DNA of 64,000 bases from an uncultured Candidatus Bathyarchaeia archaeon (GTDB lineage: Archaea > Thermoproteota > Bathyarchaeia > Bathyarchaeales > Bathyarchaeaceae), in the NCBI GenBank assembly GCA_964347995.1, contig CAYGBA010000001.1, positions 2,244 to 66,243 of the forward strand, written 5' to 3'. The notes under the pieces are model-generated. The model worked only from the letters and a program-made list of their open reading frames with translations. It was not told the origin of the DNA and made no database searches. The stretch's first letter is position 1; each line of letters begins with the position of its first letter. Below, in pieces: positions 1-64,000 of the stretch. The position numbers were made by a program, and so were the translations under genes.

Positions 1-430
1 CGTCTAAAGTCTCTGATCCCAGCCAGCTGTCTGGACTAACGTTGCGGTCTCCTTTTGTCTGGAAATACCATGTGCCGTTATTCTTAACTTTGCTTATTGC
101 GCGATGTACAATGAGACGCGTATCTGTTCCAGCTACAGGTAGAAAGACAGGGGTTCGACCATATCGAGGATCATAGAAAACAACAATTTCGCCGGGGGGT
201 TGAGCCTCCTCAGGGGCAGCGTTAAGTTCGGTGAAGTTCAGTCCTCCTTGAACGACAATGAGATCGCCCCTAAACAATGTATCTTCCATGCTTCCGGAAG
301 CAACTGCCAGCAAGGGGTAATCTGTCCCTAGAGCAAACCTTAGACCGAACCAGAAAGTGGCGACAACAGCTATGATAATAGCGATTAGGATAATAGTCTG
401 TACAGTCTCATTTTTAAGAAGATTCCGCAT
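1..430 (-). CDS. Signal peptidase I, archaeal Sec11/S26B type (N-terminal part; gene runs off the window start)
   Basis: Absent from the ORF track because no stop lies in the window. My minus-strand translation from the ATG at 430 reads MRNLLKNETVQTIILIAIIIAVVATFWFGL...AVASGSMEDTLFRGDLIVVQ...LIVHRAISK...TKGDRN. It shows an N-terminal TM anchor plus the SGSME-TL, GD, HR and GD(R)N boxes typical of type I signal peptidases. Confidence 0.8.
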   Translation of the reverse strand, partial: MRNLLKNETVQTIILIAIIIAVVATFWFGLRFALGTDYPLLAVASGSMEDTLFRGDLIVVQGGLNFTELNAAPEEAQPPGEIVVFYDPRYGRTPVFLPVAGTDTRLIVHRAISKVKNNGTWYFQTKGDRNVSPDSWLGSETLD

Positions 431-680
431 TTTCAATGTTTCTTATCACTTCTCCGATGTTTCCCGTACAACCGTCAGTCTTCGTAAGAGCTTGTTCCCT
501 GTTGAATGTTAAAAACTTAACGATATACAATAAAAAGGAGGAGGTTTGCAGACTTAAAGGCGATTACAAGCTTACACTTCTATACTTCACTAGCGCTTTT
601 GCTTTTTCCAACGACTTCCTCTAATATCTTCAACGAACGGGGGAACGAACCCCCACGTCTGTCGAGTGGGCCTTTTAGTC

Positions 681-851
681 TTAAATCTTCTGCTTGGCCA
701 AGACTTTTCTAAAGGCTTTGTTGCATCGGGGGCAGTCGAAGAGGCCGATTTTTAGCTCAGTCCTTGTACCCTTTCTGTCTGGGCGGCCAGCCATCTTCCA
801 TGTCTTTCTTGGTGTGGAAACTTCTATTCCACAGCCGGGACACTTTGCCAT
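681..851 (-). CDS. Small (56 aa) zinc-ribbon protein, CPxCG...CPxC type
   Basis: Below the ORF-track size cutoff. My translation is MAKCPGCGIEVSTPRKTWKMAGRPDRKGTRTELKIGLFDCPRCNKAFRKVLAKQKI*. It has two CxxC pairs, and a GGAGG lies about 8 nt upstream of the ATG. A GGGGG-N6-CCCCC hairpin (639-654) lies downstream of the stop. Confidence 0.55.
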   Translation of the reverse strand: MAKCPGCGIEVSTPRKTWKMAGRPDRKGTRTELKIGLFDCPRCNKAFRKVLAKQKI

Positions 852-1135
852 TTATTTTTCCTCCATCATGACTGTTCATCATTGTTTGATATTGAATATA
901 AATTTAACCATGTAAAATGATCTTGATATCTTAGGACGTTGACACAAAAATGGATAGAATCCCCATACTGGAAGGTCTTTTTATTATTAAGCTTGACACT
1001 TCGCATGCGATTCTAGAGTTCCCGTTTTTTTGAACCTATATATCAAACTAAATTGGCTGTTCAACTAAAGGGGAAAGGAAGGCTCAATTAGGTGTTGCGT
1101 GTAGCTATTTTATTGGCGCCTTTGCGTAAGCAAGC

Positions 1136-2614
1136 TTATGGTGTGTACTTGAATGGATGCTTGGCCCTGTCCTTGTTCTCAACAATCTCCTCAGCTGTAG
1201 GCCTACCTTCCATAGTTCTCCTGATTGCATGCCTCATAGCCTTATAGTTGTTGACATACACACGATGCCTATTGACGGCGCTAGGATGAACAAAGACATT
1301 TGCGATAATAACAAGATCATCCACAGCACCCTTAGGAATAATACCATCAGCCAAACTGTCAGCGACAGCTTTAGCAACACCCGCCTGAGCAGGACCATAG
1401 ACCATACTAGCCTGCCGCATCCCCCTAATAGTAACCGTCGGCACAATCAAAGTCAGAGGCTTCACGGCGAGATTGGGCTCAAGAATGGCCACTAAAGGCT
1501 CATGTCCAGCAGAGGGAGCCGCCTTAGCCTTGGCGTAGGCCTCACCCACAGGACCATCTTTTCTCCCAATCATTAGGTCAATGTGGGCAACCTCAGACTC
1601 CCCACCGGCCAGAGCCTCACCAACGCGCAGATGGAAGTCACGGACAACCTCAGGTGTAATGCCGATAGCCGTAAAACGCTCTTCTAAGGCTTTCTCCTTG
1701 ATCTTAAACTTGACTGGCTTTGTAGCAATCTTCCCGATCTTCTCGAGCTCTAGGCGAAGCTCCTCACGGGCCTCATAGGTCAGCTCCCCACCCACGCTCA
1801 GAGGCATCCTAGCACGTCCAACCCTTAATCCCATCATATTTAGCGCCTCCTTCGCCCCAACGACACCACTCTTGGCAATAATTCTAGCAATCTTCTGAAT
1901 TCCAAACTGTAGCTCACGAGCTTTCTCAAGATCGCACTTCTGAATCAGATCATAAATCTCAACCCATCTATCTGGGATGACATTTGCGCTCGCCAGAATA
2001 GCCCCGGAAGCTCCAGCTGCCAAAGCCGAGAGAACAACTTCGTCATAGCCACACATGACATTGATCTTTTCTCTAGCCTTCTCCAGAACCGCCAGCATAT
2101 ACTTCAGCTCTCCACTGCTGTCCTTCAAACCAACTATATTAGGAACGTCAGCGAGGTCTTCAACCATCTGCCACGTAAGCCACACACCAGTACACTGAGG
2201 AATATTATACAGAATGACCGGAAGATCAACCCCACTCGCAATAGTATAGAAGTGCTCGTAGATCCCACGATCTGTTGGCTTGAGGTAGAACGGGGTCACC
2301 ACCAAAGCCGCATCCACACCAGAATCCTTCGCATACCTAGTCATCTGTAAAGCCTGATCAGTCCCACTCGCACCAGTACCAGCAACCACAGCCACCCTCC
2401 CATCAACCTCATCCACAACAACATCAATCACCAGCCTCCTCTCATCAACACTAAGATTAACAAACTCCCCAGTCGTACCACATGGAACAAGACCACTCAC
2501 ACCCTGTTCAATACAGCTGTTGACCAGTTTCCGCAACTGCCCCTCATCCACCTCCCTCCCGTCCTTGGTAAAGGGGGTTACCAGCGCAGGCAAGATTCCA
2601 CTAGGCTTGAACAC
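1136..2614 (-). CDS. Fusion protein: DapA/NAL-family pyruvate-dependent class I aldolase (N-terminal, about 300 aa) plus formaldehyde-activating enzyme Fae (C-terminal, about 165 aa)
   Basis: N-terminal motifs are PCGTTGEF, ILYNIPQCTG and VGLKDSSG (Schiff-base Lys context), as in DapA/KDG aldolase/NAL. The C-terminus (VGEALAGGESEVAHIDLMIGRKDGPVG...MVYGPAQAGVAKAVADSLADGIIP...AKHPF) aligns with the Fae sequence I recall (EVAHIDLIIG, FGPAQ.GVA.AV, THPF). It is a single uninterrupted 492-aa ORF. Confidence 0.8.
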   Translation of the reverse strand: MFKPSGILPALVTPFTKDGREVDEGQLRKLVNSCIEQGVSGLVPCGTTGEFVNLSVDERRLVIDVVVDEVDGRVAVVAGTGASGTDQALQMTRYAKDSGVDAALVVTPFYLKPTDRGIYEHFYTIASGVDLPVILYNIPQCTGVWLTWQMVEDLADVPNIVGLKDSSGELKYMLAVLEKAREKINVMCGYDEVVLSALAAGASGAILASANVIPDRWVEIYDLIQKCDLEKARELQFGIQKIARIIAKSGVVGAKEALNMMGLRVGRARMPLSVGGELTYEAREELRLELEKIGKIATKPVKFKIKEKALEERFTAIGITPEVVRDFHLRVGEALAGGESEVAHIDLMIGRKDGPVGEAYAKAKAAPSAGHEPLVAILEPNLAVKPLTLIVPTVTIRGMRQASMVYGPAQAGVAKAVADSLADGIIPKGAVDDLVIIANVFVHPSAVNRHRVYVNNYKAMRHAIRRTMEGRPTAEEIVENKDRAKHPFKYTP

Positions 2615-2696
2615 TACAAACCCTCAACCCAGTTGTCACATGCAACATATTTGTCTGTTTCTGAAGGGAACATCAAAAAGAAGGGAACTGAAACGC

Positions 2697-3644
2697 TTAG
2701 GGCGTCGGAACCGCTAAGTCGGATGGACCTATCTTGGAAAGCTTGGCCTCAGGATAGTACTTCTCTATCAAAGAAACGATAACCTCAGCCATCTTCACCT
2801 TCTCCCTCGCAAGAAACGCCAGATGCTCCGGGCTCACCCAAGGTTTGTAAAGTGCACCAGCACTAGTCCCCGGCTCGATCTTATAGTAGCATGGCGCACA
2901 TATCCTCGTGATCTCTGGAGTTTCCCAAATCCGGTTTATACCACTCCAAGAATCAAATATCACAACATGCACATCGATCGGAATATCAATAGCCGTCCTT
3001 ATAGACGCCAACATAGGAAGCGTCAGATCAGCCAAGGGATTGAAAGTATTGGCCCCAAGCATCTCCAGGACTCTCGCTCCAGCTGCGTTCCCATGACCAG
3101 CAAATATCGAAACCTTGAAGACCACATCCTTCGGCAAATCCCCAGCCTTCCGCATCTCGTTTAAAAGCCACAAAAGACCCTCATCCACAACTAGGAAGCC
3201 TTTGATTCCAAATTCGATGGCTCTCATAATATCGCCAATAACATAGGAGAGATTGTCGGATCCCCGATAGCGCATGCCAGAAAGAGAGCCCTCAGGAGTC
3301 CTGATCTGTGCTCCCAGATCCCAGAGTGACCTCGGGCCTGGTGTGGCGATGACCTCAAGTTTGGCGTCCCTTGCCATCTTTGCAAAGCTCTCTAACTCGT
3401 CGTCTGAGAGATATGTTGCGCCCATCACCATTGAAATCAGCCTGTGAACCCGCACATCTCTCTTGTCCATCTCATCTATCAGGGCCTCCAGCGTCGAAGG
3501 ACGCTCGACACCAGATATCTCTATTCGGTAATGACACTTGTCGGGAAATCTCTTCTTGGATGTTGGCAGTTCATACAAATCTCTGCCAGGTATCCCATGC
3601 TTCTCCATACTTTTCCTAATCTTTTCCAAACGATTCTCCTCCAA
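2697..3644 (-). CDS. Hypothetical protein (315 aa), possibly an alpha/beta-barrel enzyme; function unknown
   Basis: Long ORF with non-repetitive, globular-looking composition. It lies 82 nt upstream of and co-directional with the DapA-Fae gene. A TATA-like box lies about 25 nt upstream of its ATG. I recognised no family motif. Confidence 0.55.
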   Translation of the reverse strand: MEENRLEKIRKSMEKHGIPGRDLYELPTSKKRFPDKCHYRIEISGVERPSTLEALIDEMDKRDVRVHRLISMVMGATYLSDDELESFAKMARDAKLEVIATPGPRSLWDLGAQIRTPEGSLSGMRYRGSDNLSYVIGDIMRAIEFGIKGFLVVDEGLLWLLNEMRKAGDLPKDVVFKVSIFAGHGNAAGARVLEMLGANTFNPLADLTLPMLASIRTAIDIPIDVHVVIFDSWSGINRIWETPEITRICAPCYYKIEPGTSAGALYKPWVSPEHLAFLAREKVKMAEVIVSLIEKYYPEAKLSKIGPSDLAVPTP

Positions 3645-3669
3645 GGATAGCGGATGTTATGTTCCGTGC

Positions 3670-3680
3670 TTATATAAAAA
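3670..3680 (-). promoter_or_regulatory. TATA-box-like element (TTTTTATATAA on the minus strand) about 25 nt upstream of the ATG at 3644; suggests a leaderless or near-leaderless mRNA
   Basis: The sequence ttatataaaaa at 3670-3680 lies at the spacing typical of archaeal TATA-to-TSS distance. Confidence 0.35.
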
Positions 3681-3819
3681 GGCAATGAAAATCTGCGAAC
3701 GTAAAACATCATTATTTATAGCCGATCACAGTCCAATTTTATATATTAGAGATATGCGTGTATACTCCACAACAATTTGAAATAGAGGACAACGAGTATG
3801 TGAGAGTGCTGTAGCGAAT

Positions 3820-5454
3820 ATGACTACGAAATCTAGAAAACTAATTCTTCCATTTGCCGCCTCTGCCGAGGATCGCAAAAAAGCCTTTAGTAGAGAAATG
3901 GAGAAGGCAGCAGTTTTCTGCATAGCTCAGATGGAGAGAAAGAAGGGTGGCGGTATCTTAAGGAGGAAAGAGAGAGGAGAGGAGTTACTTTTCACCGCAA
4001 AGTTCTGTTATCCAATGTGGCTGGTTCCTTGGAGGGGGAGAAGTCTATTATTTGATGGTCTCAGCATAACTACGCATAAATTGCGTTATAGCACCCTACC
4101 TGACATCAAAGTATTCACCACCGATATTGAAGTGAGCGCGAAAACGCGTGAAGCCCACTCCGCATTTCTCTCTGATCGCCTCAATTTCTTCAAAAACTTC
4201 ATCGACGAGGAAGAAAAAGTCATCGAAGGGCTGGTCGCAGATGCAGCGCTTGTTCAAGATTTCTCCATCTATCTTAAAGAGGCAAAGGTAATCAGAAAGC
4301 CTCTGGCTGACGTAGTTCTCATATCCCCAGCACTCGACGAACAAGCACTCTCATCCACAATTCAGGACTTGTCAAATCATAGATCCACTATTAAAGACGA
4401 CATTGAAAATCTGTGCGCAGTCATGAAACTATTGAGCAATACTACTGAGAAACACATCAAGACAATGCGTGAAAGAATAGTGCAAAACAAAAAAGAATTT
4501 GACAAAAAGATAACAGATCTGAAATCTTCCCTTAGAGAGAAAGTAAGCCAGATTCAGAGGAGATGCGATAAAGAGATTACTATACGAACCAAAGAGATGG
4601 AAAGCAATCTTCATCGTCTTCATCAAAAGCGAGTTAGGCTGGAAAAGACAGTGCAAAACATGACTGCCAGAGTCGATCGTTATGAAGCAGAGATAAGATC
4701 TTGTAGGCTCAACAAGGATAAGACAGGCGAACTCCTATGGAAGGAAGAGCTTGAGAGAAGCGAAAAGAAACTCTCTGATCTAGAGAGGAGCATCAGGGAT
4801 ATTGACAAAGAAATTGAAGATGCAACCGCAACTAAAAAGAAGGAAATCTCAAAACTGAGGTCTGTATGCGACGACCGAATGGAAGCGGCTATGAAAGGAG
4901 TGAGGGATATTGAAGCCGCCCGTGACGCTAGGATTCTGATGAGTCGGCAGGAGATAGAGTCTTTAGAAGATTCAGCGAAGACAATTGTGGATCAGATCGA
5001 CAATCTAGTCGGGAAGAAGGGAGCTGCATTAGATAAACTTGACACGTTGGGTGTATCAGAGGGGATAAGAAAATATGCTCTCGTGTACGTTCCATTCTAC
5101 CTTCTTTGTTATGAAGAGAAGTTGAAGAATCGATATGCTGTACACCCTCCTTCTGTTGCTGGAAGCATAGGAATTCTGACAAAGTTTAAGGGAGTCTTTG
5201 GAGTTGCAAAGGTGAAATCGATCCTCGAGCCCCGCTCAAAGATCATCGCGGCACTTCTGGACGGACTCCTCCCTTTGATTGCACAGAATCCAGTGTTTGA
5301 AAAAGAAATAGTGGACGCAGGAACTGAAGCTAACATGTTGCGGACAAAAGAACTACGCAGGAAGATAACAGAAGGACTCGAGGCGTTGGAAGAGGAAGGA
5401 TGGTTATCCGAAAGCGAATTCCAAACTTACAGTGAATTCTTGGCGAAGACCTAA
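3820..5454 (+). CDS. Large coiled-coil protein (544 aa), unknown function
   Basis: The central region of about 250 aa is highly charged with heptad-like K/E/R/L-rich sequence (KEFDKKITDLKSSLREKVSQIQRRCDKEI...LERSEKKLSDLERSIRDIDKEIED). It is flanked by globular N- and C-terminal regions. No NTPase motif was seen. Confidence 0.6.
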   Translation: MTTKSRKLILPFAASAEDRKKAFSREMEKAAVFCIAQMERKKGGGILRRKERGEELLFTAKFCYPMWLVPWRGRSLLFDGLSITTHKLRYSTLPDIKVFTTDIEVSAKTREAHSAFLSDRLNFFKNFIDEEEKVIEGLVADAALVQDFSIYLKEAKVIRKPLADVVLISPALDEQALSSTIQDLSNHRSTIKDDIENLCAVMKLLSNTTEKHIKTMRERIVQNKKEFDKKITDLKSSLREKVSQIQRRCDKEITIRTKEMESNLHRLHQKRVRLEKTVQNMTARVDRYEAEIRSCRLNKDKTGELLWKEELERSEKKLSDLERSIRDIDKEIEDATATKKKEISKLRSVCDDRMEAAMKGVRDIEAARDARILMSRQEIESLEDSAKTIVDQIDNLVGKKGAALDKLDTLGVSEGIRKYALVYVPFYLLCYEEKLKNRYAVHPPSVAGSIGILTKFKGVFGVAKVKSILEPRSKIIAALLDGLLPLIAQNPVFEKEIVDAGTEANMLRTKELRRKITEGLEALEEEGWLSESEFQTYSEFLAKT

Positions 5455-5534
5455 GACACTAATTTCTTAAATCACATATCTGTCAAACGCAGGGTATCCA
5501 TGGCTGCTGATATTTCTACATTCGTAGACTCCTT

Positions 5535-7211
5535 TTAGCCACCCATCTTCTTGCAGACGTTAGAAATAGCCAAGATAATCTGTGGCGGCGTGAAGATGCT
5601 GAAAACCTTCGCGTATCGAGGAGATCCCGCCTTCTTAACCGTTCCTCTTTTGCCCCCAGCCTCCAGATATCCTTCGATGAATTCTTTTGCAAGAAGCTTC
5701 GCGGATTTCGCTGAAGAGACTGGAGAGGCGTAGTGCCCGGAATAGTAGAGGAACTCAGTTATGTCCCAGGCTTGATTTCCGTCTCTTGAAGCCTGTTCGA
5801 GATCGACGAAAAAGGCTATTCCATCTTTCGTGACTACAATGTTCTCCGGCTTGCAGTCTCCAAGACTAACGCCAAGTTTGTGAGCTTGGGCAATTTTCGT
5901 CCCTACATCTCTCACTAAGGCAATATCTGAGGCTCTTTTCTTGGATGACATGATCTGCTTCACAACTCTAACTAACGTCTCTCCATCAATGAAATCCTCG
6001 AAGATCAATCGTTCCTTATGGCTGACGTGAAGAATCTTCGGAACAGCAAAACCACGACTACGTAGAAATTGGTTTATTGCGTATTCTCTTTCCAGCCTGG
6101 ATCGACCGAGCACCGTAAACGTCTTTGTACCAAGCGTCCACAGCGCCAATGGAAACCATTTGAAGCCAAACCAGTCCTCAAACTTCTTCACCACGACCTT
6201 CCGTTTTTTACTGTTTTCCCACAGTGTGAGCAGATATACGGTGTTCAAAACTCCACCCATATGTTCAACTTTCATATCTAAAACATCTTCGTTCAACATC
6301 ATTTTCTCCGCAAAAACCTCCACGGTGGTTCTGTCTGAAAACGGAACCAGTCCGTTATGCGTCGGCATCAACAAGTATTTATCAGGATCCTCAAGCCGAA
6401 AAACCAGCCGTTCAGTTTCAACGTCTCGATAAGATCCTCTGAACAGCTTCTGGTCTTGAACGAGAAGATTGGTCAATTTTGGCAATACGTTAAGAATGTG
6501 GAGAAGCGCCGTTTTTTGAATGGATTTGAGAAAGATGGGAATTCGAATTTTCTGGCTTCTAATCGCGTTAATCAGTTTCTGTGTAACTTTGATGTATCCA
6601 TTGGACAAAGTAATCCAGTTCTCCTTCGCCAGCTGATCGATGGCTTCAAGGTAGCCCCTCATAATTGCGTTGATATTTTTTCTTCTGAGATCGTCCCTAA
6701 ACATGTTAAGGAAGCTGTACGTGATGGGCGGGAACAGTTTGGCTTTACGCCTTATAGTTTCATGAATGAAATACTCGGGTTTTATGAGGAGCTCTTGAGA
6801 TAAATCGGGAGACTCTAAAACAAGATTCTCCAAGAGCTCCCAGACAATGCGCCTTTTCACCTTTACTTCATGACGCCACAGATATTCCTTGTTAATCAAA
6901 GGAACATACGGGAACGTTACCTTTTCAGCGACAAACTCACCCAACCATCCTTGCACCACATCTCTTTCAAAGATTCTTCGATCAACAGCCAAGATGAAAG
7001 TGTCCATTCCATTTGAAGGCTTAATGTGGTATCTCAATCCAATTTTGTAACGCTCTAGGACCAAAAAGACATGGGCATCACCCTTTTCGTCCGCGTAGCC
7101 GTACACCCGCGGACCATGTAGACCGGCTGCAACAACCTCGCAAGAGCCAGCAGCTTGCATGCAGAAGTCTAATGCGTTTTCTCTGAGATTTTCACTCGAA
7201 AGCTGAGTCAT
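5535..7211 (-). CDS. Two-domain protein: N-terminal nucleotidyltransferase-like or uncharacterised domain plus C-terminal Bud32/RIO/LPS-kinase-like protein kinase domain
   Basis: C-terminal kinase-like motifs are LIFEDFIDGETL, AHKLGVSLGDCKPENIVV (catalytic-loop D-x-K-x-x-N) and FFVDLEQA (DFG-equivalent D). The N-terminus (AAGLHGPRVYGYADEKGDAHVFLVLE) loosely resembles a Pol-beta-type NTase core. Confidence 0.6.
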   Translation of the reverse strand: MTQLSSENLRENALDFCMQAAGSCEVVAAGLHGPRVYGYADEKGDAHVFLVLERYKIGLRYHIKPSNGMDTFILAVDRRIFERDVVQGWLGEFVAEKVTFPYVPLINKEYLWRHEVKVKRRIVWELLENLVLESPDLSQELLIKPEYFIHETIRRKAKLFPPITYSFLNMFRDDLRRKNINAIMRGYLEAIDQLAKENWITLSNGYIKVTQKLINAIRSQKIRIPIFLKSIQKTALLHILNVLPKLTNLLVQDQKLFRGSYRDVETERLVFRLEDPDKYLLMPTHNGLVPFSDRTTVEVFAEKMMLNEDVLDMKVEHMGGVLNTVYLLTLWENSKKRKVVVKKFEDWFGFKWFPLALWTLGTKTFTVLGRSRLEREYAINQFLRSRGFAVPKILHVSHKERLIFEDFIDGETLVRVVKQIMSSKKRASDIALVRDVGTKIAQAHKLGVSLGDCKPENIVVTKDGIAFFVDLEQASRDGNQAWDITEFLYYSGHYASPVSSAKSAKLLAKEFIEGYLEAGGKRGTVKKAGSPRYAKVFSIFTPPQIILAISNVCKKMGG

Positions 7212-7356
7212 GCCTACCCAATTCCTGACAGCCTATAATCTTATCTCCTCTTCCTTTTATAGGCTTGATATACCCAACAGGTTTTTCAGCAATGGTTCCA
7301 ATAGCCGCTTCAAATGTGCCGAAAGCCGAGAAGACTTAACTACTCGGTTTCGAGTT

Positions 7357-7366
7357 GCTTATATAC
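7357..7366 (+). promoter_or_regulatory. TATA-like box (gcttatatac) about 35 nt upstream of the internal ATG at 7401
   Basis: Its position supports 7401 rather than 7314 as the start of the riboflavin kinase gene. Confidence 0.3.
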
Positions 7367-7400
7367 ACTGAGTTTGTTTTTCCTCAATGAGGCGACACGA

Positions 7401-8102
7401 ATGGACGCTTCTACCGTCGACGCACACACCTGGAAAAGTCTCTTCATACTCTACAAGCTCGCAGAACTAGGTGCTTGTAGCAGAACAGTGAAGGTTTCAA
7501 CGGAATATCTGGCTGAAAAGATGGGGGTTTCCCAGCAGACAGCCTCCCGCCACCTTATTCATCTGGATAAGAGCGGTTGGACAAATAGGACGATCACTTC
7601 AGAGGGTTGCCTGATCAAAATCACGGACTCCGGAGCGGCTCAGTTGAAGAAGCTTTATTCTGGGTTGCGTCTAATAATTGAGGCACCCTATCCGCCTTCT
7701 ATTACGCTGGAGGGTGTGCTTTTCACCGGGCTTGGTGAGGGCGCCTACTACGTGACGAGAGATGGATATCGTAGGCAGTTCATAGAGAAGTTGGGTTTCG
7801 ATCCGTATCCTGGAACTCTAAATCTGAAGCTTACCTCTGAGTATGACATGAAAACGAGGTCTGAACTGGAGACGTATCCTGGGATAGAGCTCGAAAGTTT
7901 CAAGGATGAATCTAGAACTTATGGTTCGGTGAAGTGCTATCCGGCTATAATCAATAACAGGGTGAAGGGCGCTCTGGTATGTGCCCTACGAAGCCATTAC
8001 GATTCCTCAGTTATGGAGATAATCGCCGCCTCTTTCTTGCGGGGCAAGCTTAAGCTGAAAGATGGAAATAAGGTGAAGGTGGAGGTTTTGATTCTTCCAT
8101 AA
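7401..8102 (+). CDS. ribK: wHTH-fused CTP-dependent archaeal riboflavin kinase (RbkR-like: regulator plus RibK)
   Basis: The C-terminal domain (GVLFTGLGEGAYYVTRDGYRRQFIEKLGFDPYPGTLNLKL) matches the archaeal MJ0056-type riboflavin kinase. The N-terminus (YLAEKMGVSQQTASRHLIHLDKSGW) is a wHTH. The ORF track starts at 7314, but I prefer MDASTVD at 7401. Confidence 0.8.
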   Translation: MDASTVDAHTWKSLFILYKLAELGACSRTVKVSTEYLAEKMGVSQQTASRHLIHLDKSGWTNRTITSEGCLIKITDSGAAQLKKLYSGLRLIIEAPYPPSITLEGVLFTGLGEGAYYVTRDGYRRQFIEKLGFDPYPGTLNLKLTSEYDMKTRSELETYPGIELESFKDESRTYGSVKCYPAIINNRVKGALVCALRSHYDSSVMEIIAASFLRGKLKLKDGNKVKVEVLILP

Positions 8103-8187
8103 GGTGAAGGACTAAGATGAAATCTGGAGTGACAATAGGCTTTCAAGAACTAAGAGGGCGCTTGAAAGGAATGATTTTGAAGTTATT

Positions 8188-8757
8188 ATGGCTTCGGCTA
8201 GGAATGATGCGGTTCAGAAGGTTTTGGCACTTATCCCAGCTGATGCCAAGGTCGGCGTTGGTGGATCTATGACGATCCGTGAACTTGGTCTTATGGAGGC
8301 TTTGACTGAGCGAGGAAATCGGTTTGTTCACCACTGGTTGCTGGATATATCTGTAAGGGACTGGCTTCCTTTTATGAGGGAGGCTCATAATTCTGATGTT
8401 TTCTTGTGTAGTAGCAATGCTGTGACGGAGGACGGGAAGCTTGTGAATGTCGATAGTACAGGCAATAGGGTTGCCTCTATGATATTTGGTCCTGATAAGG
8501 TGATTGTTGTTGCTGGACGGAACAAGATTGTGAGGAATATGGATGAGGGTCTCAAGCGCCTCAAAGAAGTAGCAGGTCCTCTTAATGCAAAACGGCATAA
8601 TATTGGGGAACTTCCATGTGTCAAGACAAGGGTGTGTGAAGAATGCGACTCTCCAAAGAGGATTTGCCGCGTGATAACCATCCTAGAGAGAGCTCCCAAC
8701 AGAATCAGAGAGTCACGTATTACGGTGGTACTAGTAGACGAGGACCTCGGCTTCTGA
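8188..8757 (+). CDS. LUD-domain (LutC/YkgG-like, DUF162) protein
   Basis: Size is 189 aa. The pattern VGVGGSMTIRELGL...FLCSSNAVTEDGKLVNVDSTGNRV...VIVVAGRNKIV is typical of LUD-domain proteins. Confidence 0.6.
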   Translation: MASARNDAVQKVLALIPADAKVGVGGSMTIRELGLMEALTERGNRFVHHWLLDISVRDWLPFMREAHNSDVFLCSSNAVTEDGKLVNVDSTGNRVASMIFGPDKVIVVAGRNKIVRNMDEGLKRLKEVAGPLNAKRHNIGELPCVKTRVCEECDSPKRICRVITILERAPNRIRESRITVVLVDEDLGF

Positions 8758-8846
8758 TAACGTTAAGAGGTTCCAAGAGCCCTAAACAGTGCATCTGGCG
8801 TCAAAAATAATGCTCACTGAGTATTTTTGTGAGCATGCGACATAAA

Positions 8847-9188
8847 CTAACATGTTAGATGAAAGGTCGCTACTGCTTTTTTCCCGGATTGGATGAGCTT
8901 GTTGTAGGTTTCGCAGGCTCGCTTGGTTGGCTGAATGACAAGCTCGATTTCTCTCTCCTCGATGTATCGCTTCGTCTCTGCAGGAACTTTCATCAAGGCC
9001 GAGTAGCCGGTGCCGACAACAAGCACATCAGGTAGCTTATCAACTACTTCTTCGATGTCTTCGATGTTTAATTGGTGACCCACTTTCCTCCGCCAACCGT
9101 CTTCAACACGATCTGGAAAGATGATGAGGTCGGTGGTGTACTCTTTCCCGTCGACGACTATACGGCCAAAATCGTAGGATTCGATCAT
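8847..9188 (-). CDS. Mth938-domain (DUF498) protein
   Basis: The 113-aa protein FGRIVVDGKEYTTDLIIFPDRV...W.RK.GHQL...DVLVVGTGYSALMKV...ATFHLTC matches the MTH938 family pattern. Confidence 0.7.
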   Translation of the reverse strand: MIESYDFGRIVVDGKEYTTDLIIFPDRVEDGWRRKVGHQLNIEDIEEVVDKLPDVLVVGTGYSALMKVPAETKRYIEEREIELVIQPTKRACETYNKLIQSGKKAVATFHLTC

Positions 9189-9323
9189 TAGATTTATTCT
9201 TCATGCAGTTTTTTTTGCATGGATGCACTTCGTCAGATTTCTTATAAAGCTTTGCGAAGTTTCAAAGCCAACGTGCAATTTCATTATTGAGGGAACCGCA
9301 TGTGGGAAAGCTTAAAACTATCG

Positions 9324-9335
9324 GATAAATTATTT
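9324..9335 (+). promoter_or_regulatory. A/T-rich TATA-like element (gataaattattt) about 20-25 nt upstream of the tRNA 5' end
   Basis: Called from its position relative to tRNA start 9352. Confidence 0.3.
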
Positions 9336-9351
9336 GTTGGTGCTCTGGGAG

Positions 9352-9490
9352 GCTCCGGTAGAAGAAAGAGGAAAACCTTCTCTGCCGAATATAGCCAGGT
9401 TAAACACCTTCGGTGAGCCAAGTATTCCGGCCTTTCGCCACAACTAGTGGAAGAGAGCCGGAGACCCGGGTTCGAATCCCGGCCGGAGCA
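9352..9490 (+). tRNA. tRNA-Glu(UUC) precursor, 139 nt, apparently with two introns
   Basis: - Acceptor stem: GCTCCGG (9352-9358) pairs with CCGGAGC (9483-9489); the discriminator is A.
- T arm: CCGGG-TTCGAAT-CCCGG (9466-9482).
- Anticodon stem: CCGGC (9427-9431) pairs with GCCGG (9457-9461). The loop is C-T-TTC-G, so the anticodon TTC is at 9434-9436.
- Canonical intron: an 18-nt insert (9438-9455) lies at position 37/38.
- Variable loop: 4 nt (AGAC), as in archaeal tRNA-Glu.
- Second insertion: the D arm GAAG-loop-CTTC (9361-9380) is separated from the anticodon stem by about 45 extra nt (about 9382-9426).
- Both ends match the archaeal tRNA-Glu consensus I recall (GCUCCGG...CCGGGUUC.AAUCCCGGCCGGAGCA). 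Confidence 0.8.
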
Positions 9491-9738
9491 CTAATTTGAT
9501 TTCGTCTTTTTCTTCCATAATAGGAGTTTGGGCTTGGAAGCCCTCATAATTTCTGAGTAGGAGTATATGCTACAGCTCCTTCTCAGGTTAGCAATCAAAA
9601 CGGGGTTTGACTGTGTCTAAGAAGTTTGAGGAAGCGTAACTAGATTTGGAAACAACGTTTGGAATAGCTAGCGAAATTGTTTAAGGCTACAGGTTTTTAT
9701 TTTACTGTGCTTAGTCAAGTGGTAACGGAGAGTTCAAG

Positions 9739-10176
9739 ATGCCTCATAAGAAGAGGAAAATCAGAAAGAAACGTGGTTCAAGAACACATGGATACGGTGT
9801 TATAGGTCAGCATAGAGGCGGAGGACAGCGGGGCGGCCGAGGAAAAACTGGAGGCAAGAAACACAAGTGGACCCACACGGTGAAATACGCTCCAAAACGA
9901 TTCGGGAAATACGGATTCAAATTACCAATAAGAAGAGAGGTACGTGCAATTAACGTTGGCGAACTGGATCAACAAATCAGCGAACTAATAACCAACAAAA
10001 AGGCCAAGAAGACAAAGGAGGGCGTCACGGTAGATCTGGATAAGCTCGGCTTTGAAAAACTTCTTGGGAGAGGACAGGTCACACAACCGCTCATCATACA
10101 AGTAGATTCCCACTCCGAGTCCGCAGCCCAGAAAATAGAGACAGCTGGAGGCAAAATAGTAAAATCCGAACAATAA
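9739..10176 (+). CDS. rpl15: 50S ribosomal protein uL15 (L15P/L27a family)
   Basis: The basic N-terminus KKRKIRKKRGSRTHGYGVIGQHRGGGQRGGRGKTGGKKHKW is typical of uL15. Size is 145 aa. Confidence 0.85.
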   Translation: MPHKKRKIRKKRGSRTHGYGVIGQHRGGGQRGGRGKTGGKKHKWTHTVKYAPKRFGKYGFKLPIRREVRAINVGELDQQISELITNKKAKKTKEGVTVDLDKLGFEKLLGRGQVTQPLIIQVDSHSESAAQKIETAGGKIVKSEQ

Positions 10177-10319
10177 TCCTTATCGGACATCTGCGTCAAG
10201 CAGTTACAACCTACTTTTGCCAGACAGAATTTCAACGCGTATTGCTCATCTTGTGTAATCATTTTTTATATGAGGAGCCATCTATTGCGCACAACGTATA
10301 ATGCCTGGAGGATAGGAGA

Positions 10320-11540
10320 ATGTCCTTTAAGAGAAGATTACTCATGTTGCCAGGCCCCAGTGAGCCTTATCCAGAGGTTCTAGAGAAGCTTCAACATCAA
10401 GTTCTCCCACACTATGGACCTGACTGGAAAGAAGCGTTCAGAAAAGTGCGCGAAGATCTGAAGAAGATTTTCCAAACAAAGGGAGAAATCATACTATATC
10501 CTGGCTCGGGCGAGTCAGCAACCCACATGGTCGCCGCAAACATGGTTAAGCCTGGAGACAAGGTGATAACCCTCACGAATGGAATCTTCGGAGAATACAT
10601 CAACACGGCTGTGGAAGCTTTCGGTGGAAATCCCATACTAGTATGGGAGAGTTTTGGGAAGGCCATAGACCCGGAGAAAGTGAGGAAAGTTGCGATAGAG
10701 GAGAAAGACGCAAAGGCCATCTTCGTGGTGCACGTCGAGACCTCGTCTGGAGTGCAGAACCCGATTAGGGAAATCGGTGAAATCGCCGAAGAAACTGGCA
10801 AAACCTACATAGTCGACGCGATAGCGTCGCTAGGAGGTTCTGAGTTGAGGATGGATGAGTGGAACATAGACATCTGCCTGGGCTACGCTAGTAAAGCCTT
10901 AGGTTCCATACATGTTCTTTCTCCGATAGCTGTAAGCATGGAAATCTGGGAGAGCATCGTGGAGAAGCCTCGATACATTAAGCCCTACTTCGTAGATTTC
11001 TCAGCGTGGAAGTACAGGAGCTGGGGTGGCGGTCACCCAGTCACCATGCCGACGATGAACATTCTAGCCCTCAGCAAGGCTGTGAAGATAGCATTAAGAG
11101 AAGGTTTGCAGAGCCGTTTCAGAAGACACTATGTCGCTGGGGAGGCGGTGAGGGCGGGAGTTAGGGCTATGGGCTTAAGCGTCCTCCCAGAAGAGGATGA
11201 TGCGGCTGGAACGGTCACAGCTGTAAAAGTCCCCATGGGCACCGAAGACAAGATAAGGAGCCTGATGATGGAGAAGTTCAACATAATGATTGGGGGAAGT
11301 TTAGGAGACTTGGCGAAGGGTAAGGAGACTTGCGGCAAAGGAGAGCTGATAAGGATTGGACACATGGGGCTGGTAGCCTCACCAGAATACATAGTCCCAA
11401 CCCTAGCAGCTCTAGAAGAAGTCCTGCCAAAAATAGGTTTCCACCCAAAAGGGTCCGGAGTGGAAGCCGCGCTGGAAGTATTCAAGCAACAACCAAAAGA
11501 GTGGATAAATGGAATCATCGCACGACTCATGGAAAGATAA
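10320..11540 (+). CDS. Class V PLP-dependent aminotransferase (serine-pyruvate/alanine-glyoxylate aminotransferase-like)
   Basis: Size is 406 aa. Supporting segments are GSGESATHMVAANMVKPGDKV, VHVETSSGVQNP, IVDAIASLGG and GYASKALGS (PLP lysine context). Confidence 0.7.
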   Translation: MSFKRRLLMLPGPSEPYPEVLEKLQHQVLPHYGPDWKEAFRKVREDLKKIFQTKGEIILYPGSGESATHMVAANMVKPGDKVITLTNGIFGEYINTAVEAFGGNPILVWESFGKAIDPEKVRKVAIEEKDAKAIFVVHVETSSGVQNPIREIGEIAEETGKTYIVDAIASLGGSELRMDEWNIDICLGYASKALGSIHVLSPIAVSMEIWESIVEKPRYIKPYFVDFSAWKYRSWGGGHPVTMPTMNILALSKAVKIALREGLQSRFRRHYVAGEAVRAGVRAMGLSVLPEEDDAAGTVTAVKVPMGTEDKIRSLMMEKFNIMIGGSLGDLAKGKETCGKGELIRIGHMGLVASPEYIVPTLAALEEVLPKIGFHPKGSGVEAALEVFKQQPKEWINGIIARLMER

Positions 11541-11587
11541 AACTAGACCAAGGCATAACCATTCTTTGCGGATGACCAAATGGACGC

Positions 11588-12481
11588 CTAGCAAACCTCA
11601 ATGACTTTCAGTATTTCTTTTATCTCTTTCTTCTCGTCTTCCTCCAGCGGTGCTGTCGGTTTTCGGGGATAACCACCCAGTAAACCCTTCATGGTCAATG
11701 CTGCCTTTATCGCAGAGAGTTGATTATGCCTTCTGATGAGAACCTCATTTATGTAAGAAATACATCCTTGTAATTTGCTTGAGTATTCAAACTTTCCTTC
11801 TTTGAAGTTCTCATACAAGGCGCTACATTGTTTGGGAGCTACGTTTGCCACCGCAATTAAGGCGCCTTTTCCTCCAAGCATTAACGTTGAGAGAGCAACG
11901 TCGGCTGTACCGGCTAGCACCGACACTTTGTCACCCACTAATCTGATGAGCTCTGCTATTTGACTTAGGTTTCCGCTGCTATCTTTTATTCCAATAACAT
12001 TTTCGTATTCAGAAACAAGTTTGTAAACTACGCTTGGGTCCAGAGAGAATCCTGTAAATTTTGGAACGTTATAGATGACAATTGGTAAGTCAACTGCTTC
12101 TAGTAAAGCGCTGTAATGGTCATGAATCTCTTTGCTTGAATGCTTATAATAGAATGGTGTTACAACAAGAGCCGCATCCACCCCTACACTCATTGCATCT
12201 TCAGTTAATTGAATCGTTTCCCGCGTGCTTATAGCTCCTGTTCCAGCGATTACAGGGACCTTGCCATCGGCTTCTTCTACAACAACTTCAATAACTCTCT
12301 TCCTTTCTTCTCTCAGGAGATAGGGGGCCTCACCGTTGCTTCCGCAAGGAACAAGTCCAGAAAGTCCTCCTTCAACCCAAAATTGTACACATTGCCGCAG
12401 CGCATTCTCGTTTATTTCTCCGTTTCGTCTAAAGGGAGTTATATGCGGTACAAAGACTCCTTCTAATATTGGCTTGGCCAT
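11588..12481 (-). CDS. DapA-family class I aldolase (4-hydroxy-tetrahydrodipicolinate synthase or KDG-aldolase-like paralog)
   Basis: Size is 297 aa. Motifs are PCGSNGEAPYL, VIYNVPKFTG and IGIKDSSG. This is the second DapA-family member in the window. Confidence 0.75.
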   Translation of the reverse strand: MAKPILEGVFVPHITPFRRNGEINENALRQCVQFWVEGGLSGLVPCGSNGEAPYLLREERKRVIEVVVEEADGKVPVIAGTGAISTRETIQLTEDAMSVGVDAALVVTPFYYKHSSKEIHDHYSALLEAVDLPIVIYNVPKFTGFSLDPSVVYKLVSEYENVIGIKDSSGNLSQIAELIRLVGDKVSVLAGTADVALSTLMLGGKGALIAVANVAPKQCSALYENFKEGKFEYSSKLQGCISYINEVLIRRHNQLSAIKAALTMKGLLGGYPRKPTAPLEEDEKKEIKEILKVIEVC

Positions 12482-12673
12482 GCACCTCTCGACCTTAGTT
12501 CTGATATGTCACAAGATCTTAAATTTTTATGGAATGCCCGATCGTGAGGGAGCATCGTCTATAGCTTGGTCTAGAAGATGGACTAAGATGACATGGGTGC
12601 AAGCTCACGCTCGAGGATGTTTAAGATTCTGCTCGCATGACGTACATTCATATCTTTCCAGCTGATTGCAAGC

Positions 12674-12681
12674 TTTATAAA
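12674..12681 (+). promoter_or_regulatory. TATA box (TTTATAAA) 30 nt upstream of the amidohydrolase ATG
   Basis: The sequence agctttataaacaac lies at a spacing consistent with a very short leader. Confidence 0.35.
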
Positions 12682-12711
12682 CAACTTTAGCCGCCCAACC
12701 TAATCTACGAG

Positions 12712-13989
12712 ATGGATAACATGCCCGTTAGAAAGAAGGCGATTAAGGCGATTGAAGGAAGATTAATTGACGGGACCGGAAGCACTCCAACTAGAAAAGC
12801 TATCGTTGTAATAGAAAAAGAAAAAATCAAAGAAGTGGGCAAGGCAAGCGAAATCAAGATTCCAGATGGTGCAGAGCTGATAGATGCTTCAGGCAAGACT
12901 GTCATGCCAGGGTTAATAGATTCTCACATGCATTTCATGGGCTTGGTGAGTGACAAATTTGTTGAGGAAAAAATTGTAAGACCCATAGAACTTGGAATCA
13001 TAAAAGCGGTTTTTGACGCCAGAGACCTCCTAGAAGCTGGCTTCACCACCGTAAAGGACTGCGGAAGCAGGGGAGGCCTCTTTCTAAAGAAAGCGATCAA
13101 AGAAGAATGGTCAAAGGGAATTATTAAGGCTCCAAGAGTGTTAGCAGCTGGCCGCGCTCTCAGCCAGACCTTCGGTCACGGAGACGCACACTATCTTCCA
13201 ATAGAATACGCCAGACAGCTCAATCCATGCATATGCGACGGAGTTCCAGAATGCCTTAAAGCAGCTCGTCTAGCTCTCAGGGAAGGCGCAGACTTCATAA
13301 AAGTGATGACCAGTGGAGGGGTAATGTCTCAACGAGATCGACCAGAATATACGCAGTTCACGCTGGAAGAAATCAGGGCTATTGTTCGGGAGGCAGAGAA
13401 GGTGGGAACATTCGTAACTGCACATTGCCAAGGAACCGAGGCTATAAAGCTCTCCATCAAAGGTGGAATAAGAACAATCGACCACGCCTTCTATCCAGAT
13501 GAAGAAGCGATAGAAATGGCAATCAAGAAGAACGTCGCTTTCGTTCCAACACTCTCAATAAACCAACAAATAGTAAAAGGCGGGGTAGAAGCAGGTTATC
13601 CTCCATGGGCAGTGGAAAAGGCGGAGGAAGCTTGGGAAGAAGTTTGCAGGAATATCGAGAAGTCACATAGAGCTGGCGTACCCATCTGTGCAGCCACCGA
13701 CTTCTGTGGTTCTCCACTTCTGAAATTTGGCAAAAACGCTATGGAACTTGAGCTACTTGTCAAGAAATGTCATTTCAAGCCCCTTGAAGCTATTGTAGCT
13801 GCTACCAAAAACGCTGCTGAATTCGCATGCAACTTAGGAGGCAAGATTGGAACAATAGAGGAGGGGAAATTTGCCGACATCATTGTTGTGGAAGGAGACC
13901 CACTGAAAGACATAACGATTCTACAAGACTTAGAAAAGATAAAGATGGTAATGAGAAAAGGGGGAATAGAAGTCAATCGAGGATTATAA
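12712..13989 (+). CDS. Metal-dependent amidohydrolase superfamily protein
   Basis: PGLIDSHMHF (HxH metal motif), a later TAHCQG and IDHAF histidines, and a C-terminal ATDF aspartate context. Size is 425 aa. Confidence 0.75.
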   Translation: MDNMPVRKKAIKAIEGRLIDGTGSTPTRKAIVVIEKEKIKEVGKASEIKIPDGAELIDASGKTVMPGLIDSHMHFMGLVSDKFVEEKIVRPIELGIIKAVFDARDLLEAGFTTVKDCGSRGGLFLKKAIKEEWSKGIIKAPRVLAAGRALSQTFGHGDAHYLPIEYARQLNPCICDGVPECLKAARLALREGADFIKVMTSGGVMSQRDRPEYTQFTLEEIRAIVREAEKVGTFVTAHCQGTEAIKLSIKGGIRTIDHAFYPDEEAIEMAIKKNVAFVPTLSINQQIVKGGVEAGYPPWAVEKAEEAWEEVCRNIEKSHRAGVPICAATDFCGSPLLKFGKNAMELELLVKKCHFKPLEAIVAATKNAAEFACNLGGKIGTIEEGKFADIIVVEGDPLKDITILQDLEKIKMVMRKGGIEVNRGL

Positions 13990-14030
13990 ACCCTCAATAT
14001 CCCCTTTTTATTTCTGTTGGAAGAGATTCG

Positions 14031-15260
14031 ATGTCTCCACCTCTGATTTGGATGGGATTCTTCCTTGCACTCGCCGTTCTACTACTTGTCTCCAGAAGAA
14101 ATTTCGCCGCGGCCATGTTTCTAGGAGCGCTCATTCTGGCAGTTTTCACCATACCTTTCAATGAGATAGCCCCGCCATTCATTTCAGCTTTTACAGACCC
14201 ATCTACAATGTTGTTGGCCATAGCTGTGGGTTTGATCCCTATTATAGGGGGCATATTGAAGGACACTGGACAAATGGACAATTTAGTTAAGAACATGAAG
14301 ATAGGGAAGAAGGCCTTTCTTGCAGTTTCTCCAGCGTTGCTAGGAATGCTTCCTATGCCTGGAGGCGCCCTACTTTCTTCTCCAATGGTGGAAAAAGCAG
14401 GTGAGGGGATATCAAGGGAGAAGAAATGTGCTCTCAACGTATGGTTTCGTCATATTCTGTTTCTCATATATCCTTTGACCCCCGCCTTGATTGTCTCCGT
14501 CAGAATCGCTAACGAGGAGTTGCAGAAAAGGGGGATTACCAGTGTTTCTCTTGATCTTTACCAAGTCCTACTATATCTGGCACCCTTCTTTCTTTTGTCC
14601 ACCCTTTTTGGGTATGTTTTCTTTCTTCATAAGATCAAAGGAGAAATTGACTATGAACAGAAACCTTCCTTGGATAGGGTTCTTCTACCTTTGACTGCGA
14701 TCTTGATCGCTCCAATCCTAGATTTCCTAATCAAAACCTTGTTTGCTCCTTCTATTCCTGAAGCAGCTACGCTGATCGCTATAACAAGCAGCTTGATTCT
14801 CGTCGTGATCATTGGAAGATTGGGAGCTAGAGATTTTGGCAAGATCGCTTGGAAGTCAAAACCATGGGATTTCGCCTTCATAATCGTGGGGATGGCAGTT
14901 TTCCTTAATGTATTCAGAATCTCTGGCATTCCAACGCTGATACAGAGCCTTCAGATCACTCCAGTGATTCTTTGCGTCGTAATAGGTTTCTTGCTTGGTT
15001 TTGCTACCGGCAGAATACAAACGCCTGCCTTAATCATTATCCCCATATTTTTCACAAAGGGATGGATTCTATCTGCTCCGGTCTTTGCTATAATGTTCTT
15101 CAGCATTTTTCTTGGTTATGCTCTCACACCTGTCCACCCATGCGTTTCTTTATCCGCTCAGTTCTTCCATGTGGAAATCAAAGATTTCCTGAAGGCAATC
15201 TTTCCTCCTACATTGATCGGCTTTGTGGTTAGCTTCATTCTGCTTTCCGTTATTTCGTGA
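14031..15260 (+). CDS. Polytopic membrane protein, DUF401/ion-transporter-superfamily-like permease
   Basis: Hydrophobic throughout, with at least 10 predicted TM stretches by eye, and MLPMPGGALLSSPMV. The ORF track starts at 13827 inside the upstream gene. I prefer the ATG at 14031 (MSPPLIWMGFFLALAV), just after the amidohydrolase stop. Confidence 0.6.
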   Translation: MSPPLIWMGFFLALAVLLLVSRRNFAAAMFLGALILAVFTIPFNEIAPPFISAFTDPSTMLLAIAVGLIPIIGGILKDTGQMDNLVKNMKIGKKAFLAVSPALLGMLPMPGGALLSSPMVEKAGEGISREKKCALNVWFRHILFLIYPLTPALIVSVRIANEELQKRGITSVSLDLYQVLLYLAPFFLLSTLFGYVFFLHKIKGEIDYEQKPSLDRVLLPLTAILIAPILDFLIKTLFAPSIPEAATLIAITSSLILVVIIGRLGARDFGKIAWKSKPWDFAFIIVGMAVFLNVFRISGIPTLIQSLQITPVILCVVIGFLLGFATGRIQTPALIIIPIFFTKGWILSAPVFAIMFFSIFLGYALTPVHPCVSLSAQFFHVEIKDFLKAIFPPTLIGFVVSFILLSVIS

Positions 15261-15274
15261 AAGAGTGAAAAACC

Positions 15275-15877
15275 TTGAAGGAATCGGAAGGGTTTAGGCG
15301 GGTTATCCTTGTTACTGGGACACCGGGTGTGGGAAAGACCGTCGTATCCCGTTTGTTAACGTCAAAATTGAAGGGACTACGTATCGACTTGGCGGATCTT
15401 GTCAAGCAGGAAGAGCTGACTAGCGGCGTTGATGAAGCGAGGAAAACGCTTATTGCGGATATGGAAAAGGTTTCAAAAAGGACGCTGGAAATTATACAGG
15501 ATTGCGAAGGGGATGTTATAGTTGATGGTCACTATGCTGTGGATGTTGTGCCAGCGGAGGATGCGCACTTGGTCTTTGTTTTGAGGAGACATCCCGATGA
15601 ACTAAAGATGTTTATGGAGAAACGTGGATTTAGAAACAGGAAGCTCTGGGAAAATCTCGTTGCCGAAATCTTGGATGTTTGTCTCTCTGAGGCAGTGGAA
15701 GCTTGCGGTGTTGATAAAGTGTGCGAGATTGATGCCACCGGTAGAGGCACTGAAGGGGTAGTGGAGAATATGATTCAGATTTTGGAAGATAAAGAGGAAT
15801 GCAGGGTCGGTGTGGTTGACTGGTTGAGGAAACTTGATGAAGAGGGACGGCTGGACGAGTTTCTAAGACATTTCTAG
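15275..15877 (+). CDS. Fap7/AK6-type adenylate kinase-like NTPase
   Basis: P-loop ILVTGTPGVGKTVVSRLL and an archaeal Fap7-like size of 200 aa. It has a TTG start 14 nt after the upstream stop. Confidence 0.65.
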   Translation: MKESEGFRRVILVTGTPGVGKTVVSRLLTSKLKGLRIDLADLVKQEELTSGVDEARKTLIADMEKVSKRTLEIIQDCEGDVIVDGHYAVDVVPAEDAHLVFVLRRHPDELKMFMEKRGFRNRKLWENLVAEILDVCLSEAVEACGVDKVCEIDATGRGTEGVVENMIQILEDKEECRVGVVDWLRKLDEEGRLDEFLRHF

Positions 15878-15878
15878 A

Positions 15879-16217
15879 TTATCCCAGCCTACGTAGGATC
15901 TGACGCTTTGTGAGCAGACTGATGGCTCGACGATTTGCGTAGGCCTTTGCGTGGCCACTGAATTTCTGGGAAACCATTATCGGATTAGGCAAACCCACAT
16001 CTGCCGATGCCTTATCTAGGCTTATCACCATGTTGACGCCCACAGTTCTCTTCCAGTCCTTTATCTGAACCAAGCGTCTTTCATTGCCTTTGTGAATGAC
16101 GAGATCGAATCTATGTGGCAGTCCGGAAAGGCCCTCTAAAACGGTGTCTCTCTCTATCTTGTACCCTTCATGTCTAAAACATTTGGTTGCAAGATCGACG
16201 ATAGAAGCCTTACTCAT
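15879..16217 (-). CDS. Small PD-(D/E)XK (restriction-endonuclease-fold)-like protein
   Basis: Size is 112 aa. GYKIERDTVLEG.SG.PHRFDLVIHKGNERRLVQIKDWK resembles the D...(E/Q)xK core of Mrr-cat-like nuclease-fold proteins. Motif-level evidence only. Confidence 0.4.
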   Translation of the reverse strand: MSKASIVDLATKCFRHEGYKIERDTVLEGLSGLPHRFDLVIHKGNERRLVQIKDWKRTVGVNMVISLDKASADVGLPNPIMVSQKFSGHAKAYANRRAISLLTKRQILRRLG

Positions 16218-16633
16218 CTGTCTTGTCCTCTTACTGCAGTTATGCGCGCGTTGGGAAAAAGCTTTTCGCCGAAAAGAGAGCCTTTTAGAATTCTGAGTTA
16301 CTTATGCAACCCAGTGTTCGATTCTTGCGAGTAAGATTGGATCACCTACAGCTGTAAAGCCGAAGTTCGTCGCGCTTACATTGTGAAAAACCGTAGAGTG
16401 CGCGTCTCCTAATTAAGGGTTGCTGGAAAAAATGCGCCCGTTCAAAAGAAATGTTTAATCTGATTCTTATTGGGCCTTTTTTCCTGAACTGATTGTGCGA
16501 CAGATTTTTATCTAAATTTACCACGATCTAACATTCTGAGAGTAGTAAAGCCGTTGTCGTTTTACTGATTCTTACTTCATAAATGATAAATCAATTGCAT
16601 GCCTGCAACGTAAAGCACGTGCATATGAGTTAG

Positions 16634-16963
16634 GTGCATACTGCCGTACATTTGGGGAATTGTTGGATGGTAGACAAGGCTGAAATTTCAGGATATGTTG
16701 TCTTGATTGTAGGCGTGGCTCTGTTGGTTTTCACGTTCATTAACGCCTATCTTTTCCTCATAGGAGTGTTGAATATCTCAATCGGGGATTGGGTGGCCGA
16801 ACTTGGGGAGCTTTTAGGTCCGTTGGTCGAAACTTGTATACGAGTAATGTACCTTGGCATAATGGGATGGATCGGCGCTTTACTAACCAAAAGAGGAATA
16901 GACTTCCTTTCCAAGCTTCCGCGAGGAGTCAAGAAGGAAGCTGAGAAGAAATCTGGCGACTGA
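16634..16963 (+). CDS. Small membrane protein (2-3 TM), unknown function
   Basis: Hydrophobic segments are GYVVLIVGVALLVFTFINAYLFLIGV and VMYLGIMGWIGALL. It is the first gene of a tight three-gene unit. Confidence 0.5.
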   Translation: MHTAVHLGNCWMVDKAEISGYVVLIVGVALLVFTFINAYLFLIGVLNISIGDWVAELGELLGPLVETCIRVMYLGIMGWIGALLTKRGIDFLSKLPRGVKKEAEKKSGD

Positions 16964-16978
16964 AGGAAAGAAGGGCTG

Positions 16979-17773
16979 ATGAGACAGTCCATTCGAGCGT
17001 TGGGCTGGGCGAGCAAGATACTCTGGATTGCAACTACAGTTTTCATGGTCACCTCTTTATATTCCCCTTTGAAACTGATCTTGGAAAGGCAGATAGACAT
17101 CGGATCGCCCCAACCTTCCTTTTCAAATGGAACAATGACAGTATCCATACCCTTCGTTGTAAATAACACAGGTTTTTACGACATATCTGACTTGAACGTG
17201 ACAACATCGGCTACAGATTGCAACAGCACGTTAATCTCAACATCAACAACTTCTTTGGAGAACATACCGAGAGGTGGAAGCGTCGACGAAACTCACGCGA
17301 TCTCCGTGAGCATAGATGACATCATATCAAAGAATCTGACTTACCTATTACTTAACGACGCGACGATTATCTTGGATGTATGTGTAGGACTGAAAATCGC
17401 ACATGTCATCCCTCTCAAAGTGTCAACAAGTGTAAACATGTCTTGGGGAGCGCCTTTCTACAATGCTTCCGTAAGGATAGCGGATTTCCCAGAGCCATAC
17501 AACTCCAGTCATTATGTTATAGACGCATGGTCAAGCTTTGAAAATCATTCGCCCTTCGACGTGAACGGAACGCTAAGACTTGAAATCTTTGACGAGAGCG
17601 AGGAATTTATAGGTGTCTGGATCGGTCAGGTAAGTGCTCCCTCAGAAGGGGAATACAGTGAGAAGGTGACCATGTACGTTAAGCCTTCCCAGTTCTCTGG
17701 GACTGGAGAAGTACATGTCTATTTTGAAGGTCCACTGGGCAGTGTAGAGTGGTGGTTTACATATGGCGGATGA
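16979..17773 (+). CDS. Membrane-anchored extracellular protein with about 10 N-glycosylation sequons (beta-sandwich/LEA_2-like guess)
   Basis: It has an N-terminal TM (ILWIATTVFMVTSLY) followed by a soluble domain. By my count there are 10 N-x-S/T sites. It overlaps the next gene by 11 nt. Confidence 0.55.
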   Translation: MRQSIRALGWASKILWIATTVFMVTSLYSPLKLILERQIDIGSPQPSFSNGTMTVSIPFVVNNTGFYDISDLNVTTSATDCNSTLISTSTTSLENIPRGGSVDETHAISVSIDDIISKNLTYLLLNDATIILDVCVGLKIAHVIPLKVSTSVNMSWGAPFYNASVRIADFPEPYNSSHYVIDAWSSFENHSPFDVNGTLRLEIFDESEEFIGVWIGQVSAPSEGEYSEKVTMYVKPSQFSGTGEVHVYFEGPLGSVEWWFTYGG

Positions 17774-18242
17774 AGGAAACTTGAAATCAGTTTTGAAGAA
17801 GATAATGTCGAACGTGACAAAGGCGGTCTTGAAAGGGTTTATTATGTTTCTTCTAACTTATCTCTTGCCAACGCTGGTGGTAGAGGCTATGGTGCCTTCT
17901 AGCTCACCTTTTGGGATGCCTTCAGAGTATACGACTCTCTTGTACGTGTTCTCGGCAATAGTCGTCTTCTTCACCGTTGTCACCGAACTCTTCTCTGGAA
18001 CCATTCTTCAGCACGCCTTCTGCGTCGGTAGAGCAATAGTCCTGATAGTTTACTTTGTCTACGCCCTGAATGGCGGCATCTTTGTGTCGACTTTTCAAAT
18101 TCCCGGGCAACAGCAAGTTATACGTATTTTTGCCAATCTGAGAGCTTTCCTTGCCGTGCTAATCTTTATTAATCTTTTAGGATTTGCAAAGGGTATGCTT
18201 CAGGTCATAAACTTCCTGTCTGGAAAAGCTGACCTGAAATAG
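17763..18242 (+). CDS. Integral membrane protein (about 4 TM), unknown function
   Basis: Four hydrophobic stretches. Translationally coupled to the upstream gene by overlap at 17763-17773. Confidence 0.55.
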   Translation: MADEGNLKSVLKKIMSNVTKAVLKGFIMFLLTYLLPTLVVEAMVPSSSPFGMPSEYTTLLYVFSAIVVFFTVVTELFSGTILQHAFCVGRAIVLIVYFVYALNGGIFVSTFQIPGQQQVIRIFANLRAFLAVLIFINLLGFAKGMLQVINFLSGKADLK

Positions 18243-18316
18243 CTCCAATGAGGAATGGAGTTCCACACCTGGGAAAATTCTTGAGTCGCGGTTGGGATGT
18301 AAGTAGCTCGTTTTCA

Positions 18317-19564
18317 CTAGGATTTATTGACTTCGAGAACGATTCCAGCAGCTGCGGCTCCTTTCTTGCCTTCGACTACGAATCTTCCAAGCTGAGGGAT
18401 TTCAGAATATTTTTCTAAGCATGTTGGGTCGAGGGTGGAGAATTTCACCCTGGCGATGTCTCCATCTTTTAGGCCACCATGAAGCTTCTGTTGTATTGCC
18501 AGATTGATGGGGTCCATTTTTTCTAAGATTTTGTGGACTTTGCATTTTCTTTCTGTGGTTCCGTAGCGGATTTTTAGTACATCGTTGTTTTCTATCTGGA
18601 TATCTGTCAGCACTATTATCTGTGCTGGGAAGCTTTGAATGGTTTCTGCGTTGTTTTGGGGGTAGCTGATCACTTCGCCTCTTTTAATTTGGTCTACTCC
18701 GTCTACAGAAAGCTCCACGGAGTCGCCCGGTTCAGCTCTGTCTACTTCTTTTCCGAAAAGCTCTATCTTCCTTATCAGCCCTTTCTGTGTGGATGGACTG
18801 AAGAAGAGGTCTTTTCCTGTTTCTATGCTTCCCGTTTCGATCTTGCAGATGATGATCTTTCCTTTCTCTGTATCATACACGTCTTGGACGAAGCCTCTCA
18901 GCGGCTTGTCTGTTGGTAGAGCCGGGGGAGTGATGTTCTGATCTAGAGCGTCGATGAATGTTGTACCATCATACCATGCCATTTTTCGGGACTTCTTGAA
19001 AACGTTGTCTCCTCTCAAGGCGGATAATGGAATGGTTGGAACGTTCTTGTAGTCCAGAGAATCTAGGAATATGTTTAGCCTTTCCAAGATTTCTTTGAAT
19101 ATTGACTGATCATAGTTTATTTCGTCCATCTTGTTTACTGCAACGACTAGTTGCTTGATCCCAAGGGTCTTCACGAGATATGCGTGTTGTTTAGTTTGGT
19201 CTTTTATTCCCTCTTTTGCGGAGATTACTAGGACGGCTGCGTCGGCTTGCGATGCCCCTGTTATCATGTTTTTGATGAATTCCTTGTGGCCTGGGCAATC
19301 GATGATTGTGTAGAGATGCTTTTTGGTTTTGAATGGCGTATGCATGATGTCTACGGTTAGTCCGCCTTTTCTTTCCTCTTCTAGGCTGTCTAATAGGTAT
19401 GAGAATTTGAATCGTCCTCTGCCGGCTCTTTGGGTTTCTTCTTTGATTTCCTGGATTTTTTGTTGTAGGATGGCTTTGGAGTCGTAGAGGAGTCTCCCTA
19501 TGAGGGTGGATTTCCCATGGTCTTTGTGGCCTATGATTACGAGGTTTATGCTGGATTTGGTCAT
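18317..19564 (-). CDS. cysN: CysN-like translational-type GTPase (EF-1alpha/EF-Tu superfamily; sulfate adenylyltransferase subunit 1-like)
   Basis: G motifs are GHKDHGKST, DCPGH, NKMD and SAL. The segments STLIGRLLYDSKAI, VVAVNKMDEINYDQSIF and PLSALRGDNV resemble CysN more than canonical aEF1A. It lies in an operon with a CysD-like gene. Confidence 0.6.
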   Translation of the reverse strand: MTKSSINLVIIGHKDHGKSTLIGRLLYDSKAILQQKIQEIKEETQRAGRGRFKFSYLLDSLEEERKGGLTVDIMHTPFKTKKHLYTIIDCPGHKEFIKNMITGASQADAAVLVISAKEGIKDQTKQHAYLVKTLGIKQLVVAVNKMDEINYDQSIFKEILERLNIFLDSLDYKNVPTIPLSALRGDNVFKKSRKMAWYDGTTFIDALDQNITPPALPTDKPLRGFVQDVYDTEKGKIIICKIETGSIETGKDLFFSPSTQKGLIRKIELFGKEVDRAEPGDSVELSVDGVDQIKRGEVISYPQNNAETIQSFPAQIIVLTDIQIENNDVLKIRYGTTERKCKVHKILEKMDPINLAIQQKLHGGLKDGDIARVKFSTLDPTCLEKYSEIPQLGRFVVEGKKGAAAAGIVLEVNKS

Positions 19565-20253
19565 CTTTTGGCACTTTTTATTGTTTTATGGAAGTCTGTT
19601 ATTTTTGGCAGGTGGAGATTTAGCTTTCTGTTTGTTGAGTAGTAGCCCTTTTGGGTGTGGTCGCCATATCTTCCGATGGCTTTCATGCCGTGGTCGGAGA
19701 TGATGAGCGTGAGGTCATTTGTATTTCTGATTCTTGCGGCTAGGTTTTCTAGTTCTGTGTAGACTCTTTTCATTTTTGTGTAGACGCCGAAGCTTAGGTG
19801 TCCTATGGCATCTGCTAGGTTGAAGTAGGCCATTAGTAGATCGTATTGTTCTAGGCTGTTGAGGAATTCTGTTTTGTTTTCTTGGTGGTTTTTCCAGATG
19901 AGTTTGTCGTATTCTTGGATTGTAGCGTTTTCGTTGAAGTAGGCTTTTAGGAGTTGTCTTTCTTTTTTGTGGTTTTCTTGTTTGTAGGCGTATGCTGGGA
20001 CGTCTATGGCTTTTGGGGAGTCAAAATAACAGAGGAAGGTTTCTTCTCTCTTCAGTTGGAATTCCCACTGGCCTTCTATAGGGATTTTTGCTTCCATGTT
20101 TTTGCCTGTGAGGAAGGAGGCCCAGAGAACTATGGTCCTTGGTTCCTTGAAGTTTGTGATGTCGGTTTGACCGTGCTCTTCTTGCATTAGGTTTTTGCAG
20201 TTGAATGTTTTGACTAGGTTTTGGTCTAGCGCGTCGAGGGCTAGGATTATCAA
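19561..20253 (-). CDS. Small alkaline-phosphatase-superfamily protein (nucleotide pyrophosphatase/phosphodiesterase-like core)
   Basis: ILALDALD (N-terminal metal Asp), EPRTIVLWASFLTGK (nucleophile Thr context, compare PT.T.P.H..L.TG), and IISDHGM...GDH. Its stop overlaps the cysN-like start by 4 nt. Confidence 0.6.
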   Translation of the reverse strand: MIILALDALDQNLVKTFNCKNLMQEEHGQTDITNFKEPRTIVLWASFLTGKNMEAKIPIEGQWEFQLKREETFLCYFDSPKAIDVPAYAYKQENHKKERQLLKAYFNENATIQEYDKLIWKNHQENKTEFLNSLEQYDLLMAYFNLADAIGHLSFGVYTKMKRVYTELENLAARIRNTNDLTLIISDHGMKAIGRYGDHTQKGYYSTNRKLNLHLPKITDFHKTIKSAKR

Positions 20254-20266
20254 TGTGGGTCCTGTC

Positions 20267-20764
20267 CTACATGTATCCTAGACCGCGTAGTTTCTGCATC
20301 ATGTAAGCCTTCTCTTTGTCCTGGGCTCTGCCTGCGCGTTCCGAGATTTTTGTGATTTTTAGCTCTTGGATGATCTGGTCTATGGTTCGCGCGTCTGATG
20401 AGATGGGTACGGTACAGGGTTGGCATCCTAGGCTTCTGTAGCGTTTCCCGTTTTTTGCGAAGTAGAGGGGGTTTATGGGGAGGTTTTCTTCTTTGACGTA
20501 TTGCCAGGCTTCGAGTTCTGTCCAGTGGAGGATGGGGTGGACTCTCATGTGTGAGTAGTCTTCTGCGGGTTTTACGTATATGTCCCACATTTCTGCGGGT
20601 TGGTTTTTGTAGTCCCATCTGAAGTCTTCGTCTCTGGGGGAGAAGATTCTTTCTTTGACTCTTATGCCGTGTTCGTCTCTTCTTATGGAGACGAGGAGCG
20701 CGTCGAACTGTTCTTTTTCTATTGGTTCTTTAATGAGTTGCCCTGCGTGTTTAATCCCGCCCAT
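20267..20764 (-). CDS. cysD: CysD-like protein lacking the N-terminal PP-loop half (truncated sulfate adenylyltransferase subunit 2; possibly a pseudogene)
   Basis: The 165 aa align with roughly the last 190 residues of E. coli CysD as I recall it (ARRDEE..R.KERI.S.RD...RWD.KNQ.PE.W..Y; W.ELD.WQYI; R.LGC.P.T; TSERQGR..D...MELKKRQGYF). No SGGKDS-type PP-loop is present, and all three upstream frames carry stops. Confidence 0.65.
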   Translation of the reverse strand: MGGIKHAGQLIKEPIEKEQFDALLVSIRRDEHGIRVKERIFSPRDEDFRWDYKNQPAEMWDIYVKPAEDYSHMRVHPILHWTELEAWQYVKEENLPINPLYFAKNGKRYRSLGCQPCTVPISSDARTIDQIIQELKITKISERAGRAQDKEKAYMMQKLRGLGYM

Positions 20765-21224
20765 AGGCTTGTCAGAATGGAAATTGATTTTGGTTTCTCA
20801 AATGTATGGTTGGCGGGGTTGCACAAAATGGATAATTCGCCGATTTCTGACGTTGAGTGTTTTGACAGCTTTGTTGAGCTCTTTTGGATGAACAGTTCCG
20901 AATTCGTCCGATCAGCCGAAGTCCGACACATCGGCAATTTTTCTAAAATATTCGCGTGCATTGTAACTCAGAGCTTGGATAAATCTAATTGCCAAACTAT
21001 TGATCCTAGGGATGACAAAAATCCATGTTAAATCATACCAATCTGGTAATACCTTTGAAAGCCATTCAACGGTCGCCGGAAGCGGAGCTTATTACTCCTT
21101 CTAATTTTCAATCTAGATGTTTTCCGTATTGCCGTTCAAAATAGTCGTAACGGCAAGAGTCCAATACAATTAAGGCATCCCAGTCCCATTCTTTTATCTT
21201 AGTTATTTGAAATTTTTCGGGTTA
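20765..21224 (-). pseudogene. Decayed gene remnant; contains an AP-superfamily N-terminal-like fragment
   Basis: My minus-strand translation of 21221-21111 gives PEKFQITKIKEWDWDALIVLDSCRYDYFERQYGKHLD*. The LDS.RYDY motif is the N-terminal metal-binding motif of the NPP/AP family. Downstream frames give short protein-like stretches (FIQALSYNAREYFRKIADVSDFG*, SDEFGTVHPKELNKAVKTLNVRNRRIIHF) broken by stops. The 560-bp gap has no intact ORF. Confidence 0.35.
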
Positions 21225-21327
21225 CAAGTATCTTCTGAAAGGGAAAATAGCGTTTCTGATTCTAGACTCAACAGAAGTCCTCAAATCAAGCATTCTACTA
21301 ACCCCTCGTCAGCTGTCACATAATATC

Positions 21328-22083
21328 CTAAATGGTTTTTGTTGTTATCCCTCGTTCTTTCTGATTAAACAAGGGTAGTCTAGATAAGGCTAGAAGCGTT
21401 CCGAGAAAGGCGAGGATAGAGCCGAAATTGCGGGATAATCCCACATATTTTGTCATGTGGACAAGTCTTTGTAAACAATACTTCACATAGCTTTGTTTCT
21501 CTTCTGATGCAATTCTGTCTTTGATTGCGAGTGCATGAAACTTCTTAACGATTTCCATGACACGGTATAACCTGATATCTACTCCACATACATCATCGCA
21601 ATAGTATATGCGCCATCCCTCGCCTTCCATGCGCCTAACCCAGTTTCGGTCACAGCCCGGCTCATTTAAATACTCACCCACTTCTCTCCAAGCCTTCATA
21701 TTGAAAAGCATTACAAACCCAGCGTGTCCTTTAAGAAAAGAATTCTCGTCATATACAACTCTTCCAGCTACTGCACCGACTTTTCCACTCATCAGCTTAA
21801 GCATTTTAGTCAATGCATCTTTCTTGAGAATAATATCCGCGTCGGATTTCAAAACATAATCATATTCTTTCAAAGCTTTCATTCCAACGTTCACTGCTCT
21901 ATAGCCAGGTCTTACGCCAGACACTAGGACACATGGAATGTCTAAGTCACATATCGATTGGTAAGCAAGCTTCGTTGTCGCTTCTCCAAGGGTCGCGATG
22001 AATCCCGCAATCCTTTCTTTCACACGGTTTTGGTCTGTTCGACGTTCAAAATTGCCTACTCGACGATGATTATGATTCAACAT
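21328..22083 (-). CDS. GT2-like glycosyltransferase with an atypical or short N-terminus
   Basis: RAVNVGMKALKEYDYVLKSDADIIL (DxD-type motif) and a C-terminal TM segment. Confidence 0.5.
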   Translation of the reverse strand: MLNHNHRRVGNFERRTDQNRVKERIAGFIATLGEATTKLAYQSICDLDIPCVLVSGVRPGYRAVNVGMKALKEYDYVLKSDADIILKKDALTKMLKLMSGKVGAVAGRVVYDENSFLKGHAGFVMLFNMKAWREVGEYLNEPGCDRNWVRRMEGEGWRIYYCDDVCGVDIRLYRVMEIVKKFHALAIKDRIASEEKQSYVKYCLQRLVHMTKYVGLSRNFGSILAFLGTLLALSRLPLFNQKERGITTKTI

Positions 22084-22242
22084 GAAAATCGACCCAGTCT
22101 TAAATCAACATAATTGCCGCTACCTCGATAATATTGAGATTAAGGGCATTGAAATTCCTTTCGAAAAAATGTGAAATTTCCGGGGCATTCACGTAGCATT
22201 TAAGTTTCCAAAAGTTCAATAATCTTTCTTAGGCGACTCAAC

Positions 22243-23319
22243 GTGCGAGTTCTAATGCCCCTATGGTCTGTAAATCTCTTAGACCAAGGTTTTGTCGCCC
22301 CACTGACTAGAAGCATATCAAAACAATTAGGATCACAACCAGAGCTCCTAAACATAGCTCATCTCAGAGGAGTACCAAAAAAAGAATGGAAGCAGCACTT
22401 CACCTTTCACAAACTCAACTTGCCCTACAAGTTCATCAAAAGCAAGATGGCACGGCTCTATCTCTCAAGACGAGAAATCTACAACCAAATAGGAAACGTC
22501 GATGTAGAAGTCATCTTCACCCTCAGCGACCCATGGGCACAGGAATTCTCCAGATACTGCTCCAGAAAAATGGGCATCCCCTACGTGGTAAGGTTAAGAG
22601 GAAATGCAAAAGAAGTCAGAAAGGTCACCCATGTCAGTTGGATAAAACAAAAAATAATGGACTACCTAGATGCAAGAAGCCTGAAGGAAGCAAACTTGGT
22701 CGTACCAAACTCAAACGACCTGGCCAAAAAAGCCGAGGAATGGGGGGTAGAAGAAGATAAGATCACAAGCCCTGTCTACAACGGCGTTGACGCCCACGTG
22801 TTCAAACCAATGAACATTGAAAGGTCAAGCAAATTCACCGTCGCCTACGCCGGCAGGATAAGCCCAGAAAAAAGGGTCACTCATCTACTTAAGATTGCAG
22901 AGTCTCTCCAAAACGTATATTTCCTGATAGCTGGAAAGAAACAGATGTCCATGTCCTTCCCAAGCACCATAAACTATCTGGGAGGGCTACCATTCTCTGA
23001 GATGCCAAAATTCTACAACAAAGCAGACCTCATAATCCTCCTCAGCGCCACCGAAGGCTTCCCAAACATCGTCCTAGAGGCATACGCATGCGGAAAACCA
23101 GTCCTAGTAACAAAAGAAGCCTTTCCTAAAGAGTTGAAGCTCTTTGGCTCTATAGCAGAACTAAACGAATTCGAGTCAGAAATAAAAGCCCTGATGAAAT
23201 CCGACCTTGACAATCTGGGTCGCCAAGCAAGGGCTTATGTCAAGAAGCATTATACATGGGAAGAGTTCGGCAAATCTATAGTCAAACACTTTGAGAGGTT
23301 GACAACGCAACGTACCTAA
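22243..23319 (+). CDS. GT4 (GT-B, group 1) glycosyltransferase
   Basis: SATEGFPNIVLEAYACGKPVLVT is the characteristic EX7E-region motif. Size is 358 aa. Confidence 0.8.
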   Translation: MRVLMPLWSVNLLDQGFVAPLTRSISKQLGSQPELLNIAHLRGVPKKEWKQHFTFHKLNLPYKFIKSKMARLYLSRREIYNQIGNVDVEVIFTLSDPWAQEFSRYCSRKMGIPYVVRLRGNAKEVRKVTHVSWIKQKIMDYLDARSLKEANLVVPNSNDLAKKAEEWGVEEDKITSPVYNGVDAHVFKPMNIERSSKFTVAYAGRISPEKRVTHLLKIAESLQNVYFLIAGKKQMSMSFPSTINYLGGLPFSEMPKFYNKADLIILLSATEGFPNIVLEAYACGKPVLVTKEAFPKELKLFGSIAELNEFESEIKALMKSDLDNLGRQARAYVKKHYTWEEFGKSIVKHFERLTTQRT

Positions 23320-23332
23320 ACTTAACGCAAAA

Positions 23333-24244
23333 CTAGCTTCTTTTCAGAACACCCCTCATCCAGTCGTAAGTCATCTCTAAGCCTTCTTCAATCGATGTCT
23401 TGGGACTCCAATTCAAGATCCTCTTCGCCTTCGTTATATCTATGTGTTCTTTTTTCACATTCCCCGGCCTGTCAGGAATAAACTCCAAGGCAACCTTCTC
23501 ATTCGGATTCGCCATCCGCCAACACAGCTCGGCCAACTCCAATGTAGATACCGACTCTTCTCCAGCTATGTTAACAACCTCATCTTTCACTTCCATCGCC
23601 TTAACGGTCGCATCCACCAGATCCTCAACAAATATGTAAGACCGCGTATGAGCCCCATCACCATGAGCCTGCAGAGTCTCATTTCTTATCGCTCTCGAAA
23701 GAAAGATGAAAGGCGCCAACGCCTCACGCATCCTAGGTCCATAAACAGTGGAGTACCGCAAAATGTTACAATCTAAACCATAAAGTTGGCGATAGCCCTT
23801 AACCACGTACTCACCCGCAAGCTTCGTCGACCCATAAATCTCAGTAGGTCTCAAAAGAGCATCCTCGTGAGTCGGAAAAACATCAGTATCACCATACACG
23901 CAACAAGTCGAAACATACGTCAAAAAGCAATCAAACCGCCTGCACATCTCAGCAACTACTCCAGTTCCAAAAACATTCGCTTTAACCGTTTCGATGCTGT
24001 GTTGCCTTGCATAATTCACATCTGCAACAGCCCCAACGTGAAAGCAATAACCAGGCTCACGCTTCGAGAAAAGCGCCCCCAGTTCTTGCTGGCTTGTGAA
24101 ATCAGTTTCGTGCGAATGATAGTTTCTATTCGCGAAATCGCTAGATTTCAGGTCACATCCAACAACTGTATGCCCCAATTCCAATAGTTTTTCAACAAGA
24201 TACCGACCAATAAAACCACTGCTTCCAGTAACTAAGACCTTCAT
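23333..24244 (-). CDS. NAD-dependent sugar-nucleotide epimerase/dehydratase (extended SDR)
   Basis: MKVLVTGSSGFIGRYL (GxxGxxG) and YGSTKLAGE (YxxxK). Confidence 0.8.
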   Translation of the reverse strand: MKVLVTGSSGFIGRYLVEKLLELGHTVVGCDLKSSDFANRNYHSHETDFTSQQELGALFSKREPGYCFHVGAVADVNYARQHSIETVKANVFGTGVVAEMCRRFDCFLTYVSTCCVYGDTDVFPTHEDALLRPTEIYGSTKLAGEYVVKGYRQLYGLDCNILRYSTVYGPRMREALAPFIFLSRAIRNETLQAHGDGAHTRSYIFVEDLVDATVKAMEVKDEVVNIAGEESVSTLELAELCWRMANPNEKVALEFIPDRPGNVKKEHIDITKAKRILNWSPKTSIEEGLEMTYDWMRGVLKRS

Positions 24245-24424
24245 CGCTTATTCACCTAAACCTTGAAATTTATCCTATTCGCCCAAAACATTTCAGTCAA
24301 GACTAAAAAAGCTTGCCTAATGATAACTCGCAAGCCCGTGCAGTTAGAAGACTGTTTATTAGCATCCCTAGCCTAGAGAATCGAACAGGTGACAAATCTG
24401 CTTGATGTCTAGGGCGAGATCAAA

Positions 24425-25249
24425 GTGAACACTGCCGAAAAGGAGCAGAAGATTTCTGTGGTTATCCCAGTTCACAACGAAGAAGAAACACTGAATCAAT
24501 GTCTAAACGCTGTCAGGAAACAAAAAGTCGACGAGATAATCCTCACCCTAGACAGGTGCACGGACAATTCCGAAAAAATAGCAGAAAAACAGGCAAAAAA
24601 GGACCCAAGAATCAAAATCTTCCATCTAACCAGACACAAGTTCAAAACAAACTACCTAGCAGAAACAGTGAACATTGGAATCTCTAACGCTCAAAATGAG
24701 ACAATATTAATCGCCGAAGCCGACACCGTCCTCAGCTCCAACTACGTCTCCACACTACTACCCCATCTGAAAAGACCTGTAGTCTCAGTAGCCGGAAGAT
24801 ACGTTCCCCTTCACAAAAGACCACTGCATTTTCTTGAAACCATCACAGGGACAGGCAGACTCCTCTTCCATGAAATATGGCGGGAACTAGACGGGTTCCA
24901 AGACATCCTAGCATGCGACACCCGCTTCGACCTAGAACTAATGAAAAGAAACTTCAAAACCAAGATCGTAGGCAAAGCCCTTGTGTATGACCTAAGAGAT
25001 TATTCAATGAGACAGCTAGCCATCCGCACAATTCGAAGAGGAAAGGGTCGCAGACAGAACGCCCAATCATTCATCTTCATGCTCGGCCACGGCCTATACT
25101 GTCTCACCAAGACCCCGTTTGGCCTTGTGGAGTTGCTAGGTAACATCGCAGGATACGTCACAGCCAACGAAAGAACATCAAGGGATGGTATGAGGCGATA
25201 TGAAAGAGAGAGAATCCGCGAGATACTCCGAAAACTAACACACCATTGA
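24425..25249 (+). CDS. GT2 glycosyltransferase
   Basis: ISVVIPVHNEEETLNQCLNAVRKQ and IAEADTVL (DxD-like). Confidence 0.75.
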   Translation: MNTAEKEQKISVVIPVHNEEETLNQCLNAVRKQKVDEIILTLDRCTDNSEKIAEKQAKKDPRIKIFHLTRHKFKTNYLAETVNIGISNAQNETILIAEADTVLSSNYVSTLLPHLKRPVVSVAGRYVPLHKRPLHFLETITGTGRLLFHEIWRELDGFQDILACDTRFDLELMKRNFKTKIVGKALVYDLRDYSMRQLAIRTIRRGKGRRQNAQSFIFMLGHGLYCLTKTPFGLVELLGNIAGYVTANERTSRDGMRRYERERIREILRKLTHH

Positions 25250-25297
25250 TACTACGACCGCAACATATAAGATAAGCATTGTGAAAAGACAATTCCC

Positions 25298-26248
25298 TTG
25301 CCTCAAAAGGTGATTAAGACGAATATATTAATAACTGGAGGCGCAGGCTACATTGGATCAGCACTAACCAGAGAACTACTAAAAACCGAGGACACAGTAA
25401 ACACAATCGACGTGAAATCTCCGCCGAGAGAAATTGCTGCAAAAATCCATCACATAACGCAGGATCTAACGAACTTTGAAAACCTTAAAAATGATCTGCA
25501 ACCGCTCGAAACCGATGTGGTTGTGCATCTAGCGGCGTTAGTCAGCGGAGACCCCTCTCAGGTATTAAGAGTAAACGTAGGCGGAACCGCAAACCTTCTA
25601 GAGACCCTGCGACCTCACCGACCCAAACTGATCATAGTAGCGTCAACGGCGGCTCAGCTTTACAGGAACGCTCAATACATGCCCATCGACGAAAAACACC
25701 CAATAACACCAGTAACGACTTACGGGCTCTCAAAACACCTAACCGAAGAGATCGCCAGATTCTACTCCAGAGTCCACTCAATGCCAATAACTATATTCCG
25801 TCAGACAAACGTTTATGGTTCTGCTCCAGTCCAGAAGTATACCGTGATAAACAGATTCGTAGACGATGCTCTAAGAAACGGCCAAATAACAATCTTCGGA
25901 GACGGAAGACAGGTAAGAAACTTCATACATATAGATGATCTCATCCAGTACTACATGGAGGTAATACATTATCCCTCACCCGAAAGACTAGCGGGCCAAG
26001 TCTTCAACATAGCGGGACCCGAAGAATGCCAAATAAAACCCCTAGCAGAAAAAATAGCATCGCACATAACTTCAGAAACAAACAAAGAAGTAAAAATAGT
26101 CCACGGACCGCCCTCAATCCCACCAGAACAAGACATACACATCTTCAACATATCATCCCGAAAAGCCCAGCTATTCTTCAACTATAAACCAAAGATAACA
26201 CTAGCCGAGGGGATACACAAAACGATAGCTGAAATGCACACACTGTAG
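25298..26248 (+). CDS. NAD-dependent sugar-nucleotide epimerase/dehydratase (extended SDR)
   Basis: ILITGGAGYIGSAL and YGLSKHLTE (YxxxK). Confidence 0.8.
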   Translation: MPQKVIKTNILITGGAGYIGSALTRELLKTEDTVNTIDVKSPPREIAAKIHHITQDLTNFENLKNDLQPLETDVVVHLAALVSGDPSQVLRVNVGGTANLLETLRPHRPKLIIVASTAAQLYRNAQYMPIDEKHPITPVTTYGLSKHLTEEIARFYSRVHSMPITIFRQTNVYGSAPVQKYTVINRFVDDALRNGQITIFGDGRQVRNFIHIDDLIQYYMEVIHYPSPERLAGQVFNIAGPEECQIKPLAEKIASHITSETNKEVKIVHGPPSIPPEQDIHIFNISSRKAQLFFNYKPKITLAEGIHKTIAEMHTL

Positions 26249-26252
26249 AAAG

Positions 26253-27419
26253 GTGAGCAAGATAACCGAACTAATAAAGGTGGCAATCCCCTCAGTGGGA
26301 GAAGAAGAAATAGAAGCAGTAGCTGAGGTGTTGAGGTCAGGACGCTACGTCCAAGGACCCAAAGTGAAGGAGTTCGAAGAGAAGTTCGCAGACTACATAG
26401 GAACAGAACACGCCATAGCAACAAACAGCGGCACCGCTGCACTCCACATAGCTCAAGCCGCAGCCGGAATAGGTCCAGGAGACGAGGTTATCGTTCCTGC
26501 ATTAACATTTTTTTCTACAATCACCTCAGTGATTCATAACAATGCCATACCAATCTTCGCAGATATAGACACTGAAATCTACTGTTTAGATCCTGAAGAC
26601 ATCGAAAAAAAGATAACTAAGAAAACAAAAGCCATCATCCCAGTTCATCTTTACGGCCACCCGGCTGAAATGGACCAAATAATAGAAATCGCTCAGACTC
26701 ACAATCTTCTGGTTATTGAGGATGCAGCTCAGGCCCATGGAGCACAGTACAAGGGGCAAAAGGTAGGATCTATAGGCGACACTGGTTGCTGGAGTTTCTA
26801 CGCCACAAAGAATATGACAACAGGAGAAGGAGGAATGATCACCACTGATGATTCAAACATTGCGGAGAAGGCGGGACGCATCAGAAGTCACGGAATGACC
26901 TCTCGTGACGACCATGCCGTGATAGGATACAACTACCGCATGAACGAAATTGCAGCGGCAATAGGACTAATTCAACTTTCTAAACTCGATAGGCTCAATC
27001 AGATAAGAACAAGGAATTCCATGTATCTGCTTAAAAACCTTGAGAGCGTCGATTGGCTTGAAACCGCAAAGATAAAGCCTTATGTTAAGCATGCATTTTT
27101 CTGGTGTCCTGCGCGGGTGAATGAGGAAAAGTTGGGCATGAAGACAAAGGACTTGGTAGCTACCCTTAGGGAAAGAGGTGTAGAAGTGAGACACAGATAT
27201 GTGGCACCACTTTACAAGCAACCTATGCTTATCAACCAAAATGTTTATCCTAAAAAATGTCCTTTCAGCTGTCCATTCTATGGAAAAGAAATAGATTATT
27301 CCGGTTTTAAGTGTGCAAACGCGGAGAAAATAGCTGGAAAAATGATAGGGCTACCGAATCATCCTAAATTGAGAAGAGAAGAATTAGACACGGTAATATC
27401 AACTATCAAAAATGTCTAG
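26253..27419 (+). CDS. DegT/DnrJ/EryC1/StrS-family sugar aminotransferase (PLP)
   Basis: ATNSGTAALHIA, IPVHLYGHPA, EDAAQAHGA and SFYATKNMTTGEGG (PLP-Lys context). Confidence 0.85.
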   Translation: MSKITELIKVAIPSVGEEEIEAVAEVLRSGRYVQGPKVKEFEEKFADYIGTEHAIATNSGTAALHIAQAAAGIGPGDEVIVPALTFFSTITSVIHNNAIPIFADIDTEIYCLDPEDIEKKITKKTKAIIPVHLYGHPAEMDQIIEIAQTHNLLVIEDAAQAHGAQYKGQKVGSIGDTGCWSFYATKNMTTGEGGMITTDDSNIAEKAGRIRSHGMTSRDDHAVIGYNYRMNEIAAAIGLIQLSKLDRLNQIRTRNSMYLLKNLESVDWLETAKIKPYVKHAFFWCPARVNEEKLGMKTKDLVATLRERGVEVRHRYVAPLYKQPMLINQNVYPKKCPFSCPFYGKEIDYSGFKCANAEKIAGKMIGLPNHPKLRREELDTVISTIKNV

Positions 27420-27528
27420 CAATTTTTGAGGAGGACTCATCATTACCCCAAAAATATATGTAAGCAAGTACGCTGAGATAGGAAAAAATGTTGAAATTGC
27501 ATATGGAGCAATAGTCGAAAAGAGTGCT

Positions 27529-28227
27529 ATGATCGAAGACGATGTGAAAATAGGGGCTTATACTGTAATTCACTCTCACGCTAAGATCAAAAGCAATGTT
27601 ACCCTTGGAAGCCACTGCGTCATAGGTCACCCTTCAAAAAGCGAACTAATAGGAATCGACTATTCGTATAAGGACCCCAAGTTGAAAGATCTTATCATAA
27701 GAGACCCCGTAACAATTATCGGAGAGGGGAGCGTTGTAAGGTCTGGGTCTATTATCTATACCCACACTAAGGCTGGGAAAAAACTGGGCACTGGGCATCA
27801 CGCTATCATCAGAGAACATACAAACCTCGAAGAATACTGCTTAGTTGGATCACACACAGTTTTGAATGGATACTCGAGATTTGGAGAACGAACAAGAATC
27901 AACACTGGGTGCGCGTTACCTCAGTCAATGCGGATAGGGAAAGGGGTTTTTGTAGCTCCGCTAGTTGCCTTCTCTGACAACGAGAGAGCCACGCCAGGAG
28001 AGGGAAACGAGGGGGCCATCGTACAGGACTTTGTAAGGATCGGGATTGGGGCGAAGATTTTACCTAAGATAGCTATAGGAAAAGGAGCGCTAATCGGCGC
28101 CGGAGCAGTCGTTACAAGGGATGTCCCCGAGAGGGCAATCGTCTACGGAGCGCCTGCCGACATCAAGGGATACTTGGACGAAAAGGAACTAAATAAGTAC
28201 ATTGATTCAATTATGAAATGGATTTGA
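27529..28227 (+). CDS. Left-handed beta-helix (hexapeptide-repeat) sugar N-acetyltransferase; the true start is probably upstream (about 27436-27442)
   Basis: Hexapeptide repeats are IEDDVKIGAYTVIHSHAKIKSNVTLGSHCVIG and, later, IGIGAKILPKIAIGKGALIGAGAVV. The frame stays open and repeat-like for 33 codons upstream of the first ATG. Confidence 0.75.
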   Translation: MIEDDVKIGAYTVIHSHAKIKSNVTLGSHCVIGHPSKSELIGIDYSYKDPKLKDLIIRDPVTIIGEGSVVRSGSIIYTHTKAGKKLGTGHHAIIREHTNLEEYCLVGSHTVLNGYSRFGERTRINTGCALPQSMRIGKGVFVAPLVAFSDNERATPGEGNEGAIVQDFVRIGIGAKILPKIAIGKGALIGAGAVVTRDVPERAIVYGAPADIKGYLDEKELNKYIDSIMKWI

Positions 28228-28290
28228 CCAATAGACATAATGCACATAGCAAGAATAGGGTAAAGGGCTATGAACTCTCTCCCATATCAT

Positions 28291-29391
28291 TTATTTCATC
28301 TCCCTAGAAGAATAGTATTTCATAAGGATCTTGGCAATTTCAGGTCGCATCTTTTTTTCCGACGGCATAGTCGCTTGTCTGATTGTTTCTCTCAGTTTTG
28401 TCATACTCATACTAACATGGTTTTCATCGCGGTGTCCGCAGGTTCTGGTCGTGACTATTAGGTCGCAACGCTTACAGTAGAAGGCTTCTTTGAATTTGAT
28501 CGGTTCTATCCCTAAATCCAACTCGTCAAACATTTCATGCGCCCTATAAGGTTCATATAGCCCTCCAATTCCAGCCATGTCTCGACCAATCACAAAGTGG
28601 GTGCATCCGTAATTCTTCCTTACGATGGCAAGGAAAATCGCTGCTTTGGGTCCTGCGTATCGCATGCCTATTGAAAGGGTGTTAAGGTATACACGATCTT
28701 CAGGATAGTAATTGTCTATGAGAAGTCTGTAAGATTCGACTATCGCTTCTGGCGGGAAATCGCTGGATTTCAATTTTCCTATAACCGGATGGATAAGCAG
28801 CCCATCAACTTTTTCCATGACGTTTCTTTGGAGATATTCATGAACCATGTGTGGGGGATTTCTCGTTTGGTAGCCAGCGACAGTCTTCCAGTGACGCTTT
28901 TTGAAAGCTTCCCGAGTGCCCAGCGGTGTTGATTCTTGTGAAACTCTGTGAAAAAGGTCGATCATGCCTCCAAGCGCAGTTTCACCCATGTTGTAGATAT
29001 CGCTGACATTCGGATGACTTCGATCTGTAGTACCGTAAACTTGTATTGCCAGTTCTTTCTTGTTATACTGAAATTTCTCTTCTAAATGCATAATTGCAAT
29101 AGACTTACCGTTATATCCTAGGACTAGGTCATCACCTTCCCCTAATTCTCTTACAATTTTCGCGTTTTTTTCCCCTGAAGGACAAAATATGATCGGTATT
29201 GTCCAAACAATGTCATTTGCCAGTCTTTCCTTGTAAATTACGTTTATGTAGTCTTCTCGGCACATGAAGGCTTCTAGGGGACTGAAGGCTCCTATGGCAA
29301 TTTTTTCTACATCTAAGGCTGTCGTCCAATCTACTTCAATTTTTGGCAATTCGCTTGTTTCAATAGACTCGCTGTTTACGATTCTGTTCAC
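28291..29391 (-). CDS. sat: Sulfate adenylyltransferase (ATP sulfurylase, homo-oligomeric Sat type) with C-terminal Cys-rich tail
   Basis: AGYQTRNPPHMVHEYL (QxRNPxHxxH), VIGRDMAGIG, and the tail CKRCDLIVTTRTCGH. Confidence 0.85.
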   Translation of the reverse strand: MNRIVNSESIETSELPKIEVDWTTALDVEKIAIGAFSPLEAFMCREDYINVIYKERLANDIVWTIPIIFCPSGEKNAKIVRELGEGDDLVLGYNGKSIAIMHLEEKFQYNKKELAIQVYGTTDRSHPNVSDIYNMGETALGGMIDLFHRVSQESTPLGTREAFKKRHWKTVAGYQTRNPPHMVHEYLQRNVMEKVDGLLIHPVIGKLKSSDFPPEAIVESYRLLIDNYYPEDRVYLNTLSIGMRYAGPKAAIFLAIVRKNYGCTHFVIGRDMAGIGGLYEPYRAHEMFDELDLGIEPIKFKEAFYCKRCDLIVTTRTCGHRDENHVSMSMTKLRETIRQATMPSEKKMRPEIAKILMKYYSSREMK

Positions 29392-29435
29392 GAGTTTGTT
29401 GCCGTGTGGAAGCGGCAGACTTCATCCATCCTGTT

Positions 29436-30152
29436 TCATTTATGGGCGTGTAGACCGCATTCTTTCTTTTCTGGTGATTCCCACCACCATCTTCCAGCCC
29501 TGATGGCTTCTCCAGGTTTGATGGGTCTCGTACAGGGTTCACAGCCGATGCTGGTGTAACCTTTGTCGTAAAGCGTATTGTGAGGCACATTGCTTTTCTT
29601 GACGTACTCCCAGACCTTGTCATCGGACCAGTCAGCCAAGGGGTTTATCTTCACGATGCCTCCATGTGCATCATCGATCTCGATTTTCTTAACTTCTGTT
29701 CTTGTGACGCTTTGTCCTCTCCTTAACCCCGTGATCCATGCATCTAGGCCACTGAGGGCTCTCATCAGGGGCTCAACTTTTCTTATCTTGCAACAAAGTC
29801 TACGGTTACTAACACTCCCGTAGAACAGGTTCATCCCACGTTCTCTAACCATTTTTTCAACTGAAGCCGTATTTGGATAATAGACTTCCATCTGCAAACT
29901 GTATCTCGCTCGTATCCGCTCCATCAAACTGTATGTTTCTTGGTCAAGCCTACCAGTGTCGAGTGTGAATACCCTGAACTTAGGGTCTATTTTCGATAGC
30001 ATGTCAATCAGAGTGACATCTTCTACACTAAAACTTGAAGAGAGTGCCAGCCTAGGGTGCAACTCATCCACAGCCCATTTCAATATCTCCTGTGGTTCTT
30101 TGTTTTCAAAACTCTCAGCGAGTTTTTCTACTTCGCCTTTGCTTAGCTTCAT
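29436..30152 (-). CDS. cysH: APS/PAPS reductase (CysH), Fe-S-type signature
   Basis: The C-terminal ECGLH motif, plus CCKIRKVEPL and GCEPCT cysteines typical of 4Fe-4S APS reductases. Confidence 0.85.
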   Translation of the reverse strand: MKLSKGEVEKLAESFENKEPQEILKWAVDELHPRLALSSSFSVEDVTLIDMLSKIDPKFRVFTLDTGRLDQETYSLMERIRARYSLQMEVYYPNTASVEKMVRERGMNLFYGSVSNRRLCCKIRKVEPLMRALSGLDAWITGLRRGQSVTRTEVKKIEIDDAHGGIVKINPLADWSDDKVWEYVKKSNVPHNTLYDKGYTSIGCEPCTRPIKPGEAIRAGRWWWESPEKKECGLHAHK

Positions 30153-30351
30153 TTTCGTATCCGCAAGCCTCCTTGTTTCACCACTCCTGTTCTTAATGCA
30201 TATATTTACTACATCTCAATAGTAAATATATAAGGTTTACTCCTTTTGAGTGGTAAAAATTTTTCGTCAAACCAAACCAGCCGAAATTCCTACACTGGAA
30301 AGAAAGAACGCTAAGTAAGAAATGAATTTGAGGCTGTGCTCAGAAAAAACG

Positions 30352-31194
30352 CTAGAGCTTCGTTGCTTTGTGTTTCCATAACAGTCTGTACATCAAAGCA
30401 AGTCCTCTAACGACGCTTTGATGCGACGTGATGGCTGCTTCACGCAGGAAAAAGGGAACTCCAGGATCTTCAACAAGGAACAAAGCCTTTCCCCCCGTCT
30501 TTGGGTCAACTATGCAGCCCCTAATCGGAATCTCATCAGTGAAACGGATCTCAACCCCACCCGCCAGCACCTTGTTGATGCCCCCCAACATCTTTGCTTG
30601 CTTTTCTCTGTCTTCAGGCCCCAGCATGTCCGGCTTCATCAAGATCAGTTTCAATGAGACACCCCGCGCTATAGCCTCCCCAAGTTTTTCAGCAACTTCC
30701 GGGAAGTACTCTATGGCCCTTGAAAGGATCTGGATTTCCGTCTCCGCTGCGTCGTAAAGTTTTTTTGTTTCCTCACGTGAAACTTCGCCCACGCTGACGA
30801 TGCGTAGAAGAGGAACCCCTGGAACTCCTTTCTCACCCTTCAAATAAATCTTCTTGCTGACTTCTACGAGATCTTGTGCGTACTCCTCAAGGGTTCTAAG
30901 CTTCTGCTTAAGCTCTTTCATGCTCAAAGACACAAGAGAGCTTGCGATATCCTCGAGAGGGCGCGGGTTGTACAGCACAGGTCTTCCAGGTCTTATCGTT
31001 ACAAGTCCCATTTTTGCAAGCTGGTCCAAAACGCCGTAGATGCGCGCACTCGGCACTTTACTAGTCTTGCTTAGGGTCGTTGCCTTTGTCTCTCCCAGAA
31101 GTATTAGGTGCGCAAGCGCCGCGGCTTGGTACTCGTTTAAGCCCATGTTTATGAGCAGCAACCTGGTTTCATTGATGTCTTTTTCAAAGGCCAA
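30352..31194 (-). CDS. trmB: TrmB-family transcriptional regulator
   Basis: The N-terminal wHTH LGLNEYQAAALAHLILLGETKATTLSKTSKVPSARIYGVLDQLAKMGLV is typical TrmB. Size is 280 aa. It is divergent from the UDP-sulfoquinovose synthase gene. Confidence 0.8.
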   Translation of the reverse strand: MAFEKDINETRLLLINMGLNEYQAAALAHLILLGETKATTLSKTSKVPSARIYGVLDQLAKMGLVTIRPGRPVLYNPRPLEDIASSLVSLSMKELKQKLRTLEEYAQDLVEVSKKIYLKGEKGVPGVPLLRIVSVGEVSREETKKLYDAAETEIQILSRAIEYFPEVAEKLGEAIARGVSLKLILMKPDMLGPEDREKQAKMLGGINKVLAGGVEIRFTDEIPIRGCIVDPKTGGKALFLVEDPGVPFFLREAAITSHQSVVRGLALMYRLLWKHKATKL

Positions 31195-31346
31195 GAGTTA
31201 ACTACTCTCCTATAGATAATTTGAACAACCTGCTTTTAAATCCTTTACATTGTGTGTTTCAACTTACGCGAAGGAAAAAACTGTACACAGAAAAGGTTAT
31301 AAATGAGAATAATTAACTTCAACCAAGTAGTAAAATCGGTGTTCAT

Positions 31347-32513
31347 ATGAAGGTTTTAATTACTGGTATGGATGGATACATCGGTTGGGCTTTAAGCCTA
31401 CACATGCTAAACCGCGGACACACGGTAATTGGAATAGATAACTTTCTTAGGAGGAAGATGGTGAGGGCGGTCAACTGCCAGAGCGCAATTACTATACAAC
31501 CCATGAAAAAGAGGTTAGAGCTGATTAAGCAGGTTCTTGGAAAGGAAATTGCCTTTGAGCAAGGCGACATGTTGGACTACGACTTTCTTAAAGCTGTCTT
31601 GCATAAGTACAAGCCGAATTCCATTGTGAACCTTGCACAACAGCCATCCCCCGCTTACAGCATGATCAACGCAAAGCACGCCACATTTTCCCAAAGGAAC
31701 AACGTTTGTGGGATACTCAACCTCATGTGGGCCATGAGAGAGGAGACTCCGGATGCGCATGTGACCACATTGGGCACCATGGGTGAGTATGGACAGCCCA
31801 ACATGCCCATTCCCGAAGGTTTTTTCACTGTGGAGTATAAAGGAATGAAGGATACTCTGCCGTTTCCACGCCAAGCTGGAAGCTTCTACCATTGGTCAAA
31901 GGTTCAAAGCTCCGACAACGCCTTTTACTGTTGTAATCTCTGGGACTTGAAGGCAACCGACATAATGCAAGGAGTCGTCTACGGGACGCAAACCGATGAA
32001 GTGATTTTGAACGAGGGGTTGCGCACAAGGTTCGACTTTGACGAGTGCTTTGGAACAATGATAAACAGGGCCTGTGCATGCGCCATAACTGGGCATCCCA
32101 TAATTCCATACGGGAAAGGCTGGCAAACCCGGGGATATATCGCGCTAAGAGACAGCATCCAGTGCTTAACCCTTTCAACGGAGAACCCGCCAACCGATGA
32201 GAATAGTGTCCATGGTTACCGTGTGATGAACCAGTTTGACGAATGCTACAGCTGCAATGAGATAGCGGATAGAGTGGGCTTGGTAGCGGAGAAACTTGGA
32301 TTCGAGACGGAGGTGAAGCATATAGAAAACCCACGAGTAGAGAAAGAGGAACACTTCTATCAGCCCATCCATGAGAAGCTTTACAGACTCGGCTTCAAAC
32401 CGCTCCATACTTTGGAAGAGGAGCTGGAGATCATGCTCACTGATCTGGACCACTGGAAGGACAGGATTTTGGCATACGAACATAAAATAATGCCTAAAAT
32501 CACTTGGCGTTGA
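31347..32513 (+). CDS. agl3: UDP-sulfoquinovose synthase (SQD1/Agl3 family)
   Basis: MKVLITGMDGYIGWAL (SQD1-type GxDGYxGW), TLGTMGEYG, FPRQAGSFYHWSKV and ATDIMQGVVYG. Length is 388 aa, as in SQD1/Agl3. Confidence 0.85.
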   Translation: MKVLITGMDGYIGWALSLHMLNRGHTVIGIDNFLRRKMVRAVNCQSAITIQPMKKRLELIKQVLGKEIAFEQGDMLDYDFLKAVLHKYKPNSIVNLAQQPSPAYSMINAKHATFSQRNNVCGILNLMWAMREETPDAHVTTLGTMGEYGQPNMPIPEGFFTVEYKGMKDTLPFPRQAGSFYHWSKVQSSDNAFYCCNLWDLKATDIMQGVVYGTQTDEVILNEGLRTRFDFDECFGTMINRACACAITGHPIIPYGKGWQTRGYIALRDSIQCLTLSTENPPTDENSVHGYRVMNQFDECYSCNEIADRVGLVAEKLGFETEVKHIENPRVEKEEHFYQPIHEKLYRLGFKPLHTLEEELEIMLTDLDHWKDRILAYEHKIMPKITWR

Positions 32514-32624
32514 ACCAAGGAAATGGAGAAGAACGGACAGCGCATTAACGACTAAGGAGAAAATCATGCCAAGTTTCATCTTGGAACCAATGGAAAATTT
32601 CTTATCAATAAAATTTCGGTTGCA

Positions 32625-33254
32625 GTGATGGCAAACCCTAAAGTCTCCGTGATCATACCTGCATACAATGAAGCTATGTCGATAGGCAAAGTGGTCACCA
32701 ACTGCAAGTCATTTTGCGATGAGATAATTGTCATAGATGATGGTAGTACAGATGATACAGCTGAAATTGCAAAGAAAAGTGGAGCACTATTGGTTCGGAG
32801 TGAGGAGAATCTTGGCATAACCAAAGCTATTCAGAAAGGACTGGAAGCTGCTCACGGCGAGATAATCGTAACAATGGACGCAGATGGTCAACATGACCCA
32901 TCAGATATACCGAATCTAATTAAACCAATAACGGATGGAACAAGCGATGTGGTGCTTGGCATAAGAGACGAAATTCCAAATCTCTCAGAAAGAATAATTA
33001 ATGCGCTTGCAAACCTAGGCGGAAAATGTTCGGACGCTGGAACAGGGTTCAGAGCTATAAGAGCGAACATAGCTAAGAAGATGAAACTGCATGGAGCATG
33101 CCTCTGTGGAACATTCCTTCTGGAGGCGCGTAAGCGAGGCGCCAGAATATTAGAGATTCCTATAAAAAAGAAGAGAAGAATCTATGGGAGAAGAAAGGCA
33201 AAGACAAAGCACATAAGGCAATTCTTCTATGTCGCACGAGACCTAATCTTCTAG
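32625..33254 (+). CDS. Short GT2 glycosyltransferase (dolichyl-phosphate sugar synthase-like)
   Basis: VSVIIPAYNEAMSIGKVV, IVIDDGSTDDT and TMDADGQHDP. Confidence 0.75.
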   Translation: MMANPKVSVIIPAYNEAMSIGKVVTNCKSFCDEIIVIDDGSTDDTAEIAKKSGALLVRSEENLGITKAIQKGLEAAHGEIIVTMDADGQHDPSDIPNLIKPITDGTSDVVLGIRDEIPNLSERIINALANLGGKCSDAGTGFRAIRANIAKKMKLHGACLCGTFLLEARKRGARILEIPIKKKRRIYGRRKAKTKHIRQFFYVARDLIF

Positions 33255-33387
33255 TCACAAGGACACATAGATAGCGACCTAAAACTACGAAAGCGCTCGC
33301 ACGCGGAAGCACAGCAAAAATCAATCTAGCATTGAGAAGCGTTAAAAATGGAATAGAACAATGACTAAGACAAACTGGTGATCGCAA

Positions 33388-34371
33388 ATGGACATACTAG
33401 TAACTGGTGGAGCAGGCTACATCGGAAGCGGGCTTCTCCTCAAGCTGGGCGAAGAGTTCCCTGAAGCCACTATAACTTCCATGGACAACTTAACAACAGG
33501 AGATTACCGCCACATTGAATATCTCAAGAGAGACAAGCGTTATCGCCTTCTGATCGGTGACATAAGAAAAAAGTCTGACACAAAAAGGGCCATAACCCAA
33601 GATACGAATATGATCATACACTTGGCAGCTATGCCAGGCGTAAAATTATGTAACGATCAGCCAAAAGAAGCTATAGAGACTAATATTTATGGCACCCATC
33701 TCCTTCTGGAAGAAGCTGTTAATCACAATGTCAAGAAATTTGCTTTTACCTCTTCGGCCGCCGTATACGGAACACCAGAAGAGCACCCTATCAGTGAAAG
33801 GCACCCTCTCAAGCCCATCAACCTCTATGGTGTTAGCAAAGTAAGCGGTGAAAAGCTTGTTAACGGACACCACATCACTAGCGGCTTAAGCACAACAACA
33901 CTTCGGTTATCCAACGTTTATGGTCTAGGTGCATACACCAAGTGGAAGACCGTTATCCCCCGGTTTGTCTGGCAGGCAGTGCACAATAAGGCTCTGACGA
34001 TCCGCGCAGATGGAAAACAGCAACGCAACTTTGTACATGTACAAGATGTTATAGACGCCATAATCCGATGCTTAAAGGCTCCTCAACAGGCAGTTGCAGG
34101 CGAAATCTTCAACGTAGGTGGAGAAGCCTTAAGCGTTAACCAAATCGCCACGAATGTAATTCGCGAAGCCAGGCAAAGGCTGGGCAAAGAAGTTTCAAAG
34201 GCATACACGCAGTTGGAAACTGGCGAAGTTTACACATCGGAATTCAACTACGATTGGAAAAGAGCTTCTCAAAAGATAGGCTATAAGCAGAAGCGAGAAG
34301 TCTCGGAAGGCGTTTCTGCGTTGTTTGACTACGCCTTAAAAATCAAGGCTACACAAAGTCATGACGATTAA
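33388..34371 (+). CDS. NAD-dependent sugar-nucleotide epimerase/dehydratase (extended SDR)
   Basis: MDILVTGGAGYIGSGL and YGVSKVSGE (YxxxK). Confidence 0.8.
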   Translation: MDILVTGGAGYIGSGLLLKLGEEFPEATITSMDNLTTGDYRHIEYLKRDKRYRLLIGDIRKKSDTKRAITQDTNMIIHLAAMPGVKLCNDQPKEAIETNIYGTHLLLEEAVNHNVKKFAFTSSAAVYGTPEEHPISERHPLKPINLYGVSKVSGEKLVNGHHITSGLSTTTLRLSNVYGLGAYTKWKTVIPRFVWQAVHNKALTIRADGKQQRNFVHVQDVIDAIIRCLKAPQQAVAGEIFNVGGEALSVNQIATNVIREARQRLGKEVSKAYTQLETGEVYTSEFNYDWKRASQKIGYKQKREVSEGVSALFDYALKIKATQSHDD

Positions 34372-34392
34372 GGCTATCCTCTTTTTGAGTGT

Positions 34393-35376
34393 TTAGTTGT
34401 CTTTCAGTAACTCCATTATCATGTTTGCGAGGTTTTTAGCCCCTTCTGGTAGCGTCGGAACCTTCCTCCCTCTTGCTTCTTTTATAGCATCTAAGAGACT
34501 CTGTAACTCTATTTTGGAAACCAAGACAGCGTTTATTTTTCTCGCCAAATATTCTGCGTCCTCTATTCCTGCTGTTCTTGTCCAATCAGGATTTGGAGCC
34601 AAAACTACGGGTTTTTTATAAATGGCCGCATCCAACAACGTTCCACCAAAATGAGACACCACCAGTTCGGCTCCGGCTAGAAGCTTGTGGAATTCTTCTG
34701 TAAATGTTATCACCTTCCACTCGGGATGTTGCTTAATGTAGGGCGCGGCGTCCACTCTGCCGGTCTGCAAAACAACATTGCTTAGTCTGCTCTTTGACAA
34801 GGTATCAAACAAAAGCTTGTGTCCATAGGTGCCTCCTGAAGCTAGAATGTATCCTCCATCCCATGGCGTGATCTCTGGCTTACAAAGCGTGGGGCCCACA
34901 ACCACACCTTTTAGAAATCTACTCTGTTCCTTCCAATGCAAAGCCGTTAATGCTGAAATAGGCTGTAGTACGCGAGCGGTTCTAGAAGGTTTTGTGAAAC
35001 GAACAAGGCTCTCAATGTTAACCACTGGAACACCTCTCATCCAAGCCAAAAGTGCCGGTGGACCACAGAAGTTGCTTCCTGTGCTCACAACAACATCAAA
35101 CTCATGGAAATCTACTTTGACAGAATCAATAAGCGCCTTGATGAGACGGGCTGCGAAAATGTAGTCGGGAGTTTTTGGACCTCGAGGCTTCAGTAGAAAC
35201 TCTACTTTGCCAAATTTGCTCAGCCTTCTCTCGCTTAATGTGTCTCCCTCGGGCGCGAGAAATGATAGAGACACTTTCTTGTGAAGTGTTTGGGCTAGCG
35301 CATATGCAATTCCAGTGTGCCCACCGCCACCAGCAAGAATCAGTACGCGCCCCTTCACCTTGGCTCCCCTTGACAC
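34393..35376 (-). CDS. agl24: Agl24-like GT-B glycosyltransferase (MurG/Alg13-Alg14-like, GT28-type)
   Basis: The N-terminal VLILAGGGGHTGIAYALAQ (GGxGGH motif) with a GT28-like C-terminal half (LVVSHFGGTLLDAAIYKKPVVLAPNP). It lies adjacent to aglH and aglB. Confidence 0.6.
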   Translation of the reverse strand: MSRGAKVKGRVLILAGGGGHTGIAYALAQTLHKKVSLSFLAPEGDTLSERRLSKFGKVEFLLKPRGPKTPDYIFAARLIKALIDSVKVDFHEFDVVVSTGSNFCGPPALLAWMRGVPVVNIESLVRFTKPSRTARVLQPISALTALHWKEQSRFLKGVVVGPTLCKPEITPWDGGYILASGGTYGHKLLFDTLSKSRLSNVVLQTGRVDAAPYIKQHPEWKVITFTEEFHKLLAGAELVVSHFGGTLLDAAIYKKPVVLAPNPDWTRTAGIEDAEYLARKINAVLVSKIELQSLLDAIKEARGRKVPTLPEGAKNLANMIMELLKDN

Positions 35377-35431
35377 TTCTTCATCCAGAAGTTATATAGT
35401 TGTCTTTTCTACGTTCGCTCTCGGAATCCGT

Positions 35432-36451
35432 TTACAATGGTAGAAAGGGTAGTACCGCAAAGCAAATTTGGATTAATATCAGAATTATTGTAACTTGTTT
35501 CTCGGTCATTGGCCTTAAGTTCATCAGAATATGAGTCCAACTATACACTTTTTTCCCATAGGGCGGATCAAGTTTCCCATCTTTTCTCAATTTTCCTAGA
35601 CAACTCGCATTGAATTTGGACCTCAGTTTCAGAAAGAACTCGATAATGAAGGGTAGCATTACGAGAATTCCGCTTCTTTCCGTGTTTCCAACAATTACTC
35701 CAGCAGCTATCATTGATCCAAGCAGATAAGTTAGGGAATCTCCAGGCAGAATTTTCGCAGGATACCAGTTAAACTTAATGAAACCAACCAGAGCGGCGAG
35801 GGTTACGAGAAATATAACTGAGCCGATTCTTTCACATACCAAAGCGAAGACTCCCAAACCAAGGAAATAAGCAATTCCCATTCCTGCTTCCAATCCGTTG
35901 AATCCCGCAAGCATATTGACAACATTAGATGCCCCCACCATTCCAAGCGGCACCAACACAAGAGGATAAAGAATCCCAAAGTCAACGCGTCCTATGAATG
36001 GAATCGACATGTGCGTTACTCCGGCGCTAATCGCCATCAAGGGTACCGCCGCTGGCAAGGTAAGTAGGGGCTTAAGCCACTGTGGAAAACCAACTCTAAT
36101 ATCAGAACCTTCCTTGGTCTTCACTCTTCTTGATTTGACATTTAAGTCATCCAGCAGACCCACAAACATGACAATAAGAACGGATGAGGTTACCGCCAAG
36201 AGCGGTTTCAAATCCCCCTCGGAACCGGAGAGAAATGTCTGCAAACCTATGTAGCTTAACAATCCAGCTAAGACACCGAAAGCAACACAGATTCCGCCTG
36301 AGCTTGCCAACTTCGGTTTTTCCCTCTTATGCAAATCCAAGCCTACTATCCCAGCGACGTACAGGAATCGCGTGAAGTAAGGAGTAATAAAGAGGGTTAC
36401 AATGAAGGATATCAGAACAGAGATGAGTAATATCATCATCAGGCGCACCAA
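35432..36451 (-). CDS. aglH: UDP-GlcNAc:dolichyl-phosphate GlcNAc-1-phosphotransferase (AglH; Alg7/MraY/WecA family)
   Basis: Polytopic membrane protein with LLDDLN, NVVNMLAGFNGLEAGMG and PAKILPGDSLTY motifs of the polyprenyl-phosphate HexNAc-1-P transferase family. Confidence 0.8.
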   Translation of the reverse strand: MVRLMMILLISVLISFIVTLFITPYFTRFLYVAGIVGLDLHKREKPKLASSGGICVAFGVLAGLLSYIGLQTFLSGSEGDLKPLLAVTSSVLIVMFVGLLDDLNVKSRRVKTKEGSDIRVGFPQWLKPLLTLPAAVPLMAISAGVTHMSIPFIGRVDFGILYPLVLVPLGMVGASNVVNMLAGFNGLEAGMGIAYFLGLGVFALVCERIGSVIFLVTLAALVGFIKFNWYPAKILPGDSLTYLLGSMIAAGVIVGNTERSGILVMLPFIIEFFLKLRSKFNASCLGKLRKDGKLDPPYGKKVYSWTHILMNLRPMTEKQVTIILILIQICFAVLPFLPL

Positions 36452-36625
36452 ACACTTCGCTTTAGATTTGACCGATCAGACATTAGGGTTATGATTGAAG
36501 AATTTAAAAATATTATTCCAGATAGCCTGATGTTCAACAAGCTGTTGAATACTTTGACAAAATGCGTTTATGGAGGGATGCTCTTCGTGAAACGCGACCA
36601 AGGGCTAACCGTAAGAGAAATATAA

Positions 36626-38806
36626 ATGGTTAACCGAAATGGGTCGAAGAGAAGATTGTTAAGAATGAAGATCAGAAAATTGTTTAGCAGGGAGAAAGTC
36701 TTTGATACTTTGAAAAGGGCTACGGCTGTTCGCTTTAGAATTTCGCATTCCTCGCTTCTGCAGCTTTCCCTACTTTTCCTCATTCTTTTGTTGGCTTTGA
36801 CAGTTAGGATGCTTCCCATCCGGTGGGGTCTTTACCTCTCAGAATTCGATCCCTATTTCCAATTTCGCGTGACAAAACATGCAGTTGAAAACGGACTCCA
36901 CAACTGGGCTACCGGATGGTCAAATATAGATCCCTCACGAGACCTAATGAGTTGGTATCCTTATGGTCGGAAAATCTCGACTGCTTATCCAGGGATACCA
37001 CTTACCGCAGCATTCTCATATTTAGTAGCCCATGCACTGGGCTTGCCTCTAAACGTGTTTGAGTTTTGCGTCGTCTTCCCCGCCATAATGGGAACGTTAA
37101 CATGCCTAGCCATATATTTCCTAGGAAAAGATATGGGCGGCAAACACGTAGGCATCCTTTCCGCACTTTTCCTAGCGCTGAGTTCAGCCCACATCAGCCG
37201 AACATCCCTTGGATTTTTCGACGACGAAACCGTGGGAATATTTGGTCTATTACTCTTTTTCTTCTTCTTCCTCAGATCCATCGAAAGTGAAAGACCAGTA
37301 AGAAACTGTGTGGGCTATGCGGTTGCTGCGGGGCTTTCGCTAGGATGGATTTTTGCCTCGTGGGGTGCTTCAAGATACGTAGTTGATATGGCGGCCCTTT
37401 TCGTTTTTGTTCTGCTCTTGCTAAAGAGATATTCCTCTCGGTTGCTTTTCTCTTACAGCACAGGACTGGGCATAGCTCTTTTCATCGCTGTCAATGTCCC
37501 AAAATTAGGATTCCGATTCTTGACAGGAACCGAAATCTTGTCAGCAGCTGCGGTATTTCTATTATTGTCCATGTATGAGATTACCCGCCATATCAAAACC
37601 GTCAGGAATAAGGCCGTTTTCATTTCACTCTTTCTAGGACTTTGCGCGGGTCTATTCCTTATGCTTTCTTCATTTGGATATGTCGCGCCCTTGGCAGGAA
37701 AATTCGTATCTGTCATAAATCCGCTCGAACGCCTCGCTAACCCCCTCAGACAGTCTGTCCAAGAACACAGACCCGCCGCTTGGGGATCCTTCTACTACGA
37801 TTTTGGGATAGGCGCCTTCTTTGTGCCTGTCGGCTTGTTCTTTGCTGTGCGAAATCCTTCAAACCGGAATATCTTCTTGACAGTCTTTGGCTTGACGGCA
37901 ATCTACTTTGCAGGTTCCATGGTGCGTTTAACCCTAATTCTGGCACCAGCTATCAGCCTCCTCTGGGCGTTGGCTCTAGTCCGATTGATCAAACCCTTCA
38001 CCACTGTCATGAAGGCAGCCCCCATAATTCCACGGAGAGGGGCAGGCCTTGCGGCTCATGTAGGGAAGGAATTCAGCGGCGCCTTCTTAATAGTGATGTT
38101 CCTCTTGCTCACACTCACTTTCGTCTTACCCACTCAAAGAGTATTTAACCATGCGTATTCCCCCACGACAATTGCAGCGGCAAGTATGCCGGTAAAGCCT
38201 GGTGAGACGGTCAACGACTGGATTGACACTTTGGAGTGGATACGAACAAACGAAAGCGTCGAGGTGGTGGCTAGCTGGTGGGACTACGGATACTGGATTA
38301 CAAACCTCGGCAATAAGACGTCACTTGCGGATAACGGCACATGGAACAAAACCCAAATAGCACAGATTGGCCTAATGTTCATGTCAAATGAAACTGCGGC
38401 GGTCAAAATCCTCCAAAAATACCACGCAACTCATGTCCTGGTCTTTGTAACGTGCGATGGTCAAGGCAGAGATGTGGGGTGGGGCGATGAGGGTAAATGG
38501 ATGTGGATGGCGCGCATTGCGGACTCGGTCTTCGGCGGTTTCGAATATGATGAAGAGAATCATCTAATAGTTGGCTATCAAGAATTAGTAACAGATGAAC
38601 AAGGACAAACCGCTAGGGTATGGACAGAAAAGGGCAAGCAGACAGTTATATACAAGTTGATGGCGTATGCAAAAGATAAGAGGACGGGCTCCTCACATTT
38701 GACTTATCCTTTGACACACTTCGAAGAAGCATATATTTCTGAAGGAAAAGACTATGGAGGAGTGATACCGCTCGTATGCGTATATAGAATCAATTATACA
38801 ACGTAG
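36626..38806 (+). CDS. aglB: Oligosaccharyltransferase AglB (STT3 homolog)
   Basis: WWDYGYWIT (WWDYG motif), an N-terminal polytopic domain with EFDPYFQFR (DxD-like first loop), and a soluble C-terminal domain. The start is uncertain (36626 or M at 36668). Confidence 0.9.
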   Translation: MVNRNGSKRRLLRMKIRKLFSREKVFDTLKRATAVRFRISHSSLLQLSLLFLILLLALTVRMLPIRWGLYLSEFDPYFQFRVTKHAVENGLHNWATGWSNIDPSRDLMSWYPYGRKISTAYPGIPLTAAFSYLVAHALGLPLNVFEFCVVFPAIMGTLTCLAIYFLGKDMGGKHVGILSALFLALSSAHISRTSLGFFDDETVGIFGLLLFFFFFLRSIESERPVRNCVGYAVAAGLSLGWIFASWGASRYVVDMAALFVFVLLLLKRYSSRLLFSYSTGLGIALFIAVNVPKLGFRFLTGTEILSAAAVFLLLSMYEITRHIKTVRNKAVFISLFLGLCAGLFLMLSSFGYVAPLAGKFVSVINPLERLANPLRQSVQEHRPAAWGSFYYDFGIGAFFVPVGLFFAVRNPSNRNIFLTVFGLTAIYFAGSMVRLTLILAPAISLLWALALVRLIKPFTTVMKAAPIIPRRGAGLAAHVGKEFSGAFLIVMFLLLTLTFVLPTQRVFNHAYSPTTIAAASMPVKPGETVNDWIDTLEWIRTNESVEVVASWWDYGYWITNLGNKTSLADNGTWNKTQIAQIGLMFMSNETAAVKILQKYHATHVLVFVTCDGQGRDVGWGDEGKWMWMARIADSVFGGFEYDEENHLIVGYQELVTDEQGQTARVWTEKGKQTVIYKLMAYAKDKRTGSSHLTYPLTHFEEAYISEGKDYGGVIPLVCVYRINYTT

Positions 38807-38887
38807 CTGGCCTTTCCTTGTTCTCATCTTAGTGCACGCATAGCCATTTAATGAGAAACTTTTAAATGTGGTCAACGATCTTCGAAC

Positions 38888-39073
38888 TTGAAGGTGGATA
38901 CATTGTCTGAAGAGAGGGTTCCTGGACTTGTTTACGAATGCGTGAGGTGTGGTGCAAAAGTGACAACTGATGAACTCAAATTGCGGGGTGGTGAGGTGAA
39001 GTGCACCGTCTGTGGCTATCGTGTTCTCAAGAAGATGAGGCCTCCAGTCGTTAAGCGTGTCTCAGCCAGATAG
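38888..39073 (+). CDS. rpoP: DNA-directed RNA polymerase subunit P (Rpo12/RPABC4)
   Basis: YECVRCGAKV...KCTVCGYRVLKKMRPPVVKRV is the zinc ribbon typical of RpoP. The start codon is uncertain (TTG 38888 or GTG 38894). Confidence 0.8.
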   Translation: MKVDTLSEERVPGLVYECVRCGAKVTTDELKLRGGEVKCTVCGYRVLKKMRPPVVKRVSAR

Positions 39074-39136
39074 TCATCATTCACAGCAATTCTATGCTTA
39101 ACTTGGTAGACTAAGCCCCCAGTGATTACTTCTCTG

Positions 39137-39493
39137 CTAGAAAATCTCTTCTTCGCCTATCTTTTTTACAATCTTGCCCCTCAACTTCACTGGTGGGCCT
39201 ATCTCCTCGGGTTCCTTTTCCGCTGTTTTTCGCTTCACAGTTTCTCCGCAGATGCCATTAGGCAGCAACCTTCTCTTCATACAGATCGCGTAGTTGCAAT
39301 TCGAAATGTTGCATTTCTCGTCTGTCCACGTACACCATACCTTATCTCCGCGGTGTACCGCAGCTTTCTTTGCACATCTGAAAAATTCACATCTTGGGAA
39401 ACAATGTTTTACTCCAGACAAAGTAGACACAACCTCTAGATTCAATACAAAAAGTCTCTCTTCTACTCTAGTCGTCAATTTATGCCTAGACAA
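39137..39493 (-). CDS. Cys-rich small protein (putative metal-binding), unknown function
   Basis: The 118-aa protein has 8 Cys in CFPRCEFFRC...WCTWTDEKCNISNCNYAIC...GIC. It has a basic C-terminal tail. Confidence 0.5.
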   Translation of the reverse strand: MSRHKLTTRVEERLFVLNLEVVSTLSGVKHCFPRCEFFRCAKKAAVHRGDKVWCTWTDEKCNISNCNYAICMKRRLLPNGICGETVKRKTAEKEPEEIGPPVKLRGKIVKKIGEEEIF

Positions 39494-39549
39494 AGAGTGT
39501 TATAAACTTTTTTCTTAAGATGCTTATTTCTAGTAATAATTCTTCAGAA

Positions 39550-41757
39550 CTATTTCGAACGCCTTCTATAAATTAGAATGAAAGCACAGAGGACGACTAC
39601 CATTGTCAATAAAACGCTAGTGATCAATTGATTCGACTCTAGGGGAAATCCTGCCACCATGATATAATCCTCGACTCGAAAGGTTATCTCTCCTGATGCC
39701 TCCAAATCCAGTGACTCAACTCGAGATAGCCTTCCAGCTACGTAAAGAGTGATTCGGTAATTGCCGCCTAGGATTCCGTGTGCGCGATTGATTCCGTCAG
39801 AGCCAGTTGTTAAGTTGAGTATTTTTGTTCCTTCAGTAGTTGAGTTAAGTACGACCTTAGCATTTGGAATGGGCTGTCCAAAGTAATCGATGGCCCTCAC
39901 GGATAGATCAAGGTTGACCCTCTTACAATTAAGCACAAGATAAAATTGGTTTCGGATCACATCCACGACTGTTTCGTTCAGAATGACTGTCTCTTCTAGA
40001 TTGTAGACTCTGACCTTGTATCTTCCAAAAGTGAAAGCAAGTCTGATGCTTCCCCACTGATCCGTCTTTCCCAGTCCAACAATTCTTCCGCTACTCCATT
40101 CGACAACCTCGACTGTAGCGTTCTGGATTGGATGTCTTTTGGAATCTGATGCGTGAACGAACAGAGTATAGGTGGGACACGTGATTCGGAATGGTTCGCT
40201 GAGATTCCCGATTGTCTTAGTTAGGTTCCCAATCGACTCGTTGAAAAACAAATGACCGTAACGCCGAGCCTCAATTCTATATAAAGTGTTCGTGAACGCG
40301 TTCGTAGATACGATCCCGGTATAGTCTGTCTGTAGCTGCAGAGTTTTCTTAGGAGCAGCGGTTACATTTGCGAGAGTTACGTCGATAAGCGGAAGAGGAC
40401 CATCCTTATCACTGACAATAATAGTCACACACGCAAGTTCACATTCTATGTGGAACTGAATCTGTAGAACGTAATCTGTGGCGCCTCCGGTGATATTTCT
40501 AAATCTGAGACTTCCAACTTCGACTTCTCTCCAATAGGCCCCAAATGAATAACTACCATGGTCAAGTAGGAAATCAACCCATCCAGTTCCGTTGGTTGTG
40601 CGGTTGTCAATGTAGAAGAACCCAAGAGCACCAAGATACGCCTTGATAGAGACGCCAGCCAGAGATTTATTATCGTATTGGTTCTGAGCTTGGCAGGAAA
40701 CAACGATTTCAACTATCGTGAAGTTGTGGGTGTCCTTCACTGGCTTTTCAATGCTAGCGCTTGTCACAGTTACCGAGTAGGTTGAAAGTGGTGCGTTTTC
40801 TGGGATCTCCCACTCATGACTGACTAGGCCGTTGGTGGCATTTTCTTCCTTAGGATACCCTTGAACTGGCACAAGAGATGTATTCTCATAGTAAGTCATG
40901 TTAATGGTGACGGACTCATTGTCGTATCCTGAACCCTGAATCAAAACCTCACTCGTTTCTTCTTCGCCCTCACTTAGGTATCTTCGAACATATTCTAGCT
41001 TGTTTGTTAAGCCAACGATGAAGTTCGCAGTTGCCAGAGTTTCATTGAATAAAATGTGGTACGTGCCCATGTAGTCTGTGTGGGCACCACCGCCAAAATC
41101 TGCAGGGTATCTTATCCTTGCCTCTCCATATCCCGTTGTGGTGGTGTTTGATAGTAAGACAGGAGACCAATACGTCGTGTTTGCTGGGTTTTTCACTGTG
41201 ATATTTGCAGTGTAAATTGTATTTCCTGCGCCTCCAGTTACATTCACCCATATATCCGTCTCTTGCCCTTCTTGTAGTTGGAATGGCGATTGGGGTACGA
41301 CTGCTTTTACGTGGTATTGCGTGTAGAGTCTGAATGAGGCGTTTGCTATACTGCCCGTTTTGTTGTCAATCAATTCTATGAGAACCTCGCGTCCTGAATC
41401 GGGCTCTCCCACTGTATGGGGAACTATGAACGATATGTAAACATCGTATTCCGTAGCGTTACCAATTGTTACATCGAGTCTTTCATCCCATCTTAGTATG
41501 TAAGTTCCATTTGCAGTGTCAATTGTTCCATTGACCCTCACTTCCGTTCCAACAGATCCACTTGAGGGATCAATCACAGCAATAGTCGTTGTCGGCGCGG
41601 CTATCACTCTCGGCACAAGCGGCGTGATGAGCATTATCGCAAAAATCAGGGCTATCAAAACCGGGGTAACCAATCCCTTTCTGAACGCATTCCTAGGCAC
41701 TTTATTCCCTCTCAAAGTTCTACCTGGCGGGTCTTCGTTTCCTGAAGATGTGAACAT
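39550..41757 (-). CDS. Large surface (S-layer-like) glycoprotein with N-terminal signal/TM and C-terminal TM anchor
   Basis: N-terminal TM LVTPVLIALIFAIMLITPLV and C-terminal TM LITSVLLTMVVVLCAFILIY followed by RRRSK. By my count there are about 27 N-x-S/T sequons. Repeated beta-rich modules resemble CarboxypepD_reg/Ig-like domains (GRYKVRVY, GNYRITLY). Confidence 0.7.
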   Translation of the reverse strand: MFTSSGNEDPPGRTLRGNKVPRNAFRKGLVTPVLIALIFAIMLITPLVPRVIAAPTTTIAVIDPSSGSVGTEVRVNGTIDTANGTYILRWDERLDVTIGNATEYDVYISFIVPHTVGEPDSGREVLIELIDNKTGSIANASFRLYTQYHVKAVVPQSPFQLQEGQETDIWVNVTGGAGNTIYTANITVKNPANTTYWSPVLLSNTTTTGYGEARIRYPADFGGGAHTDYMGTYHILFNETLATANFIVGLTNKLEYVRRYLSEGEEETSEVLIQGSGYDNESVTINMTYYENTSLVPVQGYPKEENATNGLVSHEWEIPENAPLSTYSVTVTSASIEKPVKDTHNFTIVEIVVSCQAQNQYDNKSLAGVSIKAYLGALGFFYIDNRTTNGTGWVDFLLDHGSYSFGAYWREVEVGSLRFRNITGGATDYVLQIQFHIECELACVTIIVSDKDGPLPLIDVTLANVTAAPKKTLQLQTDYTGIVSTNAFTNTLYRIEARRYGHLFFNESIGNLTKTIGNLSEPFRITCPTYTLFVHASDSKRHPIQNATVEVVEWSSGRIVGLGKTDQWGSIRLAFTFGRYKVRVYNLEETVILNETVVDVIRNQFYLVLNCKRVNLDLSVRAIDYFGQPIPNAKVVLNSTTEGTKILNLTTGSDGINRAHGILGGNYRITLYVAGRLSRVESLDLEASGEITFRVEDYIMVAGFPLESNQLITSVLLTMVVVLCAFILIYRRRSK

Positions 41758-41891
41758 TTCTTTACAACTGGCATTTTAAACTTTGTCTTTTCTGACTTCT
41801 TTCACGGGAGTGAGCGTGTAACAAAACGTGTTTTAGCGTCGCAACTGTAAAGTATCTCTTCAAATAACTTAGAAGCCAATGGTCTGGAGGC

Positions 41892-43076
41892 TTGACTATG
41901 ATTGATGAAATCTTGGATTTGACCAAAAAGCATGAACAGTGGCGCGAAAAAGAATGCATCAACCTCATTCCCTCAGAAAATGTGATGAGTCACGCGGTTC
42001 GTTCGCTACTCTCTTCTGAGCTTGGGCATCGGTACACCTCAAGAGACAAATTCTATATGGGAACCCGCCTCATCGATGAAATCGAACAGTTGGGAGAGGA
42101 GCTTGCAAAAGAAGTTTTCAAGGCTGATGCGGCTGACCTGCGTCCCCTGTCTGGCCACATAGCAGACATGATTTATCTCGGGAGTTTTGCAAACCCGAGT
42201 GACACGATACTTTGCGTTTCCCCTACGGATGGAGGATACCCAGGGATCTGGGAAGAAGGGGTATCGAAATATCTGAAACTTAGGACAATCGGGTTTCCCT
42301 TTTCTAAAGAGACGATGAACATAAAAGTGGATGAAGCCGCAGATCTGATCCTGAAAGAGAAGCCAAGCATAGTAATTTTTGGGGCGAGCTTGATTCTGTT
42401 TCCTCAGCCTGTGAAGGAGCTTGCTAGGGTGGCCCATGAAGTGGATGCTCATGTTGGATATGACGGCTCCCACGTTCTTGGCTTGATTGCTGGAGGAGAG
42501 TTTCAGAATCCTTTTCAGGAAGGCACCTCGGTTCTGTTGGGTTCCACACATAAGACTCTCTTTGGGCCTCAAGGCGGAATGATTCTCGCTGACAAAGAGC
42601 ACGGCGAAACAATTGAGAAACGAATTTTCCCGGCGTTTGTAGACAATGCGCATTGGAACCGAATAGCCGCTTTGTCGTTGGCATTGGCGGAGTTGAAGGA
42701 ATATGGAAGGGAATATGCTAGGCAGATTATTCGGAATGCACAAATCCTGGCTGGGGCACTAGCTGAATACGGCTTTCCTGTTGCTTGTCCTGGTCTTGGG
42801 TATACAAAATCTCACCAGGTTTTCCTTGACTATGGCGGCTACAAGGAAGGCCGAGTCATAGCCAAAAGAATGGAAGGCGCAAACATCATCGCTGATTGTG
42901 GAGTTAGACTGGGTGTTTGCGAGACAACTCGGAGAGGGATGAAAGCGGGTGAGATGGAGAAGATAGCAGAGTTCATAAAAAGACTGATTGTCGACAAAGA
43001 GGATTCAAGTCGAGTTAAGGAAGATGTCCTGAGGCTTGCAAAAGAATTTCAGGAAATCAAATATTGCTTCAAATAG
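41892..43076 (+). CDS. glyA: Serine hydroxymethyltransferase (GlyA)
   Basis: INLIPSENVMSHAVRSLLSSELGHRY and GSTHKTLFGPQGG (PLP-Lys THKT motif). Confidence 0.85.
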   Translation: MTMIDEILDLTKKHEQWREKECINLIPSENVMSHAVRSLLSSELGHRYTSRDKFYMGTRLIDEIEQLGEELAKEVFKADAADLRPLSGHIADMIYLGSFANPSDTILCVSPTDGGYPGIWEEGVSKYLKLRTIGFPFSKETMNIKVDEAADLILKEKPSIVIFGASLILFPQPVKELARVAHEVDAHVGYDGSHVLGLIAGGEFQNPFQEGTSVLLGSTHKTLFGPQGGMILADKEHGETIEKRIFPAFVDNAHWNRIAALSLALAELKEYGREYARQIIRNAQILAGALAEYGFPVACPGLGYTKSHQVFLDYGGYKEGRVIAKRMEGANIIADCGVRLGVCETTRRGMKAGEMEKIAEFIKRLIVDKEDSSRVKEDVLRLAKEFQEIKYCFK

Positions 43077-43118
43077 TCAGAATTCAAATACACTGTTGTG
43101 TGCGCCGGAGTTATGGCT

Positions 43119-44114
43119 TTATTTTTCGAAGTGCGGGGTTATGTTGTCACTTATGAGGTCAATTGACTTTCGGACATTGGGACCTATCGGTGAGCCGACT
43201 ACAAACTGTGAAATACCGGACTTGAGAAGCTCAGCAATGCGCTCTATGCACATGTCCGGAGTGCCGCAAACAGAGAAGGCTTCTATCATTCGGGAAGAAA
43301 CTAGACCAAAGGCTGCCCCCCATTTACCGGCTTTTAAGGCGTTGCTGATCTTCTCAGCCTTTTCTTCATCAATTCCGTGTCTCTGTAACACTACGTCTGG
43401 GCTGCCAGCCACAATATAGGCGACAACTGGAACTGCCGCCTGTGCGGCCTTCTCCATATTTTCATGTACCGAGAAAGATGTGTAGGCAGCGATGTCCACA
43501 TCAGTCAGCCTCTTTCCAGCTTGCTGGATTCCCTTCTTGACGCGATTAACCGCATAATCCACATCTTTGGGATGACCCGCGTTTATCAAGACTCCATCGC
43601 CAATCCTTCCGGCTAGTGCGAGCATTTTGGGACCTTGAGCACCGACGTAGATTGGGATCTCCGTTGCGGGCTTGAAGAAGAACTTTGCATTACTGGTTTT
43701 GAACACGTTGCCTTCGAAAGTAACGTTCTTCTCAATCATCATCCTTCTGACTATCTCTACACATTCTTTGACTGCTGTGAGGGGTTTATGCATCTCTAGA
43801 CCAGTGGACTTGAGCGTTGTTTTGTCCCCTGCGCCAATGCCTAAGATGACACGTCCAGTAGCTATCTCATTTAGTGATGCGACGGCTTGTGCGGTGACCG
43901 CTGGGTTGATCAGATATGGATTAGTCACTCCTGGACCAAGCTTGATTCTTTCCGTGTGGAGTGCTGCTGCGGTGAGGGTGACATAGACGTTGCGGTTGTT
44001 GAAGTGGTCTGTTATCCAGAGGTAGTCAAATCCCCGCTTCTCAGCCTGAATCGCATAGAATGTCGTCTTCCAATAAGGCTCACTTGGAACGAACTCGATC
44101 CCAAACCTAACCAT
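43119..44114 (-). CDS. mer: F420-dependent 5,10-methylene-tetrahydromethanopterin reductase (Mer)
   Basis: FGIEFVP, WITDHFNN, LGPGVTNPY, GIGAGDK, IPIYVGAQGPKML, DIAAYT, EAFSVCGTPD and VVGSPIGP all match the Mer sequence I recall block by block. I prefer the start at MVRFGIEF (44114). The ORF-track start at 44135 would overlap the upstream ORF by ATGA. Confidence 0.85.
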   Translation of the reverse strand: MVRFGIEFVPSEPYWKTTFYAIQAEKRGFDYLWITDHFNNRNVYVTLTAAALHTERIKLGPGVTNPYLINPAVTAQAVASLNEIATGRVILGIGAGDKTTLKSTGLEMHKPLTAVKECVEIVRRMMIEKNVTFEGNVFKTSNAKFFFKPATEIPIYVGAQGPKMLALAGRIGDGVLINAGHPKDVDYAVNRVKKGIQQAGKRLTDVDIAAYTSFSVHENMEKAAQAAVPVVAYIVAGSPDVVLQRHGIDEEKAEKISNALKAGKWGAAFGLVSSRMIEAFSVCGTPDMCIERIAELLKSGISQFVVGSPIGPNVRKSIDLISDNITPHFEK

Positions 44115-44131
44115 GCAGAAAATCTCCCTGA

Positions 44132-44437
44132 TCATTTTACAGCTCTAATAGCTTTTGCGACATCCAGTAATTGCAGCTTTTCCTCTAGGATGTTCATTGT
44201 TTTTTCAGATTCTAGGATGATCGCGGTCTCAAGGAGGGTGGTGAGGCCTCTCTCGTTTGCAAGTGGCCCCTGTTGCCATTGGTGAAGTAGCGTTCTTGCT
44301 AGACCATTCGGCATCTTGTCAGTGCTCTTCGATTTGAGGATGAGATCCATCAGTTTGGTGGAGAGCTTCTCTCGCTTTGTCAATGGGACCATTTCGACTA
44401 TTCTTCGATAATCCATATCAATCGCCTTTCTTAACAT
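44132..44437 (-). CDS. Small helical hypothetical protein (101 aa) immediately upstream of mer
   Basis: The ORF abuts or overlaps the mer start. No motif was recognised. Confidence 0.4.
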   Translation of the reverse strand: MLRKAIDMDYRRIVEMVPLTKREKLSTKLMDLILKSKSTDKMPNGLARTLLHQWQQGPLANERGLTTLLETAIILESEKTMNILEEKLQLLDVAKAIRAVK

Positions 44438-44484
44438 GACGAAATTGTGGAGCTTTTATTAATGTAGGCACGTTTTTATGTCTT

Positions 44485-45456
44485 TTGGGAAAAGGCCTAC
44501 TGATGCAATCGCCGATTTCGAATGAGCTCATCCAAGTGTTGAAGAACCAAAAATATCACATTGTTGGCAGACACTCCGCTGTCAAACGCTGCAGATGGCT
44601 CTACGAGAGTCTTATCCATGATCGTCCTTGTTACAAGCAGAAATTCTATGGAATAAGGAGTCATCGGTGTGTTCAGATGACCCCTGCAGTTGTCTACTGC
44701 ACGTTGCATTGTCCTTTTTGTTGGCGTCTTCAGAGTGGAGACCTCGAATTTGAGTGGGATGAGACGGATTTGCCGGAATGGGATAGCCCTGCGGAGATAG
44801 TGGAGGGCTGCGTTAGGGAGCAGCTTAGGATTTTGAGCGGATACAAGGGAAATGCGAAAGCTGATCCGGAAAAGTACAAAGAAGCTTTGACGCCTAGACA
44901 CGCTGCCATAAGCCTAGCAGGCGAACCAACATTATACCATAATCTTGATGGTCTCATACATGAATTCCACAAACGAGGCTTCACAACGTTTTTGGTCACC
45001 AACGGGACAGCTCCCCAAGTACTATCACAGCTGAGCGAAGAGCCGACGCAACTTTATATCTCGGTCTCAGCGTTCGATAAGAAGACATACTTTGAAACAT
45101 GTCGTCCACAAATCCCAGACGCTTGGGAGAAACTTAACGAAACAATATCCTTGTTACCAAGTTTGAAATGTCCAACTGTAATCCGTATAACGTTGGTGCG
45201 CAACCTTAATCTGAAGCATCCGGAGCTGTATGCCCGATTGATTGATAGCGCCAATCCTACATATGTAGAGCCCAAAGCCTACATGCACGTTGGCTTTTCG
45301 AGGCTACGCCTAGAATTTGAGAATATGCCGACTCACAGGGAGATTCGATCCTTTGCAAGTGAACTATCAGAGCAGATGGGCTATAACATTCTGGACGAGG
45401 CCCGCGAGAGTCGTGTTGTTTTGCTAAGTCGCCTGGAAAGACCCATTAGATTCTGA
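44485..45456 (+). CDS. taw1: tRNA 4-demethylwyosine synthase Taw1 (radical SAM, Tyw1 homolog)
   Basis: YKQKFYGIRSHRCVQMTP and CTLHCPFCWR (CxxxCxxC), plus ISLAGEPTLY. Confidence 0.8.
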   Translation: MGKGLLMQSPISNELIQVLKNQKYHIVGRHSAVKRCRWLYESLIHDRPCYKQKFYGIRSHRCVQMTPAVVYCTLHCPFCWRLQSGDLEFEWDETDLPEWDSPAEIVEGCVREQLRILSGYKGNAKADPEKYKEALTPRHAAISLAGEPTLYHNLDGLIHEFHKRGFTTFLVTNGTAPQVLSQLSEEPTQLYISVSAFDKKTYFETCRPQIPDAWEKLNETISLLPSLKCPTVIRITLVRNLNLKHPELYARLIDSANPTYVEPKAYMHVGFSRLRLEFENMPTHREIRSFASELSEQMGYNILDEARESRVVLLSRLERPIRF

Positions 45457-45525
45457 GAGCAGCTTTTCTGAAAGCAACAAGTTAAAATGTCGGTTCTCTG
45501 AACTAGGATAAACGATGGTGTTCTT

Positions 45526-46620
45526 ATGGTCGACCCAAGAGATACTAGACTTGCTGATGTCTTAGTCAGCTACTCGATCGAGATGAAAAAGGGAGAAAAT
45601 GTTTGTTTACTCACAGATTCAACTCAGACTCTACCCCTATTCCTTGAAGTGTACAAGAAAGTCATCGCAGGGGGCGGATATCCGTATCCTCACATTTTCT
45701 TGGATCCTCACATAGGCTTTGAAGGAATGGACTATACGTTTATGAAACATGCTTCAGAGGAGCAGTTGAATCACCTTTCGCCGCTTAGACTGAAAGAAAT
45801 GGAGACGATGGATGCCTATATCAGAATTGGCGGACCCGCAAATAGTCAGGAGCTGAGTGGCATCGATCCCAAGAGAATATCGATGAGAAGGAAGACGACA
45901 AAACCGATATTGGATGAAAGGTTAAGAAAGAAATGGGTTGTGACTAGGTATCCTACTCCGTCTATGGCTCAGGCTGCGTGGATGGCTACACAGGATTTCG
46001 CAGATTTCTTTTACAACGCCTGCCTTATAGACTGGAAAGAACAAGAAACGAATCAAGAAGCCATCAAGAGGAAATTTGAAAGCGGAAAGATTGTTAGAGT
46101 GCTTGCAGACGACACTGACCTCAGGGTGAGCATAGAAGGAAGAAAATGCATAAAGTGTTATGGAAAGAAGAATATGCCAGATGGAGAAATCTACTTTGCC
46201 CCCAATGAAACATACACCACCGGGTATATCAAATACACGTACCCCTACAACATGCAAGGACAAACAATATCAGGAATATTCCTTAGGTTTGATAAAGGAA
46301 AAATAGTTGATTTCAAGGCGCAAACAAATCAGAAGGCGTTGGAAGCTCTCCTGAACACAGATGAAGGAGCAAGACGGCTAGGCGAATTCGGGATCGGAAC
46401 AAACGAAGGCATAAAACGATTCACCAGTCAAACACTCTTCGATGAAAAGATAGAGGGTACAATCCATGTCACTCCTGGAAATGCCTACGAGGACAGCGGA
46501 GGTTTGAACAAGTCAGCGATACATGCAGACATAGTCAAGGATTTAAGGAAGGAAAAGGGCGGCGGCGAAATTCAAATAGATGGTGAAACCATCCAAAAAG
46601 ACGGAAAATGGCTCCTCTAG
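45526..46620 (+). CDS. M29-family aminopeptidase (AmpS/PepS/aminopeptidase T-like)
   Basis: LADVLVSYSIEMKKGENV, a mid-protein GEIYFAP, and GEFGIGTN...IHVTPGN...HADIV are typical of the thermophilic metalloprotease M29 family. Confidence 0.75.
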   Translation: MVDPRDTRLADVLVSYSIEMKKGENVCLLTDSTQTLPLFLEVYKKVIAGGGYPYPHIFLDPHIGFEGMDYTFMKHASEEQLNHLSPLRLKEMETMDAYIRIGGPANSQELSGIDPKRISMRRKTTKPILDERLRKKWVVTRYPTPSMAQAAWMATQDFADFFYNACLIDWKEQETNQEAIKRKFESGKIVRVLADDTDLRVSIEGRKCIKCYGKKNMPDGEIYFAPNETYTTGYIKYTYPYNMQGQTISGIFLRFDKGKIVDFKAQTNQKALEALLNTDEGARRLGEFGIGTNEGIKRFTSQTLFDEKIEGTIHVTPGNAYEDSGGLNKSAIHADIVKDLRKEKGGGEIQIDGETIQKDGKWLL

Positions 46621-46671
46621 TCGCGCATGTGGTGGCGTCCAAATAGACCGCGATAGAGAGACACAGAAGGA

Positions 46672-46683
46672 GGGGGATCCCCC
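46672..46683. repeat. Perfect 12-nt palindrome GGGGGATCCCCC downstream of the M29 peptidase gene
   Basis: Read directly at 46672-46683. Confidence 0.9.
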
Positions 46684-46732
46684 TACTCAGTTTTAACGTC
46701 AAGTTGTTAGTTGGATCCAAATACTCGAACAA

Positions 46733-46756
46733 TATTGAAAACACTATTGAAAACAC
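46733..46756. repeat. Perfect tandem duplication of TATTGAAAACAC (2 x 12 nt) in the intergenic region upstream of the M20 peptidase gene
   Basis: Read directly: copies at 46733-46744 and 46745-46756. Confidence 0.9.
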
Positions 46757-46891
46757 AATTTTTTAGAACGGCACCCGCAGATTAACATTCCAAGGAGCAG
46801 TCCCCTCTCATAATCCACAAATGTGTAAAGAAGCGGTCTACGAAAGAATGGCATAGTAACTCATTAATACGCTCAGCATGAACATGACTAC

Positions 46892-48253
46892 ATGCAATTA
46901 GACAGCGTCTATAAGTGTATCGACTCCAACTCGCAAAGTTTCATCCAAGATCTCGTCCGACTTGTGAGGCAACCAAGCGTCTCTGCGAGAAAAGAAGGAA
47001 TGCAGGAGTGCGCAGAAATCGTGGACGAGATGATGAGAGAGATTGGAATCTCCACGAGGATTATCCCCGAAGAAGAGGGAAACCCTGTTGTATATGGCGA
47101 AATCAAATCGAAATCCTCTCAGAAGACGCTCCTCTTCTATGACCACTACGATGTTCAGCCGCCGGAACCGCTCGAGGAATGGATCTGCGACCCATTTGAG
47201 GGCAAGATACAAGATGGAAGAATATACGGTAGAGGCGCGGCCGACAACAAGGGGAACATCGTCTCAAGACTTAAGGCTGTTCAAGCTTTTGTCGAAACCA
47301 CGGGAAACGTGCCGATCAACATCAAATTTGTGATCGAAGGAGAGGAAGAGATAGGCAGCCCGCACCTGGCGCCAGTCATTCAGGCAAATAAGGATTTGTT
47401 TTCGGCTGACGCGGCAATCTGGGAGTTCGGCGGCACAGATCGAAAAGGGCGCCCCTTGGTCTATCTGGGGCTAAAGGGAGTATTGTCTGTAGAGTTGACA
47501 GCCAAGGGTGCATCTAGGGATGTACACTCAGCAAATGCCCCGTTGATTCACAATCCAGCTTGGCGCCTTGTGTGGACGTTGAGCACCCTGAAAAACGAAA
47601 AAGACGAAATTCTGATCCACGGTTTTTATGACAAAGTCGAACCTCCATCAGCCGAGGAAATCAGATATGCAAAAGAGATTCCTTTTGAAGAAGAGGAGGA
47701 AAAGAAAGAGCTAGGATTGAATCAGTTTCTCCACGACGTATCTGGGGTGGACGCTGTAAGAGCGTTATTGCATCAACCAACTTGCACGATAAATGGCTTT
47801 CTCAGCGGGTATACAGGCACGGGCTCCAAAACCGTGTTACCAAATAAGGCTATGGTGAAACTTGACTTCCGCCTGGTTCCTCGTCAAATGCCCGAAGAAA
47901 TCTTCAACAAACTTGTGCAACATCTGAAAAACAGCGGGTTCGGAGACATCGAAGTGCTAAAGCACAGCTCAACCGAGCCGACAAAAACACCAATTAGCGA
48001 CAGCTTCGTTCAGACCGTGATAAAAACGGCTGAGAGAGTGTACGATAAAAAGGCGGTTGTATATCCTACAAGTGCGGGCTCTGGGCCTATGCATCTGTTT
48101 CGCAACTGGCTTGGGTATCCTGTTGTCTCAGTTGGATGCGCCCATGCGGAATCACGCGGGCACGCGCCAAACGAGAACATAACGATAGACGGATTCGTCG
48201 AGGGAACGAAGTTTATGGCAACAATCATCCACGACTTCAGCGTCTCCCAGTGA
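46892..48253 (+). CDS. M20-family metallopeptidase (dipeptidase/ArgE/DapE/CPG2-like)
   Basis: LLFYDHYDVQP and GRGAADNKGNIV (M20 catalytic/metal motifs), and EGEEEIGS. Confidence 0.8.
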   Translation: MQLDSVYKCIDSNSQSFIQDLVRLVRQPSVSARKEGMQECAEIVDEMMREIGISTRIIPEEEGNPVVYGEIKSKSSQKTLLFYDHYDVQPPEPLEEWICDPFEGKIQDGRIYGRGAADNKGNIVSRLKAVQAFVETTGNVPINIKFVIEGEEEIGSPHLAPVIQANKDLFSADAAIWEFGGTDRKGRPLVYLGLKGVLSVELTAKGASRDVHSANAPLIHNPAWRLVWTLSTLKNEKDEILIHGFYDKVEPPSAEEIRYAKEIPFEEEEEKKELGLNQFLHDVSGVDAVRALLHQPTCTINGFLSGYTGTGSKTVLPNKAMVKLDFRLVPRQMPEEIFNKLVQHLKNSGFGDIEVLKHSSTEPTKTPISDSFVQTVIKTAERVYDKKAVVYPTSAGSGPMHLFRNWLGYPVVSVGCAHAESRGHAPNENITIDGFVEGTKFMATIIHDFSVSQ

Positions 48254-48343
48254 TGAGCGCCATTTCGTAGTGTGGATGTTAAGTAAAAGCCTATTAAGTC
48301 CGCTTGAATCATCATCTTTGAAACTCAGCAAGGTGTAAGAGAT

Positions 48344-49000
48344 ATGTCATTGAAATCGATTCTTGACAGGATTCAGAATGATTTAACGAAAAGAGAGGCG
48401 GTCTGGGAAGAAATTAAGAGGGACATGCGTAGGGCTACACGATTATCTAAACAGGCGATTCTTTTCGTGCATCAACAAAGGAATGATGACGCTACGAAGT
48501 TACTCGGCGACGCTAGAGAGCTTTTCTCCAAGCTTCGCAAGGTTTCAAAGGATTATCCTGACCTAGTCTACACGGGCATGGTTGATTCGGCTCTTCAGGA
48601 GTACGTTGAGGCACAGACTTTTCTAGGTTTAATCGAGAAAGATCGATTCATCAACCCTGAAGAACTTGAGGTTCCCCCAATTTCCTATATCCTCGGGCTT
48701 GCGGATGTTATTGGAGAGTTCCGGCGCAGGACCCTTGATGCCATTCGCAGAGGAGATGTAGATACAGCTGAGAATTGTCTGCAAACTATGGAGCACATCT
48801 ACACCGAGTTAACCGGTATGGATGAGAGCTATCTCCTCGTCTCAGGGCTCCGAAGAAAATGCGACATTGCAAGACGCATCATCGAATCAACCAGAGGAGA
48901 CGTCACCATAGAAGCCCGAAGAAGCTCTTTGGAAGACTCGATCACGGAATTAGAGACAACGTTGAGGAGAAAGGGGAAGATTGGGGAAACTGAGTCCTGA
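48344..49000 (+). CDS. Translin-family protein
   Basis: The 218-aa helical protein with QEYVEAQTF and LGLADVIGEFRR resembles archaeal translin-family sequences. Confidence 0.65.
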   Translation: MSLKSILDRIQNDLTKREAVWEEIKRDMRRATRLSKQAILFVHQQRNDDATKLLGDARELFSKLRKVSKDYPDLVYTGMVDSALQEYVEAQTFLGLIEKDRFINPEELEVPPISYILGLADVIGEFRRRTLDAIRRGDVDTAENCLQTMEHIYTELTGMDESYLLVSGLRRKCDIARRIIESTRGDVTIEARRSSLEDSITELETTLRRKGKIGETES

Positions 49001-50588
49001 TAAGATTTTGAAGCAAATCGAGGAAGAGGGATTTGAGAGCGTCTGGAAGGAAAGCACAAGGCTCTTTTCAAAAGCTAAGAGACGACTTAAGCTTGTTCCA
49101 GGCAAGCGCGGCATATCCCATCCACTCTTCGATCTTCTCCAGAAGATGCGACAGTCATTTCTCAGTCTCGGTTTTATGGAGGTCTCAAATCCCGTCGTGA
49201 CCGACGAAAAAGAAGTCTACAAGCAATACGGATCTGAGGCGCCGATAATACTCGATCGTTGCTATTACTTGGCGACGTTGCCCAGACCAGACATCGGTTT
49301 GAGCAAAGCGAAGAGTCAAAAGATCGGGTCTCTTGGAGTCGAATTGACAAAACGGAAGATAGCAGCCCTACAGGATGTGTTGAGAGACTACAAGAAGGGA
49401 GAAATGGCTTCTGATGATTTTGTGAAAAGAATTTCGGAATCGCTCGGGATTTCTGATGACAAAGCCACCCAAATTCTTTCCGAGATTTTTCCAGAGTTCG
49501 CCGCTCTAGAACCTCAAACCTCCACCCTCACCTTACGATCTCACATGACAAGCGCGTGGTTTCTCACCCTGCAGGCGCTACAGCACAAGCTGGAGTATCC
49601 TCTGAAGTTGTTTTCCGTAGACATCCGCTTCCGACGTGAGCAGAGGGAGGACCCTACTCACCTTCGTGTGCATCATGCTGCGAGCTGCGTTGTTATGGAT
49701 GAGGGTGTGGATGTGAGAGATGGTGAGGAAATCACCAGAGCCCTTCTCGAGCCTCTGGGATTCGGGCAGTTCCGTTTCGCTCAAAAGAAAGTTACCTCCC
49801 GATATTACGCGCCAGGAACGGAATATGAAGGCTACATTTTTCATCCAGATATGGACGACTGGATTGAGATTGCCAACTACGGAGTGTATAGCCCAATCGC
49901 CCTCGCAAGATACGGTCTTGAACATCCTGTTCTGAATGTTGGTGTTGGAGTGGAGCGCGTGGCTCTGGTGTTGTATGGTGAGACTGACGTGAGGAGCCTT
50001 GTATATCCGCAGTTTTCCGCAGAGTGGGAGCTTACTGATGTTGAGATCGCGACGATGGTTGGGGTCGAATTGGAGCCAAGAAGTGAGGCGGGAGAAAGGA
50101 TGCGAGAGAAGATCAAAGCTACCGCGTTAGAGCATGCAGATGCCATGGCTCCATGCGAGTTCTTAGCATACGAAGGAGCAATGTTGGACAAGACTGTGAA
50201 GGTTTACGTTTATGAAACGGATAGGGGTGCCAAGCTTCTAGGGCCGGCTGCTCGGAATCTGGTCTATGTTTATGATGGAAACGTCTTGGGTGTTCCACGG
50301 AAAGGTATGGAGCGAGTGGCGATTGTGAAGAAGGCGAGGGCGGGGGGCGTATCAACTCGTCTCAGTTATTTGGATGCTGTGGCTTCTCTTGCGGCTGCAA
50401 AGGTTGAGGAGGCGGTTGAGTCTGGCGAGGAAGGGGTGAATGTTCGGGTGAGGATTGCGAAGCGTCCTAGCGATGTCAACATTGGGATAAGCGATGTGGC
50501 TCGGCGCTACGTAACAGGCAAGAAGAGGAAAATTGATGTAGCTGGGCCAGTCTTTATTGGGGTTCGAGCGGAGATTGACAAAGGTTAG
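48981..50588 (+). CDS. sepS: O-phosphoseryl-tRNA(Cys) ligase (SepRS)
   Basis: Collinear with the M. jannaschii SepRS sequence I recall: YKQYGSEAPIILDRCYYLATLPRPDIGL, TLTLRSHMTSAWF, PLKLFSVDIRFRREQRED, HHAASCVV, IANYGVYSPIALARYG and NVGVGVERVALVLYG. It has a TTG start overlapping the translin stop by 20 nt. Confidence 0.9.
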   Translation: MGKLSPDKILKQIEEEGFESVWKESTRLFSKAKRRLKLVPGKRGISHPLFDLLQKMRQSFLSLGFMEVSNPVVTDEKEVYKQYGSEAPIILDRCYYLATLPRPDIGLSKAKSQKIGSLGVELTKRKIAALQDVLRDYKKGEMASDDFVKRISESLGISDDKATQILSEIFPEFAALEPQTSTLTLRSHMTSAWFLTLQALQHKLEYPLKLFSVDIRFRREQREDPTHLRVHHAASCVVMDEGVDVRDGEEITRALLEPLGFGQFRFAQKKVTSRYYAPGTEYEGYIFHPDMDDWIEIANYGVYSPIALARYGLEHPVLNVGVGVERVALVLYGETDVRSLVYPQFSAEWELTDVEIATMVGVELEPRSEAGERMREKIKATALEHADAMAPCEFLAYEGAMLDKTVKVYVYETDRGAKLLGPAARNLVYVYDGNVLGVPRKGMERVAIVKKARAGGVSTRLSYLDAVASLAAAKVEEAVESGEEGVNVRVRIAKRPSDVNIGISDVARRYVTGKKRKIDVAGPVFIGVRAEIDKG

Positions 50589-51249
50589 CCCAAAGTTTTC
50601 CGTAGAGAAAGCCCATGCGATCCAGTCGCAGTTGGCCAAACGTGTGATAAGGAAAGATGAGCTTCCTGACACCATTCGTTACGTGGCCGGGGTGGACATC
50701 GCTTATACAAGGGGGATCTCCATTGGCGCAGCTGTGGTTCTCGCTTCTGTCTCGCTGTCTCCCATAGAGTCGCGTGTATCCAGCGTCAAAACACGCTTTC
50801 CTTACATACCAACTCTACTATCTTTCAGAGAAGTTCCTCCAGCCCTTTCAGCCATAAGGAAACTGCGGGTGAGACCAGACGTTTTTCTAGTTGATGCTCA
50901 TGGAATTATGCATCCCTATAGCCTCGGCTTCGCTGCCCATCTCGGATTAGTTATTGATAAGCCCACGATTGGGGTTGCGAAGAGCCCTTTATGCGGCAAG
51001 CCTGAGCCGCTCAAAGGGAGAACGTGGGCTCCAATCGTCGATGGGGAAGAGGTCATTGGTGCCAGGGTTGTCACGAAGCCTGGAGAGAAGCCGGTGTATG
51101 TGAGCATCGGCCACAAGGTTTCGCTGGAGACCGCCATAAATATCGTCATTGATTGCACACGGACGCACAGAATTCCTGAGCCTACCAGAAGGGCGCATCA
51201 GAGGGCGAGTGAAGAGAAGCGGAGATTCACATATACTCAGAGGCTCTAG
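50557..51249 (+). CDS. nfi: Endonuclease V (Nfi)
   Basis: VAGVDIAY, FPYIPTLLSFRE, LVDAHGIMHPYSLGFAAHLG, PTIGVAKS and IPEPTRRAH match EndoV block by block. The start is TTG 50557 or 50575, and either overlaps the sepS 3' end. Confidence 0.85.
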   Translation: MGFERRLTKVSPKFSVEKAHAIQSQLAKRVIRKDELPDTIRYVAGVDIAYTRGISIGAAVVLASVSLSPIESRVSSVKTRFPYIPTLLSFREVPPALSAIRKLRVRPDVFLVDAHGIMHPYSLGFAAHLGLVIDKPTIGVAKSPLCGKPEPLKGRTWAPIVDGEEVIGARVVTKPGEKPVYVSIGHKVSLETAINIVIDCTRTHRIPEPTRRAHQRASEEKRRFTYTQRL

Positions 51250-51351
51250 AATTTGTCTCGCATATGGCTCAAATAGGCTCTTAACATGATTAGACCTACC
51301 TTTGCTGATCTCTGATTTGGGCAGTATTGGAATCCCTCCTCAAAAATTTCT

Positions 51352-52161
51352 ATGTCATCCCAGATTGTCTTTCTTATATGCGCCGGTGCATCCAGTAGTT
51401 CTGGCAAGTCTTATAGTTGGGCAGATGATAATAGAAGAAGAGCCGTTGGAGGATTAGATTTGGATTCTCGCCTCAAGAAGGTCATTAGCAAGATCAAAGG
51501 CAAGTCACTTCGGAAGAAAGTAGTTGAGCTTGTTGAAAATCCCTCGATTGAGATAGATGGTGGGGTTCACACGGGTATGCCACTGGACGCTGCTCCTGCT
51601 GGATTGTCCCGTCATCATAGCTATCCGGGAGGTCTCATCGAGCATATCGTCGGCGCAACAGGCATAGCTCTGGCTCTCTGTGACGTCGTCGAGAAAGTCT
51701 ACTGCGGGAAGGTGGACAGAGACTTAGTGCTCGCTGGCATAGTCCTGCATGACATCTTCAAGCCCCTAACCTACGAGATGGTGGAGGATGGTAGCTACAG
51801 GATGACTCCGTTAGCAGAGAGAATCGACCATCTAACATTAATTGTGGCAGAACTTGTTCGGAGAGGCTTCTCGCTAGACCTGACCCACATAGTCTGTGCG
51901 CACCATGGAGGACAGGTGGGTCCGATCTGGCCACGAACAGTAGAGGCATTAATCTGCCATCTGGCAGACTTAACAGACTCAAGGTTGAACGGAGAGGTGT
52001 TGAGAGCTGCAAGGTATCTCTCAAGAGACGCCACGGGCGAAGAACTGGAACGAATCAACTCGAAGGAAGCCTTCGGGATAGTACACTCGAAAGTGGTGAA
52101 CGGGTGGGAGGGAGTGCGGAAAGCAGTGGAGAAAATAAGACGAGACAGGCTGAATCCATAG
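51352..52161 (+). CDS. HD-domain metal-dependent phosphohydrolase
   Basis: HHSYPGGLIEHIV and GIVLHDIFKP (H...HD), later CAHHG. The first about 35 codons look non-native, so an in-frame TTG at 51460 is an alternative start. Confidence 0.65.
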   Translation: MSSQIVFLICAGASSSSGKSYSWADDNRRRAVGGLDLDSRLKKVISKIKGKSLRKKVVELVENPSIEIDGGVHTGMPLDAAPAGLSRHHSYPGGLIEHIVGATGIALALCDVVEKVYCGKVDRDLVLAGIVLHDIFKPLTYEMVEDGSYRMTPLAERIDHLTLIVAELVRRGFSLDLTHIVCAHHGGQVGPIWPRTVEALICHLADLTDSRLNGEVLRAARYLSRDATGEELERINSKEAFGIVHSKVVNGWEGVRKAVEKIRRDRLNP

Positions 52162-52267
52162 CTATCAGCTAATGCCTAGATGTGCAGAAGTTAGAAGCTT
52201 TAACTTAATTAACCACCTGATTTCTCATCATGAGCAAGATCAAAAAGTTTTTATATTTTATCTACAA

Positions 52268-55200
52268 ATGTTGAGGAAGGCTCAAATTCCACTTAGAGAA
52301 GATATGAGAAAAATTCTTGTTTTAGGGTCCGGAGCCATAAAAATTGGAGAAGCAGGCGAGTTTGATTATTCTGGCTCTCAAGCGCTAAAAGCATTAAGAG
52401 AAGAAGGAATAGAAACTGTCTTAGTGAATCCAAACATAGCAACAATTCAAACCGATGATAAATTCTCTGATAGAGTATATCTACTCCCGATTAACGCCGA
52501 TTTCGTCGAGAAGATTATTGAAAGAGAAAGACCAGACGGGATTTTGCTTGGATTTGGTGGACAAACCGCTCTAAATTGTGGAGCAGAGCTCGCTACAAGA
52601 GGAATACTAGACGAGTATGACGTGAAAGTTCTAGGAACATCGATACAGGGGATACGTAAAACAGAGGACAGAGAGTTATTTAGAAAAACTATGGAAGATG
52701 CTGATGTAAGGGTCTGTAAGAGTAAGGCAGCCTCATCGTTGGAAGAGGCTTTCGACATAGCAAACAAGATAGGCTACCCGGTAATCGTGAGGCCAGGTTA
52801 CACTCTAGGCGGACTAGGAAGCGGTATTGCAAGAAACGAGGATGAATTGAAGAAAATTGTCAGAAGAGGATTAGCACAGAGCAGGATAAGCCAAGTTCTT
52901 ATTGAAGAGTGTGTCATTGGCTGGAGAGAGATTGAATATGAAGTTGTTAGAGATTATTCAGATAATTGTCTCATTGTGTGTGACATGGAAAACTTTGATC
53001 CAATGGGAGTCCATACCGGGGATAGTATCGTTGTTGCCCCAGCTCAAACATTATCAAGATCCGAGTCCAAGAAACTGAGAGAAATTGCAGCCAGAGTAGT
53101 TAGAGCGGTTGATGTTGTGGGCGAATGTAATATTCAGTTTGCATTGAACAAAGATGGGAATTACCAGGTAATCGAAGTTAATTCAAGACTATCTAGATCT
53201 TCTGCATTGGCTTCAAAAGCTACAGGATATCCTCTGGCCTACATAGCAGCAAAACTAGCGATCGGATATGATTTGCCGAACTTACAGAGAAAAATCCCAA
53301 GGGCCTTTGCTGAACCTTCCCTAGATTATGTGGTGGTCAAGATACCCAGATGGGATCTACAAAAGTTCAGGAGGGTAGATGAAAAGATTGGGACTCAAAT
53401 GAAGTCCGTTGGAGAGGTCATGGGTATTGGAAAGAGGTTTGAGGAAGCTGTCCAGAAAGCAGTTAGAATGCTAGATATTGGTAAATCAGGTCTAGAAACT
53501 GACTCCAAGCTAGAGAAAGAGAAACTCGCTGAGATTCTGAAAAATCCAACAGATAAAAGATTATTCCATATCTACTTGGCCTTCAGAAAAGGAATTAGTT
53601 TGAGGAAAATACATGGATTGACTCAAATAAGTCCCTTTTTTCTCAAAGGAGTAAAAAACATTGTTGAATTTGAGAAAACTCTAACAGAAAGGAACTTATC
53701 AAGAGAAATCCTTCTGAAAGCGAAAAAATTGGGTTTTTCTGATGGACAAATTGCAGGAATTAAAGCAAAAGAAGAAGGAGAGATCAGAGAGCTGAGGAAA
53801 AGCTTTGGAATAGTGCCGAAAGTAAAGCGAGTGAATGCTTTAGTTGAGAAGAGCCTTTCCGCTAATTATCTATACCTTACTTATAACTGCGATGAGGAAG
53901 ATGCATTCTATAGCAAAAGAGAGAAGATTGTAGTTCTTGGATCTGGGCCTTATAGAATTGGTTCTTCTGTGGAATTTGATTGGAGTGCCGTCAACACAGT
54001 TTCAACTCTTCGAAAGCAGGGGTATGAAGCAATAATGATAAACTGTAATCCAGAGACTGTTTCAACCGATTATGATGTTTCTGACAAACTGTACTTTGAA
54101 GAATTAACTTGCGAAAGGGTTTTAGATATTCACGAAAAGGAAGAACCGCTAGGAGCTATCGTTTCGGTAGGTGGACAAATTCCAAACGATCTTGCTCTAA
54201 GCTTGCATAATTTCGGAGTGACAATCCTCGGGACTAGTCCGAGGCAAATCGATAAAGCAGAGGATAGAGCAAAGTTTAGCGGGTTTCTAGACGAACTAAG
54301 GATAAATCAACCCAAATGGAACAGATTTACTAATTTAGAAGATGCCAAAGAGTTCAGTAGAAAAATAGGATACCCGGTTCTTATTAGACCAAGTTATGTT
54401 CTTTCAGGGTCCGCGATGAGAGTGGCCAATGACGCGGATGAATTACGAGATTATCTGCAATTAGCCATCAAAATCTCAAAGAAGCATCCAGTAGTGATAT
54501 CAAAATTCATCAGGAATGCCAAGGAAGTTGAAGTGGATGGGGTATCCGATTCCCAGAACGTTTTGATTGGAGCAGTGATAGAACATATAGAGAACGCTGG
54601 AGTTCATTCTGGAGACGCAACAATGGTTGTTCCACCTGTGACAATTCCACAAGACACGGTTGGAATGATCAGAGAAAATTCTGCAAAGATAGCCAAGGCA
54701 TTACAAATCAGAGGACCCTTCAACATTCAATACATTTTGAAAGACAACGAATTGTTCGTAATAGAGTGCAATTTAAGAGCTTCTAGAAGCATACCTTTCG
54801 TGAGCAAAGTAAAGAATGTGAATCTGATCGAAACTGCTACTGAAGTCATGCTTGGAAAACCTCTTGAAACCACAGAAATCACAAAAATTACTCATTTTGG
54901 AGTTAAAGTTCCTCAATTCTCATTTATGCGGCTGGACGGAGCAGATCCCACACTTGGTGTTGAGATGGTTTCGACTGGCGAGGTAGCATGTCTGGGTGAA
55001 GATTTCTATGAAGCCTTTTTGAAATCCTTGATCTCCTCTCAATTAGAAATCCCTCTAGAAAATTCTTCGGTTTTAATCAGCATCTGCGACGAACTCAAGC
55101 CAAGAATATTAGAAACTGCGAAAAAACTAGATCAGTTGGGCTTTAAGATATATGCAACTCTGGGAACATCGAAATTTCTGACAAGAAACGGGATTCAAAC

Positions 55201-55468
55201 AGAAGTTCTATACAAAGTTTTTGAGAACAAAAAACCAAATATTCTAGATTATCTGATTAACAGAAAAATAGACATAGTTCTTACCATCCCTCCTGTTGAA
55301 AACGACGAGACTGCGAAAGAAGACAATTACTTAATTAGAAGAACATCAATTGAATCTAATATTCCTGTTATTATGAACATAGAGTTAGCCAAAGCTTTGA
55401 CAAATGCGATTGAACAAAAGAGAGGCAGAGTTCTTCAGATAAAATCGTGGAATGAATATTTCACCTAG
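52268..55468 (+). CDS. carB: Carbamoyl-phosphate synthase large subunit (CarB)
   Basis: [24 protein letters not shown], two ATP-grasp halves (the second starts [20 protein letters not shown]), and an MGS-like C-terminus. I prefer the start at [12 protein letters not shown] (52268, giving 1066 aa) over the ORF-track 52172. Confidence 0.9.
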   Translation: [1066 protein letters not shown]

Positions 55469-55519
55469 ACGCATTTGTCACTCTCAAGAGGGTCGCTCAC
55501 AATTTTTCCACAATCAAAG

Positions 55520-56110
55520 CTACTTCAATGGAACAATCTTCACATACAATGCTTTTGTGTCTAACAAGGCTATAGTTGATTTTCCCGTTAGGTAGCCACA
55601 CACCTCTCCGGGATTTACAACAAGCGTCTTCCCCCTTCGATAGGTTTTGTCTTCATGGATGTGACCGTGCACGATCACATCATAACTGTCAGCATCAATA
55701 AGTGAGCGGAGAAGCTCCTCTTCATGGCCATGCAGCATCGCGATCTTTAGTCCATCTATCAGGATCGTTGCGAAGTTTCCACGGATGTCGGCGCCTATGT
55801 CAGCAAATTTTTTCTTCAGCAGTTCCTTGTCTCCGTCGTTATTTCCGAAGACACCGATCAGGTCTGCTTTTAAGGGTTTGAAGTGTGGTACGACAAAGGG
55901 GGCTATGTAGTCTCCTGCATGAAGAACCGAATCAACCTCTTCTTCATTTAGCCTCGTCACGGCCTTATCTAGCATAAGCAGACGGTCATGAGTGTCCGCC
56001 ATTATTCCTACAAGCAATTCATTCTCACCCGAAATCACTAATAGTATTCTCTTCTTAAAACTAGTTTTCGCTAGATTCCTTCTCCACAAGCGTGAACCTA
56101 GAACTCGCAC
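55520..56110 (-). CDS. YfcE/MJ0936-type metallophosphoesterase
   Basis: MADTHD, HAGDY, GNNDGD, LHGH and GHIH motifs. The start is uncertain because the N-terminal 35 aa look atypical. Confidence 0.75.
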   Translation of the reverse strand: MRVLGSRLWRRNLAKTSFKKRILLVISGENELLVGIMADTHDRLLMLDKAVTRLNEEEVDSVLHAGDYIAPFVVPHFKPLKADLIGVFGNNDGDKELLKKKFADIGADIRGNFATILIDGLKIAMLHGHEEELLRSLIDADSYDVIVHGHIHEDKTYRRGKTLVVNPGEVCGYLTGKSTIALLDTKALYVKIVPLK

Positions 56111-56118
56111 GCCTCATA

Positions 56119-56691
56119 CTATGAGGTAGCCCTCTCTTCCTGCAGGGCTTTTTCTCCTAGCTTAACTCCTTCCTCAAACACTCTGAGATTCAGATCCAAA
56201 TACTTCTTAGGAACCCGGGTCTTAACGGATTCTCTCATTCCGTCAACGCTGACCGCGTCCCAGATTCTTGCTAGAAAGCCCAGCATGACGATGTTTGCAA
56301 CGATCTTGGCTCCTGCTTTTTCCGCTATTTCGGTAGCTGGGACCTCATGGAGTTTGTATTTGCCTGCTTTTTCATCAGGCTTGACGAGGGCACTGTCAAT
56401 TATCAGTATTCCTCCATCCTTTAGTCTTGGCAGGAACTTTTCGTAGGCGTCTTGACCCATAATCACCATAATCTGAGGTTTGAGCGGGAAAGGATAGTCT
56501 ATTTCCTCGTCATCGATGACCACGCCACTGTGACAAGCTGACCCTCGAGCCTCCGGCCCGTAAACCTGCGTCAGGGTGCTATCTCTGTCGTCATAGACAG
56601 CGGCAGCTTGACCAGTGATGTAGCCTGCTGTGATAATTCCTTGACCGCCAAACCCTCCGAACATGATCTCCTCTCTTGTCTCTCGGTTCAT
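56119..56691 (-). CDS. 2-oxoacid:ferredoxin oxidoreductase, gamma subunit
   Basis: FGGFGGQGIITAG is typical of the OFOR gamma subunit. Size is 190 aa. Confidence 0.8.
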   Translation of the reverse strand: MNRETREEIMFGGFGGQGIITAGYITGQAAAVYDDRDSTLTQVYGPEARGSACHSGVVIDDEEIDYPFPLKPQIMVIMGQDAYEKFLPRLKDGGILIIDSALVKPDEKAGKYKLHEVPATEIAEKAGAKIVANIVMLGFLARIWDAVSVDGMRESVKTRVPKKYLDLNLRVFEEGVKLGEKALQEERATS

Positions 56692-57557
56692 TTTTCCGCT
56701 GTCGCCTCTTGTGCTATCTTCTCTTTCAATTTTTCCATGCCGTCATAATATGTTGGTTTTCCCGCCCGTTTGACAAAGTTGCCCAGGATCAAAGGCTTTC
56801 CCTTCTCAATCTGAGCCTTACTTGTATCTGCTCCGTTTCTAATTATTGAGGATCGCCTGAGCCATTTAGCCATGTCATCGGGTTCGGGAAATCTGTTTCT
56901 CCGTCCGTAATTTATTGGGCATGGTGACAAAACCTCGATGTAGCGAAAGCCCCTGATTTTCAGAGCCTCAGCGATAGACTGTTCTAATCGTCTTACGTGA
57001 ACGCTGGTCCACCTGGCGACGTAGATCGCTCCGGCTGCATCAGCCAGATGAGGGGTATTGAAGGGATGCTCGATATTGCCGTAGGGGGAGGTGGTTGTGT
57101 AGTCTCCTGTGGGGGTGGTGGGGGCAAGCTGGCCTCCTGTCATGCCGTAAATGAAGTTGTTGGTGCAGATGACGAGGAGATCAACATTTCTCCTACATGC
57201 GTGGATGAAATGGTTTCCCCCTATGGAGAAGAGGTCGCCGTCTCCAGATATGACGTTCACGCAGAGTTCTGGCTTTGTGAGTTTAATCCCGATAGCGAAG
57301 GGAATGGCTCTGCCGTGAGTCGTGTGAAAACCATCAACTTTGAGATAGCCGCATCCTCTGCCACAGCAACCTATTCCAGATACATACACGACTTTGTCTC
57401 GGGGTATGCCAACTCGTTCAAGCGCTCTGACCCATGCATACAACGTAGGGCCGATGCCGCATCCTGGGCACCATATGTGTGGTATCCGCTCAGATCTGAG
57501 CCACTTGTCCATGGGATGCAGTTTCTGATCTTTTTGTCTTACTACCTGTTTGCTCAC
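56688..57557 (-). CDS. 2-oxoacid:ferredoxin oxidoreductase, beta (TPP-binding) subunit
   Basis: WCPGCG and GDGDLFSIGGNH (TPP GDG motif). It overlaps both neighbours by 4 nt. Confidence 0.85.
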   Translation of the reverse strand: MSKQVVRQKDQKLHPMDKWLRSERIPHIWCPGCGIGPTLYAWVRALERVGIPRDKVVYVSGIGCCGRGCGYLKVDGFHTTHGRAIPFAIGIKLTKPELCVNVISGDGDLFSIGGNHFIHACRRNVDLLVICTNNFIYGMTGGQLAPTTPTGDYTTTSPYGNIEHPFNTPHLADAAGAIYVARWTSVHVRRLEQSIAEALKIRGFRYIEVLSPCPINYGRRNRFPEPDDMAKWLRRSSIIRNGADTSKAQIEKGKPLILGNFVKRAGKPTYYDGMEKLKEKIAQEATAEK

Positions 57558-58705
57558 TTTTTGCCAATTCTCCTGATTTCTTGATAAATCTCTTCAGGGG
57601 TGATTAATCTCCCTCCCATCCTCGCAAGCAAGTTGGTTTTTGCATATCCTGCGGCTTCTCTCTTCACCTCTAAGTAGATCTGGCCGTAATTCAACTCCGG
57701 GACCAGAAAATAATCAACTTGTTTCGCCCACTTTCTTATGATGTGTTCTGCAAAGGGCCAAATGGTGACAAGCTTTATGCTTCCAGCTTTGATCCCTTGT
57801 TTTCTCGCCATTTTGACAGCTCTTTTGGCTGGACGAGAAACCTGCCCGTAGGAAACAACCGCGATTTCAGCGTCATCCATCTCTTCCTCTTTTACTTCCA
57901 CTATCTCCTCCCTGTGTTTTCGAATCTTGTCATTCAGCCGCCTGATGAGCTTCTCTTGGGCCTCAGGGCTCATATCCGGATAGCCCTTTTCATCATGGGT
58001 TAGACCTGTTGTGGTGAAGGCGTATCCCTCCCCCGCACAGGCCATCGGTGGAATTAGGTCTTCGTCAGGCTCGTAGGGTAGATACGTTTCCCGCGGAACC
58101 TTGGGCTTCTTCCTTTGTACAAGTTGTATTTCATCTTCAGGCGGGACAATAACTTTCCCCGCACTGTGGCCGACGGTCTCGCTTGTCAGAAGGATCGCTG
58201 GAATCCGATATTTCTCGGCAAGATTGAAGCAGCGTATTGTAAGGTCGAAGGCGTTCTGTGGTGAGTCTGGTGAAAGGGCGATTATTTCATAGTGTCCGTG
58301 GCTTCCCCATTTCGATTGCATAACGTCCCCCTGAGCTGTAAGGGTGGGGAGGCCCGTGCTTGGAGAGCCGCGTTGCACGTTAACAATAACCGTAGGGGTT
58401 TCCATCATCACTCCTAACCCAATGTTTTCCTGCATCAGGCTGAAGCCAGGTCCAGAGGTTGCGGTCATTGTCTTGGCTCCTGCCCAAGAGGCTCCTAGGA
58501 TTGCGGCGATGGAGGCAAGTTCATCCTCAAATTGGACGAACACACCATCCACATCTAGAAACCTCCTGCAAATGCGCTCAGCTATTTCACTGGCTGGCGT
58601 AATCGGGTACCCAGCAAAAAAGCGGCAGCCCGCGGCTATGGCACCCTCTGCTATGGCGATGTCTCCATACCAAAAGTGTTTACCGGTTAAAACTGCCTTT
58701 CTCAT
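57554..58705 (-). CDS. 2-oxoacid:ferredoxin oxidoreductase, alpha subunit
   Basis: AIAEGAIAAGCRFFAGYPITPASEI and ATSGPGFSLM. Size is 383 aa. Confidence 0.85.
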   Translation of the reverse strand: MRKAVLTGKHFWYGDIAIAEGAIAAGCRFFAGYPITPASEIAERICRRFLDVDGVFVQFEDELASIAAILGASWAGAKTMTATSGPGFSLMQENIGLGVMMETPTVIVNVQRGSPSTGLPTLTAQGDVMQSKWGSHGHYEIIALSPDSPQNAFDLTIRCFNLAEKYRIPAILLTSETVGHSAGKVIVPPEDEIQLVQRKKPKVPRETYLPYEPDEDLIPPMACAGEGYAFTTTGLTHDEKGYPDMSPEAQEKLIRRLNDKIRKHREEIVEVKEEEMDDAEIAVVSYGQVSRPAKRAVKMARKQGIKAGSIKLVTIWPFAEHIIRKWAKQVDYFLVPELNYGQIYLEVKREAAGYAKTNLLARMGGRLITPEEIYQEIRRIGKK

Positions 58706-59001
58706 TCATCTGCCTCCGGCGAGTCCTTCTTCATCTCTTCAACCCAAATGCTGTACTCTGGACAGACAATCTGACAAAAGCCACAGGCGACGCAGACCTT
58801 TCCCTTCTCAGGTTCTTCAACGAGTTCGGGGAGGCGGTAGCCCTTGTTATTTACCTTGTCAGATGCTTGGAGAACTTTCATGGGACAGAAGTCGATGCAC
58901 AATCCGCATCCTTTACATCTATCCTCTATTATGTGCACTTTGCCTTTGGGGGTCTTGACCCTTTCTGAGTCCAATGGTTTGCGCCAAAGTTTCGCAGACA
59001 A
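58702..59001 (-). CDS. 2-oxoacid:ferredoxin oxidoreductase, delta (2x[4Fe-4S] ferredoxin) subunit
   Basis: CKGCGLCIDFCP and CVACGFCQIVCP. The delta-alpha-beta-gamma gene order resembles 2-oxoglutarate/2-ketoisovalerate-type enzymes. Confidence 0.8.
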   Translation of the reverse strand: MSAKLWRKPLDSERVKTPKGKVHIIEDRCKGCGLCIDFCPMKVLQASDKVNNKGYRLPELVEEPEKGKVCVACGFCQIVCPEYSIWVEEMKKDSPEADE

Positions 59002-59007
59002 TATAGA

Positions 59008-61428
59008 TCACCTGGCTTCTCTTTCCATCATCTCCGATTTCGCTATCTCTTCTCTAGTGACGCTGTTCACTGTGCATTGCATCTCTCTGATCTTGGACAC
59101 AAACTTCCCTCCCTCAGATGCGGTTATCCAGGCTAGCTGCAACCGATTCTTGTCTAAACCTAGCCTATCCATCTTCTTCCAGAGTTTCTCAACTCTTCTC
59201 TTGGTCTGGTAATTAGCGTTAATGTAATGACAGTCGCCCAAATGACAACCAGCAACCAGCACCCCTGCGGCTCCTCGTGCAAAGGCTCTCTCAACAAACT
59301 TTGGAGATACTCGGCCCGAGCACATGGTTCGGATTATACGCACATTCGCAGGATACTGCATCCTGCTGACTCCAGCAAAATCTGCACCAGCATAGGCGCA
59401 CCAATTGCAGCAAAAAGCAACAATCTGCTTATCAGCGTCTTGCTCTGTTGCAGCATCGATCTGAGCGTAGATTTGGTCATCAGTGAAATGTCTCATAGTT
59501 ATCGCGCCGAATGGACACTCCGCACCACAGGTGCCGCAACCAGCGCAGGCTGCCTCTATCACCTCGCTTCTTTCCAGCTCTTTGTTCACAGTTATCGCAT
59601 TGTAGGGACAGATTCTGGAACATAGCCCGCAAGCGGTACAAGTCTCCACATCTATCCTTGGTGTGATTGCTTCAACCGTCACCTTCCCCTTCGCCATCAG
59701 GATGCCTGCACGAGCTGCTGCAGCGCTTGCTTGAGTCACGCTGTCCTTGATGTCCTTTGGGGACTCAGCGCAACCAGCAAGGAACACTCCCCCCGTGGGG
59801 GCATCCACTGGGCGCAGTTTTGGGTGGGCTTCCATGAAGAAGCCATCAGAAGTTCGGGAGAGCGTGAAGAGGCGTTGGATTACATCGCTGTCTCGTCGTG
59901 GTTCGATGCCGATGGATAAAATAGCCATTCCAACATTGATTCTATACAATTCCTTTAGCAGAGTGTTTTCTCCAATCAGCCACAGGTTGCCACTATTTCT
60001 GTTCTCCACTATTTCCGCCGGTAATCCACGAATGAATTTTACACCTTCTTTCTTGGCCCGCTTGTAGAGATCCTCAAAACCTTTCCCATAGGCTCTAATG
60101 TCAACATAAAACACATAGATCTCGGTTTCGGGCCAGTGCTCCTTTATCAGAAGGCTGTCCTTGATTGTGTTCATGCAACAAACGTTGCTACAGTAGAGAT
60201 TTCCACTCTTATCAGAGCGGGAGCCGACACACTGAACGAAAGCTACTCTTTTAGGAATTTGCATGTCGCTCGGTCTTATCAAATGGCCTTCGGAAGGGCC
60301 ACCTGCGTTTATAAGCCGTTCAAATTCTAAAGATGTGATCACATTTGGAAATCTCGTATATCCGTAATTCACTAATGACGTAGGGTCATACACATCTGCC
60401 CCTGTGGCGACTATAATTGTGCCAACTTCTAGCTTCAGAGTTTCACGTTGCATCTCAAAATCTACAGCGTCTCTGTCGCAAGCTTTCAGGCATTCGTCAC
60501 ACGTCATCACATTATCTTGGTTGAGGCACAACTCCCTATCAATGATGTAAGTGGAGGGAACGGCTTGGGCGAAAGGGGTGTAGATGCCATGCCTCGTCGA
60601 CAGACCGATATCGAACTCGTTTGGCGCCGTGACCGGACAAACTTCCACGCATTCTCCGCACGCTGTACATTTTTCCGTTACATACCTCGGCTTCTTTAGC
60701 ACATTAGCTTTGAAATTTCCGATGTAGCCCTCAACCTCTGTGACCTCGCTGTTCGTCAACAACTCGATATTTGGGTGTCTGCCCAGATCAGACATTTTCG
60801 GTGCAAGGATGCATATGGAGCAGTCCATAGTCGGAAATGTCTTGTCGATCTGCGCCATCCTTCCGCCTATGCTCGGTTCCTTCTCCACAAGGTAGACTTT
60901 GTATCCCGTATCGGCCAAGTCGAGGGCGGCTTGGATTCCGGCAACCCCCCCGCCAATGATTAATGCCTTCCGAGCGACTGGAACCTCGATTTCCTCTTGA
61001 GGTTGAAGAAGCGCAACCTTCGCAACGGCCATTCGGACTAGGTCCTTGGCTTTTTCTGTGGCTTTCTCCTTTTCGTATAGGTGGACCCAGCTACATTGCT
61101 CGCGGATGTTGGCCATCTCGAAGAGGTATTTGTTCAGTCCTGCTTCTTCGCATGCTTTTCTGAAGGTTGGCTCGTGCAGCCGTGGGGAGCAGGAGGCTAC
61201 GACGACACGGTTGAGGTTGTGTTCTTTGATGTCGTTTTTGATTTCTTCTTGGCCTTGGTCTGAGCATGTGTAGAGGGTGTCCTTTGAGAGTGCAACATGG
61301 GGCAGGGTAGATGCGAACTTTGCAACGTCCTCGCAGTCAACTGAACCGGCTATGTTTAGTCCGCAGTGGCAGACGTAGACGCCTATCCTAGTCTCGTCTT
61401 CGGGTTTGGATGAGTGTGCTTCAGTCAT
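59008..61428 (-). CDS. hdrA: HdrA-like flavoprotein fused to a C-terminal MvhD-like domain
   Basis: FAD motif IIGGGVAGIQAALDLA and several CxxCxxCxxxCP ferredoxin clusters. The C-terminus (IVAFCCNWCAYAGADFAGVSRMQYPANVRIIRTMCSGRV...VAGCHLGDCHY) is the MvhD/FlpD domain. Total 806 aa, versus about 650 aa for a stand-alone HdrA. Confidence 0.8.
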   Translation of the reverse strand: MTEAHSSKPEDETRIGVYVCHCGLNIAGSVDCEDVAKFASTLPHVALSKDTLYTCSDQGQEEIKNDIKEHNLNRVVVASCSPRLHEPTFRKACEEAGLNKYLFEMANIREQCSWVHLYEKEKATEKAKDLVRMAVAKVALLQPQEEIEVPVARKALIIGGGVAGIQAALDLADTGYKVYLVEKEPSIGGRMAQIDKTFPTMDCSICILAPKMSDLGRHPNIELLTNSEVTEVEGYIGNFKANVLKKPRYVTEKCTACGECVEVCPVTAPNEFDIGLSTRHGIYTPFAQAVPSTYIIDRELCLNQDNVMTCDECLKACDRDAVDFEMQRETLKLEVGTIIVATGADVYDPTSLVNYGYTRFPNVITSLEFERLINAGGPSEGHLIRPSDMQIPKRVAFVQCVGSRSDKSGNLYCSNVCCMNTIKDSLLIKEHWPETEIYVFYVDIRAYGKGFEDLYKRAKKEGVKFIRGLPAEIVENRNSGNLWLIGENTLLKELYRINVGMAILSIGIEPRRDSDVIQRLFTLSRTSDGFFMEAHPKLRPVDAPTGGVFLAGCAESPKDIKDSVTQASAAAARAGILMAKGKVTVEAITPRIDVETCTACGLCSRICPYNAITVNKELERSEVIEAACAGCGTCGAECPFGAITMRHFTDDQIYAQIDAATEQDADKQIVAFCCNWCAYAGADFAGVSRMQYPANVRIIRTMCSGRVSPKFVERAFARGAAGVLVAGCHLGDCHYINANYQTKRRVEKLWKKMDRLGLDKNRLQLAWITASEGGKFVSKIREMQCTVNSVTREEIAKSEMMEREAR

Positions 61429-62885
61429 CTTCCTTCATGCCTCACTGAAACCTCAATCTCTCCACCCTTGGTGTCTTCACCCTTTAGGTAGCGATCGATG
61501 GAAAGAGCAGCCCGTTTGCCAGCTGCTATCGCTTCGATCACAGTTGCAGGTCCAGAAACAACGTCTCCGCCAGCAAATATACCGGGGAGACTAGTCTCCA
61601 TTGTAACCGGGTCAGCCAAAATCGTGTTCTGATCATCAACCTCAATTTCTTCTGGTAAAAGGGAAAGGTCAGGGCTTTCTCCGATGGCCAGTATTACCGT
61701 TTCAAGCTCCGTGGTGAACTCTGAGTCCTCAATCGGTGCAGGCCTTTTCCTCCCGGTCTCATCCAGCTCTCCCAATTCCATACGGACGCACTCTACCGCA
61801 GTAACCTGTCCATGCTCGCCCAAGATTTTTGTTGGAGACACCAAAAAGCTGATCTTCACCCCTTCGCCTTCTGCCTCTTTAACCTCCCACGGATTCGCCG
61901 GCATCTCCTCTCTTGATCTTCTGTATAGAATAGAGACGTCTTTAGCCCCCAGTTTTAGGGCTGTTCTTGCTGCGTCCATAGCAACGTTGCCGCCACCTAT
62001 CACAGCAACTCTCTCTCCGAGCTTAATCTCCTTTCCTAGGTTGGTCTTTTTCAGAAGATCGAGGGCGTAGATGACCCCTTTTAGCTCTGTACCTTCAATC
62101 CGGAGTTCTCTGCTCTTGTGAGCCCCTGTGGCGAGAAACACGGCTTTGTATCCCTCTTTTGAGAAGTCTTGTAGGGTTAACTCTTCGCCTATGGTGACGC
62201 TTGTTCTGATCTCTATGCCGAGTTTCTTCACGTGCTCGATGTCGGCTTCAAGGATTTTTTTGGGCAGCCGATAAGTTGGCATGCACTCTCTCAGCATCCC
62301 ACCGAGTTCAGAAGATGATTCAAAAACGGTGACTTGAAATCCCATCATGGCCAGTTCGCAGGCGGCGGTGAGTCCGGCTGGACCTGAGCCGACTATAGCT
62401 ATTTTCTCGCCATTCTTTCGTTGAGGAGCTGTCTCCATTTCTTTTCGAAACTCATAATTCGTCCTGATGGTTTGTAAAATGTCGATGTCAGCACGTTCTG
62501 GATGAAAGCAGACTTGTTGGCAGACTCTTGGAAGGGGGATTTCTTTGCGGATTAGTTCAGCGGCTTCCTCAAGCCCTCCGAGATAGCCTTTTTTCACGGC
62601 GAGCTTTCTGGCTCTTAAAAAAATCTCTGGAAGCAGCAGTTGTTGGGGGCACCTTCGGTAGCATCTGTAGCACCACGCACAGAGCCATAACGCCTCTTCT
62701 TTCAGCACCCCGTCTAGATCTAGAAAAATTCTTTGGAGGAGGGTTCTTGGATGATAATGTTCTGGAAGTAGCTCCACCATGGGGCAAGTTGCCGTGCAGA
62801 TACCACACTCGTAGCAGTATTGCAGCTTCTCGGCGTTAATCAATGTTTGAAGTGCACTTGTAGAATCGTGCATTGCGGCTTCCAA
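61425..62885 (-). CDS. Fusion: HdrC-like helical 2x[4Fe-4S] domain plus GltD/NfnB/SudA-like NAD(P)H-dependent FAD oxidoreductase
   Basis: The N-terminus has CYECGICTATCP and CAWCYRCYRRCP. It is followed by IAIVGSGPAGLTAACELA, VAVIGGGNVAMDAAR and IFAGGDVVSGPATVIEAIAAGKRAA (GltD-type dinucleotide sites). Confidence 0.75.
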   Translation of the reverse strand: MEAAMHDSTSALQTLINAEKLQYCYECGICTATCPMVELLPEHYHPRTLLQRIFLDLDGVLKEEALWLCAWCYRCYRRCPQQLLLPEIFLRARKLAVKKGYLGGLEEAAELIRKEIPLPRVCQQVCFHPERADIDILQTIRTNYEFRKEMETAPQRKNGEKIAIVGSGPAGLTAACELAMMGFQVTVFESSSELGGMLRECMPTYRLPKKILEADIEHVKKLGIEIRTSVTIGEELTLQDFSKEGYKAVFLATGAHKSRELRIEGTELKGVIYALDLLKKTNLGKEIKLGERVAVIGGGNVAMDAARTALKLGAKDVSILYRRSREEMPANPWEVKEAEGEGVKISFLVSPTKILGEHGQVTAVECVRMELGELDETGRKRPAPIEDSEFTTELETVILAIGESPDLSLLPEEIEVDDQNTILADPVTMETSLPGIFAGGDVVSGPATVIEAIAAGKRAALSIDRYLKGEDTKGGEIEVSVRHEGR

Positions 62886-62929
62886 GGCTACCCTCTCTAG
62901 TTTTAGGATTCTGTCTCGGATATAAAGGT

Positions 62930-63230
62930 TTACAAACGTAAACCTCTACTCTGGACTGTAAACTTTTGTGCATGCATGTAGCCGAGCTCTTCTTGGGTTG
63001 TTACTCTTCGATTCACGACTGAGTATCGGGTGTGTCTTAGGGATTCTTGGGTTCTCACGTCTTTGTATATGTCGCATGCTGATGCTGGGGCGTTTTGGGC
63101 GAGGGTCCAGAAGATCGCCTTGGTCAGCCTTTGTGTTCTTCCTGTGAAGACGGGAAGTTTTGGCGTGCTTCTTTCCTAGATTGGGCAGGGTCTCTCGGAT
63201 CTTACGGAACTCATCCAACAATGTTAGAAT
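62930..63230 (-). pseudogene. Probable frameshifted small wHTH gene
   Basis: One minus frame reads LLDEFRKIRETLPNLGKK and then turns into implausibly basic sequence. Another frame, open only from 63175, reads RSTPKLPVFTGRTQRLTKAIFWTLAQNAPASACDIYKDVRTQESLRHTRYSVVNRRVTTQEELGYMHAQKF..*, which looks wHTH-like but has no start codon. A TATA-like CTTATATAGG lies at 63291-63300. Confidence 0.3.
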
Positions 63231-63498
63231 GAGCTCGTCCTAGATCTGCTGGGCTTCCGGCGGCTCCTCTGTGCGCGCACTCCCCCTCCCCCTATATAAG
63301 TGTCCTCACGGTTCTCACGCTTCAGTCTCCCTAGCTTCCCACGTTGGGTCGAAATGGGATGCATTAATGAGCTAATGAGTTGATAGATTTCATCAATTCC
63401 CTTCCGCTTCTCGATACATGCATACGAAGAGGGCAATAGCCTTCTTCTAGGCTAATAAGTTTGAAAAGAGTATAGCGGCTTCTCTGAGAGTCTGATCG

Positions 63499-64000
63499 TT
63501 GGCCAATAAGTCCTCGTCTGGGAGAAAAAAAGCACTCATTGAAGGTGTTTTGGCTGGCACATTCTTCGGCACGGCAGCCATATTCATAAGGCTTCTTGAA
63601 GACATTGACGTTTTCTCTATAGCTCTCTGGCGCTTGGTGATCGCTTTCGCGGTTTTGGCCGCTGCTAGTTTCCTTTTGAGGAAGCCTTTTGGATTCAGTT
63701 TACTGAAGAGAAATTTTCTTCAGGTTGTCTTTTTGGCAGTTTTGTTGGGAGTGCATTTTGTGCTTTTCGTGTCGGCTGTTATGGATACAACTATAATCAA
63801 TGCCACCGTCTTGGTGAACACCACACCTATTTGGTCTTTGCTGATTTCCGTCTTGATTCTGGGCGAAAAGCCTTCTCGCTTGGCCGTTTTAGGTCTAATC
63901 GTTTCATTTCTAGGCGTAACCATAATCGCCTGTTCAGATATCGCGTCTCCCGTGTTTGGTTTGAACTTGAAGGGAGACTTGAAAGCCCTGTTTGCTGCTG
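63499..64000 (+). CDS. EamA/DMT-family transporter (5' part; runs off the window end)
   Basis: Absent from the ORF track because no stop lies in the window. My translation from TTG 63499 reads (M)ANKSSSGRKKALIEGVLAGTFFGTAAIFIRLL...ALWRLVIAF...FLAVLLGVHFVLFVSAVMDTTIINATVLVNTTPIWSLLISVLILGEKPS. This is the typical first EamA repeat. Confidence 0.7.
   Translation, partial: MANKSSSGRKKALIEGVLAGTFFGTAAIFIRLLEDIDVFSIALWRLVIAFAVLAAASFLLRKPFGFSLLKRNFLQVVFLAVLLGVHFVLFVSAVMDTTIINATVLVNTTPIWSLLISVLILGEKPSRLAVLGLIVSFLGVTIIACSDIASPVFGLNLKGDLKALFAA

Follow-up and report, generated by a model that had tools for sequence, protein, structure and literature searches.

How might a Bathyarchaeia archaeon handle electrons of very low potential with an HdrA that is encoded between an NADPH flavoprotein and a 2-oxoacid:ferredoxin oxidoreductase (OFOR), and with no HdrB beside it? 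Bathyarchaeia are among the most abundant archaea of anoxic sediments. In published reconstructions of their metabolism, bifurcating hydrogenases are missing and the substrates of Hdr are unknown (PMC7886697, PMC11697101). The locus lies in a stretch of 64 kb that was analysed as a whole (the window). Judged from the domains that they encode, six of its genes (g1-g6) probably tie NADPH to chemistry at very low potential, with no need of the heterodisulfide subunit that is usual in such systems. The nearly universal, separately regulated operon that they are predicted to form is a concrete candidate for how Bathyarchaeia produce or discharge low-potential reducing power.

Layout and conservation of the gene cluster

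The cluster comprises the following features.

62929..62942, minus strand: putative operator-like palindrome TTTAC-N4-GTAAA, directly upstream of the TATA box
62920..62926, minus strand: archaeal TATA box TTTATAT, read from the sequence, ~38 nt ahead of the TTG start codon of g1
61425..62885, minus strand: g1, HdrC-type 2x[4Fe-4S] domain (aa 20-103) and NfnL/GltD-type FAD/NADPH flavoprotein (aa 103-477)
59008..61428, minus strand: g2, HdrA (FAD and Fe-S domains) with a fused C-terminal MvhD [2Fe-2S] domain, HdrA2 type
58702..59001, minus strand: g3, OFOR delta, 2x[4Fe-4S] ferredoxin with two CX2CX2CX3C motifs
57554..58705, minus strand: g4, OFOR alpha of the KOR/OOR clade (by homology), POR_N and PFOR_II domains
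56688..57557, minus strand: g5, OFOR beta, TPP and [4Fe-4S] (TPP_enzyme_C; GDG...NN TPP motif; CPGC)
56119..56691, minus strand: g6, OFOR gamma (PF01558 POR, E 3e-34)
55520..56110, minus strand: g7, YfcE-family metallophosphoesterase (Metallophos_2, E 6e-34; TIGR00040)

The initial annotation described seven co-directional genes of the minus strand, with junctions of 8 nt or less, as one operon. All seven ORFs were recovered on rechecking, at exactly these coordinates, and with the longest-ORF starts the junctions from g1 to g7 measure -4, +6, -4, -4, -4 and +8 nt. The tight spacing stands for g1-g6 but probably not for the last junction. The domain of g7 begins at aa 33, a TTG at 56016 is preceded by an SD-like GGTGA, and this TTG is the probable true start, ~103 nt rather than 8 nt downstream of g6. 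The operon likewise holds as a conserved unit for g1-g6 and not for g7. Of 37 related loci, only 7 have g7 behind g6, and in five of these it overlaps the g6 stop codon. With its YfcE phosphoesterase domain, g7 was rejected as a redox component and is a lineage-specific passenger. The last gene of the unit is g6, and in most relatives its stop codon is abutted by a convergent housekeeping gene, presumably rpS3Ae and then SerRS. Other conserved neighbours in relatives are genes for a DAPDH-like amine dehydrogenase and a 5-oxoprolinase, a hint at amino-acid catabolism; these are absent from the present 64-kb window.

The linkage of HdrA-MvhD orthologs to an OFOR, which the initial annotation proposed to check in relatives, recurs in 35 of the 39 species-level genomes with enough sequence, where g1-g6 are collinear. 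The order of g2-g6 behind g1 is kept in these loci although the identity of g1 is only 53-63%; g2 is the most conserved protein (74-85% over 52 loci), and the OFOR subunits score lower still than g1. Median intergenic distances among relatives range from -7 to +4 nt, with genes overlapping or nearly touching in ~97-100% of loci. This arrangement is far beyond chance.

The palindrome TTTAC-N4-GTAAA occurs as a sole exact copy within the window. Together with the TATA box, with which it is kept across loci, it precedes the start codon of g1 by ~60 nt in 43 of the 53 Bathyarchaeia loci that could be tested, and the pair is absent from loci where the OFOR does not follow g1-g2. We infer that TTTATAT is a promoter element of g1. 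One promoter with a conserved operator before g1, and no room between the genes, favours a single transcription unit, and g1-g6 are read here as one regulated operon, conserved across the Bathyarchaeia class.

The flavoproteins g1 and g2 and the HdrB question

The product of g2 is a full-length HdrA, whose aa 11-659 align with 5ODC_A, the HdrA of M. thermolithotrophicus, at 859 bits. It scores 1283 bits against the NCBIfam HdrA2 model NF040770, whose cut-off is 1100. The C-terminal MvhD domain noticed in the initial annotation is borne out by Pfam (MvhD/FlpD PF02662, E 2.8e-49, aa 669-788), by ~155 bits between aa 665-791 and solved MvhD chains, and by an intact CX2C...C...CX4C motif. The FAD-binding thioredoxin-reductase fold of the HdrA class is accompanied by N-terminal, inserted and C-terminal Fe-S features with their cysteine motifs present, the inserted ferredoxin domain displaying a CX8CX2CX3C variant in all 40 OFOR-linked orthologs examined. 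By these features, g2 comes close to a canonical bifurcating HdrA.

The initial annotation had also described g1 as a GltD/NfnB-like flavoprotein carrying an N-terminal HdrC-type domain with a double CX2CX2CX3C motif. This composition is substantiated by TIGR03290 (E 7e-20), by Pfam matches to Fer4_8 and Pyr_redox_2, and by the similarity of aa 20-103 to solved HdrC chains in the PDB (E ~1e-17). The eight Cys of the HdrC-type domain are invariant in 30 homologs; C122/123, C126 and H128 are additional invariant residues, and the proximal-cluster motif is cut down to C-x2-3-C-x-H-x-E. The alignment to HdrC ends at HdrC residue ~111 of 184, the flavoprotein replacing the HdrC extension. This flavoprotein part (aa 103-477) scores 270-334 bits against NfnL-like modules, with NfnA of NfnABC at 334, and harbors an NADPH-type YRRS at 321-324 and two GxGxxG/A motifs. 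The AF2 model of g1 (pLDDT 81.5) finds its best fold matches, over the full length, in NfnI-L, NfnABC, StnA and GltD. The match to Fer4_20 is weak and partial (E 0.0024), and the N-terminal region has the same size as in NfnL, so the HdrC-type domain substitutes for the Fer4_20 dicluster domain rather than being appended. In the public record the g1 call (P0019) is only 337 aa long and omits the HdrC-type domain; the truncated gene call of the source record thus conceals the key domain of this protein.

HdrB reduces the disulfide at a site built from two CCG domains with non-cubane [4Fe-4S] clusters. The absence of a CCG-domain HdrB from the window, also claimed initially, is upheld by a six-frame regex, Pfam scans of 47 ORFs and tblastn with a TfrB-type protein. 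Among 80 loci, no CCG gene is conserved near g1, with four sporadic cases. An NfnS/NfnA small subunit, the NAD-binding partner with FAD and [2Fe-2S], was found neither in the operon nor among the window ORFs scanned, and FlxA-D, a separate HdrB and a separate HdrC are not present there either, the MvhD (FlxD-like) domain occurring only as a fusion to HdrA.

Could g2 pair with HdrBC from elsewhere, as a canonical HdrA2B2C2-type heterodisulfide/disulfide reductase, so that the adjacency of g1 and the OFOR would be mechanistically meaningless? We consider this very improbable. With g1, an HdrC-type domain is already at hand: the gene shares 4 nt with g2, and the two are neighbours in 52 of 58 loci. 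What g1 lacks is the C-terminal part of HdrC, the part that binds HdrB in the HdrABC structure; the conservation of g1-g6 is, furthermore, too strong for chance. What speaks for a canonical enzyme is the NCBIfam/NCBI name of g2 and its close relatives, "CoB-CoM heterodisulfide reductase HdrA2", the location of Methanosarcina hdrA2 away from hdrB2C2 (PMC5296606, PMC6085437), and the presence of hdrCB elsewhere in the genome of at least some Bathyarchaeia, as at a separate locus in a Bathy-6 genome (PMC11697101). The genome studied here may carry such a pair too. The hdrA-mvhD of that Bathy-6 genome, however, adjoins the polyferredoxin gene mvhB and resembles the polyferredoxin-linked copies, not the OFOR-linked ones (PMC11697101).

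HdrA2B2C2 of Methanosarcina acetivorans displays the same fusion of HdrA and MvhD as g2, and its hdrA2 adjoins a polyferredoxin gene, as in the relatives L035 and L049 (PMC5296606). Yan et al. (2017) had already listed a homolog from Bathyarchaeota BA1 and speculated on NADH-using relatives (PMC5296606). In contrast to the Methanosarcina system, no HdrB2 (CCG) is encoded in the operon or the window described here, the HdrC function resides in a domain of an NADPH flavoprotein, and the module is KOR-linked, a link to CoM/CoB heterodisulfide or F420H2 not being evident.

The OFOR and its possible wiring to HdrA

The genes g3-g6 follow the order delta-alpha-beta-gamma and encode together all four subunits of the KorDABC/OorDABC type. 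The alpha subunit g4 exceeds the cut-off of NF006412 (547 bits against 411) and scores 436 bits to the P. furiosus 2-keto acid:Fd OR alpha subunit 1YD7, and 252 bits to the 2-oxoglutarate synthase 8YS5_A versus 49 bits to the POR 9BT4. The beta subunit g5 reaches 230 bits with the 2-oxoglutarate:Fd OR beta subunit 8YS5_C, and POR and oxalate OR both remain below 50 bits in the g4/g5 comparisons. The other three subunits (beta, gamma and delta) fall short of the NCBIfam cut-offs that are specific to OGOR/Oor; OGOR_delta and OorD, both under cut-off, are the best matches of g3, whose position is conserved in 36 loci. On this homology the OFOR is assigned to the KOR/OOR clade, and 2-oxoglutarate is its predicted substrate.

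In the reading that we prefer, and on which our judgement is evenly divided, g1-g6 would specify a reversible NADP(H)-linked HdrA bifurcating/confurcating module with a fixed electron path to KOR, and the genes for a third couple would lie outside the operon. The products would form a soluble multi-enzyme complex, in which the HdrC-type domain of g1 would dock at the HdrC position of HdrABC and connect the flavin of HdrA with the FAD at which g1 binds NADP(H), the latter standing in for the missing HdrB. The four-subunit OFOR would swap very low-potential electrons directly with HdrA via its delta ferredoxin subunit, a wiring that would resemble that between Fmd/Fwd and Hdr in methanogen supercomplexes. 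The device would thereby link three couples: NADP(H), succinyl-CoA + CO2 / 2-oxoglutarate, and the one from outside the operon. Hdr-Fmd supercomplexes have been described in methanogens (PMC13580544), and PDB entries 7BKB and 9SW6, which hold HdrA together with Fmd/Fwd subunits, provide a precedent for such direct wiring. In NfnABC, which supplies the nearest solved structures for the flavoprotein part of g1, this FAD is a terminal port for NADPH rather than the site of bifurcation (PMC11829005).

Close copies of g1-g2, paralogs or orthologs, are also found beside other partners. A copy in a Hadarchaeota MAG is directly followed by fwdDB-A-C, others adjoin polyferredoxin and AOR, or polyferredoxin alone, and a single MAG possesses paralogous copies (L005/L007), each beside a different low-potential enzyme. 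Fwd, AOR and polyferredoxin all handle electrons at ~-500 mV or lower. The g1-g2 pair is modular. One complete chromosome of Bathyarchaeota (L044) has tfrA/tfrB-type genes immediately before g1 and on the same strand, a separate promoter being retained between tfrB and g1, and at locus L041 a FAD_binding_2/Fe-S/CCG trio lies beside g1. Such Tfr-like neighbours occur in only 2 of ~55 loci, and no tfr was detected in the 64-kb window by tblastn with a TfrB-type protein. The initial idea of a bifurcating or confurcating module tied to a 2-oxoacid enzyme, with its partner encoded at another locus, gains indirect support from the g1-g2 pairs beside Fwd, AOR and polyferredoxin, from the Tfr-like fumarate reductase/CCG genes beside g1 in two genomes, and from a published bacterial analogue (PMC6315080).

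The coupling might, on the other hand, be functional and not physical, g1-g2 being a free-standing Nfn-like NADP(H):ferredoxin oxidoreductase, bifurcating or not, and KOR being co-expressed with it via a common soluble ferredoxin pool, so that delta contacts free ferredoxin and not HdrA. Ordinary four-subunit KOR/OOR enzymes use free ferredoxin, enzymes that share a carrier are often grouped in operons, the OFOR subunits here have no unusual extra domains, and g1-g2 also occur with only polyferredoxin or without a partner enzyme (L035). We nevertheless regard this coupling through free ferredoxin as unlikely: the gene order is kept across deep divergence with overlapping g2 stop and g3 start codons, the paralogous pairs of one MAG each accompany a different low-potential enzyme, the insertion in the HdrA ferredoxin domain is seen in all of the OFOR-linked orthologs examined, and the Hdr-Fmd supercomplexes are a hard-wired precedent.

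The phenylglyoxylate:acceptor oxidoreductase PadEFGHI is NAD+-linked, and the HdrA of sHdr is non-bifurcating. By comparison with these, g1-g6 might encode a non-bifurcating NADP+-dependent 2-oxoglutarate dehydrogenase/synthase, in which electrons pass from the OFOR through delta, the HdrA clusters/FAD, the HdrC-type clusters and the g1 FAD to NADP+, HdrA serving merely as a wire. This is consistent with the lack of an encoded module for a third substrate, with subunits of NADH-dependent phenylglyoxylate dehydrogenase among the weak NCBIfam matches of the OFOR, and with a non-bifurcating homolog (6TJR) among the matches of g2. A wire would, however, have no need of the full bifurcating-HdrA domain and cysteine set and the MvhD domain that g2 keeps and conserves very strongly; oxidation along it would waste ~200 mV, and run in reverse it could not drive carboxylation. 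We therefore hold a simple wire to be quite improbable.

The proposed third redox couple and comparison with known systems

Bifurcation obligatorily couples a mid-potential donor to two acceptors, one of low and one of high potential. It thus requires a third redox partner, and none is encoded in the operon or the window, so that only two of the three couples can be assigned from the operon. A first candidate is fumarate/succinate, with either a Tfr-type CCG enzyme or a carrier of the thiol/disulfide kind. The overall equation would then be 2 NADPH + fumarate + succinyl-CoA + CO2 -> succinate + 2-oxoglutarate, driving two steps of a reductive TCA branch. The second candidate is a mid-potential couple such as H2, which would dock at the MvhD domain; in a cell that ferments glutamate, electrons from KOR and from NADPH would then be merged by the complex. 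By homology to the solved structures of Hdr, the NADP module sits on the arm by which the high-potential acceptor is normally reached. Such a position of NADP(H) fits the second candidate better than fumarate, and the missing partner, a donor or an acceptor at the MvhD domain, could thus be of mid and not of high potential.

No description of an archaeal HdrA-MvhD/NADPH-flavoprotein/KOR operon was found in the literature. We put forward, as a tentative and somewhat doubtful proposal, that g1-g6 represent a previously uncharacterised HdrA-based bifurcating class, in which an NADP(H) flavoprotein takes the place of HdrB and an OFOR (Fwd or AOR in relatives) is integral, g1-g2 being a portable plug-in of several uncultured archaeal lineages. 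If so, Bathyarchaeia would drive or harvest reactions at ~-500 mV, such as the carboxylation of succinyl-CoA to 2-oxoglutarate, from NADPH and a third couple such as fumarate or H2, with no need for free ferredoxin, CoM/CoB or a membrane potential. HdrA chemistry would extend beyond disulfide reduction, and the Hdr-OGOR coupling that has been proposed for the rTCA cycles of bacteria would have its counterpart in archaea.

The Mvh/Fdh-HdrABC-Fmd(Fwd) supercomplexes of methanogens (5ODC, 7BKB, 9SW6; PMC13580544) contain HdrA, MvhD and HdrC modules homologous to those of g1-g2. The common principle, as proposed here, would be that low-potential electrons of HdrA are passed directly to a CO2-fixing ferredoxin-dependent enzyme. 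In the Bathyarchaeia operon, by contrast, the partner is a 2-oxoacid oxidoreductase and not Fmd, NADP(H) is a predicted substrate, and the neighbourhood has no gene for a hydrogenase, a formate dehydrogenase or an HdrB.

The bacterial analogue consists of highly transcribed tfrAB-hdrCB-korDABC-hdrA-flxDCBA rTCA clusters of tubeworm symbionts and Thioflavicoccus, in which, according to the proposal of Rubin-Blum et al. (2019, PMC6315080), bifurcated electrons are passed directly to OGOR while the high-potential electrons end up in the reduction of fumarate. Like g1-g6, these clusters combine a four-subunit korDABC among hdr genes with a pyridine-nucleotide input module. NADH enters there by FlxABCD via FlxD/MvhD, with separate HdrB and HdrC (PMC6315080), whereas in g1-g6 a single HdrC-GltD protein stands for Flx, HdrC and HdrB, HdrA carries MvhD as a fused domain, and most loci have no Tfr next to them. 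The roles of the bacterial cluster and of g1-g6 are both hypotheses.

NfnSL, NfnABC and StnABC (5JCA, 4YLF, 9BOV, 9N5U, 8OH5; PMC11829005) share a FAD/NADPH module like g1 aa 103-477. The dicluster domain of g1, however, is of the HdrC type and not Fer4_20, and there is no NfnS, BfuB or BfuC partner here. An HdrA combined with an NfnB/GltD-type NADPH module is also found in the HdrA-NfnB fusions HdrA9-11 of ANME-1, for which an NADPH link to Hdr bifurcation has been proposed and no OFOR link has been reported (Chadwick et al. 2022, PMC9012536), and in a 1505-aa protein of Clostridiales (L072). In these fusions NfnB is inserted in the HdrA ferredoxin domain, whereas g1 is a separate protein attached, in our reading, via its HdrC-type domain.

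In QmoABC of sulfate reducers, an HdrC-type dicluster domain is fused to another electron-input module, and its partner flavoproteins are HdrA-like and HdrA-MvhD-like. Where g1 has a soluble NADPH flavoprotein, QmoC carries a membrane cytochrome b; the complex serves APS reductase, with no OFOR. The fusion of an HdrC-type dicluster domain to a different electron-input module in g1 follows the same pattern as QmoABC and as a series of Desulfobacterales loci (L057-L079), which display an HdrA-like protein (450 aa), an HdrA-MvhD-like protein (695 aa) and a g1-like protein (585 aa, 37% identity), in this order.

Domain composition, cofactor motifs and operon structure of g1-g6

The ORF check of the window recovers all seven co-directional minus-strand genes at 55520-62885 (g1 to g7, g1 being first in transcription order), each at exactly the coordinates assigned by the initial annotation. 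Their Pfam and NCBIfam assignments are as follows.

Genes of the cluster
g1, 62885-61425, minus strand: Fer4_8 dicluster domain, then a Pyr_redox_2 flavoprotein of the GltD/NfnB type
g2, 61428-59008, minus strand: HdrA with a C-terminal FlpD/MvhD domain
g3-g6, minus strand: delta, alpha, beta and gamma subunits, in that order, of a 2-oxoacid:ferredoxin oxidoreductase (OFOR)
g7, 56110-55520, minus strand: YfcE-family metallophosphoesterase, no redox protein

The observed cluster is real and far beyond chance, except for g7 and for a nuance in the fusion of g1. With longest-ORF starts, the junctions from g1 to g7 measure -4, +6, -4, -4, -4, and +8 nt. The tight seven-gene unit proposed earlier holds for g1-g6 but not for g7. 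The Pfam domain of g7 starts only at residue 33, and translation more likely begins at a TTG (56016) behind a GGTGA than at the start of the longest ORF, leaving a gap of ~103 nt after g6. In related loci, g7 stands behind g6 in only 7/37 cases, overlapping the g6 stop codon in five of those, which designates it as a lineage-specific passenger, probably co-transcribed though outside the conserved unit. This unit ends at g6, since convergent housekeeping genes, apparently those of ribosomal protein S3Ae and SerRS as read from their sequences, follow in most related genomes. As these genes abut g6, oligo-T runs behind it are rare (5/37 loci).

Structurally, the g1 N-terminus matches the HdrC model TIGR03290 (NCBIfam, E 7e-20). 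Its residues 20-103 align with solved HdrC chains (E ~1e-17) over both CX2CX2CX3CP motifs, the alignment stopping at HdrC residue ~111 of 184. Residues 103-477 match the solved structures of NfnABC NfnA, NfnI-L, Thermotoga NfnB, StnA, GltD, and DPD, and the AF2 model (pLDDT 81.5, pTM 0.85) matches NfnI-L over 483 columns. The N-terminal region of g1 is equal in length to that of NfnL; the HdrC-type domain therefore replaces Fer4_20 and is not an addition. Of the N-terminal fusion described initially, the domain is thus retained and the notion of an appended module is not. All eight HdrC-type cysteines are invariant in 30 homologs. A further motif kept in homologs, C(122/123)-x2-3-C126-x-H128-x-E130 (window 62498-62522), is positioned where NfnL proteins ligate the FAD-proximal cluster, and may form a third, unusually ligated Fe-S site. 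Two GxGxxG/A motifs are present, and a YRRS stretch aligns with the matching stretch of NADPH-oxidising NfnL-type proteins and is a probable mark of NADPH specificity. The public protein record of g1 (P0019, 337 aa, 100% identical over 69% coverage) starts at an internal Met, and the HdrC-type domain is missing from that gene call.

The g2 protein passes the NCBIfam HdrA2 model (1283 bits vs a cut-off of 1100), aligns along the whole of its HdrA portion with M. thermolithotrophicus HdrA (859 bits), and with MvhD chains at ~155 bits. The C-terminal MvhD domain previously recognised is confirmed, with its [2Fe-2S] motif intact. In the inserted ferredoxin domain, which is the low-potential exit in Hdr structures, the second cluster motif is of the form CX8CX2CX3C (CLNQDNVMTCDECLKAC; C301-C317, window 60478-60528). 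This variant is found in 40/40 OFOR-linked g2 orthologs examined; methanogen HdrA and a Fwd-linked Hadarchaeota copy have the canonical CX2CX2CX3C at this site. The variant could have arisen as an adaptation to the partner, or merely by drift within the lineage.

No CCG domain, the hallmark of the disulfide-reducing subunit HdrB, is detected in the window by six-frame regex, by Pfam on 47 ORFs, or by tblastn with a TfrB-type query, in agreement with the earlier report that no HdrB gene lies there. A canonical Hdr would then have its HdrBC encoded elsewhere, a reading that we consider highly improbable beside a g1 carrying the HdrC-type domain.

The alpha subunit of the OFOR reaches 436 bits with its P. 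furiosus counterpart, a 2-keto acid:ferredoxin oxidoreductase alpha, and 252 bits with 2-oxoglutarate synthase; the beta subunit reaches 230 bits with 2-oxoglutarate:Fd oxidoreductase beta. POR and oxalate oxidoreductase remain below 50 bits. These scores place the enzyme in the KOR/OOR clade. Its likely substrate is 2-oxoglutarate, a tentative assignment, as beta, gamma, and delta fall below the OGOR-specific NCBIfam cut-offs.

Conservation, predicted promoter and modular contexts

The nearest g1 relatives in reference genomes all belong to Bathyarchaeia (53-63% identity), and metagenomic relatives reach up to 90%. The seven proteins were compared by tblastn with 80 loci, 58 of which have a g1 of at least 50% identity. 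Among these 58, g2 is beside g1 in the same direction in 52, divergent in four, and absent in two. Where at least 5.6 kb is available downstream, g2-g6 are collinear behind g1 in 35/39 loci, with median intergenic distances of -7 to +4 nt in related loci; the linkage of an HdrA-MvhD ortholog to an OFOR, first read from a single contig, is thereby borne out by synteny. No other protein of the cluster comes near HdrA-MvhD in conservation (74-85% identity), in view of which it seems improbable that g1-g6 are a linear NADP+-dependent 2-oxoglutarate oxidoreductase. Two contigs binned as Anaerolineales and Krumholzibacteriaceae MAGs (L002 and L033) carry g1 (56-62% identity) and g2 (80-81%) of the usual Bathyarchaeia type, with the entire g1-g7 set in L033; they are probably archaeal contigs put in the wrong bins. 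A search of Logan for g2-encoding contigs returned one 4.5-kb contig only, adding no gene context.

Upstream of g1, two elements are found.

Predicted promoter elements of g1
62920-62926: TTTATAT (TATA) box, abutting the palindrome
62929-62942: palindrome TTTAC-N4-GTAAA, single exact copy in 64 kb

This palindrome-box motif precedes the g1 start by ~60 nt in 43/53 testable loci, and four more loci display the palindrome with a variant box. It is missing in precisely those loci devoid of an OFOR behind g1-g2. The palindrome is probably an operator, as predicted from sequence, and suggests a dedicated regulator; the conserved motif supports the view of one regulated transcription unit from g1 onward.

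The genes surrounding g1 and g2 homologs are diverse.

Neighbourhoods of g1 and g2 homologs in other genomes
L001, 5659-6687 (and 34 other loci): DAPDH-like amine dehydrogenase, divergent from g1
L052, Hadarchaeota MAG, 4481-14474: mtd-ftr-g1-g2-fwdDB-fwdA-fwdC
L047 and L049, Bathyarchaeota: divergent g2/g1 adjoining polyferredoxin and aldehyde:ferredoxin oxidoreductase
L035, Bathyarchaeia: g1-g2-polyferredoxin
L005 and L007, two copies in one MAG: g1-g2 co-directional (contig ends within g2); the other divergent
L044, Bathyarchaeota complete chromosome CP070683, 6395-9682: tfrA/tfrB-type genes directly upstream of g1, co-directional
L041, another MAG, 3533-9829: FAD_binding_2 / Fe-S / CCG trio and an extra HdrA-MvhD paralog flanking g1
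L057-L079, Desulfobacterales: HdrA-like, HdrA-MvhD-like, and g1-like (37% identity)
L072, Clostridiales MAG: single 1505-aa HdrA-NfnB-type fusion

The g1-g2 pair is modular, being joined to differing partner genes. In the Hadarchaeota locus, the NADPH/HdrA module is associated with formylmethanofuran dehydrogenase and H4MPT-pathway genes. For all the partner enzymes, KOR, Fwd, and AOR, the electrons exchanged have a potential of about -500 mV or lower. Beside such exchangeable partners, a KOR coupled to g1-g2 through free ferredoxin only is conceivable, and we hold it to be rather unlikely.

Bifurcation needs three couples, and a third partner must therefore be encoded elsewhere. A regex search for CCG and [NiFe] large-subunit motifs, run on every ORF of the 80 loci, yielded no more than scattered matches near g1, two of which are telling, L044 and L041. 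In the former, the fumarate-reductase flavoprotein harbors FAD_binding_2 and Succ_DH_flav_C domains, and the TfrB-type protein Fer2_3, Fer4_8, and two CCG domains. Those to [NiFe], in L013 and L022, belong to group-4/complex-I-like genes that lie several kb off, and were judged unrelated.

The DAPDH-like gene (DAP_DH_C/DapB_N, 2,4-diaminopentanoate dehydrogenase-like) is divergent from g1 at a median of 145 nt in its 35 loci, followed further upstream by 5-oxoprolinase-like pxpA/B/C (~20 loci) and moaE (30 loci). These neighbours were discarded as functional hints, being on the opposite strand and none being present in the window. At ~63.4-64.0 kb, the window displays instead an ORF running off its end, an EamA-type permease by the look of its translation.

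Electron flow and published parallels

We propose that g1-g6 encode an HdrA-based bifurcating module that is reversible, linked to NADP(H), and hard-wired to KOR, a reading evenly poised between right and wrong. In the complex that g1 and g2 would form, the HdrC-type domain of g1 would occupy the HdrC site of HdrA and bridge the flavin of HdrA and the NADP(H)-binding FAD of g1, the latter standing in for HdrB. The KOR delta subunit would exchange low-potential electrons with HdrA. The initial interpretation, a putative bifurcating or confurcating module wired to an OFOR, is reasonable and gains support from comparison.

Two scenarios both fit the data. In the anabolic one (Scenario A), NADPH would be the donor, one part of its electrons going to succinyl-CoA carboxylation (~-500 mV) and the other to a disulfide or fumarate (about 0 to -150 mV); as the two acceptors average ~-245 mV, NADPH at -320 mV could drive both reductive TCA-branch steps. 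The Tfr (thiol:fumarate reductase) neighbours and a bacterial analogue speak for it. In the catabolic one (Scenario B), KOR electrons and NADPH would merge during glutamate fermentation onto a mid-potential acceptor, e.g., H+/H2 via an Mvh-type partner at MvhD. Homology of the ports speaks for Scenario B, as it would place NADP(H) on what in HdrABC is the high-potential arm. The OFOR may otherwise be a mid-potential donor entering at MvhD, but there would then be no thermodynamic reason to bifurcate. An F420H2 donor with NADP+ as high-potential acceptor, by analogy with HdrA2, was rejected for its standard potentials (about -340 to -380 vs -320 mV, our own estimate).

As a bifurcating module, g1-g6 would be of the same kind as known HdrA-based systems. 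HdrA2B2C2 has been characterised by Yan et al. 2017, who list a Bathyarchaeota BA1 HdrA2 homolog and speculate on NADH-using relatives (PMC5296606). HdrA-NfnB fusions are documented in ANME-1 (Chadwick et al. 2022, PMC9012536), and in NfnABC the NfnL-like FAD is the terminal NADPH port, not the bifurcating site (Li et al. 2025, PMC11829005). In Mvh-Hdr-Fmd supercomplexes, Hdr hands low-potential electrons straight to Fmd (2026 paper, PMC13580544). The most relevant published parallel is a bacterial analogue of the archaeal g1-g6, the tfrBA-hdrCB-korDABC-hdrA-flxDCBA arrangement in rTCA clusters of Thioflavicoccus and of tubeworm symbionts. Transcription of its genes is high, and OGOR and thiol:fumarate reductase have been proposed to receive electrons from it directly (Rubin-Blum et al. 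2019, PMC6315080). Papers on Bathyarchaeia list KOR/Oor, Hdr, and "sulfide dehydrogenase" (sud/nfn) genes apart (including PMC11697101), and no earlier description of the Bathyarchaeia g1-g6 operon was found in the literature searched. The system, which lends itself to direct testing, occurs widely in an uncultured class that is abundant worldwide; its bifurcating role, if true, would take HdrA chemistry further than disulfide reduction.

Other genes in the window

Several further genes were observed.

Additional features
1136-2614, minus strand: one 492-aa ORF, DHDPS-family domain with a C-terminal formaldehyde-activating enzyme (Fae) domain
11588-12481: second DHDPS-family gene, stand-alone
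28291-30152, minus strand: adjoining ATP sulfurylase and PAPS-reductase-domain genes
41892-44135: SHMT gene (plus strand) adjoining a luciferase-like oxidoreductase gene (minus strand)
45526-48253: peptidase M29 and M20 genes
48981-50588, plus strand: 535-aa class II aminoacyl-tRNA-synthetase-like protein, tRNA-synt_2d core only (Pfam)

The sulfurylase and reductase-domain pair suggests assimilatory sulfate activation in an anaerobic archaeon. The luciferase-like oxidoreductase is possibly F420-dependent and Mer-like, and the 535-aa protein looks like a putative O-phosphoseryl-tRNA synthetase.
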